Source of the DNA: Plasmodiophora brassicae
Lineage: Eukaryota
Direction of reading: 5' to 3'
Assembly (NCBI GenBank): GCA_036867785.1
Contig: CP145410.1
Location: 1,488,001-1,552,000, forward strand
Length of the DNA: 64,000 bases
The position numbers and the translations under genes are program-made. The notes under the pieces were generated by a model. The model did no database searches and was not told where the DNA came from. It worked only from the letters and a program-made list of their open reading frames with translations. Of this stretch, positions 1-64,000 are shown piece after piece (position 1 is the first letter of the stretch; the number at the start of each line of letters is the position of its first letter).

Positions 1-4
1 GGGC

Positions 5-903
5 ATGGCCGCTCGACTGACCCCTGTGGAGCTGACCGCCTTTGTGTCATCGTTCCGCCAAGTTGCTCCTAGTGCCGATGCGCGACTGGTCCTGTTCACC
101 GACGTCGATTCCATGCCGACCGCATCGCCCATTGCCGACGCGTACAACGCCGAGTTGGTCGTATTCAACGACGATGATCTGCAACCGCCTGCAATACGGT
201 CGTTCCACCCGTCGAACTATCGCTGGTTCGTCATCCGCCAGTGGTTAACCGAACATGGCGATCGGCTGGATCCATCGTCCCGCATCCTGCTTGCCGACGT
301 TCGCGACACGTTCTTCCAGCGAAACCCGTTCGACATCGTCGGCGAGCAGCAAGGCCTGTGGGCAACGCTGGAAGCAGGCGGGCCGATTGCCGGCGTACGT
401 TCAGGGGATTGTATGCAACAATGGTGGACACCTGACTGTGATCGTTGATGTGCTAATAGTGTGGGTGGAATCGCGGCTGGGTGCAGGACTGCTTCGGTCC
501 AGGTGTGCTGACCGACGTAGCGTCCAAGACGATATCCTGCTCAGGCATCACCCTGGGCACCATGCGGGCCGTCGTGGAGTACGTCCACCGTATGACGGCG
601 GAGCTCGAACGACGATCCTCCTGTGAGCGCAACGGCGTTGATCAAGGTGTCCACAATGTCCTCGTGTGGACCGGCGATATGGCCGACGTGCACCTGGTTC
701 GTCCGGATGAGGGCCAGGTTGCCAACATCCAATCGATGGGCGCCGACCAGGCTGTTATTGTCAATGGGCGCGTTGTGGCGGGTCGGCACCCGGACCGAGT
801 CCCGTTCGCCATTGTGCACCAGTACGACCGACGACAGGAGCTGAAAGACCTGTTCTGGTCGGGACTGCCTGGTACTTCTCCAGGTCGTCGACACCGGCAA
901 TAA
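5..903 (+). CDS. Putative glycosyltransferase-like protein (two exons 5-394 and 460-903; 5' end may lie upstream of the window)
   Basis: A GT..AG intron at 395-459 joins the ORFs in frame (GGPIAG|CGWNRGWVQDCFG). Motifs LLADVRDTFFQRNPF (DxD-like), DQGVHN and IVHQYDR resemble eukaryotic GT-A-like proteins. Confidence 0.6.
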
Positions 904-938
904 ACTCTCAGCATGGGCGAATGTATATGGGATTGCGG

Positions 939-3900
939 TCAGTGTTGGTGCATGGAAGGCAGGCGTCGGCGAGCAGCCGTCCATGACCGGGCCCGGGATA
1001 GCGATACAGTTGTTGCCGATCTTGACAACGTCTGCTTGTCAAGGTGACGATCCAGTATGAGGCAAGCCGTGGCTGGTCTTGGCATGGTGGCCTGTTGCAG
1101 AGATGCTCCCTCTGGTCCTGCCACAACGGTGTCTTCGTCCTGTGCGACGACGACTTTCTCTACGCGTTCAATGACGGCCTGGGCGGCTCCAGATCCCGCC
1201 CACGACAGGGCGACCGTGAGCGCCTCCTGGAACTGGCGCAGGTGCAGCGATTTCTCGTCGTTGTCGAACTTTAATGTTTCAACCTGCTGGCGCAGCTCGT
1301 CGACCTGCTTCTGCAGCCTATCAGGTTAATACGATGCCCTTAGATCGTCCCTGCTGCAGCGCAACGTTGCATGCGTGCTAACCTGGCGACGACGTGGTCT
1401 GTGGCCATGGACCCCAAGCGCAGGCGCGACTTGGCCATTCCAGTCTGTGTGGATCCGGCCGCTTGCCTACTGCCAGGGGGACACCCATATGAGGGTGGTC
1501 GCTGATTCTGCTTCTGCTGCTGCTTCTGGTGCTGCTGCGGGAGCGTCGCATCGGTCTGGTCCGTGCTGGCGTGCAAGGCCATTCGCAGGTCATTGATTTG
1601 CCTATCAGGCGGCGGCAGGGGCACCGGTCAGCATCCCGGCCCCGAGTGTTTGGACGCCGTCTCTTACGCGATAAGTTGGCGGTTCTCCCCGATACGCTTG
1701 CTGTTGTCAACCTTAGCCGCATGCCGATCGGCCTGCATCTTGCGCTCCAGAATCGCCAGGCTCCGCTGCAGGGTCAGGCGCTGACGCTCCACCTCCATCT
1801 GCTCCGCCGTTTTCCCCTGCCGCTGGCGCTCGTCGTCATCCGGCCACAATTCGTTGTCGGTCTCGCCAGGTGCGATTCGACGTTGCGTCGCCCCCGCGTC
1901 GCCGGTACCGTCCAGGTGGAAGGCCTTGCATCTGCACCGTATTGTTCAGTTGCGGCGTCGCACCATGCTGCCATTGGTCGGTGGTACATGCGATGCAGGT
2001 GCCTGGTCCAGTCGTGGGTGCGCGTGTGCCCACGATCGATCTGCTCGACCAGGTTCCTGATGTCGGCGCACAGGCTGTCGTACTGCTGGCGTTTCCGGGC
2101 GAGTCCCTTGCGCAGTCGTACCGCGTCGCCCTGCATGCTGGCCATCTGCTGGCACCTGTCCGCGTCAACCTCCTTCATGGCCTGCACCTGTTTCGCCTGT
2201 CGGACTAGCTCCTGGCCCTGCGCCTCGATCTGCTGCTCCAGGCGGCGCTGGACGCTCGGGTAGGCGGACAGGCGCGTCTCCAGATCGTCGATGCGGCCGT
2301 GGAGGACGCCATTCAGCGTCTGCAGGGCGATCCGGTCGGCGCCCACCTCGGCCAGGTCCCTGGTGTTCTTGGCAATCTGCGCGTCCCGGCTCTCGATCGC
2401 GTGCCGGGCGCCGGCCAGGTCCGCTTTCAGGTCGTCAATGTGCTTGCGCAACGATGCGATCGTGTCGTGCAGGGCGTCGACCTGGAACGATTTCGCTTCG
2501 GTGTCCCGGTGCATGGTGTCCGCCCGTCGCGACACGATCGACAGGTCGGCGGCGGCCTTCAGGCGCTGCTCGTCGACCTCCTGCAATCGAGACATGGACT
2601 TGACCTGCAGATCGGCCAGGTCGGCCTCATGATCCGCCTGTCCAGGCCATCTCTGGTCAGCAACGGCGTACGCAGGGACGGTGGTGGCCACACCTGACCT
2701 CGATCTGGCCGATGGCCTCCTCGTAGTCCGCCCTGGTATCGGCGAGGCGGCGCTCAAGCAGGTCTGCTCGGGCGGCGCCGGCGGCCCGTTCGCGAACGAG
2801 TTCGGCTCGCAGGTCCTCGACCTGCCTCGTGTGATCGTCCATCAGGGCGCGGATCTCGCGCTCGTGCAGGGCCGCTTGCGACCTGGCCTGGCTCTCCACC
2901 CGTTCATTGTCGGCATACTGCCGGGTCAGGGACGCCTCCAGGTCGGCCATGGTCGTCGCCAGACGCCGATCCGCCTCCGTCTGACATTTCCGCAGCTGAT
3001 CTTGCCACCTGTGCTCACTCTGCTCCAGTTGGGCGTGCAGTGCGCTGATCTCGTCGACCCTGGCGGCCAGGGCGGCGTCATGCGCCGTCTGCAGGCGCTG
3101 GACCTCGGCCAGGTGGGCGGCGCGCGCCTCGGACGCATCCGCATCCGCCTGGCATTCTAGCAGCCACATCTGGTGTGATAGGTCCACCGCACGACGCTCC
3201 AGGGCATCCAGGTCGTCCGCCCCAACCAATACAACGTCGTCGTCGTCGTTGTCGTTGTCAACATCGTTGCTGTCAGCAGAAGAACGATCGGACGCCGCAG
3301 GGGAAACGGCCGGGTAGGACAACGTCGACAGCAGGCCATCCACGCCAGCTGTCACGACGATTGGCATTGTGGACGGGGATGATCCCAGCAGGGTCATGTT
3401 GAATGCAGACTGGTGGGCAACGGTCGCCCTACCCAGTAACGTGTCCTTGGCGAGGTCCACGACAACGAGTCGTCCACGGGCGCTGCCCATTAGGAGACGG
3501 TTTGTCACGCGGTCCAAGGCCACACACGAAGCTTGAATAGAATCGTTCGGTGACACGCCCGTCATATGCGATGGGGACCCCTCGGTGTGGTCGAACAGGC
3601 TGCGGGCGCTGGGGTCGACCAGGGTGTCCCCGTTATCGCCCAGGCGGATGCGACGCCACTGCCGGCTGCCAATGGCAATGATGGACGTGCCTGTGTCGAA
3701 GATGACAGCGGATGGCGCCGACAGGTTGCTTTTGCAGGCGTATATGACGTGGCCGGATGTGGCATTGACGATGGTCACGGTTGCATCGGTGGTGATGGAT
3801 GCGATTCGCGCGTCATCTGTCGCCCATGCAGTATGGCAGATCGGGGCCGGGAGCCGAACCGATACGCTGACAGGCGACAGGTCGTTCGCCGACAGCACAT

Positions 3901-4408
3901 GCACATGGCACCGCGTCGACAGGGCGATGGCATGCCCACTCGTCGAATACTGAACGTGAACGACATTGGCGAGCGGCACGGGCCTGCATCGCGTATTCCG
4001 TTGCAGACGCCCGGGCAGGACATGGTACAGCGCCACCGAGGAGCGTCGCACGATGCAGGCCTGGAACGCATGAGGCGCGCCAGCGACCAGCGCTGCCCGA
4101 TCATCATCATCATCGTCTGCTGCTGCAGCTGCCGTCATCGTATGGTCATCGGCCAACGTGCATACAAGGGATAGGCTCGCGCGATCAGGATGTCGGCCCA
4201 GACGCCACACCCGTACCAGGCCAGCAGCGTCGCATGTTATCAGGCGACGATGCCCGATGCCAGCAATGGACACAAAGGCGGGGCCGGTCGAGCCCGCACA
4301 GAATAGAAGATGGGCGGCTGATTTCGGGTCAGCCTGGCGGCGACGGGCGGCACTGTCAGCAGTGGGACCAGGAGCAATGACGTCTGATGGTGATGTGCCG
4401 CTGGCAAC

Positions 4409-4441
<33 letters not shown>

Positions 4442-5446
4442 ACTGGTATCGTCCAATGTCACGACGGTAGGCGCATGGGATGGCAGGAAGTGTAGGCCCA
4501 GGACGGCGTTCGGCAATGCTACAAGGTCCATGATCGTGGCGGAGGACGACGATGATGACTTGTAGTGATGGAAGCTGGCAGGGCCGTCGTCGGCCATGTG
4601 CACCCGAAGCAGGTGCAGAGTGCCGCGATCGGTGACAATGCCGACCAGGTCATGGCGGACCCGTCGCATGCGATTGATGCAGGTGCCAGATGATGGCCAA
4701 TGTGCCACGCCGCACACGTCGCCCGCATCGATACGGTCGACGATATGGTCGTCGTTCACGACGGCGATGGTCGATGTTGATACGACCGATAGCAGGACCA
4801 GCCGGCGGTCGCCATGGCCAACAACGGCACCGCTCGTGAAATCGTCCCTGCTGCTGGATCTCAGGGCGACTCGGTCGGTGACGTGATGGGCTGGGCCAGC
4901 GCCCACCTGGATCTCGTGCAAATACGACCCATGTCCTGCGGCAAGGATGGCCGTTGGTGACAGGGACGCCTGGCAAGTCAGTGCCATATCGGCAGGAGCG
5001 GCCACAGTCGACAGGGGTGAACACGATGGCCATGCATAGAGGGAGATGCTCGACGGTGTCATGATCGACATGAGCGCACCTGTCAGCAGTATGTGCACGA
5101 CAGGGCCGACCCATTGTCCGATGACCGGTCGTTGCGTCCCCTTCGACACGTCGACAATGACGACTGTGTCGGGGCGCGTCGCATCGTCTGCCCTCATGGC
5201 AACAGCCAGGGCGGTGGCGTCGGCGCTGATTGCCAACAGGCGAGCGCTGCCGCCGTCTAGTGAAGCGACAATTTCATTTGTGCTCGTTGAACTGCTGGCG
5301 GTGGGATCGACACAAATACGAAGGATATGCGGGCCATGGACTACAAAGATGACGCCTCGACGAGCCCGGACCAGGTTTGGACCTGTCGGTAATGGGCCCA
5401 GCACCCGCTGTACGACCGCGCACGGTCGAACGCTGGACGACGTCAT
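939..5446 (-). CDS. CFAP57: WD40-repeat plus C-terminal coiled-coil protein, CFAP57/WDR65-like; multi-exon, and only the 2638-2698 intron was placed exactly
   Basis: 929-aa exon with degenerate WD repeats (LITCDAAGLVRVW, VVTAGVDG) followed by coiled coil. Downstream exons give EVERQRLTLQRSLAILERK and ENRQLIA|QINDLR, matching my recollection of the CFAP57 C-terminus. Confidence 0.65.
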
Positions 5447-5656
5447 GGTTCCCCGTTATATATGCATACGAACAATAGAGCTGGCATCGATGGCTCGCTC
5501 GACGGTACATTCCATGGTACTGTACTAGGCGCGACCTTTATGTACGCAGGCACAGCTGGTATCATTGTACGACGTCCACCCAGGTCCTAACGCACGTAGG
5601 TAGCAGTACTGTCACTAAATGCTGTAGACAGCTATGTTGTTCTGTTGCAATGAGTA

Positions 5657-6262
5657 TTACGATGCCCCAGGAGCGAGCGCCCCCCAGGCCGGAGATGCTG
5701 ACGTCCGCACGACTCGTTTGCATATGCCTGCCAGGAAGGCGCGCAGGACATTGACGATCATGGACGTCTGCATGAGCGACACGCTCTCGATTGTCATACG
5801 AGATTGCCGCTGCTGGTCAAGTCCCATCTCGGCGAATAATGCGGATGCATCCAGGGCGTATGGCGAGTCCGATTTCGTGAGCAGCAACAGCACCCGAACC
5901 GACGACGGTCGCCTGTCAAGAACGTAGTCCAGTTCGATGCGTGCTTGTGCCAGATGTAATGCATCTGTGCTGTCAATTGTAAAGACGACGGCATCGCAGG
6001 AGTCCATCAGGGCGTCGGCGACGTCCAGCGCGCGTACAGCACCGGGCGTATCGACGACTTCGGCACGAATAGAGTGTCCCAGGTTGATGACCGAACGCTC
6101 AATTGACCGGGTGACAGGCGGGCGGGGCAGCGCCGCCGGGTCGTCGTGCAGGAACGACGGCGCTGACAGCTTCGCCAGCAGCGACGATTTACCGCTCGAA
6201 GCCAACCCGGTCAATAGCCTGCATAACGCGTCATCAGCATCAGCGGGTAGTCGAGGCAGCAT
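5657..6262 (-). CDS. Arf/Arl-family small GTPase (divergent)
   Basis: G1 GLASSGKSS, G3 DTPG, DAVVFTIDSTD, G4 LLTKSD; 201 aa. Confidence 0.75.
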   Translation of the reverse strand: MLPRLPADADDALCRLLTGLASSGKSSLLAKLSAPSFLHDDPAALPRPPVTRSIERSVINLGHSIRAEVVDTPGAVRALDVADALMDSCDAVVFTIDSTDALHLAQARIELDYVLDRRPSSVRVLLLLTKSDSPYALDASALFAEMGLDQQRQSRMTIESVSLMQTSMIVNVLRAFLAGICKRVVRTSASPAWGALAPGAS

Positions 6263-8357
6263 ATGACTATACCCACTGACACAGTCCTAACGTGAGACGC
6301 GCTGACAGTTGTCGATCCAGTTGCTGCGCTATAACCCGTTGACGATGAGGTACGGGGTGCTGCTCCCGCCGTCGACAAGCCGTCGACGACCTGCGAGTGC
6401 AACAGCTGCGATCCCGAGCTGCGTCGGCTAGGGCAGCATGCCAGTGAACAGCAGACAAGCATATCAGCCCGAACGGTGAAGACGGCCGCCTTTCCTAATA
6501 GTAGGCCGAACGGATCATCGACGCGTACCGTACGAACCCAACGACGGGCCGATGACTGCCAGTACTTTATGCAGTGTATGCCCGCTGTAGACCGGGGTGC
6601 CAGCTAAGTCAGAGGAGTAAGTGTCGTTATAATGAGGAAACTGCAGATCCACGTCGGGATAAGGTAAAATGAATATCACCGAATGTCACATGACAACCAG
6701 GATGTTGCCACGGCGGCAAGTCAAGGGCGCAGGCAAGGGTGTAAGCACTGATACAAGGTACTAGGTACGTAGCAGTGCCAGGGGACTGTGCCCCCCTCCC
6801 CCCAGCGTCGAGTGACTTGAACGTAGTACCGACGTTTGAGTCTGTATATAAGCGGCCGCACCGATCGACTGCCCGACCGAATGCCCCTCTTCCGTTACCA
6901 CTCCGGGGTGCCTGCCCCAACCACCGTCACGCCTTCCGTCCGACCCGCTTACCCGGGTACCCCGGACACGCCCTGCATGTGCATGTCCCTACCTGTATAC
7001 ATTGCATTGGTTGGGTCCCTCCCCTGCGTACACTCGAGGGACATCATACGGGCGGGCGACCGACGCGCAAAAATAAGAACGAGGCTATGTACTACGTACG
7101 TACGTACTGCCACGTCAATCTCCAAGTGGCAGCTAGGAAAGAGCCCGTGCCAGGAAGGTTGCTGCCACGTTTCCACTTGGGTTCCCGTAGCAGTAGACTC
7201 GCTCTTCCTTTAAAAGGGACCGGGTGCCGGCGCCTTGGCGCATGGAGTCATCTGATAAGGCCGACGAGTTCCTACTGGCGTCTTGCTCCGGCGAGGATGA
7301 CGATATGGACGTCTTGGTCCCGCGTACTGCTGCTCCTTTACCAACGTGTTAATTAATTGTAAGCGCCGCGTACCGGCTCCAGCTCGCTCGTGCATCCCGA
7401 GAAATTCTGGTGACAGTTCTGGACGTTTTTCGATCACCTGGGCCAAACGCAGCAAAGTACGATTTTGGACAAACGTCGGTGTGTCCTTGATCAAGCGATA
7501 GGACACGTCGGTAATTAACGCGACGACGTCGAAAGAACGTTTTGTCGGCCTGGTCGGTGCCTCCCGACGACGTCGCATCCGTCATTGTGATGACCATGTA
7601 CACTTTGACGATGATAATGTCTTCGGAAGACCTGAAGTTCTTCTGGCCGGATGAGTTGCAGCAAGTACTCGAGCTCGGATTCCGCCTGGGAACAACAGTA
7701 CTGTCTTCCTCCTACGTGCGCAAAAAAGGTCGTGGCGACGACGTCGAACGGTAGGCGGTGCAGCGAGGATCGATGAGCGCGAACGACAAGGGTGCTGCGA
7801 CGAGTTAGCGCAGCGCCGGGTCCGTGGCCCATGGGGTGCCGAAGCAGTAGTGCAAGCCCCCCGTCGCGCCTGCCCGGTGTGGGAAACCGGTTGCTCGCCA
7901 CACGCTGGGTCTATGACCTGGCCGCACAATTCGGATTGGGCGGTGCCCCCTCTGACACTCTGACGGCCGGTGGCCTGAAGGGCACCCTGACCGTCGGTGA
8001 CGAGAAGGGCCCACAGCCGAGGGTAGTAACCCGAGGCTATACCTTCCGGTGGTCGTGGCGCCGACAGCAATAAAGTCCGAGACGACCGCGGACCGACGGA
8101 CGTAACGCCCGAACGAGCGCGCTGGAAGATGGCGCCCGTTCGGGCGTTACAGGTTGCTCCTACTGAAGAACCCAGGGAAACTACGTAGCTACCATAAAAA
8201 GAATCAAAGCACAGAGAGCCCCCCCCCCCCCCCCCCCCCACGATATATGACCACGCCCTAACAAATCATAGCAGGCCCCCCCCCCACCCCCACGGAGTCC
8301 GCGGCGGACCCCACGGAGCCTATCACGACTCGAGAAGGAGTACGCTTCGACCGAGCG

Positions 8358-9281
8358 ATGGATCACGACCCCCTCGAAGACGACAGTATGGACGCTGGCG
8401 GCACTGATCTTACTGATCGCCTCACAGGCCCTAAGCGCCCCAGGTCGACGGGAGAACCGCCACTCACGCCAGCTCGATATACGGCCAGCTTTAAGAAAAA
8501 AAGGAAGATGACTAAAGCCAAGACCGATGTCGCCACCTTAGACCGAATCTGGAGCACTGCTCCTGCCAGCTCGAACGATGACGACTACCACGATGCAGCA
8601 ACGATCACCCCGCCCGCCCCGACCAGCGCCAAGGGCCTGATAACGATGCTGCACCAACGTCTCCCGGGTCTTCAACATTTCAACCTTACGTCAAACATCA
8701 ACAAAGGGAAACTTCCAAATGAATACGTGGTCCTCGGGCTCAAAATCGGTACAAACACAGCACAAACTCAAAACATCTCAACAACCTTGAGCATCACTGA
8801 CCCCCTCTCCTCCTCCTACAGGACAATACCGAACAATCTCCAGAGCTGCCCAGGAGATCGGGGCTGGCTGTCGGCCGGGTCCGTCCCACCACAGGCAAAT
8901 CATCATCTATAACTGCACGGTTCATGACATCGATGACATTATGTCGATTGGCTACCCTGGCCAACCTATACCGTACAAAATTACCCCAACGAGCACAGGA
9001 CCACATGCGATTGCGAGCTTTGCGACAAAGGAGGAAGCATTGGCCGTAGCTAAAACCAAACGCATTCGTGCAGGACAAATGCAATGGCATATCAAGCAAA
9101 GCCGAGCGAACAACAACATGACCTACCGCACATGCAAATCCATCGAATGCAGGGACCCGGCCTGTGAGAACCTACGCTGTGGCTACGAGTGTATGACGCA
9201 GCATGCCACGAACAAGCGCCTGCTCACCGAGGAACAAAAGCAAAGTAAGGGCGCTACATGCTGACATGCATCACGTACACA
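8358..9281 (+). pseudogene. Disrupted A/C-rich ORF of unknown function (possibly non-LTR ORF1-like); sequence resumes at 12101-12315 after the hAT insertion
   Basis: ORF pieces 8358-8912 and 8941-9264 with a Cys cluster (CKSIECRDPAC). Removing the hAT gives an open frame ...HHVHSNDAFLHKMPPP. Preceded by poly-C runs. Confidence 0.3.
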
Positions 9282-12092
9282 TATGGCTCTGTATAATACA
9301 CCCGAGGTCCTGTATAATACAAAAAGTGTATAATACCTGTATAATACTGGTGAATAATACAGGTATTTAATACAGCCTATTGGAAATGCATTCAAAGATG
9401 TTTGTATTCATTCCGAGATGGATCAGGGCCTCAGACGCTCAGGGCAGTTATCTCGCGCGTTCTGATCAAGTTGTCATCGGCTCGAACAGCTCGATGTCTT
9501 CCGCAGCATCAAGGGCGATGATGCTATCCAGCCCAATATCGGTGGCAGGATCGATGACGCTTTCGACAGAGAGACCGACAAGCTCCTCATCCTCGTCCTC
9601 GTCCTCAAAAACAAGATTGAGAGCTTCTTCGTCTGCTGCAGCGCGTTGCGAATACAATGACCCTGATCCACAGGCGGACAGCCTCTGTACAAACGCGTCA
9701 TCGGAACGCGTCATACTGATTTCTTTCAACAGCTGCTTTGCATTGAATGCAACAGCTGTCTGCTTCATCACAGACGCCCCTTGCAAGCTGGCTCGTGTTG
9801 CCGAATGGACCCGCTTCGCTGCCTTATGGTTTCGCTCACCACCGGCGGCATTAGTAACGAGGTTGTGGATCTTCACCAGTAGCGACGCCAGCGTAGATAG
9901 ATGGTGATCGTCGATTTGCGCCCATATCAACGCCGGCCGGTACTGCATGGCTTCAGCTAGCACAGAATCGGGCCCCCATCGTTGGGCTAGAAAGGCTGCG
10001 AGTTGCTGGCGCAGCAAGCTCAGAAGTGACATGTCGTTCCCAGCGATTTCTGGAAGAGCATTTCGGGCTTGCTCGATCAGACCACCATTCCTTAGCTGGA
10101 TCCATTCCGCACCGTGTGCTGACTTCAATCGATCACGCATGGCGAAGAACATAGGATCTGTAATAAACGCCAAAGCATGAGATGGAGAATAAATTGTTTT
10201 GAAGCGATGCACGACGAGGTCGTAGAGTTCCCCCGGGTCATCGCAGCCAAGAAGCCCCACCTGCTGAGGCGTTAACGTAGCAAATCCGTCAGCTACTGAC
10301 AGGAAGGTGGCATAAACCGAGCTAAAGGAAGCGCTTTCCCCCTCGTGATAGCGCAAAGCGAGGCAAATTGGCCTTAACAACTCGATCATGGCCTCAAAGC
10401 CATCCCATGTTTCAGTACTAACCGCAGTGACGAATGCTTCAGGAAGACGTTCAACTTCTCTGAAACGAGGATCGTGATGTTGACTGTAGTCCAGCATAGC
10501 AATTACTGGCCTCGCAGCGATGAGCTTCTCCAGCATCGTGACGATTGATCCCCAGCGAGTCGGTGAGAACAACGACAGAGAACAATTTATCGGCGGGCGC
10601 TTCTCTTCGCAGAGGACGCCGAACATTCTATAAAGGAGGTGAGAAGAGCGAATTGAGAGGACTATGTAGACGGCAAGCTTCACAAGCTTCCCGACGGAAC
10701 CGCGTTTCAGAAGATCCTTCACGAGGTTGTGCAAACAATGCGACATACAGCCGAACACCACCTGAAAATGATGGCTCTCCACACTCAACCGCCGCAGCTT
10801 TTTCATCACGTTAGGAGAGTCAGTGCATAACGCCCACAGAGGCTCACCGTCTAGAGCTGCCGCCATGTTGTTAACGGCGAGGAAAGGCATGCCACTGGGA
10901 TCTTCGTCTGCATCTTCGGAGGAATCGCTTTCGCTGTCATTCTCGCAGCTTATCACTTCACGAGCATACAAGGAATGACGAAGTCTGCCTTTTTGATCAA
11001 GCAGCTTCTCCAACAATCGCGTACTGGATTCTTTGAACAGGGACATATCGAAATGTTCAAGGAAGAACGCAACAGGGCCACATGCCATCAGGTTCAAAAC
11101 CTGTTTGCTGACCCGGTTGGTCATTCCATCGATCGTCAGGCAGATAGTCGGCCATCCCCGCATCGCCGATAAGACTTCTTGCATAACGACAGCATACTCT
11201 TCGTTAAGAAGGTCACCAGCAATCTTCTCGGGACTTGGGGTCTTCCAGAAGCCCCGCATGGTGCTGAAGAATCTACCCCAGTCGTCCGTATCGAAGGCAG
11301 AGAACGGCAGAGAGCTCCTGTGCAGTGCCCGCGCGAACAGCCTTTGTAAATTGAGAAGTTCGTCAGGTGTGCACGAGTCGAATACAGCACGTCCACGGGA
11401 TGACAACGACATCTCAACAGTGTCTCCATCTTCAACAATTCTTTTCTTTCCAAGAGCCGTCACAGTCGGAGCTGATGTCGCCATCGAAGACGCGGTTAAG
11501 GACCGTTTGGCCGACGAGGATCCGACGGACGATGACCCGACAGATGACTGTGCGGGTACCCTTGACAGTCCTGGCATGTTCAACGGGTTCAAAAAGCCGA
11601 TGCCACGATGTGCCTTTGCACAGCTGGTGTTATGCTTGCGCAAACGAGCTGCAGCATCGCATACCATTTGCTGGCAATAGTTGCATCGGCGCTTCCCGGT
11701 GGAGTTGCCTGCAGCATCATAGACAACATCCCCAAAGTGCTGCCTGACGGGATCAGGTTTACGCCCCATTACGTATACCTATTCCAAAGCTGGCGCCTAT
11801 CAGCGCAGGACGTTTCGAGACAGATGGCGCGATCGAGGCAGGCGACAACCCGTAGGCACGCAGGCTTGCTGGCAATGAGGCCGTGGCGGCTGCGCGCAGC
11901 CCGCAGGCAGCATCCCGCAGGTCAGCGAGCCACAGCGTGCACACTGCACAGCCTTGGCGGCCCTTGCCCAGTGGTCGGCACTATATATAGGCACAGGGTA
12001 TATTTTATCGCTGTATAATATTTCGTAGACCGTGTATTATATGTGTATTATACAGCAGGTGAATAATACAAATAAAAAAATACAGAGCTATA
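9282..12092 (-). mobile_element. Complete hAT DNA transposon
   Basis: 13-bp TIRs TATGGCTCTGTAT / TATAGCTCTGTAT (1 mismatch); 8-bp TSD CGTACACA at 9274-9281 and 12093-12100; AT-rich subterminal TATAATAC repeats. Confidence 0.93.
9466..11769 (-). CDS. hAT transposase (BED finger, DUF659-type, hAT dimerisation domain)
   Basis: CNYC..LRKH..C, IDGMTN, TDSP, CMSHCLHNL, TRWGS, GGERN motifs; uninterrupted 767 aa. Confidence 0.92.
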   Translation of the reverse strand: MGRKPDPVRQHFGDVVYDAAGNSTGKRRCNYCQQMVCDAAARLRKHNTSCAKAHRGIGFLNPLNMPGLSRVPAQSSVGSSSVGSSSAKRSLTASSMATSAPTVTALGKKRIVEDGDTVEMSLSSRGRAVFDSCTPDELLNLQRLFARALHRSSLPFSAFDTDDWGRFFSTMRGFWKTPSPEKIAGDLLNEEYAVVMQEVLSAMRGWPTICLTIDGMTNRVSKQVLNLMACGPVAFFLEHFDMSLFKESSTRLLEKLLDQKGRLRHSLYAREVISCENDSESDSSEDADEDPSGMPFLAVNNMAAALDGEPLWALCTDSPNVMKKLRRLSVESHHFQVVFGCMSHCLHNLVKDLLKRGSVGKLVKLAVYIVLSIRSSHLLYRMFGVLCEEKRPPINCSLSLFSPTRWGSIVTMLEKLIAARPVIAMLDYSQHHDPRFREVERLPEAFVTAVSTETWDGFEAMIELLRPICLALRYHEGESASFSSVYATFLSVADGFATLTPQQVGLLGCDDPGELYDLVVHRFKTIYSPSHALAFITDPMFFAMRDRLKSAHGAEWIQLRNGGLIEQARNALPEIAGNDMSLLSLLRQQLAAFLAQRWGPDSVLAEAMQYRPALIWAQIDDHHLSTLASLLVKIHNLVTNAAGGERNHKAAKRVHSATRASLQGASVMKQTAVAFNAKQLLKEISMTRSDDAFVQRLSACGSGSLYSQRAAADEEALNLVFEDEDEDEELVGLSVESVIDPATDIGLDSIIALDAAEDIELFEPMTT

Positions 12093-12378
12093 CGTACACA
12101 GCAACGACGCATTTTTACACAAAATGCCTCCACCGGTCCAAGACTATCACCGAGTCCTGAAAAAGCCCACACACTACCCTCAGAATGAGTCAATCGTCCT
12201 TATACACAGGCCCCCTCCCACAAGAAACCCAACAACCACCGCAATAAACAGCAAACAGAGAGAAAGCCGGAAATTTCAGGCGCCGACCCCGCTCGAACCC
12301 GAAGGCAACTCTTGAGCCGCGATGTGCGAAAGACGACACAAAGCCCCAGAAACTGTCGACACCACCCGCACAACGACT

Positions 12379-13300
12379 TGTAGTGATGTTTACCCAACAC
12401 TAGAGACCGCCGATCGTTCTCCCTCTCCTCGCGCCTTCCTCCCGCGTGCCGTACGAACTCCCTGGTCTTAGGGCTGCCTCCTGTATATGCGATTCTTGGT
12501 ATCTCTGGCTGCGACAGGGCATGCTGCATCGCTCCACCGTCTACAGTCTACACTGCCCTTTTCCGAACGTGACCTGGATGCAGTAGAGATAGGAAGGCTT
12601 GCTGCTTAGTCGGTGCGATACGTACGCGCCGCAGGGTTCGTGTGCATGTTCAGATTGGCCACGCCCGTTTCTTGAAAGTGGGCTCATCGCATACTGACGG
12701 CATCCACCCCCACGTGGGAGGTGGTCACCTACTTATTCCAAATCACTCACGCGAGCCACCAAACGTTCCAGTTCCCAATAATCCATCCAATCGTCCCATT
12801 GTATGTGCGACAAGTCGTACACCCCGTTTCCGACATTAAGGCACCGGTTCCAATTCCATGTACCAAATTCCAGATCCACCCCGTTCTAATTCCTCATGCA
12901 CTGATTCTGTGAGTTGCGTCCAACACACTACATCAGCGCTGTTTGTGGGCTCACTACTGCGTCCAGTGAGTTCCGCTCGCAACCACCACGAATACACAGA
13001 CCGCGTCCGGCCATGAGCATCCGTGGCCTGTTCCATTCCCCTCCGATATCGGTTCATCGAAGCCCAGCCCTTAGGGGTCCGATGACTGCCGCAATCCAGG
13101 CATTAGGATCCGACCTGCGCATGCGACTTTCCATACCGTCAATTTCCATCGGTACATCCCATTCAGTGGCCAATTTGCTGAAATTTCCCAGACTGAGTTC
13201 CACACCCAGTTTTCGGGCCCCATGACCACGCAAGTGCTCCGCGCACCGTGCGCTCGATCGACGTCCTTTCCGTTTTCGCGTTGATGTTCCACCGTTGCCC
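12379..13300 (-). mobile_element. 3' remnant (LTR 12379-12545, PPT, long 3' UTR) of a Gypsy related to element F; right boundary approximate
   Basis: Colinear similarity to 47277-48330; TGTAG..TCTACA termini and CTGCCCTTTTCC (PPT on minus strand). Confidence 0.8.
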
Positions 13301-13309
13301 AAGGAGTGT

Positions 13310-13612
13310 GGTGATTTTTGTTTGTCACGGACCCACGGACCCACGGACACAAACAAACAAAAATACCCGATGAGGCGATGACAAACCCAACCGGAAATGC
13401 CACGGGCACTTAGCCATTGGACCCGGAAATGCCACGGGTGCTTAGACATTGGGTTTGTGCGCTTCACGGACAAACACATTTAGCCGACGACAGACTTAAC
13501 CGGAAATGCCACTGGTGGCCATTGGACCGTCCGGACACTCAGTGCGCTTCACGGACAAACACGGTCATGTGAGTACGGTAGTGGCTATCGATGGTGTGTG
13601 TGTGTGTGTGTG
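13310..13612. repeat. Cluster of short repeats (CCGGAAATGCCAC x3, GTGCGCTTCACGGACAAACAC x2, (GT)n)
   Basis: Seen directly; origin unknown, possibly a transposon subterminal region. Confidence 0.5.
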
Positions 13613-14356
13613 CAGCAAATGCCCGTTAACGTCGTCGGGTTGTATCCCGCCGATCACGCTGGGGTGCTCGATGTACGGTTTCTCGGTCGTCTCTTTTCTA
13701 CGCGTGTTAGCGTCGCGGGCGCGGGACCGACGTTGACCGCGCGCGGGCGATGCAGGGCGCGCCGTGCTTCTCGGCTTTCGATCTGACGTCAGGCTGCTGG
13801 CAGGTCCCCGTGGCGGAGGCCGACCAGTACAAGTCGGCGTTCGTGACGCGCGACGGCCTCTTCGAGTGGAACCGAATGCCGTTTGGGTTGAAATGCGCCC
13901 CTGCGACGTTCTGCAGGCTTATGGGCAAGGTCATCGCCGGGATGTCGTTCGTGGACTGCCTCGTCTACATGGACGACGTTGTAGACCGGACCGCCCAACT
14001 AGGCCACGAGAGCAGCTGCTCCCCTTTCCTCAGGACAGCAGTGTTATGGCACGGCCGCGACGGGGGTCGCGCAGCCGCGCAGTTTGAATAAACGTCCACG
14101 GCAACCGACGGCTTCGGCAGTCGGTTAATTCCGTGTTGTGGAGACAATAGTCGTCCGTCGTGTCGTCTCCTGACATCTTAACCGACCTTAACCGTTCGTC
14201 ACCGTCTGTCGTCGCATCGTCTGTCGCTGTCTGTCGTCACCGTCTGTCGTCGCATCGTCTGTCGCCGTCTGTCGTCACCGTCTGTCGTCGCATCGTCTCT
14301 CGATCGTCTACCTTCGGCCTGTCCGCCCCCTTCGTTCTTCGCTCGTGTACGTCTCG

Positions 14357-15343
14357 ATGACGGTCACGCGCTCCGGCTCGACGGGCTCGACGGCTGACGA
14401 AGCCAAGTGCCCAACGACGCCTCCCTCTCCCATCGACCCAACGACCTTGGCCGATGTGGACGCCGCCGATCGCGCCCTCGCGGGTGCCTTACGGGCCTTC
14501 CAGATCCAACAGGATGCGTTCTTCACGGAAATGCGGGCTCGCGCTGAGGAGCAGCTGAAGATCTTTACCAACGCGCTTGCCAGTCCACACTCTACGCCGC
14601 CTACGCCCATGACCGATCCCTCGGCAACATCTGCTGAGCCGTCGTCACATGGCAACGATCCTGTTGTCACGACGACTAAGGTGTCGTTGAGCGAATTTTC
14701 CGGCAATTCCGACGACCTGCCGGCGAGCGAGTGGCTGGCGCTATTCGCTAGCATTGCCCGCGTCGATCTCTCGTCGACCCAGCCACTGTCAGCGGGCGCT
14801 CGTGCGCTCCTGGCTAGCTGCCTGAAGGGCGAAGCGCGTTTCGTTTTTCGTCAACTGGATGCGACCGCCTCCCCAGCCGCGTTCGCCGCGCTGCTCCGGT
14901 TTAATTTTCCAGAACCGGACGTCGAGACCCTCGAATCCCGGTTCGATGCCCTTCGTCAAACGGGACCGTTCGATGCTCATCTGCGTCGGTTCATGTACCT
15001 GTACAACGCCGTACAGTCGGCCTCGAAGGGCGAGTACAGTCTCCCGTCAAAGCGCCTGGCGACGAAGTTCCGCAAGTCGCTCGCCCCAGAGCTTTCGACC
15101 GAGCTCTTCAAGCTCAATCCGCCGACATTCGACGCCATGGTCAAAGAGGCAGCGCGCCTGGCCCCCCTCTATGCCCCGGCACACGCGCTCCTAGCTACGG
15201 ATGCCTCGCCGACCACTCGGACCAAGCTAACGCCGGAGGAGCGCGAGCGCTGCAAACGGCAAGGATTGTGCATGTATTGCCGGCAGCCCGGCCATATGGT
15301 CGCAACATGCCCACATCGTCCGCCGGGAAATGGTCAAGGGTGA
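14357..15343 (+). CDS. gag: Gag (family A)
   Basis: LRQTG motif and CCHC knuckle [14 protein letters not shown]. Confidence 0.9.
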
Positions 15344-18300
15344 CTGCTCCCGGGTTGGCAGCTCACCCTCTCTCGATACACGAATGTTCTTCGTCCTCGC
15401 AACCCGACACTGTCCTCGTCACTGCTCTTTGTTTCGCAACTGTTCATTCATCTCATCATTTATTCGTTCCGTTTCAATCCACGGGCGATCGCCCGTGGGC
15501 GACGACGGCCCTTTTGGACTGTGGAGCGACATCTTCCTTCGTCGACGCCGGTTTCGCCCGCCGCTATGGCCTGCCACTCCGCTCCAAAGCACAACCGATT
15601 CCAGTCAAGGTTGTTGACGGCCGTCACCTGCCACCGATCACATTGGAGACGGCGCCATTGCCGTGTTCCGTCAACGGGGCCTTCCACGACACAATTGTCC
15701 TCAACGTTATTGACGCTCCGAGTCACCGTATAATCCTGGGACTGCCCTGGCTCGAACAGCACAATCCGGATATCGACTGGCTTCGTCGCACCGTACGCGA
15801 ACGCATTACTCGGGGATCACCGCGTTTGTGGCTCGATGCTCGGGCCGGTGGGAACCCCACCGGCTCTGCCGACACGGTTGCCTGCTCTGCTGACACGGTC
15901 GCCCTTTCTGATGCCACAGTCGCCTGCTCTCCTGACACGGCCGTCTGCTCTCCTGACACGGCCGCGTTATTATGCTGCGCCGAGGGGTTGCCCGTCGAAC
16001 CCGGCCCGCTTCCGAGCGCACCGCCTTTGGACATTGATCACTTCGTCGCCTCGTCGTCTCCCGTTACTGCCCAGCCGTTACCACCGGTGGGTGCTTCTCT
16101 GGTCGCCGTCGACGTTCCGGAACTAGTGCAGCCTGCGCCTGCTACTGACCAGCCATTAGTGCCGGTGGCTGCTTCTCTGGTCGACGGTCCGGAACTCGTG
16201 CCGCCCGTGTCTGCCGCTGGTCGACCAGAGAATTCCGCCGCACCGCCTGAGTCGGCGACCGCAGCTGCCGCCACTGTTCCGCCACCGCTTCCGCCTCTTT
16301 CGTGCTTGGCACCGGCCCCCTCTTGTTCAGAACATCCCTCGGTTTCGCCGGCACGTCGCCGCGCGGGTCGACGCGCCCCTTTCGCCTGCTCAGGGCGCAG
16401 CAGTCCACACGGGTCACTCGCCTCCCAGCTGTGTGCGCTCGTGGGGCTGGTCGCCCTCCTGGTATTGATCGCCAACAGCTCCGCCCCGAGACGTGCGCCT
16501 TCCATGCTTCCGGATCCCTGCGTCATCGACAACGCCTTGCTGACTTCCGTGCCACAGGCCTCCACGTCGTCGTCGGTTGGAACGGATCCGTCGACTACGG
16601 AGCCGCCAGGCGAACCTGTGGAGCCGCTCTCCATCGCGTTTGTTTCCGCCGAACCGTTCTTAGACGACGTGCAAGACGGCGCAGACTGCTATGCCATCCA
16701 CTACACATGGTCACCGTCCGATTCCGCTGCCCACGCCGCGGAACTACCGCCGCAATATCAGGAGTTTACTGACGTGTTCGATAAGGCGAACTCAACGACT
16801 CTTCCTGATCACCGATCGTTCGACTGTCCGATTGACCTGAAACCTGGTGGCGACCCGCCGTATTGCCGTCTGTACGGGCTGTCACCCCGGGAACAAGAAG
16901 CCTTGAAGGAGTATCTCAGGATCAACCTGGAAGCTAATCTCATTCGTCCATCCCGTTCATCGGCGGGCGCCCCAATTCTGTTCGTCAAGAAGAAGGACGG
17001 TAGTCTTCGCCTGTGCGTAGATTACCGTGGTCTAAACTCTGTTACTATCAAGAACCGATATCCGGTTCCACTTATCGACCAGCTCTTGATCCAGCTCGGC
17101 TCCGGAACAATCTTCACGAAAATCGACCTCCGCAGCGCCTATAACCAAGTTCGGATCCGAGAAGGCGATGAGTGGAAGACGGCCTTCCGCACGCCGTACG
17201 GCTTGTTCGAGTACTTAGTCATGCCGTTTGGCTTAGCCAACGCGCCGGCCTCCTTCCAGTACTTCATGAACGAGACGTTCAAGGATTTCCTTGATGTATT
17301 TGTGGTAATCTACTTGGACGACATCCTGATCTACTCATCGACTCCCGAGGACCATGAACGCCATGTCCGTCTCGTCCTACACCGACTCCGCACTGCTCAA
17401 CTCCACGCTAAACTGGAGAAGTGCGTCTTCAATACGGACGAAGTGGAATTTTTAGGTTTCTTGGTGTCCTCCTCCGGGATACGGGTTGAACCCTCCAGGA
17501 TCGATTGCATTCTCTCGTGGCAACAGCCGACCGACGTCCACGGGGTGCAGGTGTTTCTCGGGTTCGCTAACTTCTATCGCAAGTTCGTTCCCCACTTCGC
17601 AGAGCTGGCCTTACCGCTGACAAATCTCACGCGTGATAACGTGCCGTTTCGTTGGGATCAATCGGCAGACGCCGCATTCACGGCGCTCAAGGTTGCTTTC
17701 ACGTCAGCCCCTGTCCTTGCTCATTTCGACCCAGATCGCCCGTGCGAAGTGGAAACGGATGCTTCCGATTTCGCGGTGGCAATGGTCTTGTCGCAGCGGG
17801 GCCCCGATGATGAACTTCACCCGTTGGCATTCTTCTCGCGCAAGCTCGCGCCTACTGAGATCAATTTTCCTATCTACGACAAGGAACTTCTCGCGGTCGT
17901 CCAGACCTTCGAAAAGTGGCGTCAGTTCCTGGACTCATCGCGACACCAGACCGTCATCCACAGCGATCATCGGAATCTGGAATACTTCACCAGCACTCAC
18001 AAACTGAATCGTCGTCAAGTCCGATGGTCCCAACTGCTTAACGAATTTGATTTCGTTATCCAACACCGACCAGGCCGTCTTCATGGCAAGGCGGACGCCC
18101 TGACTCGTCGCCCCGAATACGCGCCTTCTGATCAGGATGAGGTTGTGCTCCAGCAGTCACTCCTGCTCCTTCCAGCGTCGCGGCTCGGGCCAGGACCCCT
18201 ACAGGAGGTCCAGATCAACGTGGCCGATACTACAACCGACGCACTCCTCGATCGTATCCGCCGCAACCAAGCTTCCGACCCGTTTGTGTGCCGCACCCGT

Positions 18301-19728
18301 CAGCGACTTCATCGTCCGAGCGGCCGCCACTTTAGCGTCCGAGACGACGTTCTATACCGTGGACATTCTGTGGTCGTCTCTGGCGATGACTGCAAACTGG
18401 ACATTCTTCGCTCTTTCCACGATAATGTCACGGCGGGCCACCTCGGTATTCGGAAAACCGTGCAGTTAATTCGCCGCGAATTTTGGTGGCCGGGTTTGAC
18501 CCCTTTCGTAGCCCGTTACGTGCTCTCCTGCGATACGTGTCGTCGGACTAAGACGGCTCGGCACAAGCCCTTCGGATTACTCATGCCACTCCCTCTGCCG
18601 ACGACTCTTTGGCGGTCCATTTCCATGGACTTCGTGGTTAAGCTTCCCTGTTCGAACGGGTATGACTCCATCCTCGTCGTCGTTGACCGCCTCTCCAAGA
18701 TGGCGCATTTTATTCCTTGCAACGAAACAATATCATCTGTTGACCTTGCTGCCTTGTTTCTGGCAAATATCTTCCGCTTACATGGCCTCCCTGACGATAT
18801 CGTGTCGGACCGAGGGCCTCAGTTCATCGCTAAGTTCTGGAAGCAACTTCTCATACGTCTCGGCGTGCAACGCAACCTGTCTTCTTCGCGGCACCCAGAA
18901 TCCGATGGCCAAACCGAGCGGGTGAACCAAGTCATGGAACAGTATCTCCGTGCGTACGTCAACTACTTACAAGACGACTGGCAGCCGCTCCTTGCCGTAG
19001 CTGAATTTTCGTACAACAATGCAGACCATACCGCGACAGGTATGTCACCGTTTTTCGCGAACTATGGCTACCACCCACGTGTGATGGACGTGCAACCTCG
19101 ACCGTCTACCAGCGCCAATCCGACTGCCGACGAGCGCGCTGAGTCCTTGCAGAGGATTCGCAACTTCTTGACCCGTCAACTGACTCGAGCTTCTGCCGAT
19201 TCCAAACGATTCGCCGACGCGAAGCGGCAAACATCTCCGAAGTTTCAGGTGGGCGACTTAGTGATGCTACGTCGCGGCTCCCTGAAAACTCTGCGACCCT
19301 GCGCGAAGCTCGACTACCAATTTTTAGGGCCATTCCCTATCAGCCAACTCGTCAATCCGGTTGCTTTTCAACTCGACCTTCCTGCCGAGTTCCGTATCCA
19401 CAATGTATTTCATGTATCTCAACTCGAGCCTTACGTCGCCAACCTTATCCCTGGTCGCACTCAACCTCCTCCTCCACCGATTCTTCTCGCGGATGACGAT
19501 GCTCCCCTCTTCATCGTTCACGATGTCCTCGATTCTCGATATCGCCGTTCCCGATTGGAATATTTGATCGACTGGGAAGGGTACCCGCCTTCTGAACGCA
19601 CGTGGGAACCCGCAGGAGAACTACACGGTACAGGTGGGCTCAACGAATTGTTGGTTAACTTCCACGCTCGGTACCCAACCAAGCCGGGGCCGAAGTGGCG
19701 AAAGCCACCCCGCCGGCCGGCCCGATGA
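15325..19728 (+). CDS. pol: Pol PR-RT-RH-IN-chromodomain (family A), reached by -1 frameshift
   Basis: LLDCGAT, YLDD, TDASD, GHLG..CDTC, SMDF/VSDRG/GQTER, chromodomain [12 protein letters not shown]; slippery GGGAAAT at 15325-15331. Confidence 0.95.
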
Positions 19729-20264
19729 CAGGGGACTATACTGTTATGGCACGGCCGCGACGGGGGTCGCGCAGCCGCGCAGTTTGAATAAACGTCCACG
19801 GCAACCGACGGCTTCGGCAGTCGGTTAATTCCGTGTTGTGGAGACAATAGTCGTCCGTCGTGTCGTCTCCTGACAAGCAGGACCCCCTCCTCAGGACAGC
19901 AGCATCTTGAGGTCGGGCACGAGACGCTAAATATAGAGCCCCGCTCTACAACGTGCCCGTCTTCTCCCAGACGTTGGACCAGCACTTTAACCGGATCACC
20001 AGGGTGTTTGAGCGCCTACGCGAGCATGGACTGACCGTCAGCCCGAGGAAGACGTACCTTCTCCAGCGCGCGGTCACCTACCTGGGTCACCGCATAAGCG
20101 AAGAGGGGCTCGAGCCCGACGCGCGGCTCGTTAGAGCGGTGGTGGAGTTCCCGGAGTCGACGAACAAGGCGCAGACAAGTGCGTTCTTGGGGCTCGCGGG
20201 GTACTACTCCCATCTGATTCGCCGGTTCGCGGAGATCTCGGCTCCGCTCAGAGACCTCATCGTC

Positions 20265-21270
20265 CGACCGACTCCCATGCCGTATTTCTCTCCCAACACA
20301 AATATGTCGCTGACATACTCCACAAATATGGTATGGCACACTCGACCCCAGTCCCTACGCCAGCCAACCCGGACGTCAAGTTAACCAGCGACATCGCACC
20401 ACGCAGCGCACCAGACCAGCAACTGGCTACGCGGGAAAATCAACGCATCAACTACCGCGCTGCCGTTGGGCACGTCACATGGCTCACACACACACGCCCG
20501 GATATTGCGTATGCTGTCAGCGAAGTGTCCCGCTATGTCAGTAACCCCGGCCCCCAACACTTCGTTGCCCTCAAACGGATCCTGCGCTACCTCAACGGCA
20601 CTCGTGACTACGGCCTACTCTACCATCGTACACCAAATCAAACCGACCCTGTCCTCCAGGCGTACTCCGACTCTGACTGGGCTGGAGACCTTGACACTCG
20701 ACATTCCACCAGCGGCTACATTGTCTTCCTGAACGGCTGCCCCATCTCTTATAAGACACAAAAGCAACGTTCGACAGCCCTGTCGTCCTGTGAAGCGGAA
20801 ACGGTGGCATCCTCCCAAGCAGCGGCAGAGACAGTCTGGCTACGGTCTGTCCTCGGCGAAATTGGTTTTCCACAAACCCATCCGACGGACCTCTTCGTTG
20901 ACAACCAAGGTGCTATTGCCTTCGCCAACAACGCTGTGAACCACAGTAAGATGAAACACATCGACATCCGACACCGTTACGTCCGGGACCAAGTGGCTGA
21001 CGGCCAATTGCGAATCTCGTATGTGCGCTCCAGTGATAACCTCGCGGACATCTTCACCAAAGCCCTGGGAAAGATCAAGTTCGAGGAGCTCCGAGAGAGA
21101 ATCGGCTGCGTCAGACGACCATGTCCGGTCGAGGGGGGGAGTCAAGACACGCACCCTCAAGCCCTGGAACCTGGCAACACCCTCAAGTAGGATGCGGCCT
21201 CTGGTAACAGTCAGACACGTCCACTACCCCTCACGGGGAAATACACTTACTTAGTTATTATGTGCCTTCA
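20265..21270 (+). mobile_element. 5'-truncated Copia fragment (RT C-terminus, RNase H, PPT, probable 3' LTR ~21141-21270)
   Basis: TRPDIAYAV, YSDSDWAGD, SSCEAE, KHIDIR, ADIFTKAL; GAGGGGGGGA tract. Confidence 0.85.
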
Positions 21271-22000
21271 GACGCCCCGGGGCGGTGGGGGTCCGAGGCG
21301 TTCGTCCAGCTGAAGCAGCGTCGATCTGTCGGAAGGGCCATTCTGGCACATCCCGACTTCTCGTGTCCGTTCATCCTGCAGACGGATCGGAGCAAGTTGG
21401 CGTTCGGGGCCATTCTGTGTCAGCGCGATGATGAGGGTCACGAACGTCCGATCGGCGATCGCCTACATGTCCCGCAAGTGCCGGGGCGTAGAACGGCCTC
21501 TCGGCGAGGGGAAGCCATGTCGATCAAGCACGCGCTCCCACGTCGGAAGTGGCGATGCTTCGGAAGGAGATCACTTCGTGCTTGAGACCGACCACCGCCC
21601 ATTGGAATTCCTACGCAAGGAACAGGATGCCGCGCAGCTCTGAAGAGTTTGGGAGGCGCTGGAGCGTACGACTACACTCTGGGGTACAAGCCGGGAACTT
21701 CAATGACGAACGTGGACGCGTCGAGCCGCGTCGAGTATCGACACCACTCGGGCGAGGCCGTCGTCGATCCGGCACTCGTCGAGTCGGAGTCGGATGCGAG
21801 CGATATGGAGGCGGATCTGGACGACGATGATGACCTGGCGGACGTTGCGGAGGCGTTCGGTGTTCGAGCTGTCAACGTGACTGGCATCAGCGACTCTTGC
21901 GGGTGATGCCTCGTCCGATATGGTTGGTCTGAAAGACATGCACGACCTGGATGGCACCGACGAGAAGGATGAGGACGACCCGGTGGGCGGCCGGACGTCA

Positions 22001-22495
22001 GTTCAGTTCAGTTCAGTTCAGTTCAGTTCAGTTCAGTTCAGTTCAGTTTATGTGTGCTTCGCGCTTTTCACGCAGGCGCTTCGTTCTCGGGTCCGAGGAC
22101 CGAAGGGTCAACCAGCAGAACGCCAGCGTCACCCGGCCTGGCAGTGCCGGCCCATCACCTCTGTGCTAAGTTCATCGCGTCTGGACGATATCGGGACGGG
22201 ACTTGACTCGCTCGGAATTGCCGACTGCACTCTTTGCCGATCTACTTCGCCATACCGCCTATGTCGGGATGCTGACATACCCTTGTCTTGCGGGCCGTTC
22301 CTCTACCTCCCCAGTCGCTCAATCGAGACCCTTATTGCTCTGGCACTTTGGGCTGCCTGATCAGTAGATCACCCCTTCAACACTCGCAGCTGTTGGGTAC
22401 AGGACATTTTTTGGAGTTGTTCGTGCCTCGAACTGGGGACCTTGCGGTCCCACGACTGCTGCTGACCAACCAGGTCACTGGGGCAGCCCCCCTGC
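22001..22495 (-). mobile_element. SINE-like non-LTR insertion, copy 1
   Basis: 10-bp TSD CCGGACGTCA (21991-22000, 22496-22505); (AACTG)n tail; homologous to 46288-46768. Confidence 0.8.
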
Positions 22496-22789
22496 CCGGA
22501 CGTCATTGGCCTACGGGAACGGCAACGTGCGTATCCGATCTTGGGACGCTTGATCGAGGAGAAGGAGCGGAACGAACCACTGAAGAGTCGATTGGCTGCG
22601 ACGACGATCTTGAACGAGGAAGGCGTCCTGATGAAAGTGCGGTCACCTCGTCGAGCTGCGGATGGCGAACGGCAAGTTCTGTCTGTGCCAGAGAGTGACC
22701 GTGGCAAGCAGCTGAAGAGAGCGCCTGACGATCCAGTCGCGGGGCACTGCGGCAAGGCAAGAACGATCCAGAACCTGCAGCAGGCGGCG

Positions 22790-23115
22790 TGTAGACAGGA
22801 CCGCCCCAACTAGGCCACGGGAGCAGCTGCTCTCGTGGCCTAGTTGGGCGGTCCGGTCTACAAAACATCTCACCGGGGAAGCTCAAGCCCCCCGACGATC
22901 GAGCGATGTCCGCCGCCTACCTGTGTAGACGACTCGCAGACCTGCTCTCGTGCCTGGCGCGTCCGTACTATCTACACATCCTCCCCAAAACTCTTCGTCT
23001 CTGCGGACTGCGAGGAGGCTCGAACTCCCGTCGGTGAGATGTTTTGTAGACCGGACCGCCCAACTAGGCCCGAGAGCAGCTGCTCCCGTGGCCTAGTTGA
23101 GCGGTCCGGTCTACA
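22790..23115. mobile_element. Miniature element with palindromic terminal repeats (family E), monomer
   Basis: Near-perfect palindromes 22790-22862 and 23045-23115 around a 182-bp core; 4-bp TSD GGCG; interrupts the integrase of relic I. Confidence 0.9.
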
Positions 23116-23279
23116 GGCGTTCTGGCCGGGCATGATCCGGGACGCGCGTCGATGCGTCAAACGTTGCCGAACATGCCAGCAGGCCAAATCTCGGGTAGGT
23201 GGTACCGTCGGAGCAAGGGCTGCGACAGGAGTTCGCCGACGACAACGTCCAGTTCCTGCCCTGGCATTCAGAGCACGTT

Positions 23280-26200
23280 TGTCGAACAATGTATCCACTA
23301 CGACCAGCAGCACATGCCTGCAGCACGTGAACGCCGTCACGCACTCCGCGACTCCGTGCCCGCCGGCGTTGGCAACCGTTACACCGTCGGCGACTACGTC
23401 GCCACTGTAACGTCCGCCGCACACGCCGTACGTAATACATTCACTCCATTATTGCCTTTCTCAGATTAACAGTCGTATAGGCGCAGGCGCTGAGCCTCTA
23501 CTCGCCATGGCCGAGCGCCAGGCGACGCCTAACACGGATGACGACCCGCTGCGTCATCTGTCGCTCGAGGAGATCGACACCCGAATTGCCGAAGCGGAGG
23601 CAACGATCGCCAGGCAGGAGAAGATCGACCGTCTCCGTGTCCTGCAGCAGCAGCTGGCGCGTCCGACCAGCTGTCCATCGACCCCGGCCATGCCGATCAT
23701 CGCCGAGGCGCACAGCCGAAGCGACGCAGGCCGACTGCCCATGCCCAGTTCGACGGTACTCCCGACTCGTTCACGTCCTGGGTTCAGACAGCTGCACTCT
23801 GGTTTCGCAATCGTGGGTACGCGGACGTCATCGGGATCAACGAAGATGGCTCGCCGACTGCGACAACCGGTACGGCACACGACCCAGCTCTCGAGGCAGC
23901 CGCGCGCGAGATTCTACTCGTCCACATGCTGGACCACAAGATCGCGTCCGCGTTGTCTTTGTTTCAGGCAGGCTCGGCTGCCAAGTGCTGGCGCGTGCTG
24001 TTCCAGGCGTACAGCCCATCGTCGCTGGCATCGGTCGTGCGCGCCGTCCGCGACCTCGTCACGGTCCAGCACATGCCCGGCGAGTCGGTCGCCACGTACG
24101 CCGCCCGAGTTCAAGCAGCGGCTCATCGCGTCCGGTCGACGGTACCGACCGAGATGCTGTCCCTCACCGACGCATTGGTCGCCGTCCTCATCTTGGCCAA
24201 CGCATCATCCGATCTCGACGCCGTCGTCGCTGGCCTGCACAATCGTGCTCTGGACACGCTGCCCAGTGTCTCCGAGGTCGTCGGGTCGTTGACAAGCGAG
24301 GAGATCAGGGTCCAAGACGTGCGGGACCGACACGACGCGTTCCAAACGGCCAACCGCTCCAGTTGCGCCACATCGACGCGTCCCCGTGGACCACGACGCA
24401 ACGAGTCCTGCGTCTTCCATCCCGGATCCAAGCACACTAACGGCGAATGCACGCTGCAACGACACATCTGGTACCGCGACAGCAACGCGAAAACCAATAC
24501 ATCCTCACCAACGTCCAACGAGTATCCAACGTCTGGCGCTCATCCGGTCGATCCGGCGCCCGAACCGATGCGTGCTTTGTCGGCACGCCACGCCATCGAC
24601 GTGTACGCGAACTCAGTAGGCCTACTGGACTCAGCGTGTTCCACGACGATGACGCCCCTGCGCCGACATCTCAGCTGCTATCGCCAAGGCACCGGACCGG
24701 AAGTTGAGCTAGCCGATCTGTCGCGTACGACCACTTCCGGTCGAGGCGTGACGTCATTCGGCATGGATGTCCAGGCGACGAGTATCGATTCGCTGCACGT
24801 TCCCCGACTTGGCCAAGCGCTAGTATCAGTTGGCCAGCTCACCAGATCAGGTCACAAGATCGTGTTCGACGGCGATACCGCGAAGATCTACTCGGGGGCC
24901 AACTGGACGGCGCCCGTCGGTCAGCCAGTGGTCGTCAGTCAACGAGGACACGATAACCTGTACCGGATTCCATTATCCGCTCCAACCTCCGCGCCCGGCA
25001 CACTTCATTCCGCCCGAGTCTGCTCCTTGATCGCATTCAGCGTCTCATGCCGCGTCGCTAAGGTCACCGCCGCAGCTCCAGCTGTCTGGCACGCTCGAAC
25101 CGGCCACCTGGGTTACGGCAACCTGCGCATCCTGCACAAACGTTGTCGTGGCATGAAGTTCGACGGGCCAATCCCGAGGCCGCAAGATCGATGTCCATGC
25201 GCTGCATGTTTACTCGCCAAGGGCAAACGGTCATCATTCCCTCCCAGTACGTCGCGCGCGCGTCGTGTTGGCGATCTCGTCCATAGCGATCTGTCCGGAC
25301 GGTGGCCTGTCGTCGGTGTCGGCGGCTTTGAGTACTACCAGACCATGCTGGACGATTCCTCTCGGTACCTGTCCGTCTATCTGCTACGTCGCAAATCGGA
25401 GGCGCTCGACGTCATCAAGCACTATGACGCGCGTCTTCGCAACCAGGAAGGACGTGGTATCCGGACGTTCCAGACTGACGGTGGCGGCGAGTACAACTCC
25501 AAGGCGTGCGTCCTGTTCTACAACGAGTCCGGCATCCTGCACCGCAAATCTGTCCCGTACACGCCCGAGCAGAACGGCCGCGCTGAAAGCGTCAACTACA
25601 CGCTCTGCGGTATCGAAAGCTCAATCCGGTGCCACTCTCGCATGCCTGACTCCACGTGGCCCTGGTCGCTGTCCTACTCTGCGATACTGTACAACATCCA
25701 CCCGAGGTCAGTCCTTCCCGGGCGTCGCACATCGTTCGAGGCTGCTCGTCGCGCCCTACCTAACATCTCGGCCCTTCGTGTCTACGGTTGCGATGCCTAT
25801 GCCATGCGACCGCATCCAGCCACGAAGAAGCCGAGCAAGTTGGAGCCTCGTCGTGTTCGCGCTGTGTTTATCGGTTTCACGCCCGGCATGAAGGCTTGGC
25901 GGTTCTACGACGTGGACCGGGAAGACACGTTCGAGAGCACGACTGCCGAGTTCCTGGAGACCTCGTTCACATTTGGATTTGGAAGATCCAGCCCTGCTAG
26001 TTCATCATCAGCGCCACCGTCCAGTCCTGAGCCGAGCTCTACGCCGAACGTTGAGACGATCGTCCCGACGCCCGTCTCTTCCGACGCCGTCATGGCACCT
26101 CTACCATCGACGTCAGCATCCTCTCTCGCAGCATCCCCTCCCGAGCCTCCGTCACCTGCCGCTGCGTCATCGCCTTCCGAGATCGTCCGACCGTCGCGCT

Positions 26201-28159
26201 CACCGTCTTCTGATGACGTATCCACCGACGAAGATGATGATGACGCTGAAGGTGATCCCGACTACGAAGGTTCGGCGTCCAGCAACGACTCTCCCAACGA
26301 AGCTGCCGATCCCGACGTCCACGACAATTCCGATGCTGCTGATATCGTTGACCACAATGTCATCGATGTGCCACGCCCTCGCCGATCGAATCGTCGTCGT
26401 CAACCGCCTGGTGAATGGTGGAAGGCGCCGGAGGCGGCCAATCGTTCGTCGACACGGTGGTCCTCGACGGTCGACGCCTGGTTCCAGAATCCGACCCTAA
26501 CGTCCCCGACACAGCGCCCTCCTCGTCGCTCCCGCCGACTGATCCGGCATTGGCAGCAGGTTGAGGAGCGCCGTCTGATCGATCAGGCCATCAGGTCCAA
26601 CCGTCCGACATCTCGCGGCGCCGCTGCCAAGGCATGTCGAGCCAAGGTATCCGCCCCGATCGACCCAGCCCGACTACCACGACCCGACCTGTCGAAGCTG
26701 AACGCAACCGACATTCCCGTACCCAACTCAATGGCCGATGCCCTCTCATCACCTTTCGCTGGCCACTGGTGGGACGCCGCCGTCACCCAGATGGCAACAC
26801 TGGACGCCAAGGACACGTTCGGCCCGCTAATCGACCTGCCGAAAAGTAAGATCGCTGTTGGCGCCAAGTGGGGGTTCCGAGTGAAGTCCTCGCTCAGTGG
26901 CAACGGTGGCATCCGCAAGTTCACCGCCCGACTCTGTCCTCAGGGCTTCCGACAACGCCCCGGCATCGACTTCGACGATACGTTCGCGCCGACCGCCCGT
27001 GCCACCGCGTTCCTCGTTACGAGAAGCTCTCCACGATGGCCGAGATCACGGATCAAGGTGAACCGTCGACCCTGCTTGGCATGCGCATCCGACGCGAACC
27101 TGGCACCGGCGCCATCACCCTTGACCAAGCCGAGTACATCGAGAAGGTGTTGAGCGACTTCAACATGTCGCATTGTCATCCGGTCGACACGCCGCACCAG
27201 CCTGGCGTTCACCTATCAACGACAATGAGTCCACAAAGCGACCTCGACCGCGACGAAATGGCGACCAAGCCGTACCTCAAACTTATTGGCTGCCTGACAT
27301 GGCTCGCCCATCAATGCCGTCCCGACATCGCGTACATAACGAATGTACTGGCCCAATTCTCCTCGAATCCCGGCATCCAGCATTGGCGTGCGGGGCAACG
27401 CGTTCTTAAGTACCTCGCCGGCACCATGACGCACGGCATCCGATACGAACGCCAGCCCGAAGATCGTCTGATCGCATACGCCGACGCTGATTGGGCATCC
27501 GACCCTGACACGCGACGGTCGCGCTCCGGCCACATCATCCTGCTGGCTGGCGGCCCCGTGCACTGGCAGTCACGTCGCCAAGACCTGGGCGCAGTCAAAG
27601 TTAGCTTATCGTCCACACATGCAGAGATCAAGTCGCTGTGTGCTGTTACCCGCCGGCTGGCCTGGATCCGGTCATTCCTGACCGAAATCGGCTTCGCACG
27701 CTCCAGTCCGACGATCGTATACGAGGACAATCAAGGCGCGAAGGCCTGGTCAGGCTATCGTCGGATGGATGATCGCACGAAGGACATCGAGGTGCAGTTT
27801 CACTACACCCGGGAGGCCGTCGAGGCCAGTTTGATTGTCGTCCACAAGTGCCCGTCCGCCGAGATGGCTACAGACTACCTGACGAAGCCCGCTCTCAGCA
27901 CCTCATATCATGCGAACCTGCTCCTGGCCGTCATCATCGACACAAGTCCCAGGCCGTGTGCTGCTGGAGGGGGCGTGTCGAACAACGTATCCACTACGAC
28001 CAGCAGCACATGCCTGCAGCACGTGAACGCCGTCACGCACTCCGCGACTCCGTGCCCGCCGGCGTTGGCAACCGTTACACCGTCGGCGACTACGTCGCCA
28101 CTGTAACGTCCGCCGCACACGCCGTACGTAATACATCCACTTCATTATTGTCCTTCTCA
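23280..28159 (+). mobile_element. Ty1/Copia retrotransposon (family C, copy 1), defective
   Basis: 184-bp LTRs 23280-23463 and 27976-28159; PBS GATTAACAGTCG; PPT GGAGGGGGCG; flanks do not match each other (ACGTT vs TTCGA). Confidence 0.95.
23507..28106 (+). pseudogene. Copia Gag-Pol with a 1-bp frameshift near 23747 and a 355-bp RT deletion at 27019/27020
   Basis: LLDSAC, WHARTGH, VHSDL, TDGGGEY, EQNGRAE, YADADWA; lesions defined by comparison with copy 2. Confidence 0.9.
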
Positions 28160-30637
28160 TTCGAGACATACGCGTATGAAAGCAGGGTTGCCGACGCGTG
28201 ATAACGCAACGTAAAGCATCCCGTGTCCGAATACTGGCATTGGCAGGTATACACCAACGCGCCCTGTTATTGTCTGTCCCTGCGCCTTCGATATGGTTAC
28301 TGCGAAGCCGAGTCGGATTGGAAACTGCAGCCTCGTGAACTTGATTGCCAGTCGAGATTCGTCGTTGGGTGCGAACGTGATCCGAGGTAGGAATGCAGTG
28401 TTACCCGTATAGGGACCTGTGACGATGCGAACGTGGAGTAGGTGCCGTTGTTGCCCCAGTAGGATGACGCGTATGCCGTTCTGCAGTCCTGGCGTCCCAA
28501 GCATATTACGAAGGAGAATGTAGATGCATCCCACTTTCAGGGGGATCCGATACGGAGGCATTTCAGGGTTGGGAGTCTGGATACATGGGTACAGGTACTC
28601 CGAAAGTCTTGTGTGTCGTTTTCCCCCCGGTAGAAGGTTCGCAGCCATTCCGGAAGTGGCGCAGACGATCGACTTTTGGTGTTGCAGTGCTTGCCGGAGG
28701 ATGAGCGTGCGAATGGGGAACGTCTTGCCGCAGCCTCCGCCAGCCTGCAAGTAATAGATGTGCCCAGAGCGGGTATCAATCGACTCGCTGATCTCGTCAT
28801 AGAGGATGCGCTGGTCACGGTTGAGCGTGGAAACATCGGCTTCAAGCTGGTGCCGCAGCTGTTCCATAGTGGTATTGGGGTAAGTCGTCAACAGGTATTG
28901 CGTAAACAGCCGGTCAACGTTGTCATTGTCATCGTCCGCAATGGAAGGCAGTCCATATTGGCGAAGGTCACCGCTTCGTCCTGCAGACTGAAGCATGGAT
29001 TTGACGTAACAGTCATTGTCAGTGCATGGAACAACACGTTGCGGAGGGTTGCGTCCAGACCGTTGGTTTCTGGAGAAGGCGAAATCGGCGGACAGAGCAT
29101 CTCGAAATGTTTGCCAGAACAGCGTCGCGTTGGTCAAGCGACGACTGAGCAGGATGGTGACAAACAGGTTGCGTAGGGCTGTTGGAGTAGCGTATGTGGA
29201 TGCCTCTGCCATGCACTCGATCCAGTCAGTATCATTGCGGCATAAATTACGCGCGATGGCTGCGTCCTGGAACGTGTCATATCGGTGGCCGTTGAAATGC
29301 AGGAGAAATTCGAATGATGGTACACGCGGAACACGATGCAGTAGAAGTCTAAGGTAGTACAATTCACCTTGGGCAGGTAAAATATTGTACAGTCGGGATA
29401 CGACGGTAGCGTTGCGACGGGACCGTCGGGTCCACGTTCTCGTCGATGTGTTCCACCTGTACCATAGAGGCATCTGGGCATACGTCAAGTCAGTTGCAGG
29501 GGGCCCGCCGTTGAGCATTTCATGTGGCAAGGGATTCCCTGTTTCGTGCTGGACGGTATCAAAAGACGATGTCAGCTTGCGGTCGTTGACATATTGCTCG
29601 CGTCCCAGCAGGTGTACGGGAAGGATCTCACAACTGTGCGAGCTGTCATGCATAGGGATGCCGAACAGGCGCCAAGCGGCTTCGCTGGAACTGAGGTAGC
29701 GCGCGTCCTGAAACAGGTCGATCTCATTTTGATGATCAGGATTGTCGGGATCCCCCATAATGCTGCGAAAAGATGTCCGATCAGTGCCCTTGTGCATATA
29801 CATGAAAAGGTATTTGATCGCCGAATGCGTAGTGATGATTTCGACGTTAATATGGCAGTTCAGCCTGAGCAGGAGATAGGGATTGTAAGGTACGACCTGC
29901 GAGTTGTTGTAGGTCGTGCCGGTTGCCGACGTAAACGTTTCGCCACCGTGCGAGGGATGGCGTCGTCGATATTGGTCTCCTATTTCGTTCAGATCCAGCG
30001 TCGTCATGGGGGAGAACTGTTTGGGGAACCCCCGCCGACATTTGCCAGCGGCGTCCAAACATCGGTCGGCTCTGCACGTGTGCAGCATGTGTCTGGTGAC
30101 GAGGTCGCGCAACCGAGCATTGGAAGGGGGTGGAATTTCTGCACTCACGTATCTGTCATAGTCGTGAATATTAAGTCGTTGTGATAGCCAGAGCAGCATG
30201 TGGATGTGTGGCAATCCGCGCTTTTGGAATTCCACGACGTATACATACCCAAGGTATGTGCCGAATTGCCCCTTGACGATTGCAATTAGGCGCCGGACCT
30301 TCATCCTGAACACGCGAGCGACGATATCCGGGCGATCGTAATGCCGCTGCCCGGGTCGCAGAGACGACCGAACCTCCTTCCAATCAGGGTTTGCCGTCAT
30401 CGTTATGAGGAATGCAGGAGGGCCCAATTGCTCTTTCATAGCGCAGGTGTTGAGGTAGCGCTGGAACATGTTCCTCGGGCCACCGATGAAGCTAGGCGGT
30501 AGACGAACGAAGCGATCTCGATTGGCATTCATGTCGAGGTTGTGTGGCTCGTCATTCCGCAGTGACCCGTTGGGAACATGCTGATGACGCTCAATGTATC
30601 GGAGTCGTTCGGTCTCCACCTTGTAATACATGTCGCA
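28160..30637 (-). mobile_element. Helitron RepHel fragment, truncated on both sides and internally shortened
   Basis: Rep motifs FLITMTANPDW and VVEFQKRGLPHIH; Pif1-type helicase motifs GGGCGKT, QFPIRLGFAVTISKAQGQT, GMLYVALSRV. Confidence 0.92.
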
Positions 30638-32430
30638 TGTGACGACCGAACACGATGAGTCAACCACACGGATTGACCGACTGAGGTCGGTCCGCGCCGT
30701 GGACGTTTATTGTACCTAGTGCGCTACGAAGGAGCCCAATTTGGTGCCGGCTGAGTCGCCAACACGACTCAGTCGTGACATAATAGTCCCCTTTTAGCCG
30801 CACCGGGAACGGGCTGCGGGCTTGTCTGGGTGGAAGCATTTGGTGAGGCCTAGCAAGAACTGCTTCATCATTAGGCGACAGTCTGTACTCCAGTCGACGA
30901 GTCAGGGCGTCAGGTGTCCAATGAACGAAATCAACTTCGCTAAGGAATTGGAGTGAACGAATCTGTCGTCGATGTAGCTTGTGGGCAAACGCACGTGTGG
31001 CGGCGTCCAGGAACATGAGATCGAGGTTGAGAAACGCGATCGAGGTTGATGAGGCCTGGTCATCCTCTAGCGTAGCAAAAGGTGCAAAGAAGGACTCGGC
31101 GGGCGCATTCAAGGGCGGGAGCTCCGCAGAGGCGCTCGTACACAGCTGTGCTATTGGAAAATACGGCCACCCAACTAGGATCCAGGTCAGGGCGACAAAG
31201 GTTGCGAACATCAGAAGATTGAGGCTGTGGCCGTCTCGGAAGCCATCATTGGAGGAGGCGGCGGGGGCGGCGGGAGAGGCCGTCTGGCCCCTCGTCGCAC
31301 GGGGCCCCAGTTCCGGAAGGAGGACATAAGGGGCGTGGACTCGGAGCCTGAACGGGGCAATGATAAGAGATCGGCGCGGCTGGGGGCAGCAGTATCATTG
31401 AAGGCGGCGACCCCCGGGATGCTACCATAATCGAATGCGGAAGGGCGCGGCAACGTTTCAAGTGATTCAGCTGAAGGGATGGCACACGCAGGCGCAGGAA
31501 CGCTTCGTGCAGGAGGTGAGACCCCAGCTGAGAGACTATCCCCGCGCTTAACTGTTGCAAATGGTCCCGCCGAAGAGACGAAGGACCCAGACTCATGGAC
31601 GTCTCCTGTACGGCGTGACATCCCCACGAGGGTATCTCCGCGGCGCTGTAGGCGGCGCTGACGCCAATCGATATCTGGGTTTGTATCCGCCAACCAAGGC
31701 AGCCCAAGAATGACAGGGTGTTGAGGCGAGTGGATCATGTTCAGGACGACGTCGCTGTCGAAACATCCGTCGACGGTAGCACGTAACGGGACGGTTTCCT
31801 GAGTTACTGGAGACAGGTGTCGCCCGTCGATGACGCGAACAGGAATGGCACGCGATTTAGAGCGAACCGGTATTTCGTGGTGACGACAGAACGACCAGTC
31901 GATGAAGTTGGAAGTCGCACCACAGTCTAACAGGGCGAATGTGTTGACACGGCGTGAGCCGATAACGAGGCATACCGATACCAACAGATGCGGTATTGAG
32001 GGAGACGTCATAAGGAACAGATCAGTGACGTGGAGAGGGTTGCCGAACCGCTCGGGACACAGCGATGAGCGGTGGCCAACCTTACGACAGTGCGGGCACG
32101 GTGGCCTCTTCGGGCAGGACGCAATAAAATGCCCAACTTCGCGACAATAGTGGCAAGCCAGGGGTTGTGTCCTTGCATCACCGCCAGCGTTGATGGCGGC
32201 GATTGGGTATTTCGACTCAAGATGAGCCGCCATCTCGAGAATTTTGTCGTAGTCTCTGAAGTTGTACAAGAACAGCGCTTCGGAGAGCGCAGGGTTCAGC
32301 GAGAGGCGGAACTTTTCCGCCAAGCGGGCCGGATTGAGTCTGTACAATGGGTCAAGTCGTTGAAGGTCCTTGTACAAGCGTTGGAATGCCAGTGCGTGGT
32401 GAGCGACACCTGCAGTCTGCTTCAGGTCAA
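30638..32430 (-). mobile_element. Internally deleted, 5'-truncated relative of Gypsy family B (gag C-terminus, protease, spacer, 3' LTR 30638-30780)
   Basis: Two CCHC knuckles and LLDCGAT very similar to B; RT/RH/IN essentially absent; PPT AAAAGGGGACTATTA and B-like LTR. Confidence 0.88.
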
Positions 32431-33066
32431 TACCCGCGCACCTGCTTCCTGAATGCTGCGATTCATTCGCAGATCGTAGCCAGGGAATCGCGTACCCGTC
32501 GTGGTGTTCGCGTTTTCATTGGCGTACGCAGGATGCCGAGCAGGATGTCGTCGGGAACCATGTCAACGGTGAAAGCGCCATCCCAACGGTCGCCCGTGTC
32601 CGGCGTCGTCAGCATGTCGTTGTCGTCCATCGTCCTGACGAGCGATTGGGCGTTTTCCATCGCTGAGTCATGCAGGCTGTCGGTATACACCTTCAGTTAC
32701 CTGCCTGAACCATTTCACCAGGTCCGCCTGGCTGGCCGACGTCAGCTTTGGCTTACCACTCGTCGTCCTTCCAGACGACTGTGGCCAGCCGGACCGTTTC
32801 GTGTGTCCGTCTGCCACCGCGCCCCCTTTGTCGATCGTCGGCAACGTCGACACCGTCATGGTTCAACGTGGCGTTTTCCACTTCCGACCTTTGATCGTTT
32901 GGTGTCGGGCACGACTTCATGTCGTTGGGCTACTTTCGCGTCATGCGTGGCGGTACCCTTTGCCATTCATTTGCGTGCGCCGCGTCGTGCGTTCGCCACG
33001 CCGTTGTCCCTTCATGGAACGTGATCTTCGCGCGTCTCTTTGCTGATTTGCGACTACAGTGATCAC

Positions 33067-33347
33067 TGTGGCATCTCTCAATCTAGCATTGAGACGTTGT
33101 CATCGAAACGCAGTTCGGACTCTGATTTATTCCTGGCCCGCTGGTCTGCCAACCTCCAGTGTGTCTCCGGAGTCCACCACGGTCTCCGGAGTCCGCGGTC
33201 TATTCTGGGAACACCCGACTGGACCTTGTGGGACTGTTGACTGTGCCTGCCCGGAGTTTCCGGTAGTTGTGGTCTAGCGGAGTTGCATGTCGGTTCAAGG
33301 TGTGACCGTGATCATCATAGGTGCAGCTAGGCTGTGCATATGATACA
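33067..33347 (-). repeat. Candidate LTR of an unrelated family
   Basis: Begins TGT exactly where relic I integrase similarity stops; contains AATAAA and a GGACTCCGGAGAC duplication; far end uncertain, no partner LTR. Confidence 0.35.
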
Positions 33348-36300
33348 GTTCCCTCGCGACGTTTTGGGGAGGTACACAACGTGGTCAACGTTGAGAAAGA
33401 CAATAATGGAGTGGATGTATTACGTACGGCGTGTGCGGCGGACGTTACAGTGGCGACGTAGTCGCCGACGGTGTAACGGTTGCCAACGCCGGCGGGCACG
33501 GAGTCGCGGAGTGCGTGACGGCGTTCACGTGCTGCAGGCATGTGCTGCTGGTCGTAGTGGATACATTGTTCGACACGCCCCCTCCAGCAGCACACGGCCT
33601 GGGACTTGTGTCGATGATGCCGGCCAGGAGCAGGTTCGCATGATACGAGGTGCTGAGAGCGGGCTTCGTGAGGTAGTCTGCAGCCATCTCGGCGGACGGG
33701 CACTTGTGGACCACGATCAAACTGGCCTCGACGGCCTCCCGGGTGTAGTGAAACTGCACCTCGATGTCCTTCGTGCGATCATCCATCCGACGATAGCCAG
33801 ACCAGGCCTTCGCGCCTTGATTGTCCTCGTATACGATCGTCGGACTGGAGCGTGCGAAGCCGATTTCGGTCAGGAATGACCGGATCCAGGCCAGCTGGCG
33901 GGTAACAGCACACAGCGACTTGATCTCTGCATGTGTGGACGATAAGCTAACTTTGACTGCGCCCAGGTCTTGGCGACGTGAATGCCAGTGCATGGGGCCG
34001 CCAGCCAGCAGGATGATGTGGCCGGAGCGCGACCGTCGCGTGTCAGGGTCGGATGCCCAATCAGCGTCGGCGTATGCGATCAGACGATCTTCGGGCTGGC
34101 GTTCGTATCGGATGCCGTGCGTCATGGTGCCGGCGAGGTACTTAAGAACGCGTTGCCCCGCACGCCAATGCTGGATGCCGGGATTCGAGGAGAATTGGGC
34201 CAGTACATTCGTTATGTACGCGATGTCGGGACGGCATCGATGGGCGAGCCATGTCAGGCAGCCAATAAGTTTGAGGTACGGCTTGGTCGCCATTTCGTCG
34301 CGGTCGAGGTCGCTTTGTGGACTCATTGTCGTTGATAGGTGAACGCCAGGCTGATGCGGCGTGTCGACCGGATGACAATGCGACATGTTGAAGTCGCTCA
34401 ACACCTTCTCGATGTACTCGGCTTGGTCAAGGGTGATGGCGCCGGTGCCAGGTTCGCGTCGGATGCGCATGCCAAGCAGGGTCGACGGTTCACCTTGATC
34501 CGTGATCTCGGCCATCGTGGAGAGCTTCTCGAGAACGGATTCCGCGAACGGGACGTCATTGTACGCCAGCAGACCGTCGTCGGTGTGCACCGACATGATC
34601 ATGAACTTTCCATCGCGATCGTACCGGAAGACGCAGGGGTCCGCGATGATCGATTCGAATCCGAGTGATAACAGCATCTCCCGAAGCGTCTTGTACCAAC
34701 GTTCGGCGCCTTGTTTCGTTCCATAAAGGGCCTTTTGCAGTTGACGAACTCGGTACGGGACGTGATGATCGGTGAAGCCATCCGGCTGACGAATGTAAAC
34801 ATCATGGAGCATGTCGGCGTTCAGGTATGCGGCCACCCAGTCGACCTGGCGAAGATGCAGGCCGTGCTGCGCCGCGAGCGCTAGGATAACGAGGAACGCA
34901 GTGGCACGGGCGGTCGGCGCGAACGTATCGTCGAAGTCGATGCCGGGGCGTTGTCGGAAGCCCTGAGGACAGAGTCGGGCGGTGAACTTGCGGATGCCAC
35001 CGTTGCCACTGAGCGAGGACTTCACTCGGAACCCCCACTTGGCGCCAACAGCGATCTTACTTTTCGGCAGGTCGATTAGCGGGCCGAACGTGTCCTTGGC
35101 GTCCAGTGTTGCCATCTGGGTGACGGCGGCGTCCCACCAGTGGCCAGCGAAAGGTGATGAGAGGGCATCGGCCATTGAGTTGGGTACGGGAATGTCGGTT
35201 GCGTTCAGCTTCGACAGGTCGGGTCGTGGTAGTCGGGCTGGGTCGATCGGGGCGGATACCTTGGCTCGACATGCCTTGGCAGCGGCGCCGCGAGATGTCG
35301 GACGGTTGGACCTGATGGCCTGATCGATCAGACGGCGCTCCTCAACCTGCTGCCAATGCCGGATCAGTCGGCGGGAGCGACGAGGAGGGCGCTGTGTCGG
35401 GGACGTTAGGGTCGGATTCTGGAACCAGGCGTCGACCGTCGAGGACCACCGTGTCGACGAACGATTGGCCGCCTCCGGCGCCTTCCACCATTCACCAGGC
35501 GGTTGACGACGACGATTCGATCGGCGAGGGCGTGGCACATCGATGACATTGTGGTCAACGATATCAGCAGCATCGGAATTGTCGTGGACGTCGGGATCGG
35601 CAGCTTCGTTGGGAGAGTCGTTGCTGGACGCCGAACCTTCGTAGTCGGGATCACCTTCAGCGTCATCATCATCTTCGTCGGTGGATACGTCATCAGAAGA
35701 CGGTGAGCGCGACGGTCGGACGATCTCGGAAGGCGATGACGCAGCGGCAGGTGACGGAGGCTCGGGAGGGGATGCTGCGAGAGAGGATGCTGACGTCGAT
35801 GGTAGAGGTGCCATGACGGCGTCGGAAGAGACGGGCGTCGGGACGATCGTCTCAACGTTCGGCGTAGAGCTCGGCTCAGGACTGGACGGTGGCGCTGATG
35901 ATGAACTAGCAGGGCTGGATCTTCCAAATCCAAATGTGAACGAGGTCTCCAGGAACTCGGCAGTCGTGCTCTCGAACGTGTCTTCCCGGTCCACGTCGTA
36001 GAACCGCCAAGCCTTCATGCCGGGCGTGAAACCGATAAACACAGCGCGAACACGACGAGGCTCCAACTTGCTCGGCTTCTTCGTGGCTGGATGCGGTCGC
36101 ATGGCATAGGCATCGCAACCGTAGACACGAAGGGCCGAGATGTTAGGTAGGGCGCGACGAGCAGCCTCGAACGATGTGCGACGCCCGGGAAGGACTGACC
36201 TCGGGTGGATGTTGTACAGTATCGCAGAGTAGGACAGCGACCAGGGCCACGTGGAGTCAGGCATGCGAGAGTGGCACCGGATTGAGCTTTCGATACCGCA

Positions 36301-38030
36301 GAGCGTGTAGTTGACGCTTTCAGCGCGGCCGTTCTGCTCGGGCGTGTACGGGACAGATTTGCGGTGCAGGATGCCGGACTCGTTGTAGAACAGGACGCAC
36401 GCCTTGGAGTTGTACTCGCCGCCACCGTCAGTCTGGAACGTCCGGATACCACGTCCTTCCTGGTTGCGAAGACGCGCGTCATAGTGCTTGATGACGTCGA
36501 GCGCCTCCGATTTGCGACGTAGCAGATAGACGGACAGGTACCGAGAGGAATCGTCCAGCATGGTCTGGTAGTACTCAAAGCCGCCGACACCGACGACAGG
36601 CCACCGTCCGGACAGATCGCTATGGACGAGATCGCCAACACGACGCGCGCGCGACGTACTGGGAGGGAATGATGACCGTTTGCCCTTGGCGAGTAAACAT
36701 GCAGCGCATGGACATCGATCTTGCGGCCTCGGGATTGGCCCGTCGAACTTCATGCCACGACAACGTTTGTGCAGGATGCGCAGGTTGCCGTAACCCAGGT
36801 GGCCGGTTCGAGCGTGCCAGACAGCTGGAGCTGCGGCGGTGACCTTAGCGACGCGGCATGAGACGCTGAATGCGATCAAGGAGCAGACTCGGGCGGAATG
36901 AAGTGTGCCGGGCGCGGAGGTTGGAGCGGATAATGGAATCCGGTACAGGTTATCGTGTCCTCGTTGACTGACGACCACTGGCTGACCGACGGGCGCCGTC
37001 CAGTTGGCCCCCGAGTAGATCTTCGCGGTATCGCCGTCGAACACGATCTTGTGACCTGATCTGGTGAGCTGGCCAACTGATACTAGCGCTTGGCCAAGTC
37101 GGGGAACGTGCAGCGAATCGATACTCGTCGCCTGGACATCCATGCCGAATGACGTCACGCCTCGACCGGAAGTGGTCGTACGCGACAGATCGGCTAGCTC
37201 AACTTCCGGTCCGGTGCCTTGGCGATAGCAGCTGAGATGTCGGCGCAGGGGCGTCATCGTCGTGGAACACGCTGAGTCCAGTAGGCCTACTGAGTTCGCG
37301 TACACGTCGATGGCGTGGCGTGCCGACAAAGCACGCATCGGTTCGGGCGCCGGATCGACCGGATGAGCGCCAGACGTTGGATACTCGTTGGACGTTGGTG
37401 AGGATGTATTGGTTTTCGCGTTGCTGTCGCGGTACCAGATGTGTCGTTGCAGCGTGCATTCGCCGTTAGTGTGCTTGGATCCGGGATGGAAGACGCAGGA
37501 CTCGTTGCGTCGTGGTCCACGGGGACGCGTCGATGTGGCGCAACTGGAGCGGTTGGCCGTTTGGAACGCGTCGTGTCGGTCCCGCACGTCTTGGACCCTG
37601 ATCTCCTCGCTTGTCAACGACCCGACGACCTCGGAGACACTGGGCAGCGTGTCCAGAGCACGATTGTGCAGGCCAGCGACGACGGCGTCGAGATCGGATG
37701 ATGCGTTGGCCAAGATGAGGACGGCGACCAATGCGTCGGTGAGGGACAGCATCTCGGTCGGTACCGTCGACCGGACGCGATGAGCCGCTGCTTGAACTCG
37801 GGCGGCGTACGTGGCGACCGACTCGCCGGGCATGTGCTGGACCGTGACGAGGTCGCGGACGGCGCGCACGACCGATGCCAGCGACGATGGGCTGTACGCC
37901 TGGAACAGCACGCGCCAGCACTTGGCAGCCGAGCCTGCCTGAAACAAAGACAACGCGGACGCGATCTTGTGGTCCAGCATGTGGACGAGTAGAATCTCGC
38001 GCGCGGCTGCCTCGAGAGCTGGGTCGTGTG

Positions 38031-38226
38031 TGATGAAGACGATAACGAAGTGATTTATTCCGACCGACATCGGCGCGAGACGGTGGCGATGTAACGCTGT
38101 GTAACAGGGGCTTGCCAAGCCGTTACCGACAACGGCGTCAGTGGCGGAGCTTCTGCCGTGGACGTTACGCAGTCGCGCGCAGTCACGGCGTCACCGTGTG
38201 CCGGTGGTACGACATGGTCCTTGACA
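38031..38226 (-). repeat. Solo LTR of family D
   Basis: 196 bp, TSD GTGTG, homologous to the LTRs of 45171-46119. Confidence 0.92.
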
Positions 38227-38546
38227 GTGTGCCGTACCGGTTGTCGCATTCGGGGAGCCATCTTCGTTGATCCCGATGACGTCCGCGTACCCACGATTGC
38301 GAAACCAGAGTGCAGCTGTCTGAACCCAGGACGTGAACGAGTCGGGAGTACCGTCGAACTTGGGCATGGGCAGTCGGCCTGCGTCGCTTCGGCTGTGCGC
38401 CTCGGCGGTGATCGGCATGGCCGGCGTCGATGGACAGCTGGTCGGACGCGCCAGCTGCTGCTGCAGGACGCGGAGGCGGTCGATCTTCTCCTGCCTGGCG
38501 ATCGTTGCCTCCGCTTCGGCAATTCGGGTGTCGATCTCCTCGAGCG

Positions 38547-38741
38547 TAAGGAAGACAATAGCGAAGTGATTTATTCCACCGACATCGGAGCGCGACGATG
38601 GCGACGTAACGCAGTGTAACAGGGCTTGCCAAAGCCGTTACCGGCAACGGCGACGGTGGCGGAGCCTCTGTTGTGGACGTGACACAGTCGCGCACCCACA
38701 CAATGTCATCGTGTGCCGGTGGTAGGACATGGTCCTCGACA
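38547..38741 (-). repeat. Solo LTR of family D (TG..TA ends)
   Basis: 195 bp, TSD GAGCG. Confidence 0.92.
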
Positions 38742-39028
38742 GAGCGACAGCTGACGCAGCGGGTCGTCATCCGTGTTAGGCGTCGCCTGGCGCTCGGCCA
38801 TGGCGAGTAGAGGCTCAGCGCCTGCGCCTATACGACTGTTAATCTGAGAAAGACAATAATGGAGTGGATATATTACGTACGGCGTGTGCGGCGGACGTTA
38901 CAGTGGCGACGTAGTCGCCGACGGTGTAACGGTTGCCAACGCCGGCGGGCACGGAGTCGCGGAGTGCGTGACGGCGTTCACGTGCTTCAGGCATGTGCTG
39001 CTGGTCGTAGTGGATACGTTGTTCGACA

Positions 39029-41781
39029 CAATCTTCACGAAAATCGACCTCCGCAGCGCCTATAACCAAGTTCGGATCCGAGAAGGCGATGAGTGGAAGA
39101 CGGCCTTCCGCACGCCGTACGGCTTGTTCGAGTACTTAGTCATGCCGTTTGGCTTAGCCAACGCGCCGGCCTCCTTCCAGTACTTCATGAACGAGACGTT
39201 CAAGGATTTCCTTGATGTATTTGTGGTAATCTACTTGGACGACATCCTGATCTACTCATCGACTCCCGAGGACCATGAACGCCATGTCCGTCTCGTCCTA
39301 GAGCGACTCCGCACTGCTCAACTCCACGCTAAACTGGAGAAGTGCGTCTTCAATACGGTCGAAGTGGAATTCTTAGGTTTCTTGGTGTCCTCCTCCGGGT
39401 TACGGTTTGACCCCTCCAGGATCGATTGCATTCTCTCGTGGCAACAGCCGACCGACGTCCACGGAGTGCAGGTATTTCTCGGGTTCGCTAACTTCTATCG
39501 CAAGTTCGTTCCCCACTTCGCAGAACTGGCCTTACCGCTGACAAATCTCACGCGTGATAACGTGCCGTTTCGTTGGGACCAATCGGCAGAAGCCGCATTC
39601 ACGGCGCTCAAGGTTGCTTTCACGTCAGCCCCTGTCCTTGCTCATTTCGACCCAGATCGCCCGTGCGAAGTGGAAACGGATGCTTCCGATTTCGCGGTGG
39701 CAATGGTATTGTCGCAGCGGGGGCCCGATGATGAACTTCACCCGTTGGCATTCTTCTCGCGCAAGCTCGCGCCTGCTGAGATCAATTTTCCTATCTACGA
39801 CAAGGAACTTCTCGCGGTCGTCCAGACCTTCGAGAACGGGCGTCAGTTCCTGGACTCATCGCGGCACCAGACCGTCATCCACAGCGATCATCGGAATCTG
39901 GAGTACTTCACCAGCACTCACAAACTGAATCGTCGTCAAGTCCGATGGTCCCAACTGCTTAACGAATTTGATTTCGTTATCCAACACCGACCAGGCCGTC
40001 TTCATGGCAAGGCGGACGCCCTGACTCGTCGCCCCGAATACGCGCCTTCTGATCAGGATGAGGTTGTGCTCCAGCAGTCACTCCTGCTCCTTCCACCGTC
40101 GCGGCTCGGGCCAGGACCTCTACAGGAGGTCCAGATCCACGTGACCGATACTCCAACCGACGCACTCCTCGATCGTATCCGCCGCAACCAAGCTTCCGAC
40201 CCGTTTGTGTGCCGCACCCGTCAGCGACTTCATCGTCCGAGCGGCCGCCACTTTAGCGTCCGCGACGACGTTCTATACCGTGGACATTCTGTGGTTGTCT
40301 CTGGCGATGACTGCAAACTGGACATTCTTCGCTATTTCCACGATAATGTCACGGCGGGCCACCTCGGTATTCGAAAAACCGTGCAGTTAATTCGCCGCGA
40401 ATTTTGGTGGCCGGGTTTAACCCCTTTCGTAACCCGTTACGTGCTCTCCTGCGATACGTGTCGTCGGACTAAGACGGCTCGGCACAAGCCCTTCGGATTA
40501 CTCATGCCACTCCCTCTGCCGACGACTCTTTGGCGGTCCATTTCCATGGACTTCGTGGTTAAGCTTCCCTGCTCGAACGGGTATGACTCCATCCTCGTCG
40601 TCGTTGACCGCCTCTCCAAGATGGCGCATTTTATTCCTTGCAACGAAACAATATCATCTGTCGACCTTGCCGCCTTGTTTCTAGCAAATGTCTTCCGCTT
40701 GCATGGCCTCCCTGACGATATCGTGTCGGACCGAGGGCGTCAGTTCATCGTTAAATTCTGGAAGCAACTTCTCATACGTCTCGGCGTGCAACGCAACCTG
40801 TCTTCTTCGCGGCACCCAGAATCCGATGGCCAAACCGAGCGGGTGAACCAAGTCATGGAAAAGTATCTCCGTGCGTACGTCAACTACTTACAAGACGACT
40901 GGCATCCGCTCCTTGCCGTAGCCGAATTTTCGTACAACAATGCAGACCATACCGCGACAGGTATGTCACCGTTTTTCGCGAATTATGGCTACCATCCACG
41001 TGTGATGGACGTGCAACCTCGACCGTCTACCAGCGCCAATCCGACTGCCGACGAGCGAGCTGAGTCCTTGCAGAGGATTCGCAACTTCTTGACCTGCCAA
41101 TTGACTAGCGCTTCTGCCGATTCCAAACGATTCGCCGACGCGAAGCGGCAAACGTCTCCGAAGTTTCAGGTGGGCGACTTAGTGATGTTACGTCGCGGCT
41201 CCCTGAAAACTCTGCGACCCTGCGCGAAGCTCGACTACCAATTTTTAGGGCCATTCCCTATCAGCCAACTCGTCAATCCGGTTGCCTTTCAACTCGACCT
41301 TCCTGCCGATTTCCGTATCCACAATGTATTTTATGTATCTCAACTCGAGCCTTACGTCGCCAACCTTATCCCTGGTCGCACTCAACCTCCTCCTCCACCG
41401 ATTCTTCTCGCGGATGACGATGCTCCCCTCTTCATCGTTCACGATGTTCTCGATTCTCGATATCGCCGTTCCCGACTGGAATATTTGATCGACTGGGAGG
41501 GGTACCCGCCTTCTGAACGCACGTGGGAACACGGTACAGGTGGGCTCAACGAATTGTTGGCTAACTTCCACGCTCGGTACCCAACCAAGCCGGGGCCGAA
41601 GTGGCGAAAGCCACCCCGCAGGCCGGCCCGATGACAGGGGACTATACTGTTATGGCACGGCCGCGACGGGGGTCGCGCAGCCGCGCAGTTTGAATAAACG
41701 TCCACGGCAACCGACGGCTTCGGCAGTCGGTTAATTCCGTGTTGTGGAGACAATAGTCGTCCGTCGTGTCGTCTCCTGACA
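39029..41781 (+). mobile_element. 5'-truncated second copy of Gypsy A (RT to 3' LTR 41648-41781)
   Basis: Nearly identical to 17108-19875; 15-bp deletion in the chromodomain; begins abruptly at the Copia LTR. Confidence 0.93.
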
Positions 41782-44092
41782 GATTGCTTCACTGCTCCCT
41801 TGTGTATTTTATTCAGCGACGTCTGCAGTTGCATGACTAGCTCCTGAATATGCTCCTTTGAGAGTGTAGCTTCCCCATACTTCTCATCCCCGGGCCTCTT
41901 GAACACTTGCTTCAGCGGGTTGTCTGGTTGACGTCCCATCATCACTGTCACCGGCGCATTCCCGTTGGTACGCGCCTGCGACCTGTGATTGATCGTGTGT
42001 TCAATGTTGTGGTTCAACCATGGCCAGTCGTGTTTGTCCCACTGCAATTCAGACAGAAGTGCTCGTTGCAAGTAGTTCCTGTTGATCACCTCGATCGATC
42101 CATTACTGTATTGCCCATAGGCAACAGTCGGGTGATGAGCAAATCCGCATCGACGCGCCAGTTCCTTTACAACGTTTGCCAAAAAGCAAGACGCCATGTC
42201 TGACACCATCAACTCAAACGTTCCGAAGACAGCCCTCCATTCGAGCAGTGCCTCTACAGTGGTTTCTGAATTGTATGGTCAGGAGTAATCTTGACCATGC
42301 CAGACAGATCGTCCCTGATTATCAGGTTCCATTGGAGATCATGCCTTCCACCCTTCTCAGCCGGCATCATGTACAGCCAATCCATGTGAATCACCTGATT
42401 CGGCCTTACACCATGAACAGCTGTTCCCAGTGGCCTGGGAATCCTAACCCCGCCCCTTGTCGGTAGACAGTTCAAACACGCGTTGCAGAACTTCCTCATG
42501 TCCTCATCGCAGTGTGCCCAATGGCAGAACTCCCCCAACTTCCTCAACGAGGCCTTCAGTCCTAGATGCCCACTGTTTCCGCCCGCGTGAGCAATAGCGC
42601 ATAGCTGCAGCTTCAGCTCGTTGCATTCGTCTGGTATGATCATTTGTCCCTTCCCTGTGACGAAGAGATCATCACCATTCTTGGGTCGTTTCATTCCTCT
42701 GAGCCATTTCCTCTGAGCCTTACAGATTTCGTCCACGGTCGGCCATTGGAATTCCTTCCTTTGTAACGGCCGTACCCGATATCCGTCCTCAACTTGAAGC
42801 GTAATCCTCCTGATCGTGCGTACCTCTAGGTGCTGGTCATCAGGTCCGTCATCAGATCCGACCACACATTGTCCTCCCCCGCAATGTGTTCAATGACGTA
42901 GTTGACCCTCTGTATGTCCAGTGCCCATCGTTGCAGTTTCTGCGCCGTTGGCTTTGACACGTCCGTTGGTGAGAACATCCTCACGAGGTTCCTATGATCG
43001 GTGAACAGACGAAACTGCTCGTTGGTTGTAACGAGATTGTCCAGTTTGTCAATCCCATCCTTGATCGCGAACCCTTCCTTCTCCACCGTGGACCAGTTCC
43101 GCTCTGGGCCCGCGAACTTGTGTCCGACAAAACCCAGCGGTTCATGTCGCTGCCCATGCATTGGTTTACCCAAATCCTCAGGCGGAATCTGTGTGACTAC
43201 CGCCGCGCTGTTGACCTCATTTGCATCCGAGAATAGGCATTGGATCCGGTCCTTTCGCGGGTACGCTAGTTGGACCGTGTCCGCCACTGCCATCTTCAGT
43301 TTCTCGAATGCCAGCGCATGTTCGGGTGACCATCCATATTTGCACCATCGCACCCTCCTGGCAATGGCTTTCGTCCTGCCAGGTTGGTCCCTCATCGCAT
43401 CCTCATATATCCTCTGCAACAGGTGTACCTTCCTGTTGTACTCAGGGATGGACCTGCTCATCCACTGAGTTGCCATTAGGAATTGCTGTAAGTCCCTTGC
43501 TGTCCTCGGCTGTGGAATTGCCATCAAAGCTTCGATCCTCGCTGGATCGTGCCTTACCCCCTCTGGCGTAATATCCTCCCACAGAACCTAACCTCCGTCG
43601 TGAAGAGCTCACACTTCTCCACGTTGAACTTAATGTTGTGCCGTTCGGCTAGCATCAAAGTTCTTTCCAACGTTCGGAACCAATCATCCTCCCTCTGGGC
43701 ATGCCCCATTAGATCATCGATCCATATGATTAGTTTGTGAAACACCAGTTCCCCGAACACCTCAAACATCCTCCCTTGATACTGAGGGGCGGAGTTCATT
43801 TCCCCCTGCATCGACCTCGTTGGCTTATACACCCCTTATCTGTCATGAAGGAGAAGATCTCCTGACACGCTTCATCCAGCGGCATCATCCAGAAGCCTTT
43901 GAACGCGTCTAGCTTAAACCAGAACCTCGAGCCTGCCAGGGTCCTCAGTATTGCCTCCTGATGTGGCATAGGCCACGCCACGGCGACACATTTGGCATTA
44001 ACAGCTCTGAGATCAACACAGAACCGCTTCCCGCCCCCTGGCTTCGTCACCACCACCACCGGCGAGCCCCACTTCGCTTTGTAGTTTTCAAC

Positions 44093-44288
44093 TAAGGAAG
44101 ACAATAACGAAGTGATTTATTCCGACCGACACCGGCGCGAGACGGCGGCGACGTAACGCTGCGTAACAGGGGCTTGCCAAGCCGTTACCGACAACTGCGT
44201 CAGTGGCGGGGCCTCTGCCGTGGACGTTACGCAGTCGCGCACAGTCACGGCGTCACCGTGTGCCGGTGGTACGACATGGTCCTTGACA
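44093..44288 (-). repeat. Solo LTR of family D (TG..TA ends)
   Basis: 196 bp, TSD TCAAC. Confidence 0.92.
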
Positions 44289-45170
44289 TCAACGACGAGG
44301 CCATATTTCTTCAATTGGGCGACGAATTCCTCCATGAAAGTACTATCCTCCATACTGTACTTTCTGGCTCGGCACCTGTAAGGTTCCGCCTCCGGCTTCA
44401 GCTCCGTGACAAATGGTGTAACAATGGCTGGACCATCGGGTCCAAGGCTCATACGCCAAACGTCCCTGTACCTCTTGACGAGCTTCCGCAGCGATTTTGC
44501 CATCGCCTGCGGTAGGCCATTCCTCAATGCGCGCTCGACCATCCGGTCCATCTCCCTTTCTAGGGAGTCTGTGGAAACTGCCCCGATCCTCACATCCTCT
44601 GTTTCCTCTTCCTCCCCATCCCAGAGAGGTGGCACCCCATTTGCCATATTGTGCACTTCATCCATGACGTCATTCCCCTTCATCGGCGTGCTCTTAATGA
44701 GCACGTCCAGGGCCTTCTTTGGGCGGATACCCAAGTCGTCAAACAACCTCTCTCCTAGGACAATTTCCTTTTCAGGAATGTCCCATACGAGGCATCGGCG
44801 CCGGCGAGTGATCAGTTCGCCTGCCGTCGTCTTCAGTCCCAGATCCAGTGTCATCACATGTTAGGCTGTGTGCTTCGTTTCTCAGTCCGCCAAACAGAAC
44901 GTTTCCGGCTTCTGGAGTTTCTCCATTGTTAACAATGGGTCCCTTTCCATCAGCTCGCGCGCTATGGTCAATGGCATCAGAACATCAACCGATGTCGCTC
45001 CACTGTCCAGAGCCCCAACGCAGTCTTCCTCATGTCCGTTAATACGAACGACTACTTGGTCCCCTGTCCTCCGCGCCTCCTCTGACACCCTTCCTACCAC
45101 TGGAACCCATGGGTAATCCGATAGGTCCTCTTTATCAGATTCCTTAGTCCCTCTGGTCCTACGGGGTCCA

Positions 45171-46119
45171 TGATGAAGACGATAACGAAGTGATTTACTC
45201 CACTGACATCGGCGCGAGACGATGGCGACGTAACGCAGTGTAACAGGGCTTGCCAAAGCCGTTACCGGCAACGGCGACGGTGGCGGAGCCTCTGTTGTGG
45301 ACGTGACACAGACGCGCACAGTCACAGCATCATCGTGTACCGGTGGTAGGACATGGTCCTCGACACGCCCCCTCCAACGGCACGCGGTTGCATGCGGAAG
45401 GCGGTCGAACTGACGTGTCCCGGCTGGACCTTCGACTCTGGATCATGTACAACACGACCTTGCTCGTGCTCGTATGTCTTGGCTTGTTGACGCGACACGA
45501 GACGGATCGTGGCGTAGCTAGAGCTGACAGGTATGGCGCGATATGCTGGGGCGGAGTCGTCAATGACGACACAGAGAGGAGGACCTGGCGCGGGACGACA
45601 CCGACGCCGAAGGCGCCGGCGGACAACGTTATATCGAGAAGAGGTTGAGGCAAGCGATTGAGGCCCGTACGACCGGCGTACGCCTGGCGCTTACGTTCCG
45701 GTACTGGTTCTGGATTCCCGTAATGACGGCCTGCCTTGCTTGCGCGATCTGCCTCGGCTCTCTGGCGCGTGGCGCGACTGGAGTGGGCGTTCGTGGCGCG
45801 TTGTGCAGAAGCAGGGTCAGGGCAGAGACACAGTGACGCGGGACTGGCACTGGATGGCACCGGCGCGCGGGGCGCCGGCGGGCTCGCCGCCTCGAAGCGC
45901 GTAGAACGCGTACGACTGTTAATCTGATGAAGACGATAACGAAGTGATTTATTCCACTGACATCGGCGCGAGACGATGGCGACGTAACGCAGTGTAACAG
46001 GGCTTGCCAAAGCCGTTACCGGCAACGGCGACGGTGGCGGAGCCTCTGTTGTGGACGTGACACAGACGCGCACAGTCACAGCGTCATCGTGTACCGGTGG
46101 TAGGACATGGTCCTCGACA
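45171..46119 (-). mobile_element. TRIM-like non-autonomous LTR element (family D)
   Basis: 195-bp LTRs 45925-46119 and 45171-45365; TSD GTCCA; 559-bp interior with no recognisable domain; same PBS core and PPT as Copia C. Confidence 0.92.
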
Positions 46120-46287
46120 GTCCATACCTTCCCGTTGGCACCTTGCGGCGTTCCTTCAGCAAGTCGGCCACCTGCTTTTTCATAGGCTTCTTAGGGCAAC
46201 GAAACGCTGGATGCCCAACCTCCTCACAGTTGAAGCATCTCAGGTCCTTCCGGTGTCGTTTCGTGTCCCGGCCTCCATCGCTTCCGT

Positions 46288-46768
46288 GGGCGCTGCCCCA
46301 GTGATCTAGCTGGTCAGGAGTACCAGCAGGTCAGCAAGCAGTCGTGGGACCGCAAGGTCCCCAGTTCGAGGCACGATCTCCCCCAAAAAATGTCCCGGTG
46401 ACCAACAGCCGTAAATGTTGAAGGGGTGTGTTTACTGATCAGGCAGCCCAAAGTGCCAGAGCCATTAGGGGTCTCGCTTGAGCGTCTGGAAGGTAAAAGA
46501 ACGGCCCGTAACAAGTGTATGTCGGCTCCCCGGCATAGGCGGTATGGCGAAAGAGGTACGACAAGAGTGCAGTCGACAAGTCCGAGCGAATCACGTCCCG
46601 TTCCGATATCGTCCAAGGCGCGATGAACCCAGTACAAAGGTGACGGGCCGGCACGGCCAGGCCGGGTGATGTTGGCGTTCTGCTGCTGAACCTTCGATCC
46701 TCGGACTCGAGACCAAGGCGCCTGCGTGATGAAAAGCGCGAAAAACAAATAAAACTAAACTAACTAAA
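46288..46768 (+). mobile_element. SINE-like non-LTR insertion, copy 2
   Basis: 15-bp TSD CTCCATCGCTTCCGT (46273-46287, 46769-46783); A-rich (AAACT)n tail; structured 5' head. Confidence 0.85.
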
Positions 46769-47276
46769 CTCCATCGCTTCCGTAATCGGTCTGCGCCTCT
46801 CGCTTCCTCGGGGTGGGTTAGCCCTTTCCCTTCCCCTTGCCATCCTCACGTCCCGGCTCCGCGTACAACATCGTCTCCTCATACGATGCTGCACGCTCCT
46901 TAAGGACTCGATAGAACCCCATCGGGTCCTTCTGGAGCTCGGGTTGGCGCTTCATGACCAGGGTCCTCATCATCGCTTGCAAACCTGGTGGGCGCACAGC
47001 AACCAGCAGGTATTTGACAAGGTTCTTCCGTCCCTCGCGCGACGTGAAGAGATCTTGCCACCCGTTGCGCGCGACCAATTCCTCATACTGCTGCATGAGG
47101 TTCACCACCCTGGCAGCCGGTGTGCTGATGTTTAGCTTCATCGCCAACTTCCGCATCTCCCGGTCGATGTTCGCGTCCGTCGAGCGATCCTGCTCCAGAT
47201 GCCTCTTCATCCAGTCCATCAGGTCGCTCTCCGTCACCCTCTCGGCGTCCTTGCCGAGTTCCCACGTGCAGATCGC

Positions 47277-50200
47277 TGTAGATCGTGTATAGAGAACCTC
47301 AGCGTCATCGTTCCCAGATCTCCTGATCCTTCTCCCTCATGCCGTCCGGCCTTCTCGCATGCCGTACGGACTCTCCTGGTCTTAGGGCTGCCTCTCCTAG
47401 ATGCTGTTCTTGGTATCTCTGGCTGCGACAGGGCATGCTGCACTGCTCCACCGTCTACACTGCCCTTTTCCGAACATGACCTGGATGCAGACGTAGAGAT
47501 ACGTAGGCTCGTTGCTGCATTCGTGCGACACGTAGGCGTTACTTGGTTCGTGTGCGCGTTCAGATTGGTCACGCCCGTTTCTTGAGATTAGACTCATCGC
47601 AATAAGGATAGTTAAGTGAATCAGATTCGCCGGACCATGTCAGCATAGTGCTAACAGTTCTCAGCCATACTGACGACATCCACCCCCACGTGGGAGGTGG
47701 TCACCTCGTTACAGGCACCCATCCATTCCAAATCACTCCAGCGAGTCACCAAACGTTCCATATTTCCCAGTGATCCAGCCAACCGTCCCCATGTGGTGTA
47801 CGACAAGTCATACGCTGACATTAAGGCAGCATTTCCAATTCCCACAGTTCCCAATTCGCACCCGGTTCCATCCAATTCCAGTTCCAATTCCCCATGCACT
47901 GATCTGTGAGTTGCGTCCAACACACTACATCAGCGCCGGCTGTGAGCTCACTACTGCGTCCAGTAAGTTCCGCTCGCAACCACCACGAATACCCACACTG
48001 CGTCCAGCCATGTGCATCCGTAGTTAGTTCCGTTCCCATCCGATATCGGTTCACCGAAGCCCAATCTTTAGGAATCCGATGACTGGCGTCCGTTCGACTA
48101 CCAGGGTTAGCCGAAGTCCAATCTTTAGGATCCGACTGTGGTGGAGTGTTTCCCCATGCATATGCGAGTTCCGTACCGTTGGTTTCCATTTGGTACATGA
48201 TCCCATTCAGTGGCCAATTTGCTGAATGTTCCCAGACTGAGTCCCATGCCCAGTGGTTCGGGCCCCGTGCCCACGCAGGTGCTCCGCGCACCGTGCGTCC
48301 GATCGACGTCCTTTCCGTTTTCGCGTCGTTGTTCCTCGTTGCCTATGTACAGTTAGCAACCTTCGACCAGCTATTTTACCATGTTCCAGCCGGCCGGTCA
48401 TCATATCGTCAATTCCGTGGTCGTTTAGTCCTCTGACGTCGCGCTCCTTTTGCTTGACGTCGTTTCGAGGCAGGCTGGCGATTCCCGTTCGTCGCCGCCG
48501 AGTTCAACAATGTTCGCAACTCCTCCGCCTGAGGGTGGTCATCTCCCAGTCGGTCATACAGATCACGAGCCATCGTCGGCACGTCCTCGATTATGATGTC
48601 CGCCGGTTCCCATGTGGCGTCCGATTCCTCGAATCCTTCCCAGAGCACTTTGATTTCGACTCGCTTCTCGCTCGCATTGTATCGGCAGTCAGCTAGATTC
48701 TCCACCAAGAGCTTATGATTCGAGTGCTGAAGATGCTTCTTCATCGTCGCCGTCATGTTCAACTTCCCATCAGCGTATCGTCTGATCCGTTGGATGTGCG
48801 CCCGAAACTCCTTCTCGTGAAGAGGATCGTACAGCAGGTACACCTGATCGTTCAGTCGCTGCAGCACACGGAATGGGCCATTCCACTTGGCGATCAGTTT
48901 GTTCCCCGGGCCCATGTTCGGTCGTGCGCACAAGACGTAGTCACCTGGAATGAACGCTTCATCGTCTCCAGGACGCAGCTGCCTGTTGCGCTGCTGGACA
49001 TTGGCTCGATGCCGCTTCTCTTTGCCCATCTCGACATCCTTGTGTATGTTGTCGAAATCGTCCTTCATCTTCTCGATGTGCTGAGTAATAGTCGCAGGAT
49101 TCACAGGTCGCCAATCGCTAGCTTTCAAATCCCAGATCAGGTCTAGAGGATTCTCCGGTTGGATGCCAAACGCCGCCGTCACCGGTGCATGACCTCCACG
49201 ACGCTTTGAAGGCGTATGGTTCATGGCATGTTGCACCAGCTGACATGCGTACGGCCAGTTGTGGGTGTCGATCTGGTTCTCATTCAGTAGGCTCCTCAGC
49301 ATCTCCACGACCGTTCCATTCGCCCGTTCGACCGTTCCATTCGACCATGGACAGTACGCCAGCGTGATGTGATGCGCAACGTGACGTAGCCGACTCAAAT
49401 CCTCCATCACCTCAGCGGTGAAATGTGAACCACCATCGGTAACCAGGATCTCTGGCGTCCCGAAGTCAGCGATCCACGCCATCAGGGAATCAGCTGCAGT
49501 CCGGGCCGTCGCGTTCGTGCAAGGAATCAGGCGGACAAGTCCCGAGAAGTCGTCCTTGAGCAGCAATATGTACTTGTAGTCGTGGTCCGCTCCGCGAACC
49601 GGCTCGACGTACATGTAGTCCATATGCAGCACCTGAAACCTTTCGTGACCGTGAACAGCCTGACCCAGCGGCCGCGGAATCCGTTCTCCTCCTCGAGTGG
49701 TGACGCAGTGCAGGCACTGATCGCACATTTGTTGCACGTGCTCCTCCACTCCAGCCCAGCGGAATCGTCTCATAACCGCTTCTCTGGTGGTTGTCCCGCC
49801 ACGATGCATAGCACTGCCGCAGTGCGCCACGACCAGGATCCGTAGTCGTAACGTCTCTGCGTCGTCATGGCTTGGAATTAACACCTGTCCAGAGTCAGAT
49901 TTCCACAGTTTGTCGCGATCATCCCATTGCGCCTTGAATGCTGCCTTCTCGTCGTCGGTCAGCAGCTTCTGGGATTGTCGTATGTCGGCTTCACGAGGCC
50001 ATTCGAATCCGTCGTGCGCCATGGGGGTTACTCGCAGGTCTTCCATGGACATGACTCGAGCTGCCCGACACGTAAGCGCGATTCGACCCGCGCCCCATCG
50101 CGTCAGTAGATCTGCCCACGCATTGTCCTCCCCGCTGATGTCCACCATCTTGTATCGGAATCCTTGCAGATGAACGGACCACCGCTCCAGCTTTGCGGCT

Positions 50201-53200
50201 GTGTGCTTCTTCATCTCCATGTCGTTGTTGAAGATGTATCGTAGATTCCGATGATCGCAGTAGAGCAGGAACTCACGTCCGGTTTGCAGCAAGAAATCGC
50301 CTCGCGTAGTCGCCTGGACGATCGCCGCTGCCTCTTTCTCGATGATAGGCCATCGTAGCTGCGTGTTGTCGAAGCGTTTCCCGTAGAACGCCAGCGGTTC
50401 ATGTCGTTGCTCACTGATCGGCAATTCGATGTCCTCCATTGGAATCTGAGTCACGACCGCCGACCATGCGAATTCGCTTGCGTCCGTGAAGAGGCAGGTC
50501 TGGAAATCCTTCTTGGGGTAGGCCAGTTGCACGTGTTCGACCAGCACCGCCCGCAGCCTCTCGAATGCTTCTCGTTGTCGTTCAGACCAGCCCATCGCGT
50601 CCACCGTCAATGAGGCATAAGAACTGGACTTCGTTCGTTTCAGCTCCTCATTCGCCCGGTCAACGACCTCCTGTAGTGGCTCGATGATGTACGGGTAGTC
50701 CGGGATGCTCGTGCGCATCCATCCCACCGCCCACATCAGTTGCTGCAGGTCTTTAACCGTCTTCGGCTCCGGCATGCTTGTCAGAGCTGCTATCCGTTCC
50801 GGGTCATGTCGAATGCCGTTGCCAGAGTAGATCTTCCCGCACCAGACCAGCTCCCTGGCGAAGATCGTGCATTTCGTAGGGTTGAACTTCAGTCCGACTT
50901 CGCGTGCCCGTTCGAATACGTTGGCCAGCAGTTCCAGAAGCTCGGCCTCCGTCTTCGCGAATCCCAGCAGATCATCAATCCAGACCATCATTCGATCCAT
51001 CAGGTCGTCGAAGATGTTCACCATCCTTGCTTGGAATTGCGGGGCCGTGTTCAGTCCGCCCTGGATGCTTCGTGTAGGTGTCCAAACCGAATCGTCTGTC
51101 ATGAATGAAAACATCTCTTGACAAGATTTGTCCAGAGGCATCAACCAGAAGCCCTTGAAGGCATCCAAGCTGAAGAAGCACGACATACCTTCGAGCTTGC
51201 GGGCTCCCGCCTCGATGTTCGGCATGGGCCAGACAGTTGGCTCAGATCGCAGGTTCACCTGTCGAAGGTCGACGCATAGTCGGTAGCCGTCTCCGTGTGG
51301 CTTCTTGACGATCAGGACAGGACTAGCCCACTTCGAGTTCATGTTCGCAAAGATTAGGCCGTTGTCCTTCAGCATCCGTATCATGTCCGTCAAGAACTCC
51401 TTCTGCTTCGGGTTGTACATGCGTGGCTTGCACCGATATGGTGTGGCACCGTCCTTCAGGTCCGTCCTCAATGGTTCCACGTCCACAGGTGGGTCAGACC
51501 CCAGCGTCGTACGGAATTCGTTCATGTGCGTGTTCAATATCTTCCGTAGTCGCCTCAAGCCTTGCCTCGAAATGCCATTCTTCTTAGCCTGCTTGATCAT
51601 ATCGTTGACAGCCTTGCTGATTCCAGACGGATCAACCTTTCCGAGATCGATCTCACTGCGCGTCGGCTCGCCTTCGCTGTTCGCGTAGGGGTTGCATCCG
51701 CGGTTGGCGCTCAGTTCGATCATCTTGGCCGTCACCCTCTCCACCGTCTCGAGCGAGTCAGCATCGAACTGCATTACCCCATCGTTCGTTGACATCAGCG
51801 ACTCCAACTGCTGTTTGGGATCAATTCCCATAGCCGTGAGAATCGGGTTTCCGAGCAGCGTCTTCGCAATCATCGTCGAGATGTAGAATCGCATGTTGTA
51901 CAGCGTCAATGTCCCGTGTTCGCCGTGCAGTTTCATGATCGGAACGGCAAGGACCTTCGAGCAGACCTCAGTGGTCTTGTCATCACCCAGGACAATCTCG
52001 ATCGGATCAATCTCCTGTATCGCAGCTGCATCGTCAAGCCGTTCTGCAATGTTCGCCGGTATGACGTTGCCTCCACGGCATTCGGAATCCAGAGCGCACT
52101 CGAATGTGGTCTCCCCGATGGTTGCCCTCAGAGTGTCATCGCTTGCATCACCATCGTACGTTCGAACACGTGCCGCGTTTATTCCGCGGTTGCCACGACC
52201 ACGGCGCTCCTCCTCCGTCGGCGGTTGCGGGCAGTCGCTCACGTAGTGATCGCCCTTGCATCGGAAACAACCACCTTTGGGGGATTTCTTCGTGTCACGG
52301 TTGCCGTCGTGCTCATCTTCTCGATTACGTCCTCCGTTTCGCTGGCTTCCGCCTCCCGCAGGTACGACTTCCTGTTGTCCTCCCGGCGTGTCCCGACCGT
52401 GTCCTTCAGTCTTGTGTCGACCATGACCTTCTCCGCGTCGTCCGTTCGGGCCTTCGCGCTCATGACCGCGTCCGTTGCGCTGGAATCCGCCACCGAATCG
52501 TTGACGCTTGGGAGTGGGTTCCGGGGACCGTCGACCGCCTCGCTTGTTGACCTTTACACCGCGAGGGTAGTTGCCGCCATTGTCCTTCGCGATTGCCCTC
52601 AGTTGGGCGACCGTCTCCTTGTCAGATGTGCTCGGGTTGCCCAGCACGTCGACGACCGAATTCGCGTATCGGATGGCTTCCTGGAACAGACCCTCGATGT
52701 CGCCAGTGCGCGCTTCTGGATCCCGTTCTACCCAGTCGACCATGTGTTTCTGCAGCGGAATCGGCTTGATGGCATCCACCACTAGCTTGCCGAAGACGCG
52801 CCTCCCCGCCTGGTCGTCGTTCATCCACTCCAGGCCGTTTTGGGACACCAGACGCCGCAACTCGAATCGTATCGACTTGATCCTGTCGATCAGGAATGGC
52901 AGTTTCGTGTTCATGGCCAGTTCGTTCGCCAGCAACTTCTCCGCCGCCTTCAGATTGTGCGCCATTCGGCTCCCCAGCTGTGCAATCTCCTCGGCCATCC
53001 ACGCCTCGAGGTGAGCGTCCGTCATCTCCTGCTCATCCTGGAGTCCCAGCTCGTCCATCGCAATTGCCTGTCGTTCATGAAACTTGAAGCAGTTCCGGAT
53101 TGAGACTGGGCCGCGTCGTTCTCGCTCCGGCAGGTACGCCTCCGCCTCCGACGTGATGCGACAGTAGTCCGTGTACTGCTCCTCCAACTTCTTCAGTGAG

Positions 53201-53476
53201 CTCGGGTCCAGCCCCTCCGTCATTGGCTGCTGCCCGGGCTTCAATCGTCGTGCCATAGTGCTTTGGATCTCGTCGATCGGCTAAAACCGGTTTTGTAGAT
53301 CGTGTATAGAGAACCTCAGCGTCATCGTTCCCAGATCTCCTGATCCTTCTCCCTCATGCCGTCCGGCCTTCTCGCATGCCGTACGGACTCTCCTGGTCTT
53401 AGGGCTGCCTCTCCTAGATGCTGTTCTTGGTATCTCTGGCTGCGACAGGGCATGCTGCACTGCTCCACCGTCTACA
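47277..53476 (-). mobile_element. Intact chromodomain Ty3/Gypsy (family F), single ORF, long 3' UTR
   Basis: Identical 183-bp LTRs 47277-47459 and 53294-53476 (TGTAGA..TCTACA); 4-bp TSD TCGC; PPT GGAAAAGGGCAG. Confidence 0.96.
48409..53256 (-). CDS. Gag-Pol polyprotein, 1615 aa (family F)
   Basis: CFRCKGDHYVSDC, ALDSEC, LDAFKGFW, WIDD, FTDAS, LHMDY/VTDGG/NGTVER, chromodomain VLWEGFEESDATWEP. Confidence 0.95.
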   Translation of the reverse strand: MARRLKPGQQPMTEGLDPSSLKKLEEQYTDYCRITSEAEAYLPERERRGPVSIRNCFKFHERQAIAMDELGLQDEQEMTDAHLEAWMAEEIAQLGSRMAHNLKAAEKLLANELAMNTKLPFLIDRIKSIRFELRRLVSQNGLEWMNDDQAGRRVFGKLVVDAIKPIPLQKHMVDWVERDPEARTGDIEGLFQEAIRYANSVVDVLGNPSTSDKETVAQLRAIAKDNGGNYPRGVKVNKRGGRRSPEPTPKRQRFGGGFQRNGRGHEREGPNGRRGEGHGRHKTEGHGRDTPGGQQEVVPAGGGSQRNGGRNREDEHDGNRDTKKSPKGGCFRCKGDHYVSDCPQPPTEEERRGRGNRGINAARVRTYDGDASDDTLRATIGETTFECALDSECRGGNVIPANIAERLDDAAAIQEIDPIEIVLGDDKTTEVCSKVLAVPIMKLHGEHGTLTLYNMRFYISTMIAKTLLGNPILTAMGIDPKQQLESLMSTNDGVMQFDADSLETVERVTAKMIELSANRGCNPYANSEGEPTRSEIDLGKVDPSGISKAVNDMIKQAKKNGISRQGLRRLRKILNTHMNEFRTTLGSDPPVDVEPLRTDLKDGATPYRCKPRMYNPKQKEFLTDMIRMLKDNGLIFANMNSKWASPVLIVKKPHGDGYRLCVDLRQVNLRSEPTVWPMPNIEAGARKLEGMSCFFSLDAFKGFWLMPLDKSCQEMFSFMTDDSVWTPTRSIQGGLNTAPQFQARMVNIFDDLMDRMMVWIDDLLGFAKTEAELLELLANVFERAREVGLKFNPTKCTIFARELVWCGKIYSGNGIRHDPERIAALTSMPEPKTVKDLQQLMWAVGWMRTSIPDYPYIIEPLQEVVDRANEELKRTKSSSYASLTVDAMGWSERQREAFERLRAVLVEHVQLAYPKKDFQTCLFTDASEFAWSAVVTQIPMEDIELPISEQRHEPLAFYGKRFDNTQLRWPIIEKEAAAIVQATTRGDFLLQTGREFLLYCDHRNLRYIFNNDMEMKKHTAAKLERWSVHLQGFRYKMVDISGEDNAWADLLTRWGAGRIALTCRAARVMSMEDLRVTPMAHDGFEWPREADIRQSQKLLTDDEKAAFKAQWDDRDKLWKSDSGQVLIPSHDDAETLRLRILVVAHCGSAMHRGGTTTREAVMRRFRWAGVEEHVQQMCDQCLHCVTTRGGERIPRPLGQAVHGHERFQVLHMDYMYVEPVRGADHDYKYILLLKDDFSGLVRLIPCTNATARTAADSLMAWIADFGTPEILVTDGGSHFTAEVMEDLSRLRHVAHHITLAYCPWSNGTVERANGTVVEMLRSLLNENQIDTHNWPYACQLVQHAMNHTPSKRRGGHAPVTAAFGIQPENPLDLIWDLKASDWRPVNPATITQHIEKMKDDFDNIHKDVEMGKEKRHRANVQQRNRQLRPGDDEAFIPGDYVLCARPNMGPGNKLIAKWNGPFRVLQRLNDQVYLLYDPLHEKEFRAHIQRIRRYADGKLNMTATMKKHLQHSNHKLLVENLADCRYNASEKRVEIKVLWEGFEESDATWEPADIIIEDVPTMARDLYDRLGDDHPQAEELRTLLNSAATNGNRQPASKRRQAKGARRQRTKRPRN

Positions 53477-54207
53477 TCGCCCTGAGCAGACCGGGGTCGA
53501 TCATACTCTTCACTGATCGCGTGATCTGGCCCTTGGCGTTCGGATCGTCCCGGAAGTGATTCCGCTACTTCTTCAGCGCGGCCATGAACGTCGTGACGGC
53601 CTTGCGGTCCATGCTCTTCAAGGTCGCCGCCTTGTTCATCTGCAGGACGATCGTTGAGCCTTGCACGCTCCGTCCTTGTTGTCGATCGTCGACGTCATCT
53701 TCCAGCAGCACCTCCTGCGCGGCGGCCACCATCGCGTCCTTCTTTGAAACCTTCCCCGAAATGATGTTCAAGAGATCTCTGACGTCCTAACGGTGATGGT
53801 TTATCGAACCGGGTGCGTAGTCGTCTGTGTCCTCGACCTGCAGCTCCTACGGACGCCGTGCGGACTCCGTGCGGACTCCGTGCATGTCCGTCATTCTTAG
53901 GGCGGCCAGCCGGATCACAGCTATTCTTGTCTTATAGTTTGGAGCCGGCACAGACGACATTGTCTCGGATCGTGGCCCTCAGTTCGTATCGTTGTTCTGG
54001 AAACATCTCCTATGCCGTCTCGGCGTCGAACGCCATCGGTATCATCATCCCGCCACCCCGAATCAGACATGTTCAGACCGAGCGCGTCAACCAGATATCA
54101 GAGCAATACCTTCGCTGTTACGTGAGCTACCTGCAAGACGACTGGGAGTCATTATTGGCACTGGCCGAATTCTCGTACAATAACGTCGACCAGTCGTCCA
54201 CTGGAAT

Positions 54208-54831
54208 TGTAGACCAGACCGCCAACTAGGCCACGAGAGCAGCTGCTCTCGTGGCCTAGTTGGCGGTCTGGTCTACAAAACATCTCACCGGGGAAGCTCG
54301 AGCCCCCCGACGATCGAGCGATGTCCGCCGCCTACCCGTGTAGACGACTCGCAGACCTGCTCTCGTGCCTGGCGCGTCCGTACTATCTACCATCCTCCCC
54401 AAAACTCTCCGTCCACGGCGGACTTCGAGGAGGCTCGAACTCCCGTCGGTGAGATGTTTTGTAGACCAGACCGCCAACTAGGCCACGAGAGCACGTCGGT
54501 GAGATGTTTTGTAGACCAGACCGCCAACTAGGCCACGAGAGCAGCTGCTCTCGTGGCCTAGTTGGCGGTCTGGTCTACAAAACATCTCACCGACGGGAGT
54601 TCGAGCCTCCTCGAAGTCCGCCGTGGACGGAGAGTTTTGGGGAGGATGGTAGATAGTACGGACGCGCCAGGCACGAGAGCAGGTCTGCGAGTCGTCTACA
54701 CGGGTAGGCGGCGGACATCGCTCGATCGTCGGGGGGCTCGAGCTTCCCCGGTGAGATGTTTTGTAGACCAGACCGCCAACTAGGCCACGAGAGCAGCTGC
54801 TCTCGTGGCCTAGTTGGCGGTCTGGTCTACA
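54208..54831. mobile_element. Family E inverted dimer
   Basis: Perfect 70-bp palindromes at 54208-54277, 54510-54579 and 54762-54831; core forward 54278-54459 and reversed 54580-54761; 50-bp local duplication; TSD GAAT. Confidence 0.92.
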
Positions 54832-55122
54832 GAATGTCTCCCTTCTTCGCGAACTACGGCTATCACCCTCAGCTACGCGACTTCCGTCCTTGCAAACACG
54901 GCAGCTCCAATCCCTCTGCTGATGAGCGCGTGGCGCACTTGACCGCCATTCGCCGTTCCTAAACGGCCAACTGCGTCGTGCTGTCAGCGCCATGAAACGA
55001 GCTGCGGATCGAAAACGCCGACCACATCCCGACTTCAAGGTCGGGGAGATGGTCATGCTCCGTCGAGGGGCAATTGCGACTGGCCGCCCATGCGGTAAGC
55101 TGGATGTCCACTTTCGAAGTTA

Positions 55123-55317
55123 CCGTAAAATACACTGCGCTGTTCCCCCCAATGTACAGTAAAAGTGCGTGACCTGTCCATCGTTCCGAAAAGTTTTATG
55201 TGGGCCTGACGTGAGCGTCAGACAGGTTCTCGCAGTCGCTGCTCGCAAAAATTTGATGGCCAATTTTTGGGAGGGGGGTACAGGTCCCCAGGGGGTACAG
55301 CGCAGTGTATTTTACGG
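55123..55317. mobile_element. Tc1/mariner-type MITE (195 bp)
   Basis: 27-bp TIR CCGTAAAATACACTGCGCTGT(T/A)CCCCC; TA TSD; removal restores GAAGTTAGTCGC as in family B. Confidence 0.9.
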
Positions 55318-55840
55318 TAGTCGCATCGTCAATCCGGTCGCCTACGAACCCCTGCTTCCGGCATCCTTCCGCATTCACAACGTCTTCCACGCATCCCAAC
55401 TGGAACCGTACGTCCCGAACGTGATACCCAATCGGGTGCAGCCATCGCCACCTCCGATTTGGCTTGACGACGACGACCAACCGCTGTTCATCGTGAAGGA
55501 AGTCCTTGATTCTCGATACCGTGCAGTATTATATCGACTGGGACGGCTACCCTCCGTCCGAGCGCACCTGGGAACCCGCCTCCAACTTGAAAGGCACAGG
55601 CGGCTTCGATCGCCTGCTCGCGGACTTCCACGCTCGGAACCCAGACAAGCCCGGACCGCGTCTCCGGTGCCGGTAAAAGGGGACTACACGGTCGAGTCGC
55701 TATCTTGGCGACTCAACCGGCACCTAATCGGGCTCCTCCGCCGCGCAATACCTACAATAGACGTCCACGGCGCGGACCGACCGACCTCAGTCGGTCAATC
55801 CGTGTGGTTGACACATCTTGCTCTGTCGTCAGTCGTCACA

Positions 55841-56060
55841 TCGATCCTGGATTCCCGATACCGGTCGGGGCGGCTGCAATACCTCCTAGACTGGGAAGGA
55901 TACTCCCCGTCCGATCGAACCTGGGAACCCGCGGGCAAACCTCCATGGGACAGGGGGCCAACACCAAACGATTGATGAATTTCATGCTCGGTATCCCGAA
56001 AAACCCGGCCCTCGCTGTCGAACCCGACGGAGGCCCAATCGCTAGAAGAGGACTATTCTG
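55841..56060 (+). pseudogene. Chromodomain and PPT remnant of another Gypsy
   Basis: [29 protein letters not shown] followed by AGAAGAGGACTATTC|TG. Confidence 0.7.
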
Positions 56061-56909
56061 TGAGGACTGAATATATCTCGAACCCCGCGACGGACTTCGC
56101 CAGTCCGTCAAAGCGTTCGTTGCATCGGCTTGCCTCAGCTTGCCTGATTGTGACACTGAATCCTTCAAGGCAGTGAACAAATCACCGCAAGTGATGAGGC
56201 TGGCAGTTGTCTGTAGCATTTCAACGTAACTGTGTGATCGTTCGACGGTTTGGAGCAGAGTACCTGCGCAAGCCCACAGCTGCCGATGTCGACGGCTAAC
56301 TCAAAGACAACGCGGCTACAGGCTTCCCTGACATGTTTGGCTCTTTCAACGAACTTGGGAACGTCTCGCTGAATGGTGCTCCATTTCGACTGCAGAGAAC
56401 GTGTCGTTCGCACTCCGGCACTGGTGTTGCTGCAGAAATGGGCCTCGCCCTGTCCCTGTTGCAGGGTTCTAGAACACGTTCAACCACGAGCGGGCCAACT
56501 GAGCATATTCCGCATCAATTAAGTTGTGCCTCGCTGCGAACGCTTCGCCTCGCCGTCCTGACGGTTCCCAGCGGGCTCCATCGTTTTGGCGATGCAGTCG
56601 CGGAGCGAGGCCTGAAAACCCGACAGATATGCAGTCGCCGAGGGCCAAAATTGCGTCGCCTGCAAGACCGTGTATGTACAGAATGAAGTATTATTGTCAG
56701 AAGACGCTTAGCGAAAACGGTGATATGGCTAAACTGTCACGGTCGAGTCGCTGTCTTGGCGACTCAGCCGGCACCTAATTGGGCTCCTCCGCAGCGCACT
56801 ACTACAATAAACGTCCACGGCGTTGGACCGACCTCAGTCGGTCAATCCGTGTGGTTGACACATCTTGCTCTGTCGTCACATTTTGACCGACTACCCTTCG
56901 GTCGTACGC

Positions 56910-57030
56910 GTATCGTCTCGTCTCGTCTCGGCCCGTATCGACTATCGTCTCGTCTCGTCTCGGCCCGTATCGACTATCGTCTCGTCTCGTCTCGGCCCGT
57001 ATCGACTATCGTCTCGTCTCGTCTCGGCCC
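56910..57030 (+). repeat. 32-bp tandem repeat (3 full copies plus a partial) in the 5' UTR of B
   Basis: GTATCGACTATCGTCTCGTCTCGTCTCGGCCC units start at 56935, 56967, 56999. Confidence 0.9.
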
Positions 57031-57045
57031 TGTATCATCGCAGCT

Positions 57046-58143
57046 ATGGCGGGAGGTGATGGGTTGATTCCGGCGTTGTCGGACCCGCCATCGTCCGCGA
57101 ATCCGGATGTTGCAGCTGCGGCGGATGTTGCTGGCGCTATCGAGCTGCGCGACCTGAAGGCGGAGATCCTCGACCTCTTAGCCCAGTTGAAATTCGCGCA
57201 TGGCTCGCTGCCTAGGGCCAGCCCTCCCGCAGCGCCAGCTGTCTCGTCTCCCGAAGTGCGCAACGACTCGTCGGATCCCCCGGTCATCAGCGCTGTGCCT
57301 TCCCTATTGCCTCTCCACGCTTCTGTGGCTTCGTCTCTGCCGAATTCTGTCGCCCCGTCGACGCAGCATCCCGTGTCCCCGCCGCCGCCGCCGCCTATTG
57401 TTGTCCAGTCCCACGATATCCCGCGATTTTCGGGGGCGGACGGTCTGTCGACGATGCGTTGGTTGACCGCTTTCGCGCGGACCACCCAGACGCCATTAAC
57501 GTCTACCAGTCCGCTTTCCGACGCTGTGCAATGCATCTTGACGACGGCCTTGAAAGGATACGCCTTGGAGACTTATCTTGACCTTTCCGAGGACGCGTCA
57601 ATGGCGGACGTGGCATCCGCCCTGCTTCATGATTTTCCGGAGCCGTCGTTAAAGCGGGTCGAAGCTGATTTTGACAATTTGAAGCAGACTTCCAGTGTGG
57701 TTCACCATGCGCGGGAGTTCCAGCGCTTGTACAAGAAGGTTCAACAACTCGACCCCTTGTATAGGCTGAGTCCGTCCCGTTTGGCGGAAAAGTTCCGCAT
57801 GTCCTTGCACCCTGCACTTTCTGATGCCCTCTTCATTTACAACTACACCGAGTACGACAAGATGTTCGAGATGGCGATCCATCTCGAACCGAAGTATCCG
57901 ATCGCCGCTGTCAACGCTATCGAGGTCGGAGGGGCGCAACCTTTGGTCTGCCACTATTGTCGCGAGGCTGGACATTTCATTGCGTCCTGCCCCAAGCGAC
58001 CTCCGTGCCAGCACTGTCACAAGGTTGGTCACCGCTCCGCGCTGTGCCCCGAGCGGCCTGCCGCTGCTGGTCCTCCGTCGCCCCCACCCAGCGCCAGCGT
58101 CCCGCAGGCTGGTCCCCCGGGAAATGTGCCCGGGCGTCTGTGA
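57046..58143 (+). CDS. gag: Gag (family B), two CCHC knuckles
   Basis: CHYCREAGHFIASC and CQHCHKVGHRSALC. Confidence 0.92.
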   Translation: MAGGDGLIPALSDPPSSANPDVAAAADVAGAIELRDLKAEILDLLAQLKFAHGSLPRASPPAAPAVSSPEVRNDSSDPPVISAVPSLLPLHASVASSLPNSVAPSTQHPVSPPPPPPIVVQSHDIPRFSGADGLSTMRWLTAFARTTQTPLTSTSPLSDAVQCILTTALKGYALETYLDLSEDASMADVASALLHDFPEPSLKRVEADFDNLKQTSSVVHHAREFQRLYKKVQQLDPLYRLSPSRLAEKFRMSLHPALSDALFIYNYTEYDKMFEMAIHLEPKYPIAAVNAIEVGGAQPLVCHYCREAGHFIASCPKRPPCQHCHKVGHRSALCPERPAAAGPPSPPPSASVPQAGPPGNVPGRL

Positions 58144-61100
58144 ACGGGTTCCCCAGTCGCCCAGTAAACATTTCTTTTGGTTCCGAACCCGACTTTCTTC
58201 ATGTTACGGATTTATTCTTTACGTCGGCTACATCTATACCACATCTATTGGTACCGGTCTGTCTCGTTATCGGCTCACGTCGCGTCAGTACGCTCGCCTT
58301 GTTAGACTGTGGCGCGACGTCCAATTTTATCGACTGGTCGTTCTGTCGTCATCACGAAGTGCCTGTTCGCGCCAAATCGCGTGCTATTCCGGTTCGCGTC
58401 ATTGACGGCCGTCATCTGGCCCCAATTACTCAGGAAACCGCCCCGCTACGAATCACCGTCGACGAATGTTTCGACAGTGACGTCGTCCTGAACATGATCC
58501 ATTCGCCGCAGCATCCTGTCATCCTCGGCCTGCCGTGGTTGGCGGATACAAACCCTGACATCGATTGGCGGAGCCACCGTCTCCAGCATCGCGGCCCTCG
58601 CATCGCGGGGATCTCAATCCCGGCAGGAGACCTCCCTGCGTCTACGCATGCAGTTGATTCGGCGGCATCAGTCGAAACATTGCCGACTGCCTCAGCATCT
58701 GAGGTAGCCGAGGTGGAGGTAATTGCCCTCCCTGAGTTGGCTTCTGACGACGAGGACGACGACGATTACTCCGAGTTCGGGACCGTCCCGGCTGCGGGCG
58801 TCGATAGCTCTAGCGCTTCCGTCATCGCTCCCGATTGCCTCTCGGAGGTCGCTGTCACTGATACGGTGGCCGCCGGTCACAGTGAACCGCCTGCTGCTGT
58901 TGTCGACAGCTCTAGCTCTCCCGCCCTCGCGCATGCCTGCCTCTCCGAGGTCGCTGCCGCTGCTAATGTGGCAGCGTGCCACAACGATCCGTTATCATCG
59001 TTCCCCTCGGGCCCCGAGCCGTCGTGCGTCCGGCACCGTGGACCCGTCCGTCGAGGGGCGGGACAACGCCTCTCGCCGCCTCGCCCCTCTGGCGGGCTTC
59101 GTGGTCGCCACATTATTAATCTTTTGATGACTGCATCCTTGGTCGCCCTGGCCTGGGTCCTTGGGTGGACTTATCTTCCATTCACGCGGCTCCCTTCCGG
59201 CGCCTCTGCGGAGCCCCTGATCTCGAACGCCGCCGACGAGTCCTTCTTTACGCCCCTGGTCTCACCAGACGGTGACCCGGGGTCATCAACCTCGATTGCG
59301 TTCATCAGCGCTGAGCCGTTTCTGGATGCTATCGTTGACGACGCAGCTTGTTACCTTCTGCATTATACTTGGACCGAACTCGACTCGGACTCAGTCTCCG
59401 GGCCTGCGCTTCCTGACGCCTATCGCGAGTTCTCGGACGTGTTCGCCACTGACAGCCCGGCGTGCCTGCCTCCTCACCGCGCTTCCGATTGCCCCATCGA
59501 TCTTAAGCCCGGCAAGGAGCCACCATTTTGTCGGTTATATGGTCTCTCCCAACGAGAGCAGGTGGCCCTCAAGCAGTATCTGGAAGCCAATTTAAAGTCG
59601 AATTTCATTCGTCCTTCCCGTTCTTCGGCCGGTGCGCCAATTCTGTTTGTACGCAAGAAAGACGGCTCGCTGCGACTTTGTGTCGATTATCGCGGCCTAA
59701 ATTCTGCCACGATCAAGAACCGGTATCCACTGCCTCTTATTGACCAACTTCTTGCCAACCTTAGTCGGGCCACGATCTTCACGAAAATCGACCTGCGCAG
59801 CGCGTATAATCAAATTCGTATCCGCGAAGGGGACGAGTGGAAGACGGCGTTTCGCACCCCGTATGGACTCTTCGAATATTTGGTTATGCCGTTTGGCCTC
59901 GCAAACGCACCGGCTTCGTTCCAGTCGTTCATGAATGATATGTTCAAGGATTACCTCGACCAGTTCGTTGTCGTATATCTGGACGACATCCTTATTTTTT
60001 CTGCGAACGTCGCCGACCATGAACACCATGTGCGCCTCGTCCTGGAACGACTTCGGGCTAGCAGTCTTACCGCTAATATGGAGAAGTGTGTTTTCGGCGC
60101 CAAGGAGGTCGAGTTTCTCGGCTACCTCGTTTCTCGAGACGGACTGCGCCTCGACCCTGCCCGTATCGACACTATCCTGTCTTGGCAACCGCCACGAGAT
60201 ATCCATGGTCTCCAAGTATTCTTGGGATTCGCCAATTTTTATCGCAAATTTATTCCTCACTTCGCGGAAATTGCTCTACCACTCACAAACCTGACGCGTG
60301 ACGGTGTCGCCTTTATCTGGGATGCTGACGCTCACGCTGCATTCGGCTCTCTGAAGGTTGCGTTCACATCGGCACCTGTCTTGGGCCATTTCGATCCTCA
60401 TCAACCGTGTGATGTCGAGACCGACGCCTCAGACTTTGCCATCGCTATGGTCCTTTCGCAAAAGGGCGGCGCAGATGGGGAGTTGCACCCGATCGCCTAC
60501 TTCTCGCGGAAGCTGATTGCTGCCGAGATTAGCTATCCCATTTACGACAAGGAACTCCTGGCGGTTGTGGAAGCGTTCACTAAGTGGCGGCAGTTCCTCG
60601 ACTCAGATCAGCACCAAACTGTCGTGCATAGCGACCATCGTAACCTCGTCCACTTCATGTCTACCCACAAGTTAAACAGACGTCAGGTTCGCTGGTCTCA
60701 ACTGCTTAGCGAATTCGATTTCGTGATTCATCATCGTCCGGGGCGACTTCATGGGAAGCCGGACGCCCTCACTCGTCGTCCGGAATACCAACCTTCGCCT
60801 GGCGACGAAGAAATTCTAGCAATGTCTCAACAGCTGCTTCCACCGCATCGCTTCTTCCGCCCGGACCCAGCTATTCTCTTTCTCCAGACCGGTACATCAG
60901 GCATCTCCCTTGTCGAACGTATTCGTCGCGAACAAGCCGATGACCCCTTCGTCCAGAAGACGTTATTATCGCTGGACGGGCCTCGTGGACGACGTTTCCG
61001 CGTTGCCGATGGTCTCTTATACAACGGAACCGCTCTCGTCGTCGCTGGTGAGGCCTGCAAGCTGGAAGTTCTGCACAGCCTTCACGACAACGTTACCGCC

Positions 61101-62375
61101 GGTCATTTTGGGGTTCGCAAGACATTGCAGCTCGTCAAGCGCGAGTTCTGGTGGCCCAAGATGTCCTCGTTCATCAAGGGTTACGTGGCGACCTGTGACA
61201 CGTGTCGCCGCGTCAAACCTCCTCGCCATCGACCATCCGGCCTGCTACTTCCGCTACCAATTCCAACCGCTCTCTGGTCCTCCATCTCAATGGACTTTAT
61301 CGTCAAGCTCCCCTCCTCCCGTGGCTATGACTCTGTACTGGTCGTGGTCGACCGTTATTCGAAGATGGCCCACTTTGTGGCGTGTCGAGAATCCATTTCC
61401 GCGGATCAGCTGGCCGATCTGTTTCTTCAGAACGTGTTCCGTCTGCATGGCCTGCCCGACGACATTGTTTCGGATCGCGGACCCCAGTTCGTATCGTTGT
61501 TCTGGAAGCACCTCCTATGCCGTCTCGGCGTTGAACGCCATCTGTCATCATCCCGCCATCCCGAATCTGATGGCCAGACCGAGCGCGTCAACCAGATATT
61601 AGAGCAATACCTTCGCTGTTATGTGTGCTACCTGCAAGACGACTGGGAGCCATTATTGCCGCTGGCCGAATTCTCTTACAATAACGTCGACCATTCGTCC
61701 ACTGGAATGTCTCCCTTCTTCGCGAACTACGGCTACCACCCTCAGCTACGCGACCCTCGTCCTTGCAAACACGGTAGCTCCAATCCCTCTGCCGATGAAC
61801 GCGTGGAGAACTTGACGGCCATTCGCCGTTACCTACACCGCCAACTGCATCGTGCTGTCAGCACCATGAAACGAGCTGCGGATCGGAAACGCCGACCTCA
61901 TCCCGACTTCAAGATCGGGGAGTTGGTCATGCTCCGTCGAGGGGCAATTGCGACTGGCCGGCCATGCGGTAAGCTGGATGTCCAAATGCTCGGGCCTTTC
62001 GAAGTTAGTCGCATCGTTAATCCGGTCGCCTACGAACTCCTGCTCCCGGCATCCTTCCGCATCCACAACGTCTTCCACGCATCCCAACTGGAACCGTACG
62101 TCCCGAACGTGATACCCCATCGTGTGCAGCCTCCGCCACCCCCGATTCTGCTCGACGACGACGACCAACCGCTGTTCATCGTGAAGGAGGTCCTGGACTC
62201 TCGATATCGTGCTGGTAAGCTGCAGTATTATATCGACTGGGAAGGCTACCCTGCATCCGAGCGCACCTGGGAACCCGCCTCCAACTTGCAGGGCACCGGC
62301 GGATTCGATCGCCTGCTCGCGGCATTCCACGCTCGGTACCCAGACAAGCCCGGACCCCGTCTTCGACGCCCGTAA
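58119..62375 (+). CDS. pol: Pol PR-RT-RH-IN-chromodomain (family B), -1 frameshift
   Basis: LLDCGAT, YLDD, TDASD, SMDF/VSDRG/GQTER, YYIDWEGY..TWEP; GGGAAAT at 58119-58125. Confidence 0.95.
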   Translation, partial: GKCARASVNGFPSRPVNISFGSEPDFLHVTDLFFTSATSIPHLLVPVCLVIGSRRVSTLALLDCGATSNFIDWSFCRHHEVPVRAKSRAIPVRVIDGRHLAPITQETAPLRITVDECFDSDVVLNMIHSPQHPVILGLPWLADTNPDIDWRSHRLQHRGPRIAGISIPAGDLPASTHAVDSAASVETLPTASASEVAEVEVIALPELASDDEDDDDYSEFGTVPAAGVDSSSASVIAPDCLSEVAVTDTVAAGHSEPPAAVVDSSSSPALAHACLSEVAAAANVAACHNDPLSSFPSGPEPSCVRHRGPVRRGAGQRLSPPRPSGGLRGRHIINLLMTASLVALAWVLGWTYLPFTRLPSGASAEPLISNAADESFFTPLVSPDGDPGSSTSIAFISAEPFLDAIVDDAACYLLHYTWTELDSDSVSGPALPDAYREFSDVFATDSPACLPPHRASDCPIDLKPGKEPPFCRLYGLSQREQVALKQYLEANLKSNFIRPSRSSAGAPILFVRKKDGSLRLCVDYRGLNSATIKNRYPLPLIDQLLANLSRATIFTKIDLRSAYNQIRIREGDEWKTAFRTPYGLFEYLVMPFGLANAPASFQSFMNDMFKDYLDQFVVVYLDDILIFSANVADHEHHVRLVLERLRASSLTANMEKCVFGAKEVEFLGYLVSRDGLRLDPARIDTILSWQPPRDIHGLQVFLGFANFYRKFIPHFAEIALPLTNLTRDGVAFIWDADAHAAFGSLKVAFTSAPVLGHFDPHQPCDVETDASDFAIAMVLSQKGGADGELHPIAYFSRKLIAAEISYPIYDKELLAVVEAFTKWRQFLDSDQHQTVVHSDHRNLVHFMSTHKLNRRQVRWSQLLSEFDFVIHHRPGRLHGKPDALTRRPEYQPSPGDEEILAMSQQLLPPHRFFRPDPAILFLQTGTSGISLVERIRREQADDPFVQKTLLSLDGPRGRRFRVADGLLYNGTALVVAGEACKLEVLHSLHDNVTAGHFGVRKTLQLVKREFWWPKMSSFIKGYVATCDTCRRVKPPRHRPSGLLLPLPIPTALWSSISMDFIVKLPSSRGYDSVLVVVDRYSKMAHFVACRESISADQLADLFLQNVFRLHGLPDDIVSDRGPQFVSLFWKHLLCRLGVERHLSSSRHPESDGQTERVNQILEQYLRCYVCYLQDDWEPLLPLAEFSYNNVDHSSTGMSPFFANYGYHPQLRDPRPCKHGSSNPSADERVENLTAIRRYLHRQLHRAVSTMKRAADRKRRPHPDFKIGELVMLRRGAIATGRPCGKLDVQMLGPFEVSRIVNPVAYELLLPASFRIHNVFHASQLEPYVPNVIPHRVQPPPPPILLDDDDQPLFIVKEVLDSRYRAGKLQYYIDWEGYPASERTWEPASNLQGTGGFDRLLAAFHARYPDKPGPRLRRP

Positions 62376-62555
62376 AAGGGGACTATTATGTCACGGTCGA
62401 GTCGCTGTCTTGGCGACTCAGCCGGCACCTAATTGGGCTCCTCCGCAGCGCACTACTACAATAAACGTCCACGGCGTTGGACCGACCTCAGTCGGTCAAT
62501 CCGTGTGGTTGACACATCTTGCTCTGTCGTCACATAAACCGCAGGCTATTGCTGG

Positions 62556-63964
62556 TTAAGAGTTCTTCCCGATACTAGAGTTGCTGTCCACATTGAAGTA
62601 CTGGAACTGGTATGTGATGGATGACGGCGCACTTATCGCGCTGCTCGGATGACTGCTTAAGGTCGGTCGGACAAGAACGGAGCCAGTCGAGCTAGGCCTT
62701 GGCGCCTCCAGCCAGTCGTCCAAGAGGCTGTCGCCATTCGTGGCGAAGTTTGCATACGGGCCTGCAGCATTCCCATCCCCATCGGCAATATTTGCATTGT
62801 GGACGGGAGACCCGCCTGGCTGAACTCCATGTCCATCGATAGCCATGGAGGCCTGTGTCGTATGTTGCATCGGCATGCCGTTGTACGTGCCCACCCGCGC
62901 ATTCAAGAAGCATAGCACGCCGAACACGATTGCACCCGCGATGGCAGCGCCGACGGCATAGACGTAATGCTCCTTCAGAAATTGCCACGCCATCCTGCCA
63001 TCTTCCATAGCCGTACCCTCCAGCGCCTCTCGCAGCGGGCGAGTCGATGCAGACGGCATGTTCGGAACCATTTCGACAGGCGGTACGGTTCCCTGCGGAC
63101 CTGGTCCACCTGCTGCAGGTTTTCGCGCTGACGTTGGCCTTGGCCGCTGCATGCTTGTTCGAGTGGTCGTGACAAATGTACGTGATAAACGCCGCGATTG
63201 CGTCCGTGCAAGCCGAGCTGTGATCATTCTTGCCGCAGCCGTGCTACTACTTGTGCCGAGTCGAGGCACTTTCGCAACTGGCGATGACGACGTTCGCGAG
63301 CGCCGTCGACGTGCAGATGACATCGTCGATGGTGCAGTACTGCTGACGCCATGGGCGACTTGGCACCGGGGCATTGCCGATGCGGGCGGATAGGATTTCA
63401 GGAACGACGCCGACGATGTGGGTGGTGGCGCAGGAATGCATGACAGCGTTACTCCAGGATTCATGGTCCAGATCCTAGAATGGTGCGATTCCCTCAGTTC
63501 ACAGCATAGCTGCCCAGAAGCCTATAAGGGTCTTCACATGGAGTTGTTGATGGATGTCAGCGGGTCGAATAGATCGCCCGGCATTGATGTGAGGTTGTTG
63601 TAATACAGCTGGAGGTCCTGCAGATGGGACAGGCTTCGGAAGGATCCCGACTGCACCGTTGCCAAACTGTTGCGCTGCAAGGCCCTGTCCCGGATGGTCG
63701 CATCGTTCATGAGAATATGTCGCTGTCATGCATGCGGACACGTATGAGAACGCACAGGGTCACCAACTCGGATAGGCCATCGAACGCGCCCGCTGAGATC
63801 AACGTCAACGCGTTGCCGTTCAGGTACCTGGACGGATGGTCATGCACAACCGCCAACGGGGACCTGACACGCCAGCACTGCTGGCCACGTACAATGCCCT
63901 GAGCGATGACAACGCCACAAAGGTGCCGCTGGGTATTGTCGTGATTGCATTCCCCGATAGGTTC
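62556..63964 (-). CDS. Leucine-rich-repeat single-pass membrane protein, 5' part beyond the window; exons 63893-63964, 63756-63827, 63538-63684, 62556-63474
   Basis: Exons encode NLSGNAITTIPSGTFVALSSLRAL, YLNGNALTLISAGAFDGLSELVTL and ALQRNSLATVQSGSFRSLSHLQDLQLYYNNLTSMPGDLF; then an S/T/P/R-rich stalk and TM YVYAVGAAIAGAIVFGVLCFL; all introns GT-AG, phase 2. Confidence 0.85.
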
Positions 63965-64000
63965 CTAAAATACAGGTTTGACCCCGCTCGCATGAGCCAT

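Follow-up and report, generated by a model that had tools for sequence, protein, structure and literature searches.

A small dispersed element of Plasmodiophora brassicae whose palindromic termini match the tip of a Gypsy LTR

Several known classes of mobile DNA share individual features with the element described here. TRIM and SMART elements are tiny non-autonomous LTR retrotransposons. Foldback elements such as FB and Galileo leave target duplications of 7–9 bp and have other termini; inverted dimers and homogenised long inverted repeats occur in Foldback/Galileo elements as well as in double Ds. Helitrons do not duplicate their target and carry 5' TC and 3' CTRR ends, and DIRS elements use a tyrosine recombinase and likewise produce no target duplication. 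DIRS elements are described as having inverted LTRs and a single-stranded linear cDNA intermediate (PMC7192593). Ginger DNA transposons are described as elements with TGTNR termini and 4-bp duplications that prefer CCGG/CCGT (Ginger1) or RTATAY (Ginger2) as targets, and the conversion of an LTR end to a terminal inverted repeat is proposed in the same paper as a step in the origin of Ginger from Gypsy (PMC2836005). A literature search conducted mainly at the level of abstracts retrieved no report of an element whose palindromic termini derive from an LTR, and none of MITEs or TRIMs from Plasmodiophora.

The stretch of DNA analysed (64,000 nucleotides, hereafter the window) is eukaryotic, has a G+C content of 58% and consists nearly entirely of nested transposons, including three chromodomain Gypsy polyproteins, two Copia copies, a Helitron-like Rep/helicase ORF and a hAT-like ORF. 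The product of one long ORF (2657–5455, minus strand) showed 100% identity to a protein labelled Plasmodiophora brassicae. Five matches to the integrase core (rve) were obtained among six long ORFs scanned, all five in polyproteins that also contain a reverse transcriptase, and an integrase ORF without reverse transcriptase was not found among the 15 long ORFs scanned in the window. Three intact Gypsy families (F, X and G) could be delimited. The first-pass annotation had ascribed TGTAGA..TCTACA ends and 4-bp duplications to F and G alike; both features were confirmed for F, the only one of the three families with 4-bp duplications, whereas G, like X, is flanked by 5-bp duplications.

Element E is represented in the window by a 326-bp insert, E1, and by a larger second copy, E2 (Table 1). 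E1 has the layout given in the first-pass annotation, with a palindrome, a core and a second palindrome, TGTAGAC..GTCTACA ends and a 4-bp duplication (GGCG). It splits the zinc finger of a Gypsy integrase. After in silico excision of E1 together with one GGCG, the H2C2 zinc-finger frame of the integrase was open and included NLQQAAFWPGM, in agreement with the restoration of the host gene noted before. The insert itself is non-coding, with two to five stops in each of the six frames. An introner reading was rejected by eye, as splicing at the GT and AG closest to the ends would retain 4 nt too many and shift the frame.

Table 1. Coordinates of element E, its presumed LTR relatives and other features of the window
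Feature	Position	Strand	Length	Remarks
E1, whole insert	22790–23115		326 bp	73-bp palindrome, 182-bp core, 71-bp palindrome
E1, left target duplication GGCG	22786–22789			read directly; removal of one copy with the insert restores the host frame
E1, palindrome P1	22790–22862	+	73 bp	outer arm 22790–22826, inner arm 22827–22862
E1, core	22863–23044	+	182 bp	first and last 13 nt inverted repeats; inner 156 nt asymmetric
E1, degenerate third terminus-like module inside the core	22924–22976
E1, palindrome P2	23045–23115	+	71 bp	inner arm 23045–23079, outer arm 23080–23115
E1, right target duplication GGCG	23116–23119			read directly and from restoration of the host frame
Solo LTR, 5' part	13980–14041	+	62 bp of 132 bp	arm-pattern match at 13980
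Solo LTR, 3' part	19881–19950	+	70 bp of the same 132-bp LTR
Gypsy X, splitting the solo LTR	14042–19875			134-bp LTRs, 100% identical; AGCAG duplication
Chromovirus F	47277–53476	−		183-bp LTRs, pair 98.9% identical; TGTAGAC..ATCTACA ends; 4-bp duplication GCGA (element orientation)
E2, inverted dimer	54208–54831		624 bp	GAAT on both sides
E2, first palindrome	54208–54277
E2, first core	54278–54459	+
E2, half palindrome	54460–54493
E2, core tail	54494–54509		16 nt
E2, second palindrome	54510–54579
E2, second core	54580–54761	−
E2, third palindrome	54762–54831
Empty paralogous site for E2	61705–61708			single GAAT in intact Gypsy 56735–62535
Helitron-like Rep/helicase ORF	28157–30706	−		long-ORF scan

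The palindromes P1 and P2 matched their own reverse complements at 68 of 74 and 66 of 72 positions, respectively. The core ends, already recognised as inverted, comprise 13 nt each and run on from the palindromes, giving terminal inverted repeats of 86 bp with 100% complementarity over 39 nt and 29 nt; the left 91 nt, aligned with the reverse-complemented right 91 nt, agreed with them at 86 of 93 positions. Beside the 13-nt repeat, approximately 20 nt resemble a decayed extension of the inverted repeat. For the inner 156 nt of the core, the self-complementarity was 0.54 and did not differ significantly from that of shuffled sequences (0.50 ± 0.03). A search of the window with a 26-nt arm pattern (up to three mismatches) yielded four matches versus 0.00 expected. 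Folding of a single DNA strand of E1 reproduced the proposed rod, with −131.2 kcal/mol compared with −55.3 kcal/mol (SD 4.2) for 100 shuffled sequences (z = −17.9, none of the 100 as good). The scan of Rfam, also suggested in the first-pass annotation, gave no match of E at the gathering score; the ten sub-threshold matches were mostly to generic microRNA hairpins, the best with 34 versus 83 bits.

Structurally, E is a MITE: it is small, non-coding and multi-copy, ends in inverted repeats and is flanked by a target duplication. The earlier statement that it fits no standard MITE went too far, as E1 falls within the structural definition. What sets it apart from MITEs of the Ginger type is that each inverted repeat is itself a palindrome, identical to the tip of an LTR.

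The relation between the two ends was determined by pairwise alignment of the palindromes. P1 and P2 agreed at 67 of 73 positions when compared directly and at 69 of 73 when P1 was compared with the reverse complement of P2, as expected from the earlier description of repeats that are direct and inverted at once. The inverted match is better than the direct one, and also better than the match of either palindrome to its own reverse complement, because arm position 31 is mirrored: at 22820 and 23086 a G is present in both outer arms and an A in both inner arms, which is the sole systematic difference between the arms of an E1 palindrome. The mirror substitution is real, and both bases were independently found in short-read contigs with 0 differences (22820 in run X1, record 1, and run X2, record 17; 23086 in run X1, record 6). 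The E1 ends thus appear to be inverted copies that would not be produced by classical U3-R-U5 LTR copying, a reading based on one informative character and in line with the inversion of ends postulated before.

The remaining arm changes fall into two kinds. All seven E2 arms, the half arm included, share a G to A change at position 9 and have one C fewer; neither change occurs in any of the four E1 arms or in the solo LTR. The four changes private to E1 are each confined to a single arm and are unmirrored. The arms therefore seem to drift after insertion but to be renewed together during propagation and, judging from this pattern, some propagation step must renew all E arms from one template.

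These data bear on the idea that E might be a classical tiny LTR retrotransposon of the TRIM/SMART type, with 72-bp LTRs palindromic by chance, copied by strong-stop transfer and self-primed as may occur in local chromoviruses. The size of a few hundred base pairs, the non-coding sequence, LTR-derived terminal repeats that are also direct repeats (67/73), TG..CA ends and a short duplication would all suit such an element, as would the presumed use of a helper's integrase, and LTRs are short in this genome (134, 147 and 183 bp in the local families). In contrast to what this idea predicts, position 31 is mirrored rather than repeated (one informative character), and end complementarity (69/73) exceeds direct identity. 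Moreover, a primer binding site starting with TGG after the left palindrome and a polypurine tract before the right palindrome are both absent from E1. The two sites could not be separate in any case, since the 13 nt inside one repeat recur in inverted form inside the other; on direct reading, no segment of the palindromes was complementary to these adjoining 13 nt.

The missing tRNA primer site is in itself weak evidence, since the local chromoviruses also lack TGG primer sites and family X may prime itself: 9 nt of its LTR are complementary to the sequence directly after the 5' LTR, which suggests self-priming without tRNA. No tRNA genes were found in the window, and hence no local tRNA was available for a primer-site comparison. 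The hint of self-priming in family X was counted in favour of the TRIM/SMART idea, for which the missing TGG site is consequently not decisive. Given palindromic repeats related by inversion and the lack of separate primer site and polypurine tract, which distinguish E from TRIM and SMART elements, we regard this origin as improbable.

The arm also matches a 132-bp element that is interrupted by Gypsy X. It ends with TGTAGAC..TCTACA, is flanked by an ACGT duplication and is located in a reverse transcriptase directly after YMDD; the host frame was restored by removal of the element plus one ACGT. Its first 44 nt are identical to the reverse complement of 22819–22862 (44/44), which corresponds to the arm plus 8 nt past the centre of the palindrome, and the identity between 23045–23087 of P2 and its positions 1–44 was 97.7%. 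Aligned in the same orientation with the LTR of chromovirus F, the 132-bp element obtained a score of 23, compared with −25.8 ± 8.8 for shuffled sequences (maximum 0), with the match located mostly in the 3' 45 nt. We therefore read it as the probable solo LTR of an F-related family, whose full-length parent was not seen in the window. F itself encodes a polyprotein of 1623 amino acids with reverse transcriptase, RNase H, integrase and chromodomain and is the closest autonomous relative within the window. A tie of the E termini to a Gypsy lineage is supported by these alignments. For the proposal that E is a parasite of an F/G-type Gypsy, this means that the relation to an F-like LTR was corroborated by the 44/44 match of the arm; the autonomous partner was not found in the window.

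In both E1 palindromes the LTR-like half is the inner arm, in which the LTR tip adjoins the core and the sequence reads outward, and the outer arm is an inverted copy that forms the terminus of the element. In the solo LTR, one mismatched step follows a natural 6+6 palindrome located approximately 30–41 nt from the tip. The homology of this LTR with E includes the 8 nt on the right side of this small hairpin and goes no further. Position 31 lies inside these 8 nt, and the solo LTR has the same asymmetry at this position. A homology that stops at the LTR hairpin and an asymmetric position within it are the trace expected of a fold-back primer. From this one site and one breakpoint, the palindromes were probably made by fold-back copying of the LTR tip.

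The core of E2 was identical to that of E1 at 175 of 183 positions. E2 is an inverted dimer with arms of 286 nt that are 100% complementary. In the assembly sequence, an exact 50-bp tandem duplication (54444–54493 and 54494–54543) is located beside the central palindrome; with one 50-bp copy removed, the other 574 bp are palindromic without a single mismatch, and the centre falls on a palindrome unit. The calculated fold energy of E2 was −430.9 kcal/mol (z = −63). A paralogue of the E2 host, the intact Gypsy at 56735–62535, contains the corresponding empty site. The E2 flanks align with this paralogue (53953–54207 with 61458–61708, and 54832–55110 with 61705–61984) and overlap there by exactly 4 bp, and therefore the 4-bp GAAT duplication of E2 is directly demonstrated. 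Target duplications of 4 bp were thus present in both E copies examined (GGCG and GAAT), one of them checked against an empty site, and the earlier description of E as a mobile, non-coding and symmetric element with a 4-bp duplication is strengthened by this second copy. Hairpin-primed copy-back on a single strand would be expected to yield a perfect dimer such as E2, which could also result from template switching in situ at a replication fork.

The proven duplication also separates E from systems that it resembles in other respects. DIRS elements share with E inverted terminal repeats in a retroelement context and, if the proposal below is correct, a single-stranded DNA stage; however, E has an empty-site-proven 4-bp duplication and TG..CA ends, and a DIRS-like identity is ruled out by the duplication. 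A Helitron or other HUH rolling-circle identity was rejected in the same way, a duplication being present and the ends being TG..CA. With its terminal palindromes, ends in a flip/flop-like relation and a head-to-head dimer that has a palindrome at its centre, E is reminiscent of parvovirus-type rolling-hairpin replication and could in principle be a replicon that uses a HUH nickase such as the nearby Helitron Rep, independently of any integrase. In contrast to rolling-hairpin replicons, E is integrated with a target duplication, encodes no nickase and measures only 326 bp. A 4-bp duplication proven by an empty site, together with TG..CA ends, is a signature of staggered DDE strand transfer, whereas Helitrons make no duplication and have other termini. 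A nickase-dependent replicon is therefore very improbable.

For an independent assessment of the insertion and its copy number, contigs of three DNA sequencing runs from different studies (X1, X2 and X4) and of a further run presumed to be RNA (X15) were mapped to 22400–23500. Contigs reaching from unique flank to the centre of the palindrome covered the left junction of E1 in X1 and X2 (0 differences) and in X4 (5 differences), and the right junction in X1 and X4. None of the contig pieces listed spanned E1 entirely. In X1, the depth was 212.5 on the flank, 2494–5718 in the core bins and 20961–22513 in the palindrome bins; the corresponding values were 85.8, 1181–2900 and 9288–10017 in X2, and 70.3, 547–1732 and 13898–19669 in X4. 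Other E-like contigs with private variants had depths near the flank value, and therefore the flank is probably single-copy. From the ratio of core to flank depth, the E core would be present about 8–34 times, a rough guide only, since depths summed over contigs do not give copy numbers. At the end of the left palindrome (22862), 10, 10 and 9 contigs of X1, X2 and X4, respectively, continued into unlike sequence, with a consensus agreement of 0.41–0.44 that indicates many different flanks; at 22863, a further 9 contigs of X1 and 7 of X4 did so. E is thus multi-copy and dispersed, with tens of copies, an estimated 10–30, deduced from contig depth and varied flanks. The possibility raised in the first-pass annotation that only the copies in this stretch exist is contradicted by at least 9–10 unrelated flanks per DNA run.

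The E1 insertion was present in all three DNA runs, and no joint across 22789–23120, as expected for an E1-empty allele, was among the joints listed for the four runs; no polymorphism was thus seen, which does not amount to fixation. In X15, the depth was 0–3 on the E1 flanks and 30–1544 on E, and similar ratios could arise from DNA carry-over rather than from transcription. The depth of 0 at 23140–23250 in X2 represents a coverage gap only. Scanning of metagenome contigs with a 24-nt arm pattern gave no matches. The same 24-nt pattern is also present in the solo LTR.

An assembly artefact or a local, non-mobile rearrangement had to be considered, as palindromes are hard to assemble, no contig extends across the whole of E1 and the E2 dimer is known from the assembly alone. 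This explanation is close to refuted by the contigs of three studies that lead from unique flank to palindrome centre (left side in X1, X2 and X4, right side in X1 and X4), by the differences between E1 and E2 in flanks and duplications, by the empty paralogous site for E2 and by the many contigs in which an E terminus lies next to unrelated sequence.

The main alternative is that E is an ordinary MITE that arose by deletion from a Ginger-like (integrase-related) or other DDE DNA transposon and is mobilised as DNA by cut-and-paste or by copy-out/paste-in. Its 86-bp terminal inverted repeats, 4-bp duplication, small size and non-coding sequence are those of a MITE, its ends are related by inversion, and it has neither primer binding site nor polypurine tract. 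Inverted dimers and homogenised long inverted repeats, as seen in E2 and in the concerted arms, have precedents in double Ds and in Foldback/Galileo. The E terminus TGTAG fits TGTNR, and 4-bp duplications are reported for Ginger1 and Ginger2 (PMC2836005). However, the three target sites at hand (GGCG, GAAT and ACGT) match the CCGG/CCGT or RTATAY preferences of Ginger1 and Ginger2 in none of three cases, a very small sample, and no transposase-bearing partner was seen: the window contains no recognisable autonomous DNA transposon with E inverted repeats, and the 15 long ORFs scanned include no integrase without reverse transcriptase.

A further point against a MITE of DNA-transposon origin is that the shared 44 nt belong to an element aligning with a true chromovirus LTR. 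The 132-bp element would then have to be another non-autonomous relative, or its LTR likeness would have to stem from a common origin of Ginger and Gypsy ends. In addition, all three insertions (3/3) are located inside Gypsy elements, which fits targeting by a chromodomain but weighs little, as the whole window is transposon-derived. On balance, descent from a DNA transposon is possible but less likely than the explanation given next.

In the explanation we favour, to which we assign a probability of roughly 0.5, E is small, mobile and non-autonomous and is inserted into the Plasmodiophora brassicae genome by a chromovirus-type integrase. The enzyme would be a retroviral-type DDE integrase of a chromovirus lineage with 4-bp duplications and TGTAGA..TCTACA ends, and the same integrase site would be offered to it at both E termini, namely the terminal 36 nt on the U3 side of an F-like LTR. 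The palindromes may have originated when a strand ending approximately 44 nt into the LTR folded back on the small natural hairpin (6+6 plus one mismatched step) and, with itself as template, was elongated as far as the LTR tip. By this process the LTR end would become an inverted repeat in which the primer mismatch is kept; the LTR-like halves would face outward from the core, and the fold-back copy would constitute the actual terminus.

LTR-retrotransposon integrases are not known to excise chromosomal DNA and act only on free linear ends, and therefore a route to linear E DNA must be postulated. Propagation may proceed via DNA that is single-stranded or ends in hairpins, most likely cDNA in helper particles, rather than by the U3-R-U5 scheme. 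Such a stage would explain why the ends are inverted copies, why lineage changes are found in every arm and how a perfect inverted dimer arises. The first-pass annotation had already termed E hairpin-based; as a statement on propagation this went too far, its sole basis being the anatomy.

Some observations do not fit insertion by a chromovirus integrase easily. E has no TGG primer site or polypurine tract, and its core is unlike the sub-LTR regions of F, X and G: both strands of the E core were compared with the 200 nt that follow the 5' LTR and the 200 nt that precede the 3' LTR in these families, and no similarity was revealed (12 comparisons, z from −0.85 to 2.8). The inversion of the ends is likewise foreign to standard LTR copying.

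A more far-reaching version would be that E represents a new kind of non-autonomous retroelement, in which the terminal palindromes self-prime DNA synthesis without primer site or polypurine tract and regenerate at both ends a U3 attachment site for the chromoviral integrase. In this case a transcript or a single strand would be copied by a hairpin-primed process similar to the rolling-hairpin mode, and E would be a living example of the conversion of an LTR end that has been proposed for the origin of Ginger (PMC2836005). We consider this version unlikely on present evidence. In terms of classification, we rate E as a foldback MITE-like element with LTR tips as repeats, a kind that is unusual, not unprecedented. 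With FB and Galileo it shares a strand that folds into a rod, concerted inverted repeats and inverted multimers; it differs from them in that its repeat is a single LTR-derived unit and not an array of subrepeats.

Should E prove to be an ordinary MITE derived from a Ginger-like transposon, its significance would be modest. If the favoured reading is true, one fold-back event would have sufficed to convert a retrotransposon terminus into a symmetric element with inverted repeats, and a single type of attachment site could be enough for E to parasitise an integrase. This would bear on the passage that has been proposed from LTR retrotransposons to DNA transposons of the integrase type or back, and a hairpin-dependent route would be added to the known copying modes of non-autonomous elements. 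Structural variation in Plasmodiophora brassicae is, according to a pangenome preprint with assemblies of 55 isolates, concentrated in transposon-rich regions (bioRxiv 10.64898/2026.10.14.759018). The E family is a dispersed repeat in this crop pathogen, the agent of clubroot, and could serve to mark insertion polymorphism.

The window holds one complete copy of Gypsy X, a chromovirus, in addition to further elements (see table). The two 134-bp LTRs of Gypsy X are 100% identical to each other, so that the element is probably a recent insertion, and it is flanked by an AGCAG duplication. The sequence immediately downstream of its 5' LTR is complementary to a 9-nt stretch within the LTR, and this complementarity suggests a Tf1-like self-priming. 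The leader directly past the 5' LTR carries a short tandem repeat with a unit of approximately 28–30 nt (14180–14300), and a (GT)n run is located at ~13600. A second, partial copy of Gypsy X (39028–41781) is 97% identical. In chromovirus F, the closest autonomous relative of the E family in the window, which lies on the minus strand, no TGG primer site follows the 5' LTR; a 12-nt perfect palindrome (53283–53294) is found at the junction of this LTR with the presumed primer site.

Further mobile elements and candidate elements in the window (positions in nt)
Feature	Position	Strand	Characteristics
Gypsy X, chromovirus	14042–19875		1607-aa polyprotein
Copia copy 1	23280–28159	+	LTRs of 184 bp
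Copia copy 2	33392–39029	−	LTRs of 184 bp
849-aa ORF	28157–30706	−	Helitron_like_N and PIF1 helicase domains
770-aa ORF	9466–11778	−	weak DUF659 match (27.5 bits, under the cut-off of 34.7)
~195-bp repeat, five copies	38031–38226, 38551–38742, 44097–44288, 45171–45365, 45925–46121		85–99% identity

The oppositely oriented Copia copies share 99.97% identity across 3144 bp of their internal region. Copy 1 starts only 165 bp downstream of E1, the 326-bp non-coding insert with palindromic termini, and lies inside the same host integrase. Based on its two domains, the 849-aa ORF was assigned to a Helitron-type Rep/helicase, and the 770-aa ORF may encode a hAT-like transposase. The ~195-bp repeat copies may represent LTRs from another family, or they may form a short array.

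Short-read contigs aligned to 22811 and 23057–23066 represent further genomic copies of the E palindrome; these contain small insertions of 1–8 nt, all at a single site in the arm, close to its CTAG. The depth of each variant is roughly that of a single copy, and several sequencing runs share the same variants. Within the E1 core, a 53-bp stretch (22924–22976) starts and finishes with the same 6–7 nt as E1 itself and also repeats an 11-mer from the right arm of the palindrome; no duplication was found around it. This stretch resembles a third, degenerate copy of the terminus module.

Follow-up and report, generated by a model that had tools for sequence, protein, structure and literature searches.

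That eukaryotic chromosomes undergo hairpin-mediated foldback inversion, and template switching at palindromes, is well established (PMC7467729; PMC7999016). In the yeast and human cases, as outlined in these sources and in PMC3907307, a pre-existing inverted repeat has the inversion junction at its centre, the segment that is duplicated has inverted orientation and secondary changes stabilise the product, and in all three respects the locus described here is alike. According to the same outlines, chromosomal foldbacks and template-switch duplications usually extend over kilobases to megabases and go along with dicentrics or secondary rearrangements. In contrast, the dimer of the family E element that we report involves 250 bp, is bounded on either side by the same 70-bp palindrome, returns to register and leaves its flanks untouched.

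Complex or tandem LTR retrotransposons, in the outline given by PMC1950507, 10.1101/452573 and PMC11899658, share with this dimer the order repeat-internal-repeat-internal-repeat inside a single target duplication, and a switch of templates while the element replicates has been put forward to explain it (PMC1950507, 10.1101/452573). In these accounts the units are arranged head-to-tail, whereas the internal parts of the E dimer are inverted, which is possible only with a terminal repeat that is itself palindromic.

Parvoviruses replicate by a rolling-hairpin mechanism, in which terminal hairpins give rise to a dimeric replicative form whose two halves meet at one palindrome. The E dimer resembles that form in its terminal hairpins and its single palindromic junction, a likeness of anatomy only: E has no Rep/NS1 nickase, no coding capacity and no sign of a free replicon, and it sits in the chromosome between 4-bp duplications, its TG...CA ends being those of an integrase substrate.

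Two further systems bear on how such an element could be copied and inserted. In HIV-1 minus-strand strong-stop DNA, the 3'-terminal cTAR hairpin primes the copying of its own strand by a retroelement polymerase; in the part of the account considered here, the reaction is an in vitro, dead-end one that is suppressed by nucleocapsid, and it is not linked to integrated inverted dimers (PMC6088434). Ginger (Gypsy-integrase-related) DNA transposons are summarised as having TGTNR termini, 4-bp duplications and terminal inverted repeats of 40-270 bp, with CCGG/CCGT as the targets of Ginger1 and RTATAY as those of Ginger2 (PMC2836005). Family E is like Ginger and its non-autonomous copies, so described, in termini, duplication and repeat length, but unlike them in target sites, and the summary makes no mention of palindromic ends.

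Finally, the inverted transposon duplication Mu killer of maize yields a hairpin RNA, according to the portion of the source consulted (PMC3440606), and the E dimer is alike in being placed for read-through. This parallel would concern a possible consequence of the dimer, not its origin. A literature search covering titles and the starts of abstracts in one library returned no description of an inverted transposon dimer in one target duplication, or of a eukaryotic rolling-hairpin transposon.

Anatomy and insertion site of the dimer

The window that we analysed is a stretch of 64,000 nt from Plasmodiophora brassicae (GCA_036867785.1, CP145410.1:1,488,001-1,552,000, forward strand), and all coordinates below are positions within it. 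A Pfam scan of its 19 large open frames revealed a eukaryotic transposon nest, with gypsy and copia elements, a Helitron Rep/helicase and a DUF659 protein. The 624 bp at 54208-54831 have the layout P-core(+)-[50-bp tandem duplication]-P-core(-)-P, where P is a palindrome; the parts of the dimer and its surroundings are as follows.

53953-55831, plus strand: host, an old, degenerate Ty3/gypsy chromovirus copy (integrase C-terminal part)
54204-54207: left copy of the target site duplication, GAAT
54208-54277: P1, perfect terminal palindrome of 70 bp, TGTAGACC...GGTCTACA, centre CAG/CTG
54278-54459, plus strand: core(+), 182 bp, non-coding
54444-54493, repeated as 54494-54543, plus strand: 50-bp exact tandem duplication ("stutter"), detected by TRF
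54460-54493: truncated arm, 34 of 35 nt
54510-54579: P2, shared central palindrome and symmetry centre of the whole dimer
54580-54761, minus strand: core(-), 182 bp, exact reverse complement of core(+) at 182/182 positions
54762-54831: P3, right terminal palindrome
54832-54835: right copy of the target site duplication, GAAT

The first 13 nt and the last 13 nt of core(+) are inverted repeats of each other, so that each terminal inverted repeat is extended to 83 bp. At the centre, P2 together with 16 nt on each side forms a perfect palindrome of 102 bp (54494-54595). Leaving the 50-bp stutter aside, the 624 bp are palindromic throughout; with it, two arms of 286 nt (54208-54493 and 54546-54831) are 100% complementary and separated by 52 nt. 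TRF described the stutter (54444-54543) as 2.0 copies of a period of 50 with 100% matches. The repeated unit is composed of the last 16 nt of the core and the first 34 nt of the arm, and it ends 1 nt short of the P2 centre, which lies between 54544 and 54545. An earlier note on this DNA had described the succession of palindromes, cores and stutter, the near-complete palindrome inside a single GAAT duplication and a stutter adjoining the palindrome centre; all of these structural statements hold, and an empty site in a paralogue (see below) agrees with them.

The palindromic character of the locus is far beyond chance. The 35-nt arm is present in seven copies in the window, against 0.00 expected from 100 shuffles, and all nine inverted repeats of at least 30 nt lying within 1.5 kb of each other in the whole 64-kb window belong to family E. 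Folded as single-stranded DNA, the 624 nt reach -430.9 kcal/mol, compared to a mean of -116.7 in 20 shuffles (z -63); a single P forms a DNA hairpin of -44.8 kcal/mol (z -16).

The dimer splits the integrase of the host chromovirus, a copy that ends in a 3' LTR remnant (55687-55831), between ...STG and MSPFF..., and the reading frame continues across, meaning that no host DNA was lost. An intact gypsy paralogue in the same window (57825-62375) provides the uninterrupted empty site, with GAAT occurring once (61705-61708). The left flank (53953-54207) is 90.6% identical to paralogue positions 61458-61708 and the right flank (54832-55110) is 92.9% identical to 61705-61984; since the two alignments overlap by exactly 4 bp, GAAT, the target duplication is real, measures 4 bp and cost the host not a single base.

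An empty-form joint running from 54203 to 54832 (4 letters fit either side) was also found in public reads, namely in one contig of run X20 and in six reads of run X22, with none in runs X1 and X21. Because of the high word depth in X20, this joint most likely derives from paralogous gypsy copies.

We regard the 624 bp as a genuine dimer, inverted tail to tail, of the non-autonomous 326-bp element family E, an artefact being unlikely on grounds discussed below.

Relatives of the dimer and the inserting enzyme

Three other elements in the window are needed to place the dimer in context.

22790-23115, plus strand: family E monomer, P-core-P, 326 bp, with a GGCG duplication at 22786-22789 and 23116-23119
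13980-14041 and 19881-19950, plus strand: element Y, 132 bp in two pieces, with an ACGT duplication
47277-53476, minus strand: Ty3/gypsy retrotransposon X, with 183-bp LTRs at 47277-47459 and 53294-53476 and a TCGC duplication

The monomer is non-coding, has TGTAGA...TCTACA ends and a 4-bp target duplication, and is about 93.6-93.8% identical to the dimer halves. Like those of the dimer, its ends are 83-bp terminal inverted repeats (P plus 13 nt). It sits in an integrase zinc-finger region, where its removal restores ...QQAAFWPGMI.... The four arms of the monomer show 3, 0, 1 and 2 differences from the consensus; they have thus decayed independently, and arms are not efficiently homogenised in place. 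At the single informative arm site, both outer arms carry G and both inner arms carry A, a pattern that, for this one site, fits an inverted rather than a direct relation.

Element Y was split by a later gypsy insertion (14042-19875). Its ends read TGTAGACC...GCTCTACA, and its removal restores the YMDDVPVFSQ of a reverse transcriptase; the E and Y insertions seen (three of three) are all in retrotransposon pol genes. The first 36 nt of Y equal the consensus arm of family E, and beyond a single arm Y has only a native 12-bp palindrome, GAGCAG/CTGCTC, located exactly at the position of the P centre. For this reason P seems to have arisen by fold-back copying of the beginning of an LTR-like sequence resembling Y.

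Comparisons beyond the ends were less informative. In one orientation the E core scored 24 against element Y, compared to a 95th percentile of 20 and a maximum of 29 in shuffled sequences, which is not significant. Rfam returned 20 matches (E-values up to 1), none of them at the gathering score and nearly all to generic miRNA-precursor hairpins, and we consider them meaningless. Searched for as exact patterns, neither the P centre nor the arm had a match in public genome, metagenome and viral contig collections.

Retrotransposon X lies about 800 bp from the dimer, and its polyprotein contains RVT_1, RNase H, integrase zinc finger and rve core domains. Looked up in a protein atlas, the polyprotein was assigned to Eukaryota, with mixed phyla and no single clade. 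On the sense strand its LTR ends are TGTAGACG...GATCTACA, and its polypurine tract is GGAAAAGGGCAG. What X and E have in common is the terminal hexamer (a heptamer at one end) and the duplication length. In the window, TGTAGA...TCTACA ends go together with 4-bp duplications in four of four elements (GAAT, GGCG and ACGT, plus TCGC for X); two other gypsy families with readable ends have 5-bp duplications (AGCAG, TAAAC) and ends beginning with TGTTAT... and TGTCAC.... By a rough estimate made by hand, a match of both ends and duplication length would arise by chance about once in 100.

Since E, Y and X are alike in ends and duplication length, a retroviral-type (DDE) integrase of the X kind probably inserts E. 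Element X would be the candidate source of the integrase for both E and Y, a partnership that we infer from six to seven terminal bases and the duplication length. The likeness did not extend to the E core, whose scores against the 5' leader, 3' end and LTR of X (14-19) were in no case above the shuffled 95th percentiles (19-21).

The class of the element is less clear-cut. As in LTR derivatives (TRIM/SMART-like or solo-LTR-like), both dimer and monomer have TG...CA termini, and the target duplications fall within 4-6 bp, removal of each element restoring the host reading frame. P is found at both E ends and, being palindromic, is equally a direct and an inverted repeat. No primer binding site could be recognised in E, where AAACATCTCACCG follows P and lacks a TGG start, nor a polypurine tract, where CGGTGAGATGTTT precedes P; the window contains no tRNA gene.

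As in Ginger elements, on the other hand, E starts with TGTAG, has 4-bp duplications and possesses inverted ends whose 83 bp lie within the 40-270 bp required of the terminal repeats. None of its three sites (GAAT, GGCG, ACGT) fits the Ginger target preference (CCGG/CCGT or RTATAY), and the Pfam scan found no RT-less gypsy-like integrase in any of the window's 19 large open frames. Family E may move either via RNA, as a TRIM-like element, or as DNA, as a Ginger-type miniature element.

Arm variants and junctions in public reads

We compared four public runs with the window, two available as contigs (X1, X20) and two as 151-nt reads (X21, X22). Run X1 had the highest share of sampled window words (0.52), and it may be the source sample and hence not independent.

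Within the dimer, no difference separates the six complete arms, and the shortened seventh agrees with them across its 34 nt. Relative to the 22790 consensus, their variant has one G replaced by A and lacks one C. The earlier note had contrasted a uniform dimer variant with the 22790 copy and had taken the seven identical arms as a sign of copying from one template. The shared variant and its difference from the 22790 consensus stand, yet the 22790 arms are themselves not uniform. Moreover, the dimer variant was present as a minority in the reads of two other isolates (174/537 in X21 and 290/911 in X22, summed over seven diagnostic positions). It is a subfamily marker older than this dimer and is not private to the locus, which deprives the identity of the arms of its value as a sign of one template. 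For the same reason, its read counts cannot show the dimer in the X21 and X22 isolates.

Family E clearly exists in many copies, with P in higher abundance than the core. In X1, a 136-nt core contig (0 differences) had a word depth of 2394 against 123 in the flanks, a ratio of about 20 that is not a copy number, and the P arms exceeded 200 times the flank word depth, which again is not a copy number.

Reads from the two other isolates also contained rearranged forms of E. A single-arm form, with joints from 54454/54459 to 54798, was represented by 21 reads in X21 and 22 in X22, and its opposite-strand equivalents by 20 and 28, respectively. A short derivative with joints from 54316 to 54543 and from 54493 to 54720 was seen in X21 (3 + 3 reads) and in no X22 read. 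Considering these two together with the stutter, three kinds of junction end at most 2 nt from the P centre, meaning that this centre is a recurrent break or switch point. Loose ends further place P inside a longer palindrome, flanked on both sides by 15 nt that are complementary to each other (102 and 140 reads, X21).

Origin and meaning of the dimer

Copying around a palindrome is the simplest origin for a structure of this kind, and the account that we tentatively favour places it in the chromosome, after integration of a monomer, during a template switch at a replication fork or in repair synthesis. DNA synthesis would switch strands inside the terminal palindrome P. The two strands of P have the same sequence, so that a growing strand, once past P, could pair with the opposite strand or with itself; the core would then be copied backwards until, at the next P, a switch back in register took place. 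The product would be P-core(+)-P-core(-)-P within the original target duplication. As in the foldback and template-switch events described above, the symmetry centre of the dimer coincides with the centre of a palindrome, P2 (54544/54545), that the monomer already has at that place.

The 50-bp duplication would be a second, centre-associated event, arising either from synthesis that stalled and restarted at the hairpin tip or from a later change. No microhomology is present at its borders, so simple slippage provides no explanation. Its effect would be to break up a perfect palindrome of 574 bp, leaving arms of 286 nt around a 52-nt spacer, and such a structure should be far stabler in eukaryotic cells. 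Inverted repeats with a 52-bp spacer are described as no longer stalling forks frequently in eukaryotic cells, whereas those with a 12-bp spacer do stall them (Voineagu et al., in the outline given by PMC7999016). With a spacer of this length, survival of the dimer in its present form becomes understandable. The stabilising role of the duplication, like the strand switch and its timing, is what we infer from this anatomy.

We hold the chromosomal timing only weakly. It is preferred because it needs no extra enzyme, whereas the route that precedes integration leaves a covalently closed end that an integrase could not use. The earlier note had proposed that the polymerase turned around at a terminal hairpin before integration; the turn-around itself is retained in our account, while no result supports its placement before integration, as two switches in P at a chromosomal monomer would give the same sequence with the same single duplication.

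On the question of timing, two observations should be recorded. In a chromosome the second switch must fall inside P, a requirement that does not apply to run-off synthesis on a free molecule. Nothing dates the event, and a dimer that had formed earlier and entered the site in one piece would show the same sequence.

Formation of the dimer before insertion is somewhat less probable but is the strongest competitor. Here a free linear E molecule, either cDNA or excised DNA, would have primed itself on its 3' palindrome, or a dimer would have come from another locus, and the product would have integrated as a unit. Such a history would suit the one duplication around the whole dimer and the intact integrase-type ends on both sides, as well as an inverted copy that stops exactly at the element end, as expected of run-off synthesis. 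The single junction palindrome recalls parvoviral dimer forms. With its end at the hairpin tip, the duplicated unit is reminiscent of a strong-stop-like product whose synthesis was aborted, and family E looks young and multi-copy, judging by the core contig in X1 at about 20 times the flank depth (not a copy number). Self-priming of reverse transcriptase at a 3' hairpin is also documented in vitro for HIV-1 minus-strand strong-stop DNA, in the part of the source considered (PMC6088434).

However, a self-primed product would be a monomer duplex with one closed end, and a nickase or the annealing of two molecules would be needed to obtain from it an open-ended dimer that an integrase could use. 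No nickase is linked to E: the sole HUH protein in the window is that of the Helitron Rep/helicase (28157-30706), which is unconnected with it. The self-primed products of HIV-1 are reported as dead ends that went undetected in endogenous reactions of viral particles, as far as the same source is concerned (PMC6088434). We saw no second E dimer in the window, and the outer-arm variant of the monomer (a single site) does not fit an LTR-like regeneration of both P from one.

An artefact of assembly, polishing or library preparation is unlikely. The true locus would then be a monomer, or a dimer without the 50-bp duplication, and the present sequence would be due to fold-back or amplification chimeras or to local re-assembly. 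Palindromes are notorious in sequencing and polishing, and the central junction and the duplication have no independent support, given that no X1 or X20 contig crosses the 54493/54494 junction or extends through P2 into core at either end and that contig depth is 0 at 54518 and 54526. A depth of 89.6 in the bin 54488-54529 is only the tail of a contig with depth 1880.8 that covers 2 of the 42 positions. The sole locus-specific support comes from one 329-nt contig of X1, possibly the source sample, which spans 53908-54236 with 0 differences, crosses the left junction and carries the dimer arm variant.

Still, gaps in contig cover prove nothing, and words of 31 letters are too short to span a 70-bp palindrome. 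Fold-back chimeras are palindromic through the flank, whereas here the palindrome stops exactly at the element ends, and to the right the host gene resumes correctly after a regular 4-bp duplication. X1 contigs match this right flank at 54841-55069 and 55057-55150 with 0 differences. Overlaps of 70-83 bp would be too short for joins by a long-read assembler, and LTR pairs with 100% identity are resolved elsewhere on the contig, which argues for long accurate reads.

Quite improbable, in our judgement, is the more far-reaching idea that E multiplies by hairpin-primed, rolling-hairpin-like synthesis, in which CA cleavage by a gypsy-type integrase would replace the viral nickase and so open and insert the concatemers, the dimer would be a trapped intermediate and P would result from an earlier fold-back on the 12-bp palindrome in the LTR start. 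The earlier note had likened the dimer to an intermediate of such a cycle; the window offered neither an E-linked nickase nor a second dimer in favour of it.

Two ordinary events, that is, one copy inserted in inverted orientation into or beside another, or two neighbouring inverted insertions recombined via P, can be dismissed: although family E does enter other transposons and a palindromic P can recombine in either orientation, the dimer contains three copies of P instead of four and lacks a 4-bp duplication in its interior, the truncated arm is followed by internal core sequence and not by an element end, and the host is complete around one exact GAAT duplication, so that both insertions would have needed the identical site. 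This anatomy excludes both nested insertion and recombination between two insertions, and a check for an internal duplication, which the earlier note had suggested as a way of recognising one copy inside another, was negative; the inner stutter boundaries are also not element ends.

Returning to the chromosomal strand switch, the dimer works like a palindrome-mediated foldback duplication, and nothing shows a virus-like replication cycle. If the dimer is real, a palindrome-ended transposon can double into a long perfect hairpin while keeping its insertion ends, and the locus joins two fields, palindrome-driven template switching and integrase-type transposition. The comparison with element Y suggests a stepwise build-up of inverted repeats, from a 12-bp palindrome in an LTR-like end to one of 70 bp and on to one of 574 bp. 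Had the dimer instead arisen ahead of integration, hairpin-primed concatemer formation would have left its first sign in a cellular integrase-dependent element. Irrespective of its origin, the host retrotransposon may be transcribed, in which case the dimer could yield a perfect dsRNA of 286 bp and, by analogy with Mu killer, might silence its own family.

Element Y and the core of family E

Element Y, a 132-bp relative of the non-autonomous family E, is present in two pieces, and the core of family E contains a sequence resembling the family's own end:

13980-14041 and 19881-19950: element Y, 132 bp, ends TGTAGACC...GCTCTACA, flanked by an ACGT duplication
54338-54375: degenerate copy of family E's own end plus palindrome centre, inside the core, TGTAGACG...CTGCTCTCGTGCC

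The consensus arm of family E is identical to the first 36 nt of element Y. Because the core holds this degenerate copy, the sequence hints that older arm sequences may have served as its building material. The insertion site of element Y is the YMDD motif of a reverse transcriptase; element Y is itself interrupted by a gypsy element, whose 134-bp LTRs are 100% identical and which is flanked by an AGCAG duplication.

Retrotransposons and other repeats of the window

23280-28159 and 33392-39029: a pair of oppositely oriented copia-type elements
47277-53476: element X, a Ty3/gypsy retrotransposon and candidate integrase source for family E and element Y, with an uninterrupted gag-pol frame of 1623 codons
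38024-38742, 44093-44288, 45171-45365 and 45925-46121: a repeat roughly 190-200 bp long, either dispersed or in tandem

The LTRs of element X show 2 differences over about 190 aligned positions, and only 43 nt separate the 5' LTR from the ATG. The stretch that follows the LTR (AAACCGGTTT...) forms a 10-bp palindrome of its own and contains no TGG-type primer site.

Within the window, the copia-type elements are near-identical (99.97% over 3144 bp, 98.7% over 1140 bp), forming a large inverted repeat with arms of about 5 kb spaced about 5 kb apart; between them, at 28157-30706 on the minus strand, lies the reading frame of a Helitron Rep/helicase. The 190-200-bp repeat has six copies in the window, 84-99% identical, which adjoin retrotransposon fragments.

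Palindrome P in other isolates

When reads from two other isolates (runs X21 and X22) were mapped to 54208-54277, the G variant of P, the 70-bp terminal palindrome of family E, was often the inner part of a longer palindrome, flanked on each side by about 15 nt of AT-rich, mutually complementary sequence. Loose ends at 54222 and 54263 showed this longer palindrome in 102 and 140 reads, respectively, for X21, and in 185 and 207 for X22. P is also far commoner than the family E core. Since P so often sits within the longer palindrome, it is a component of at least one repeat family besides family E.
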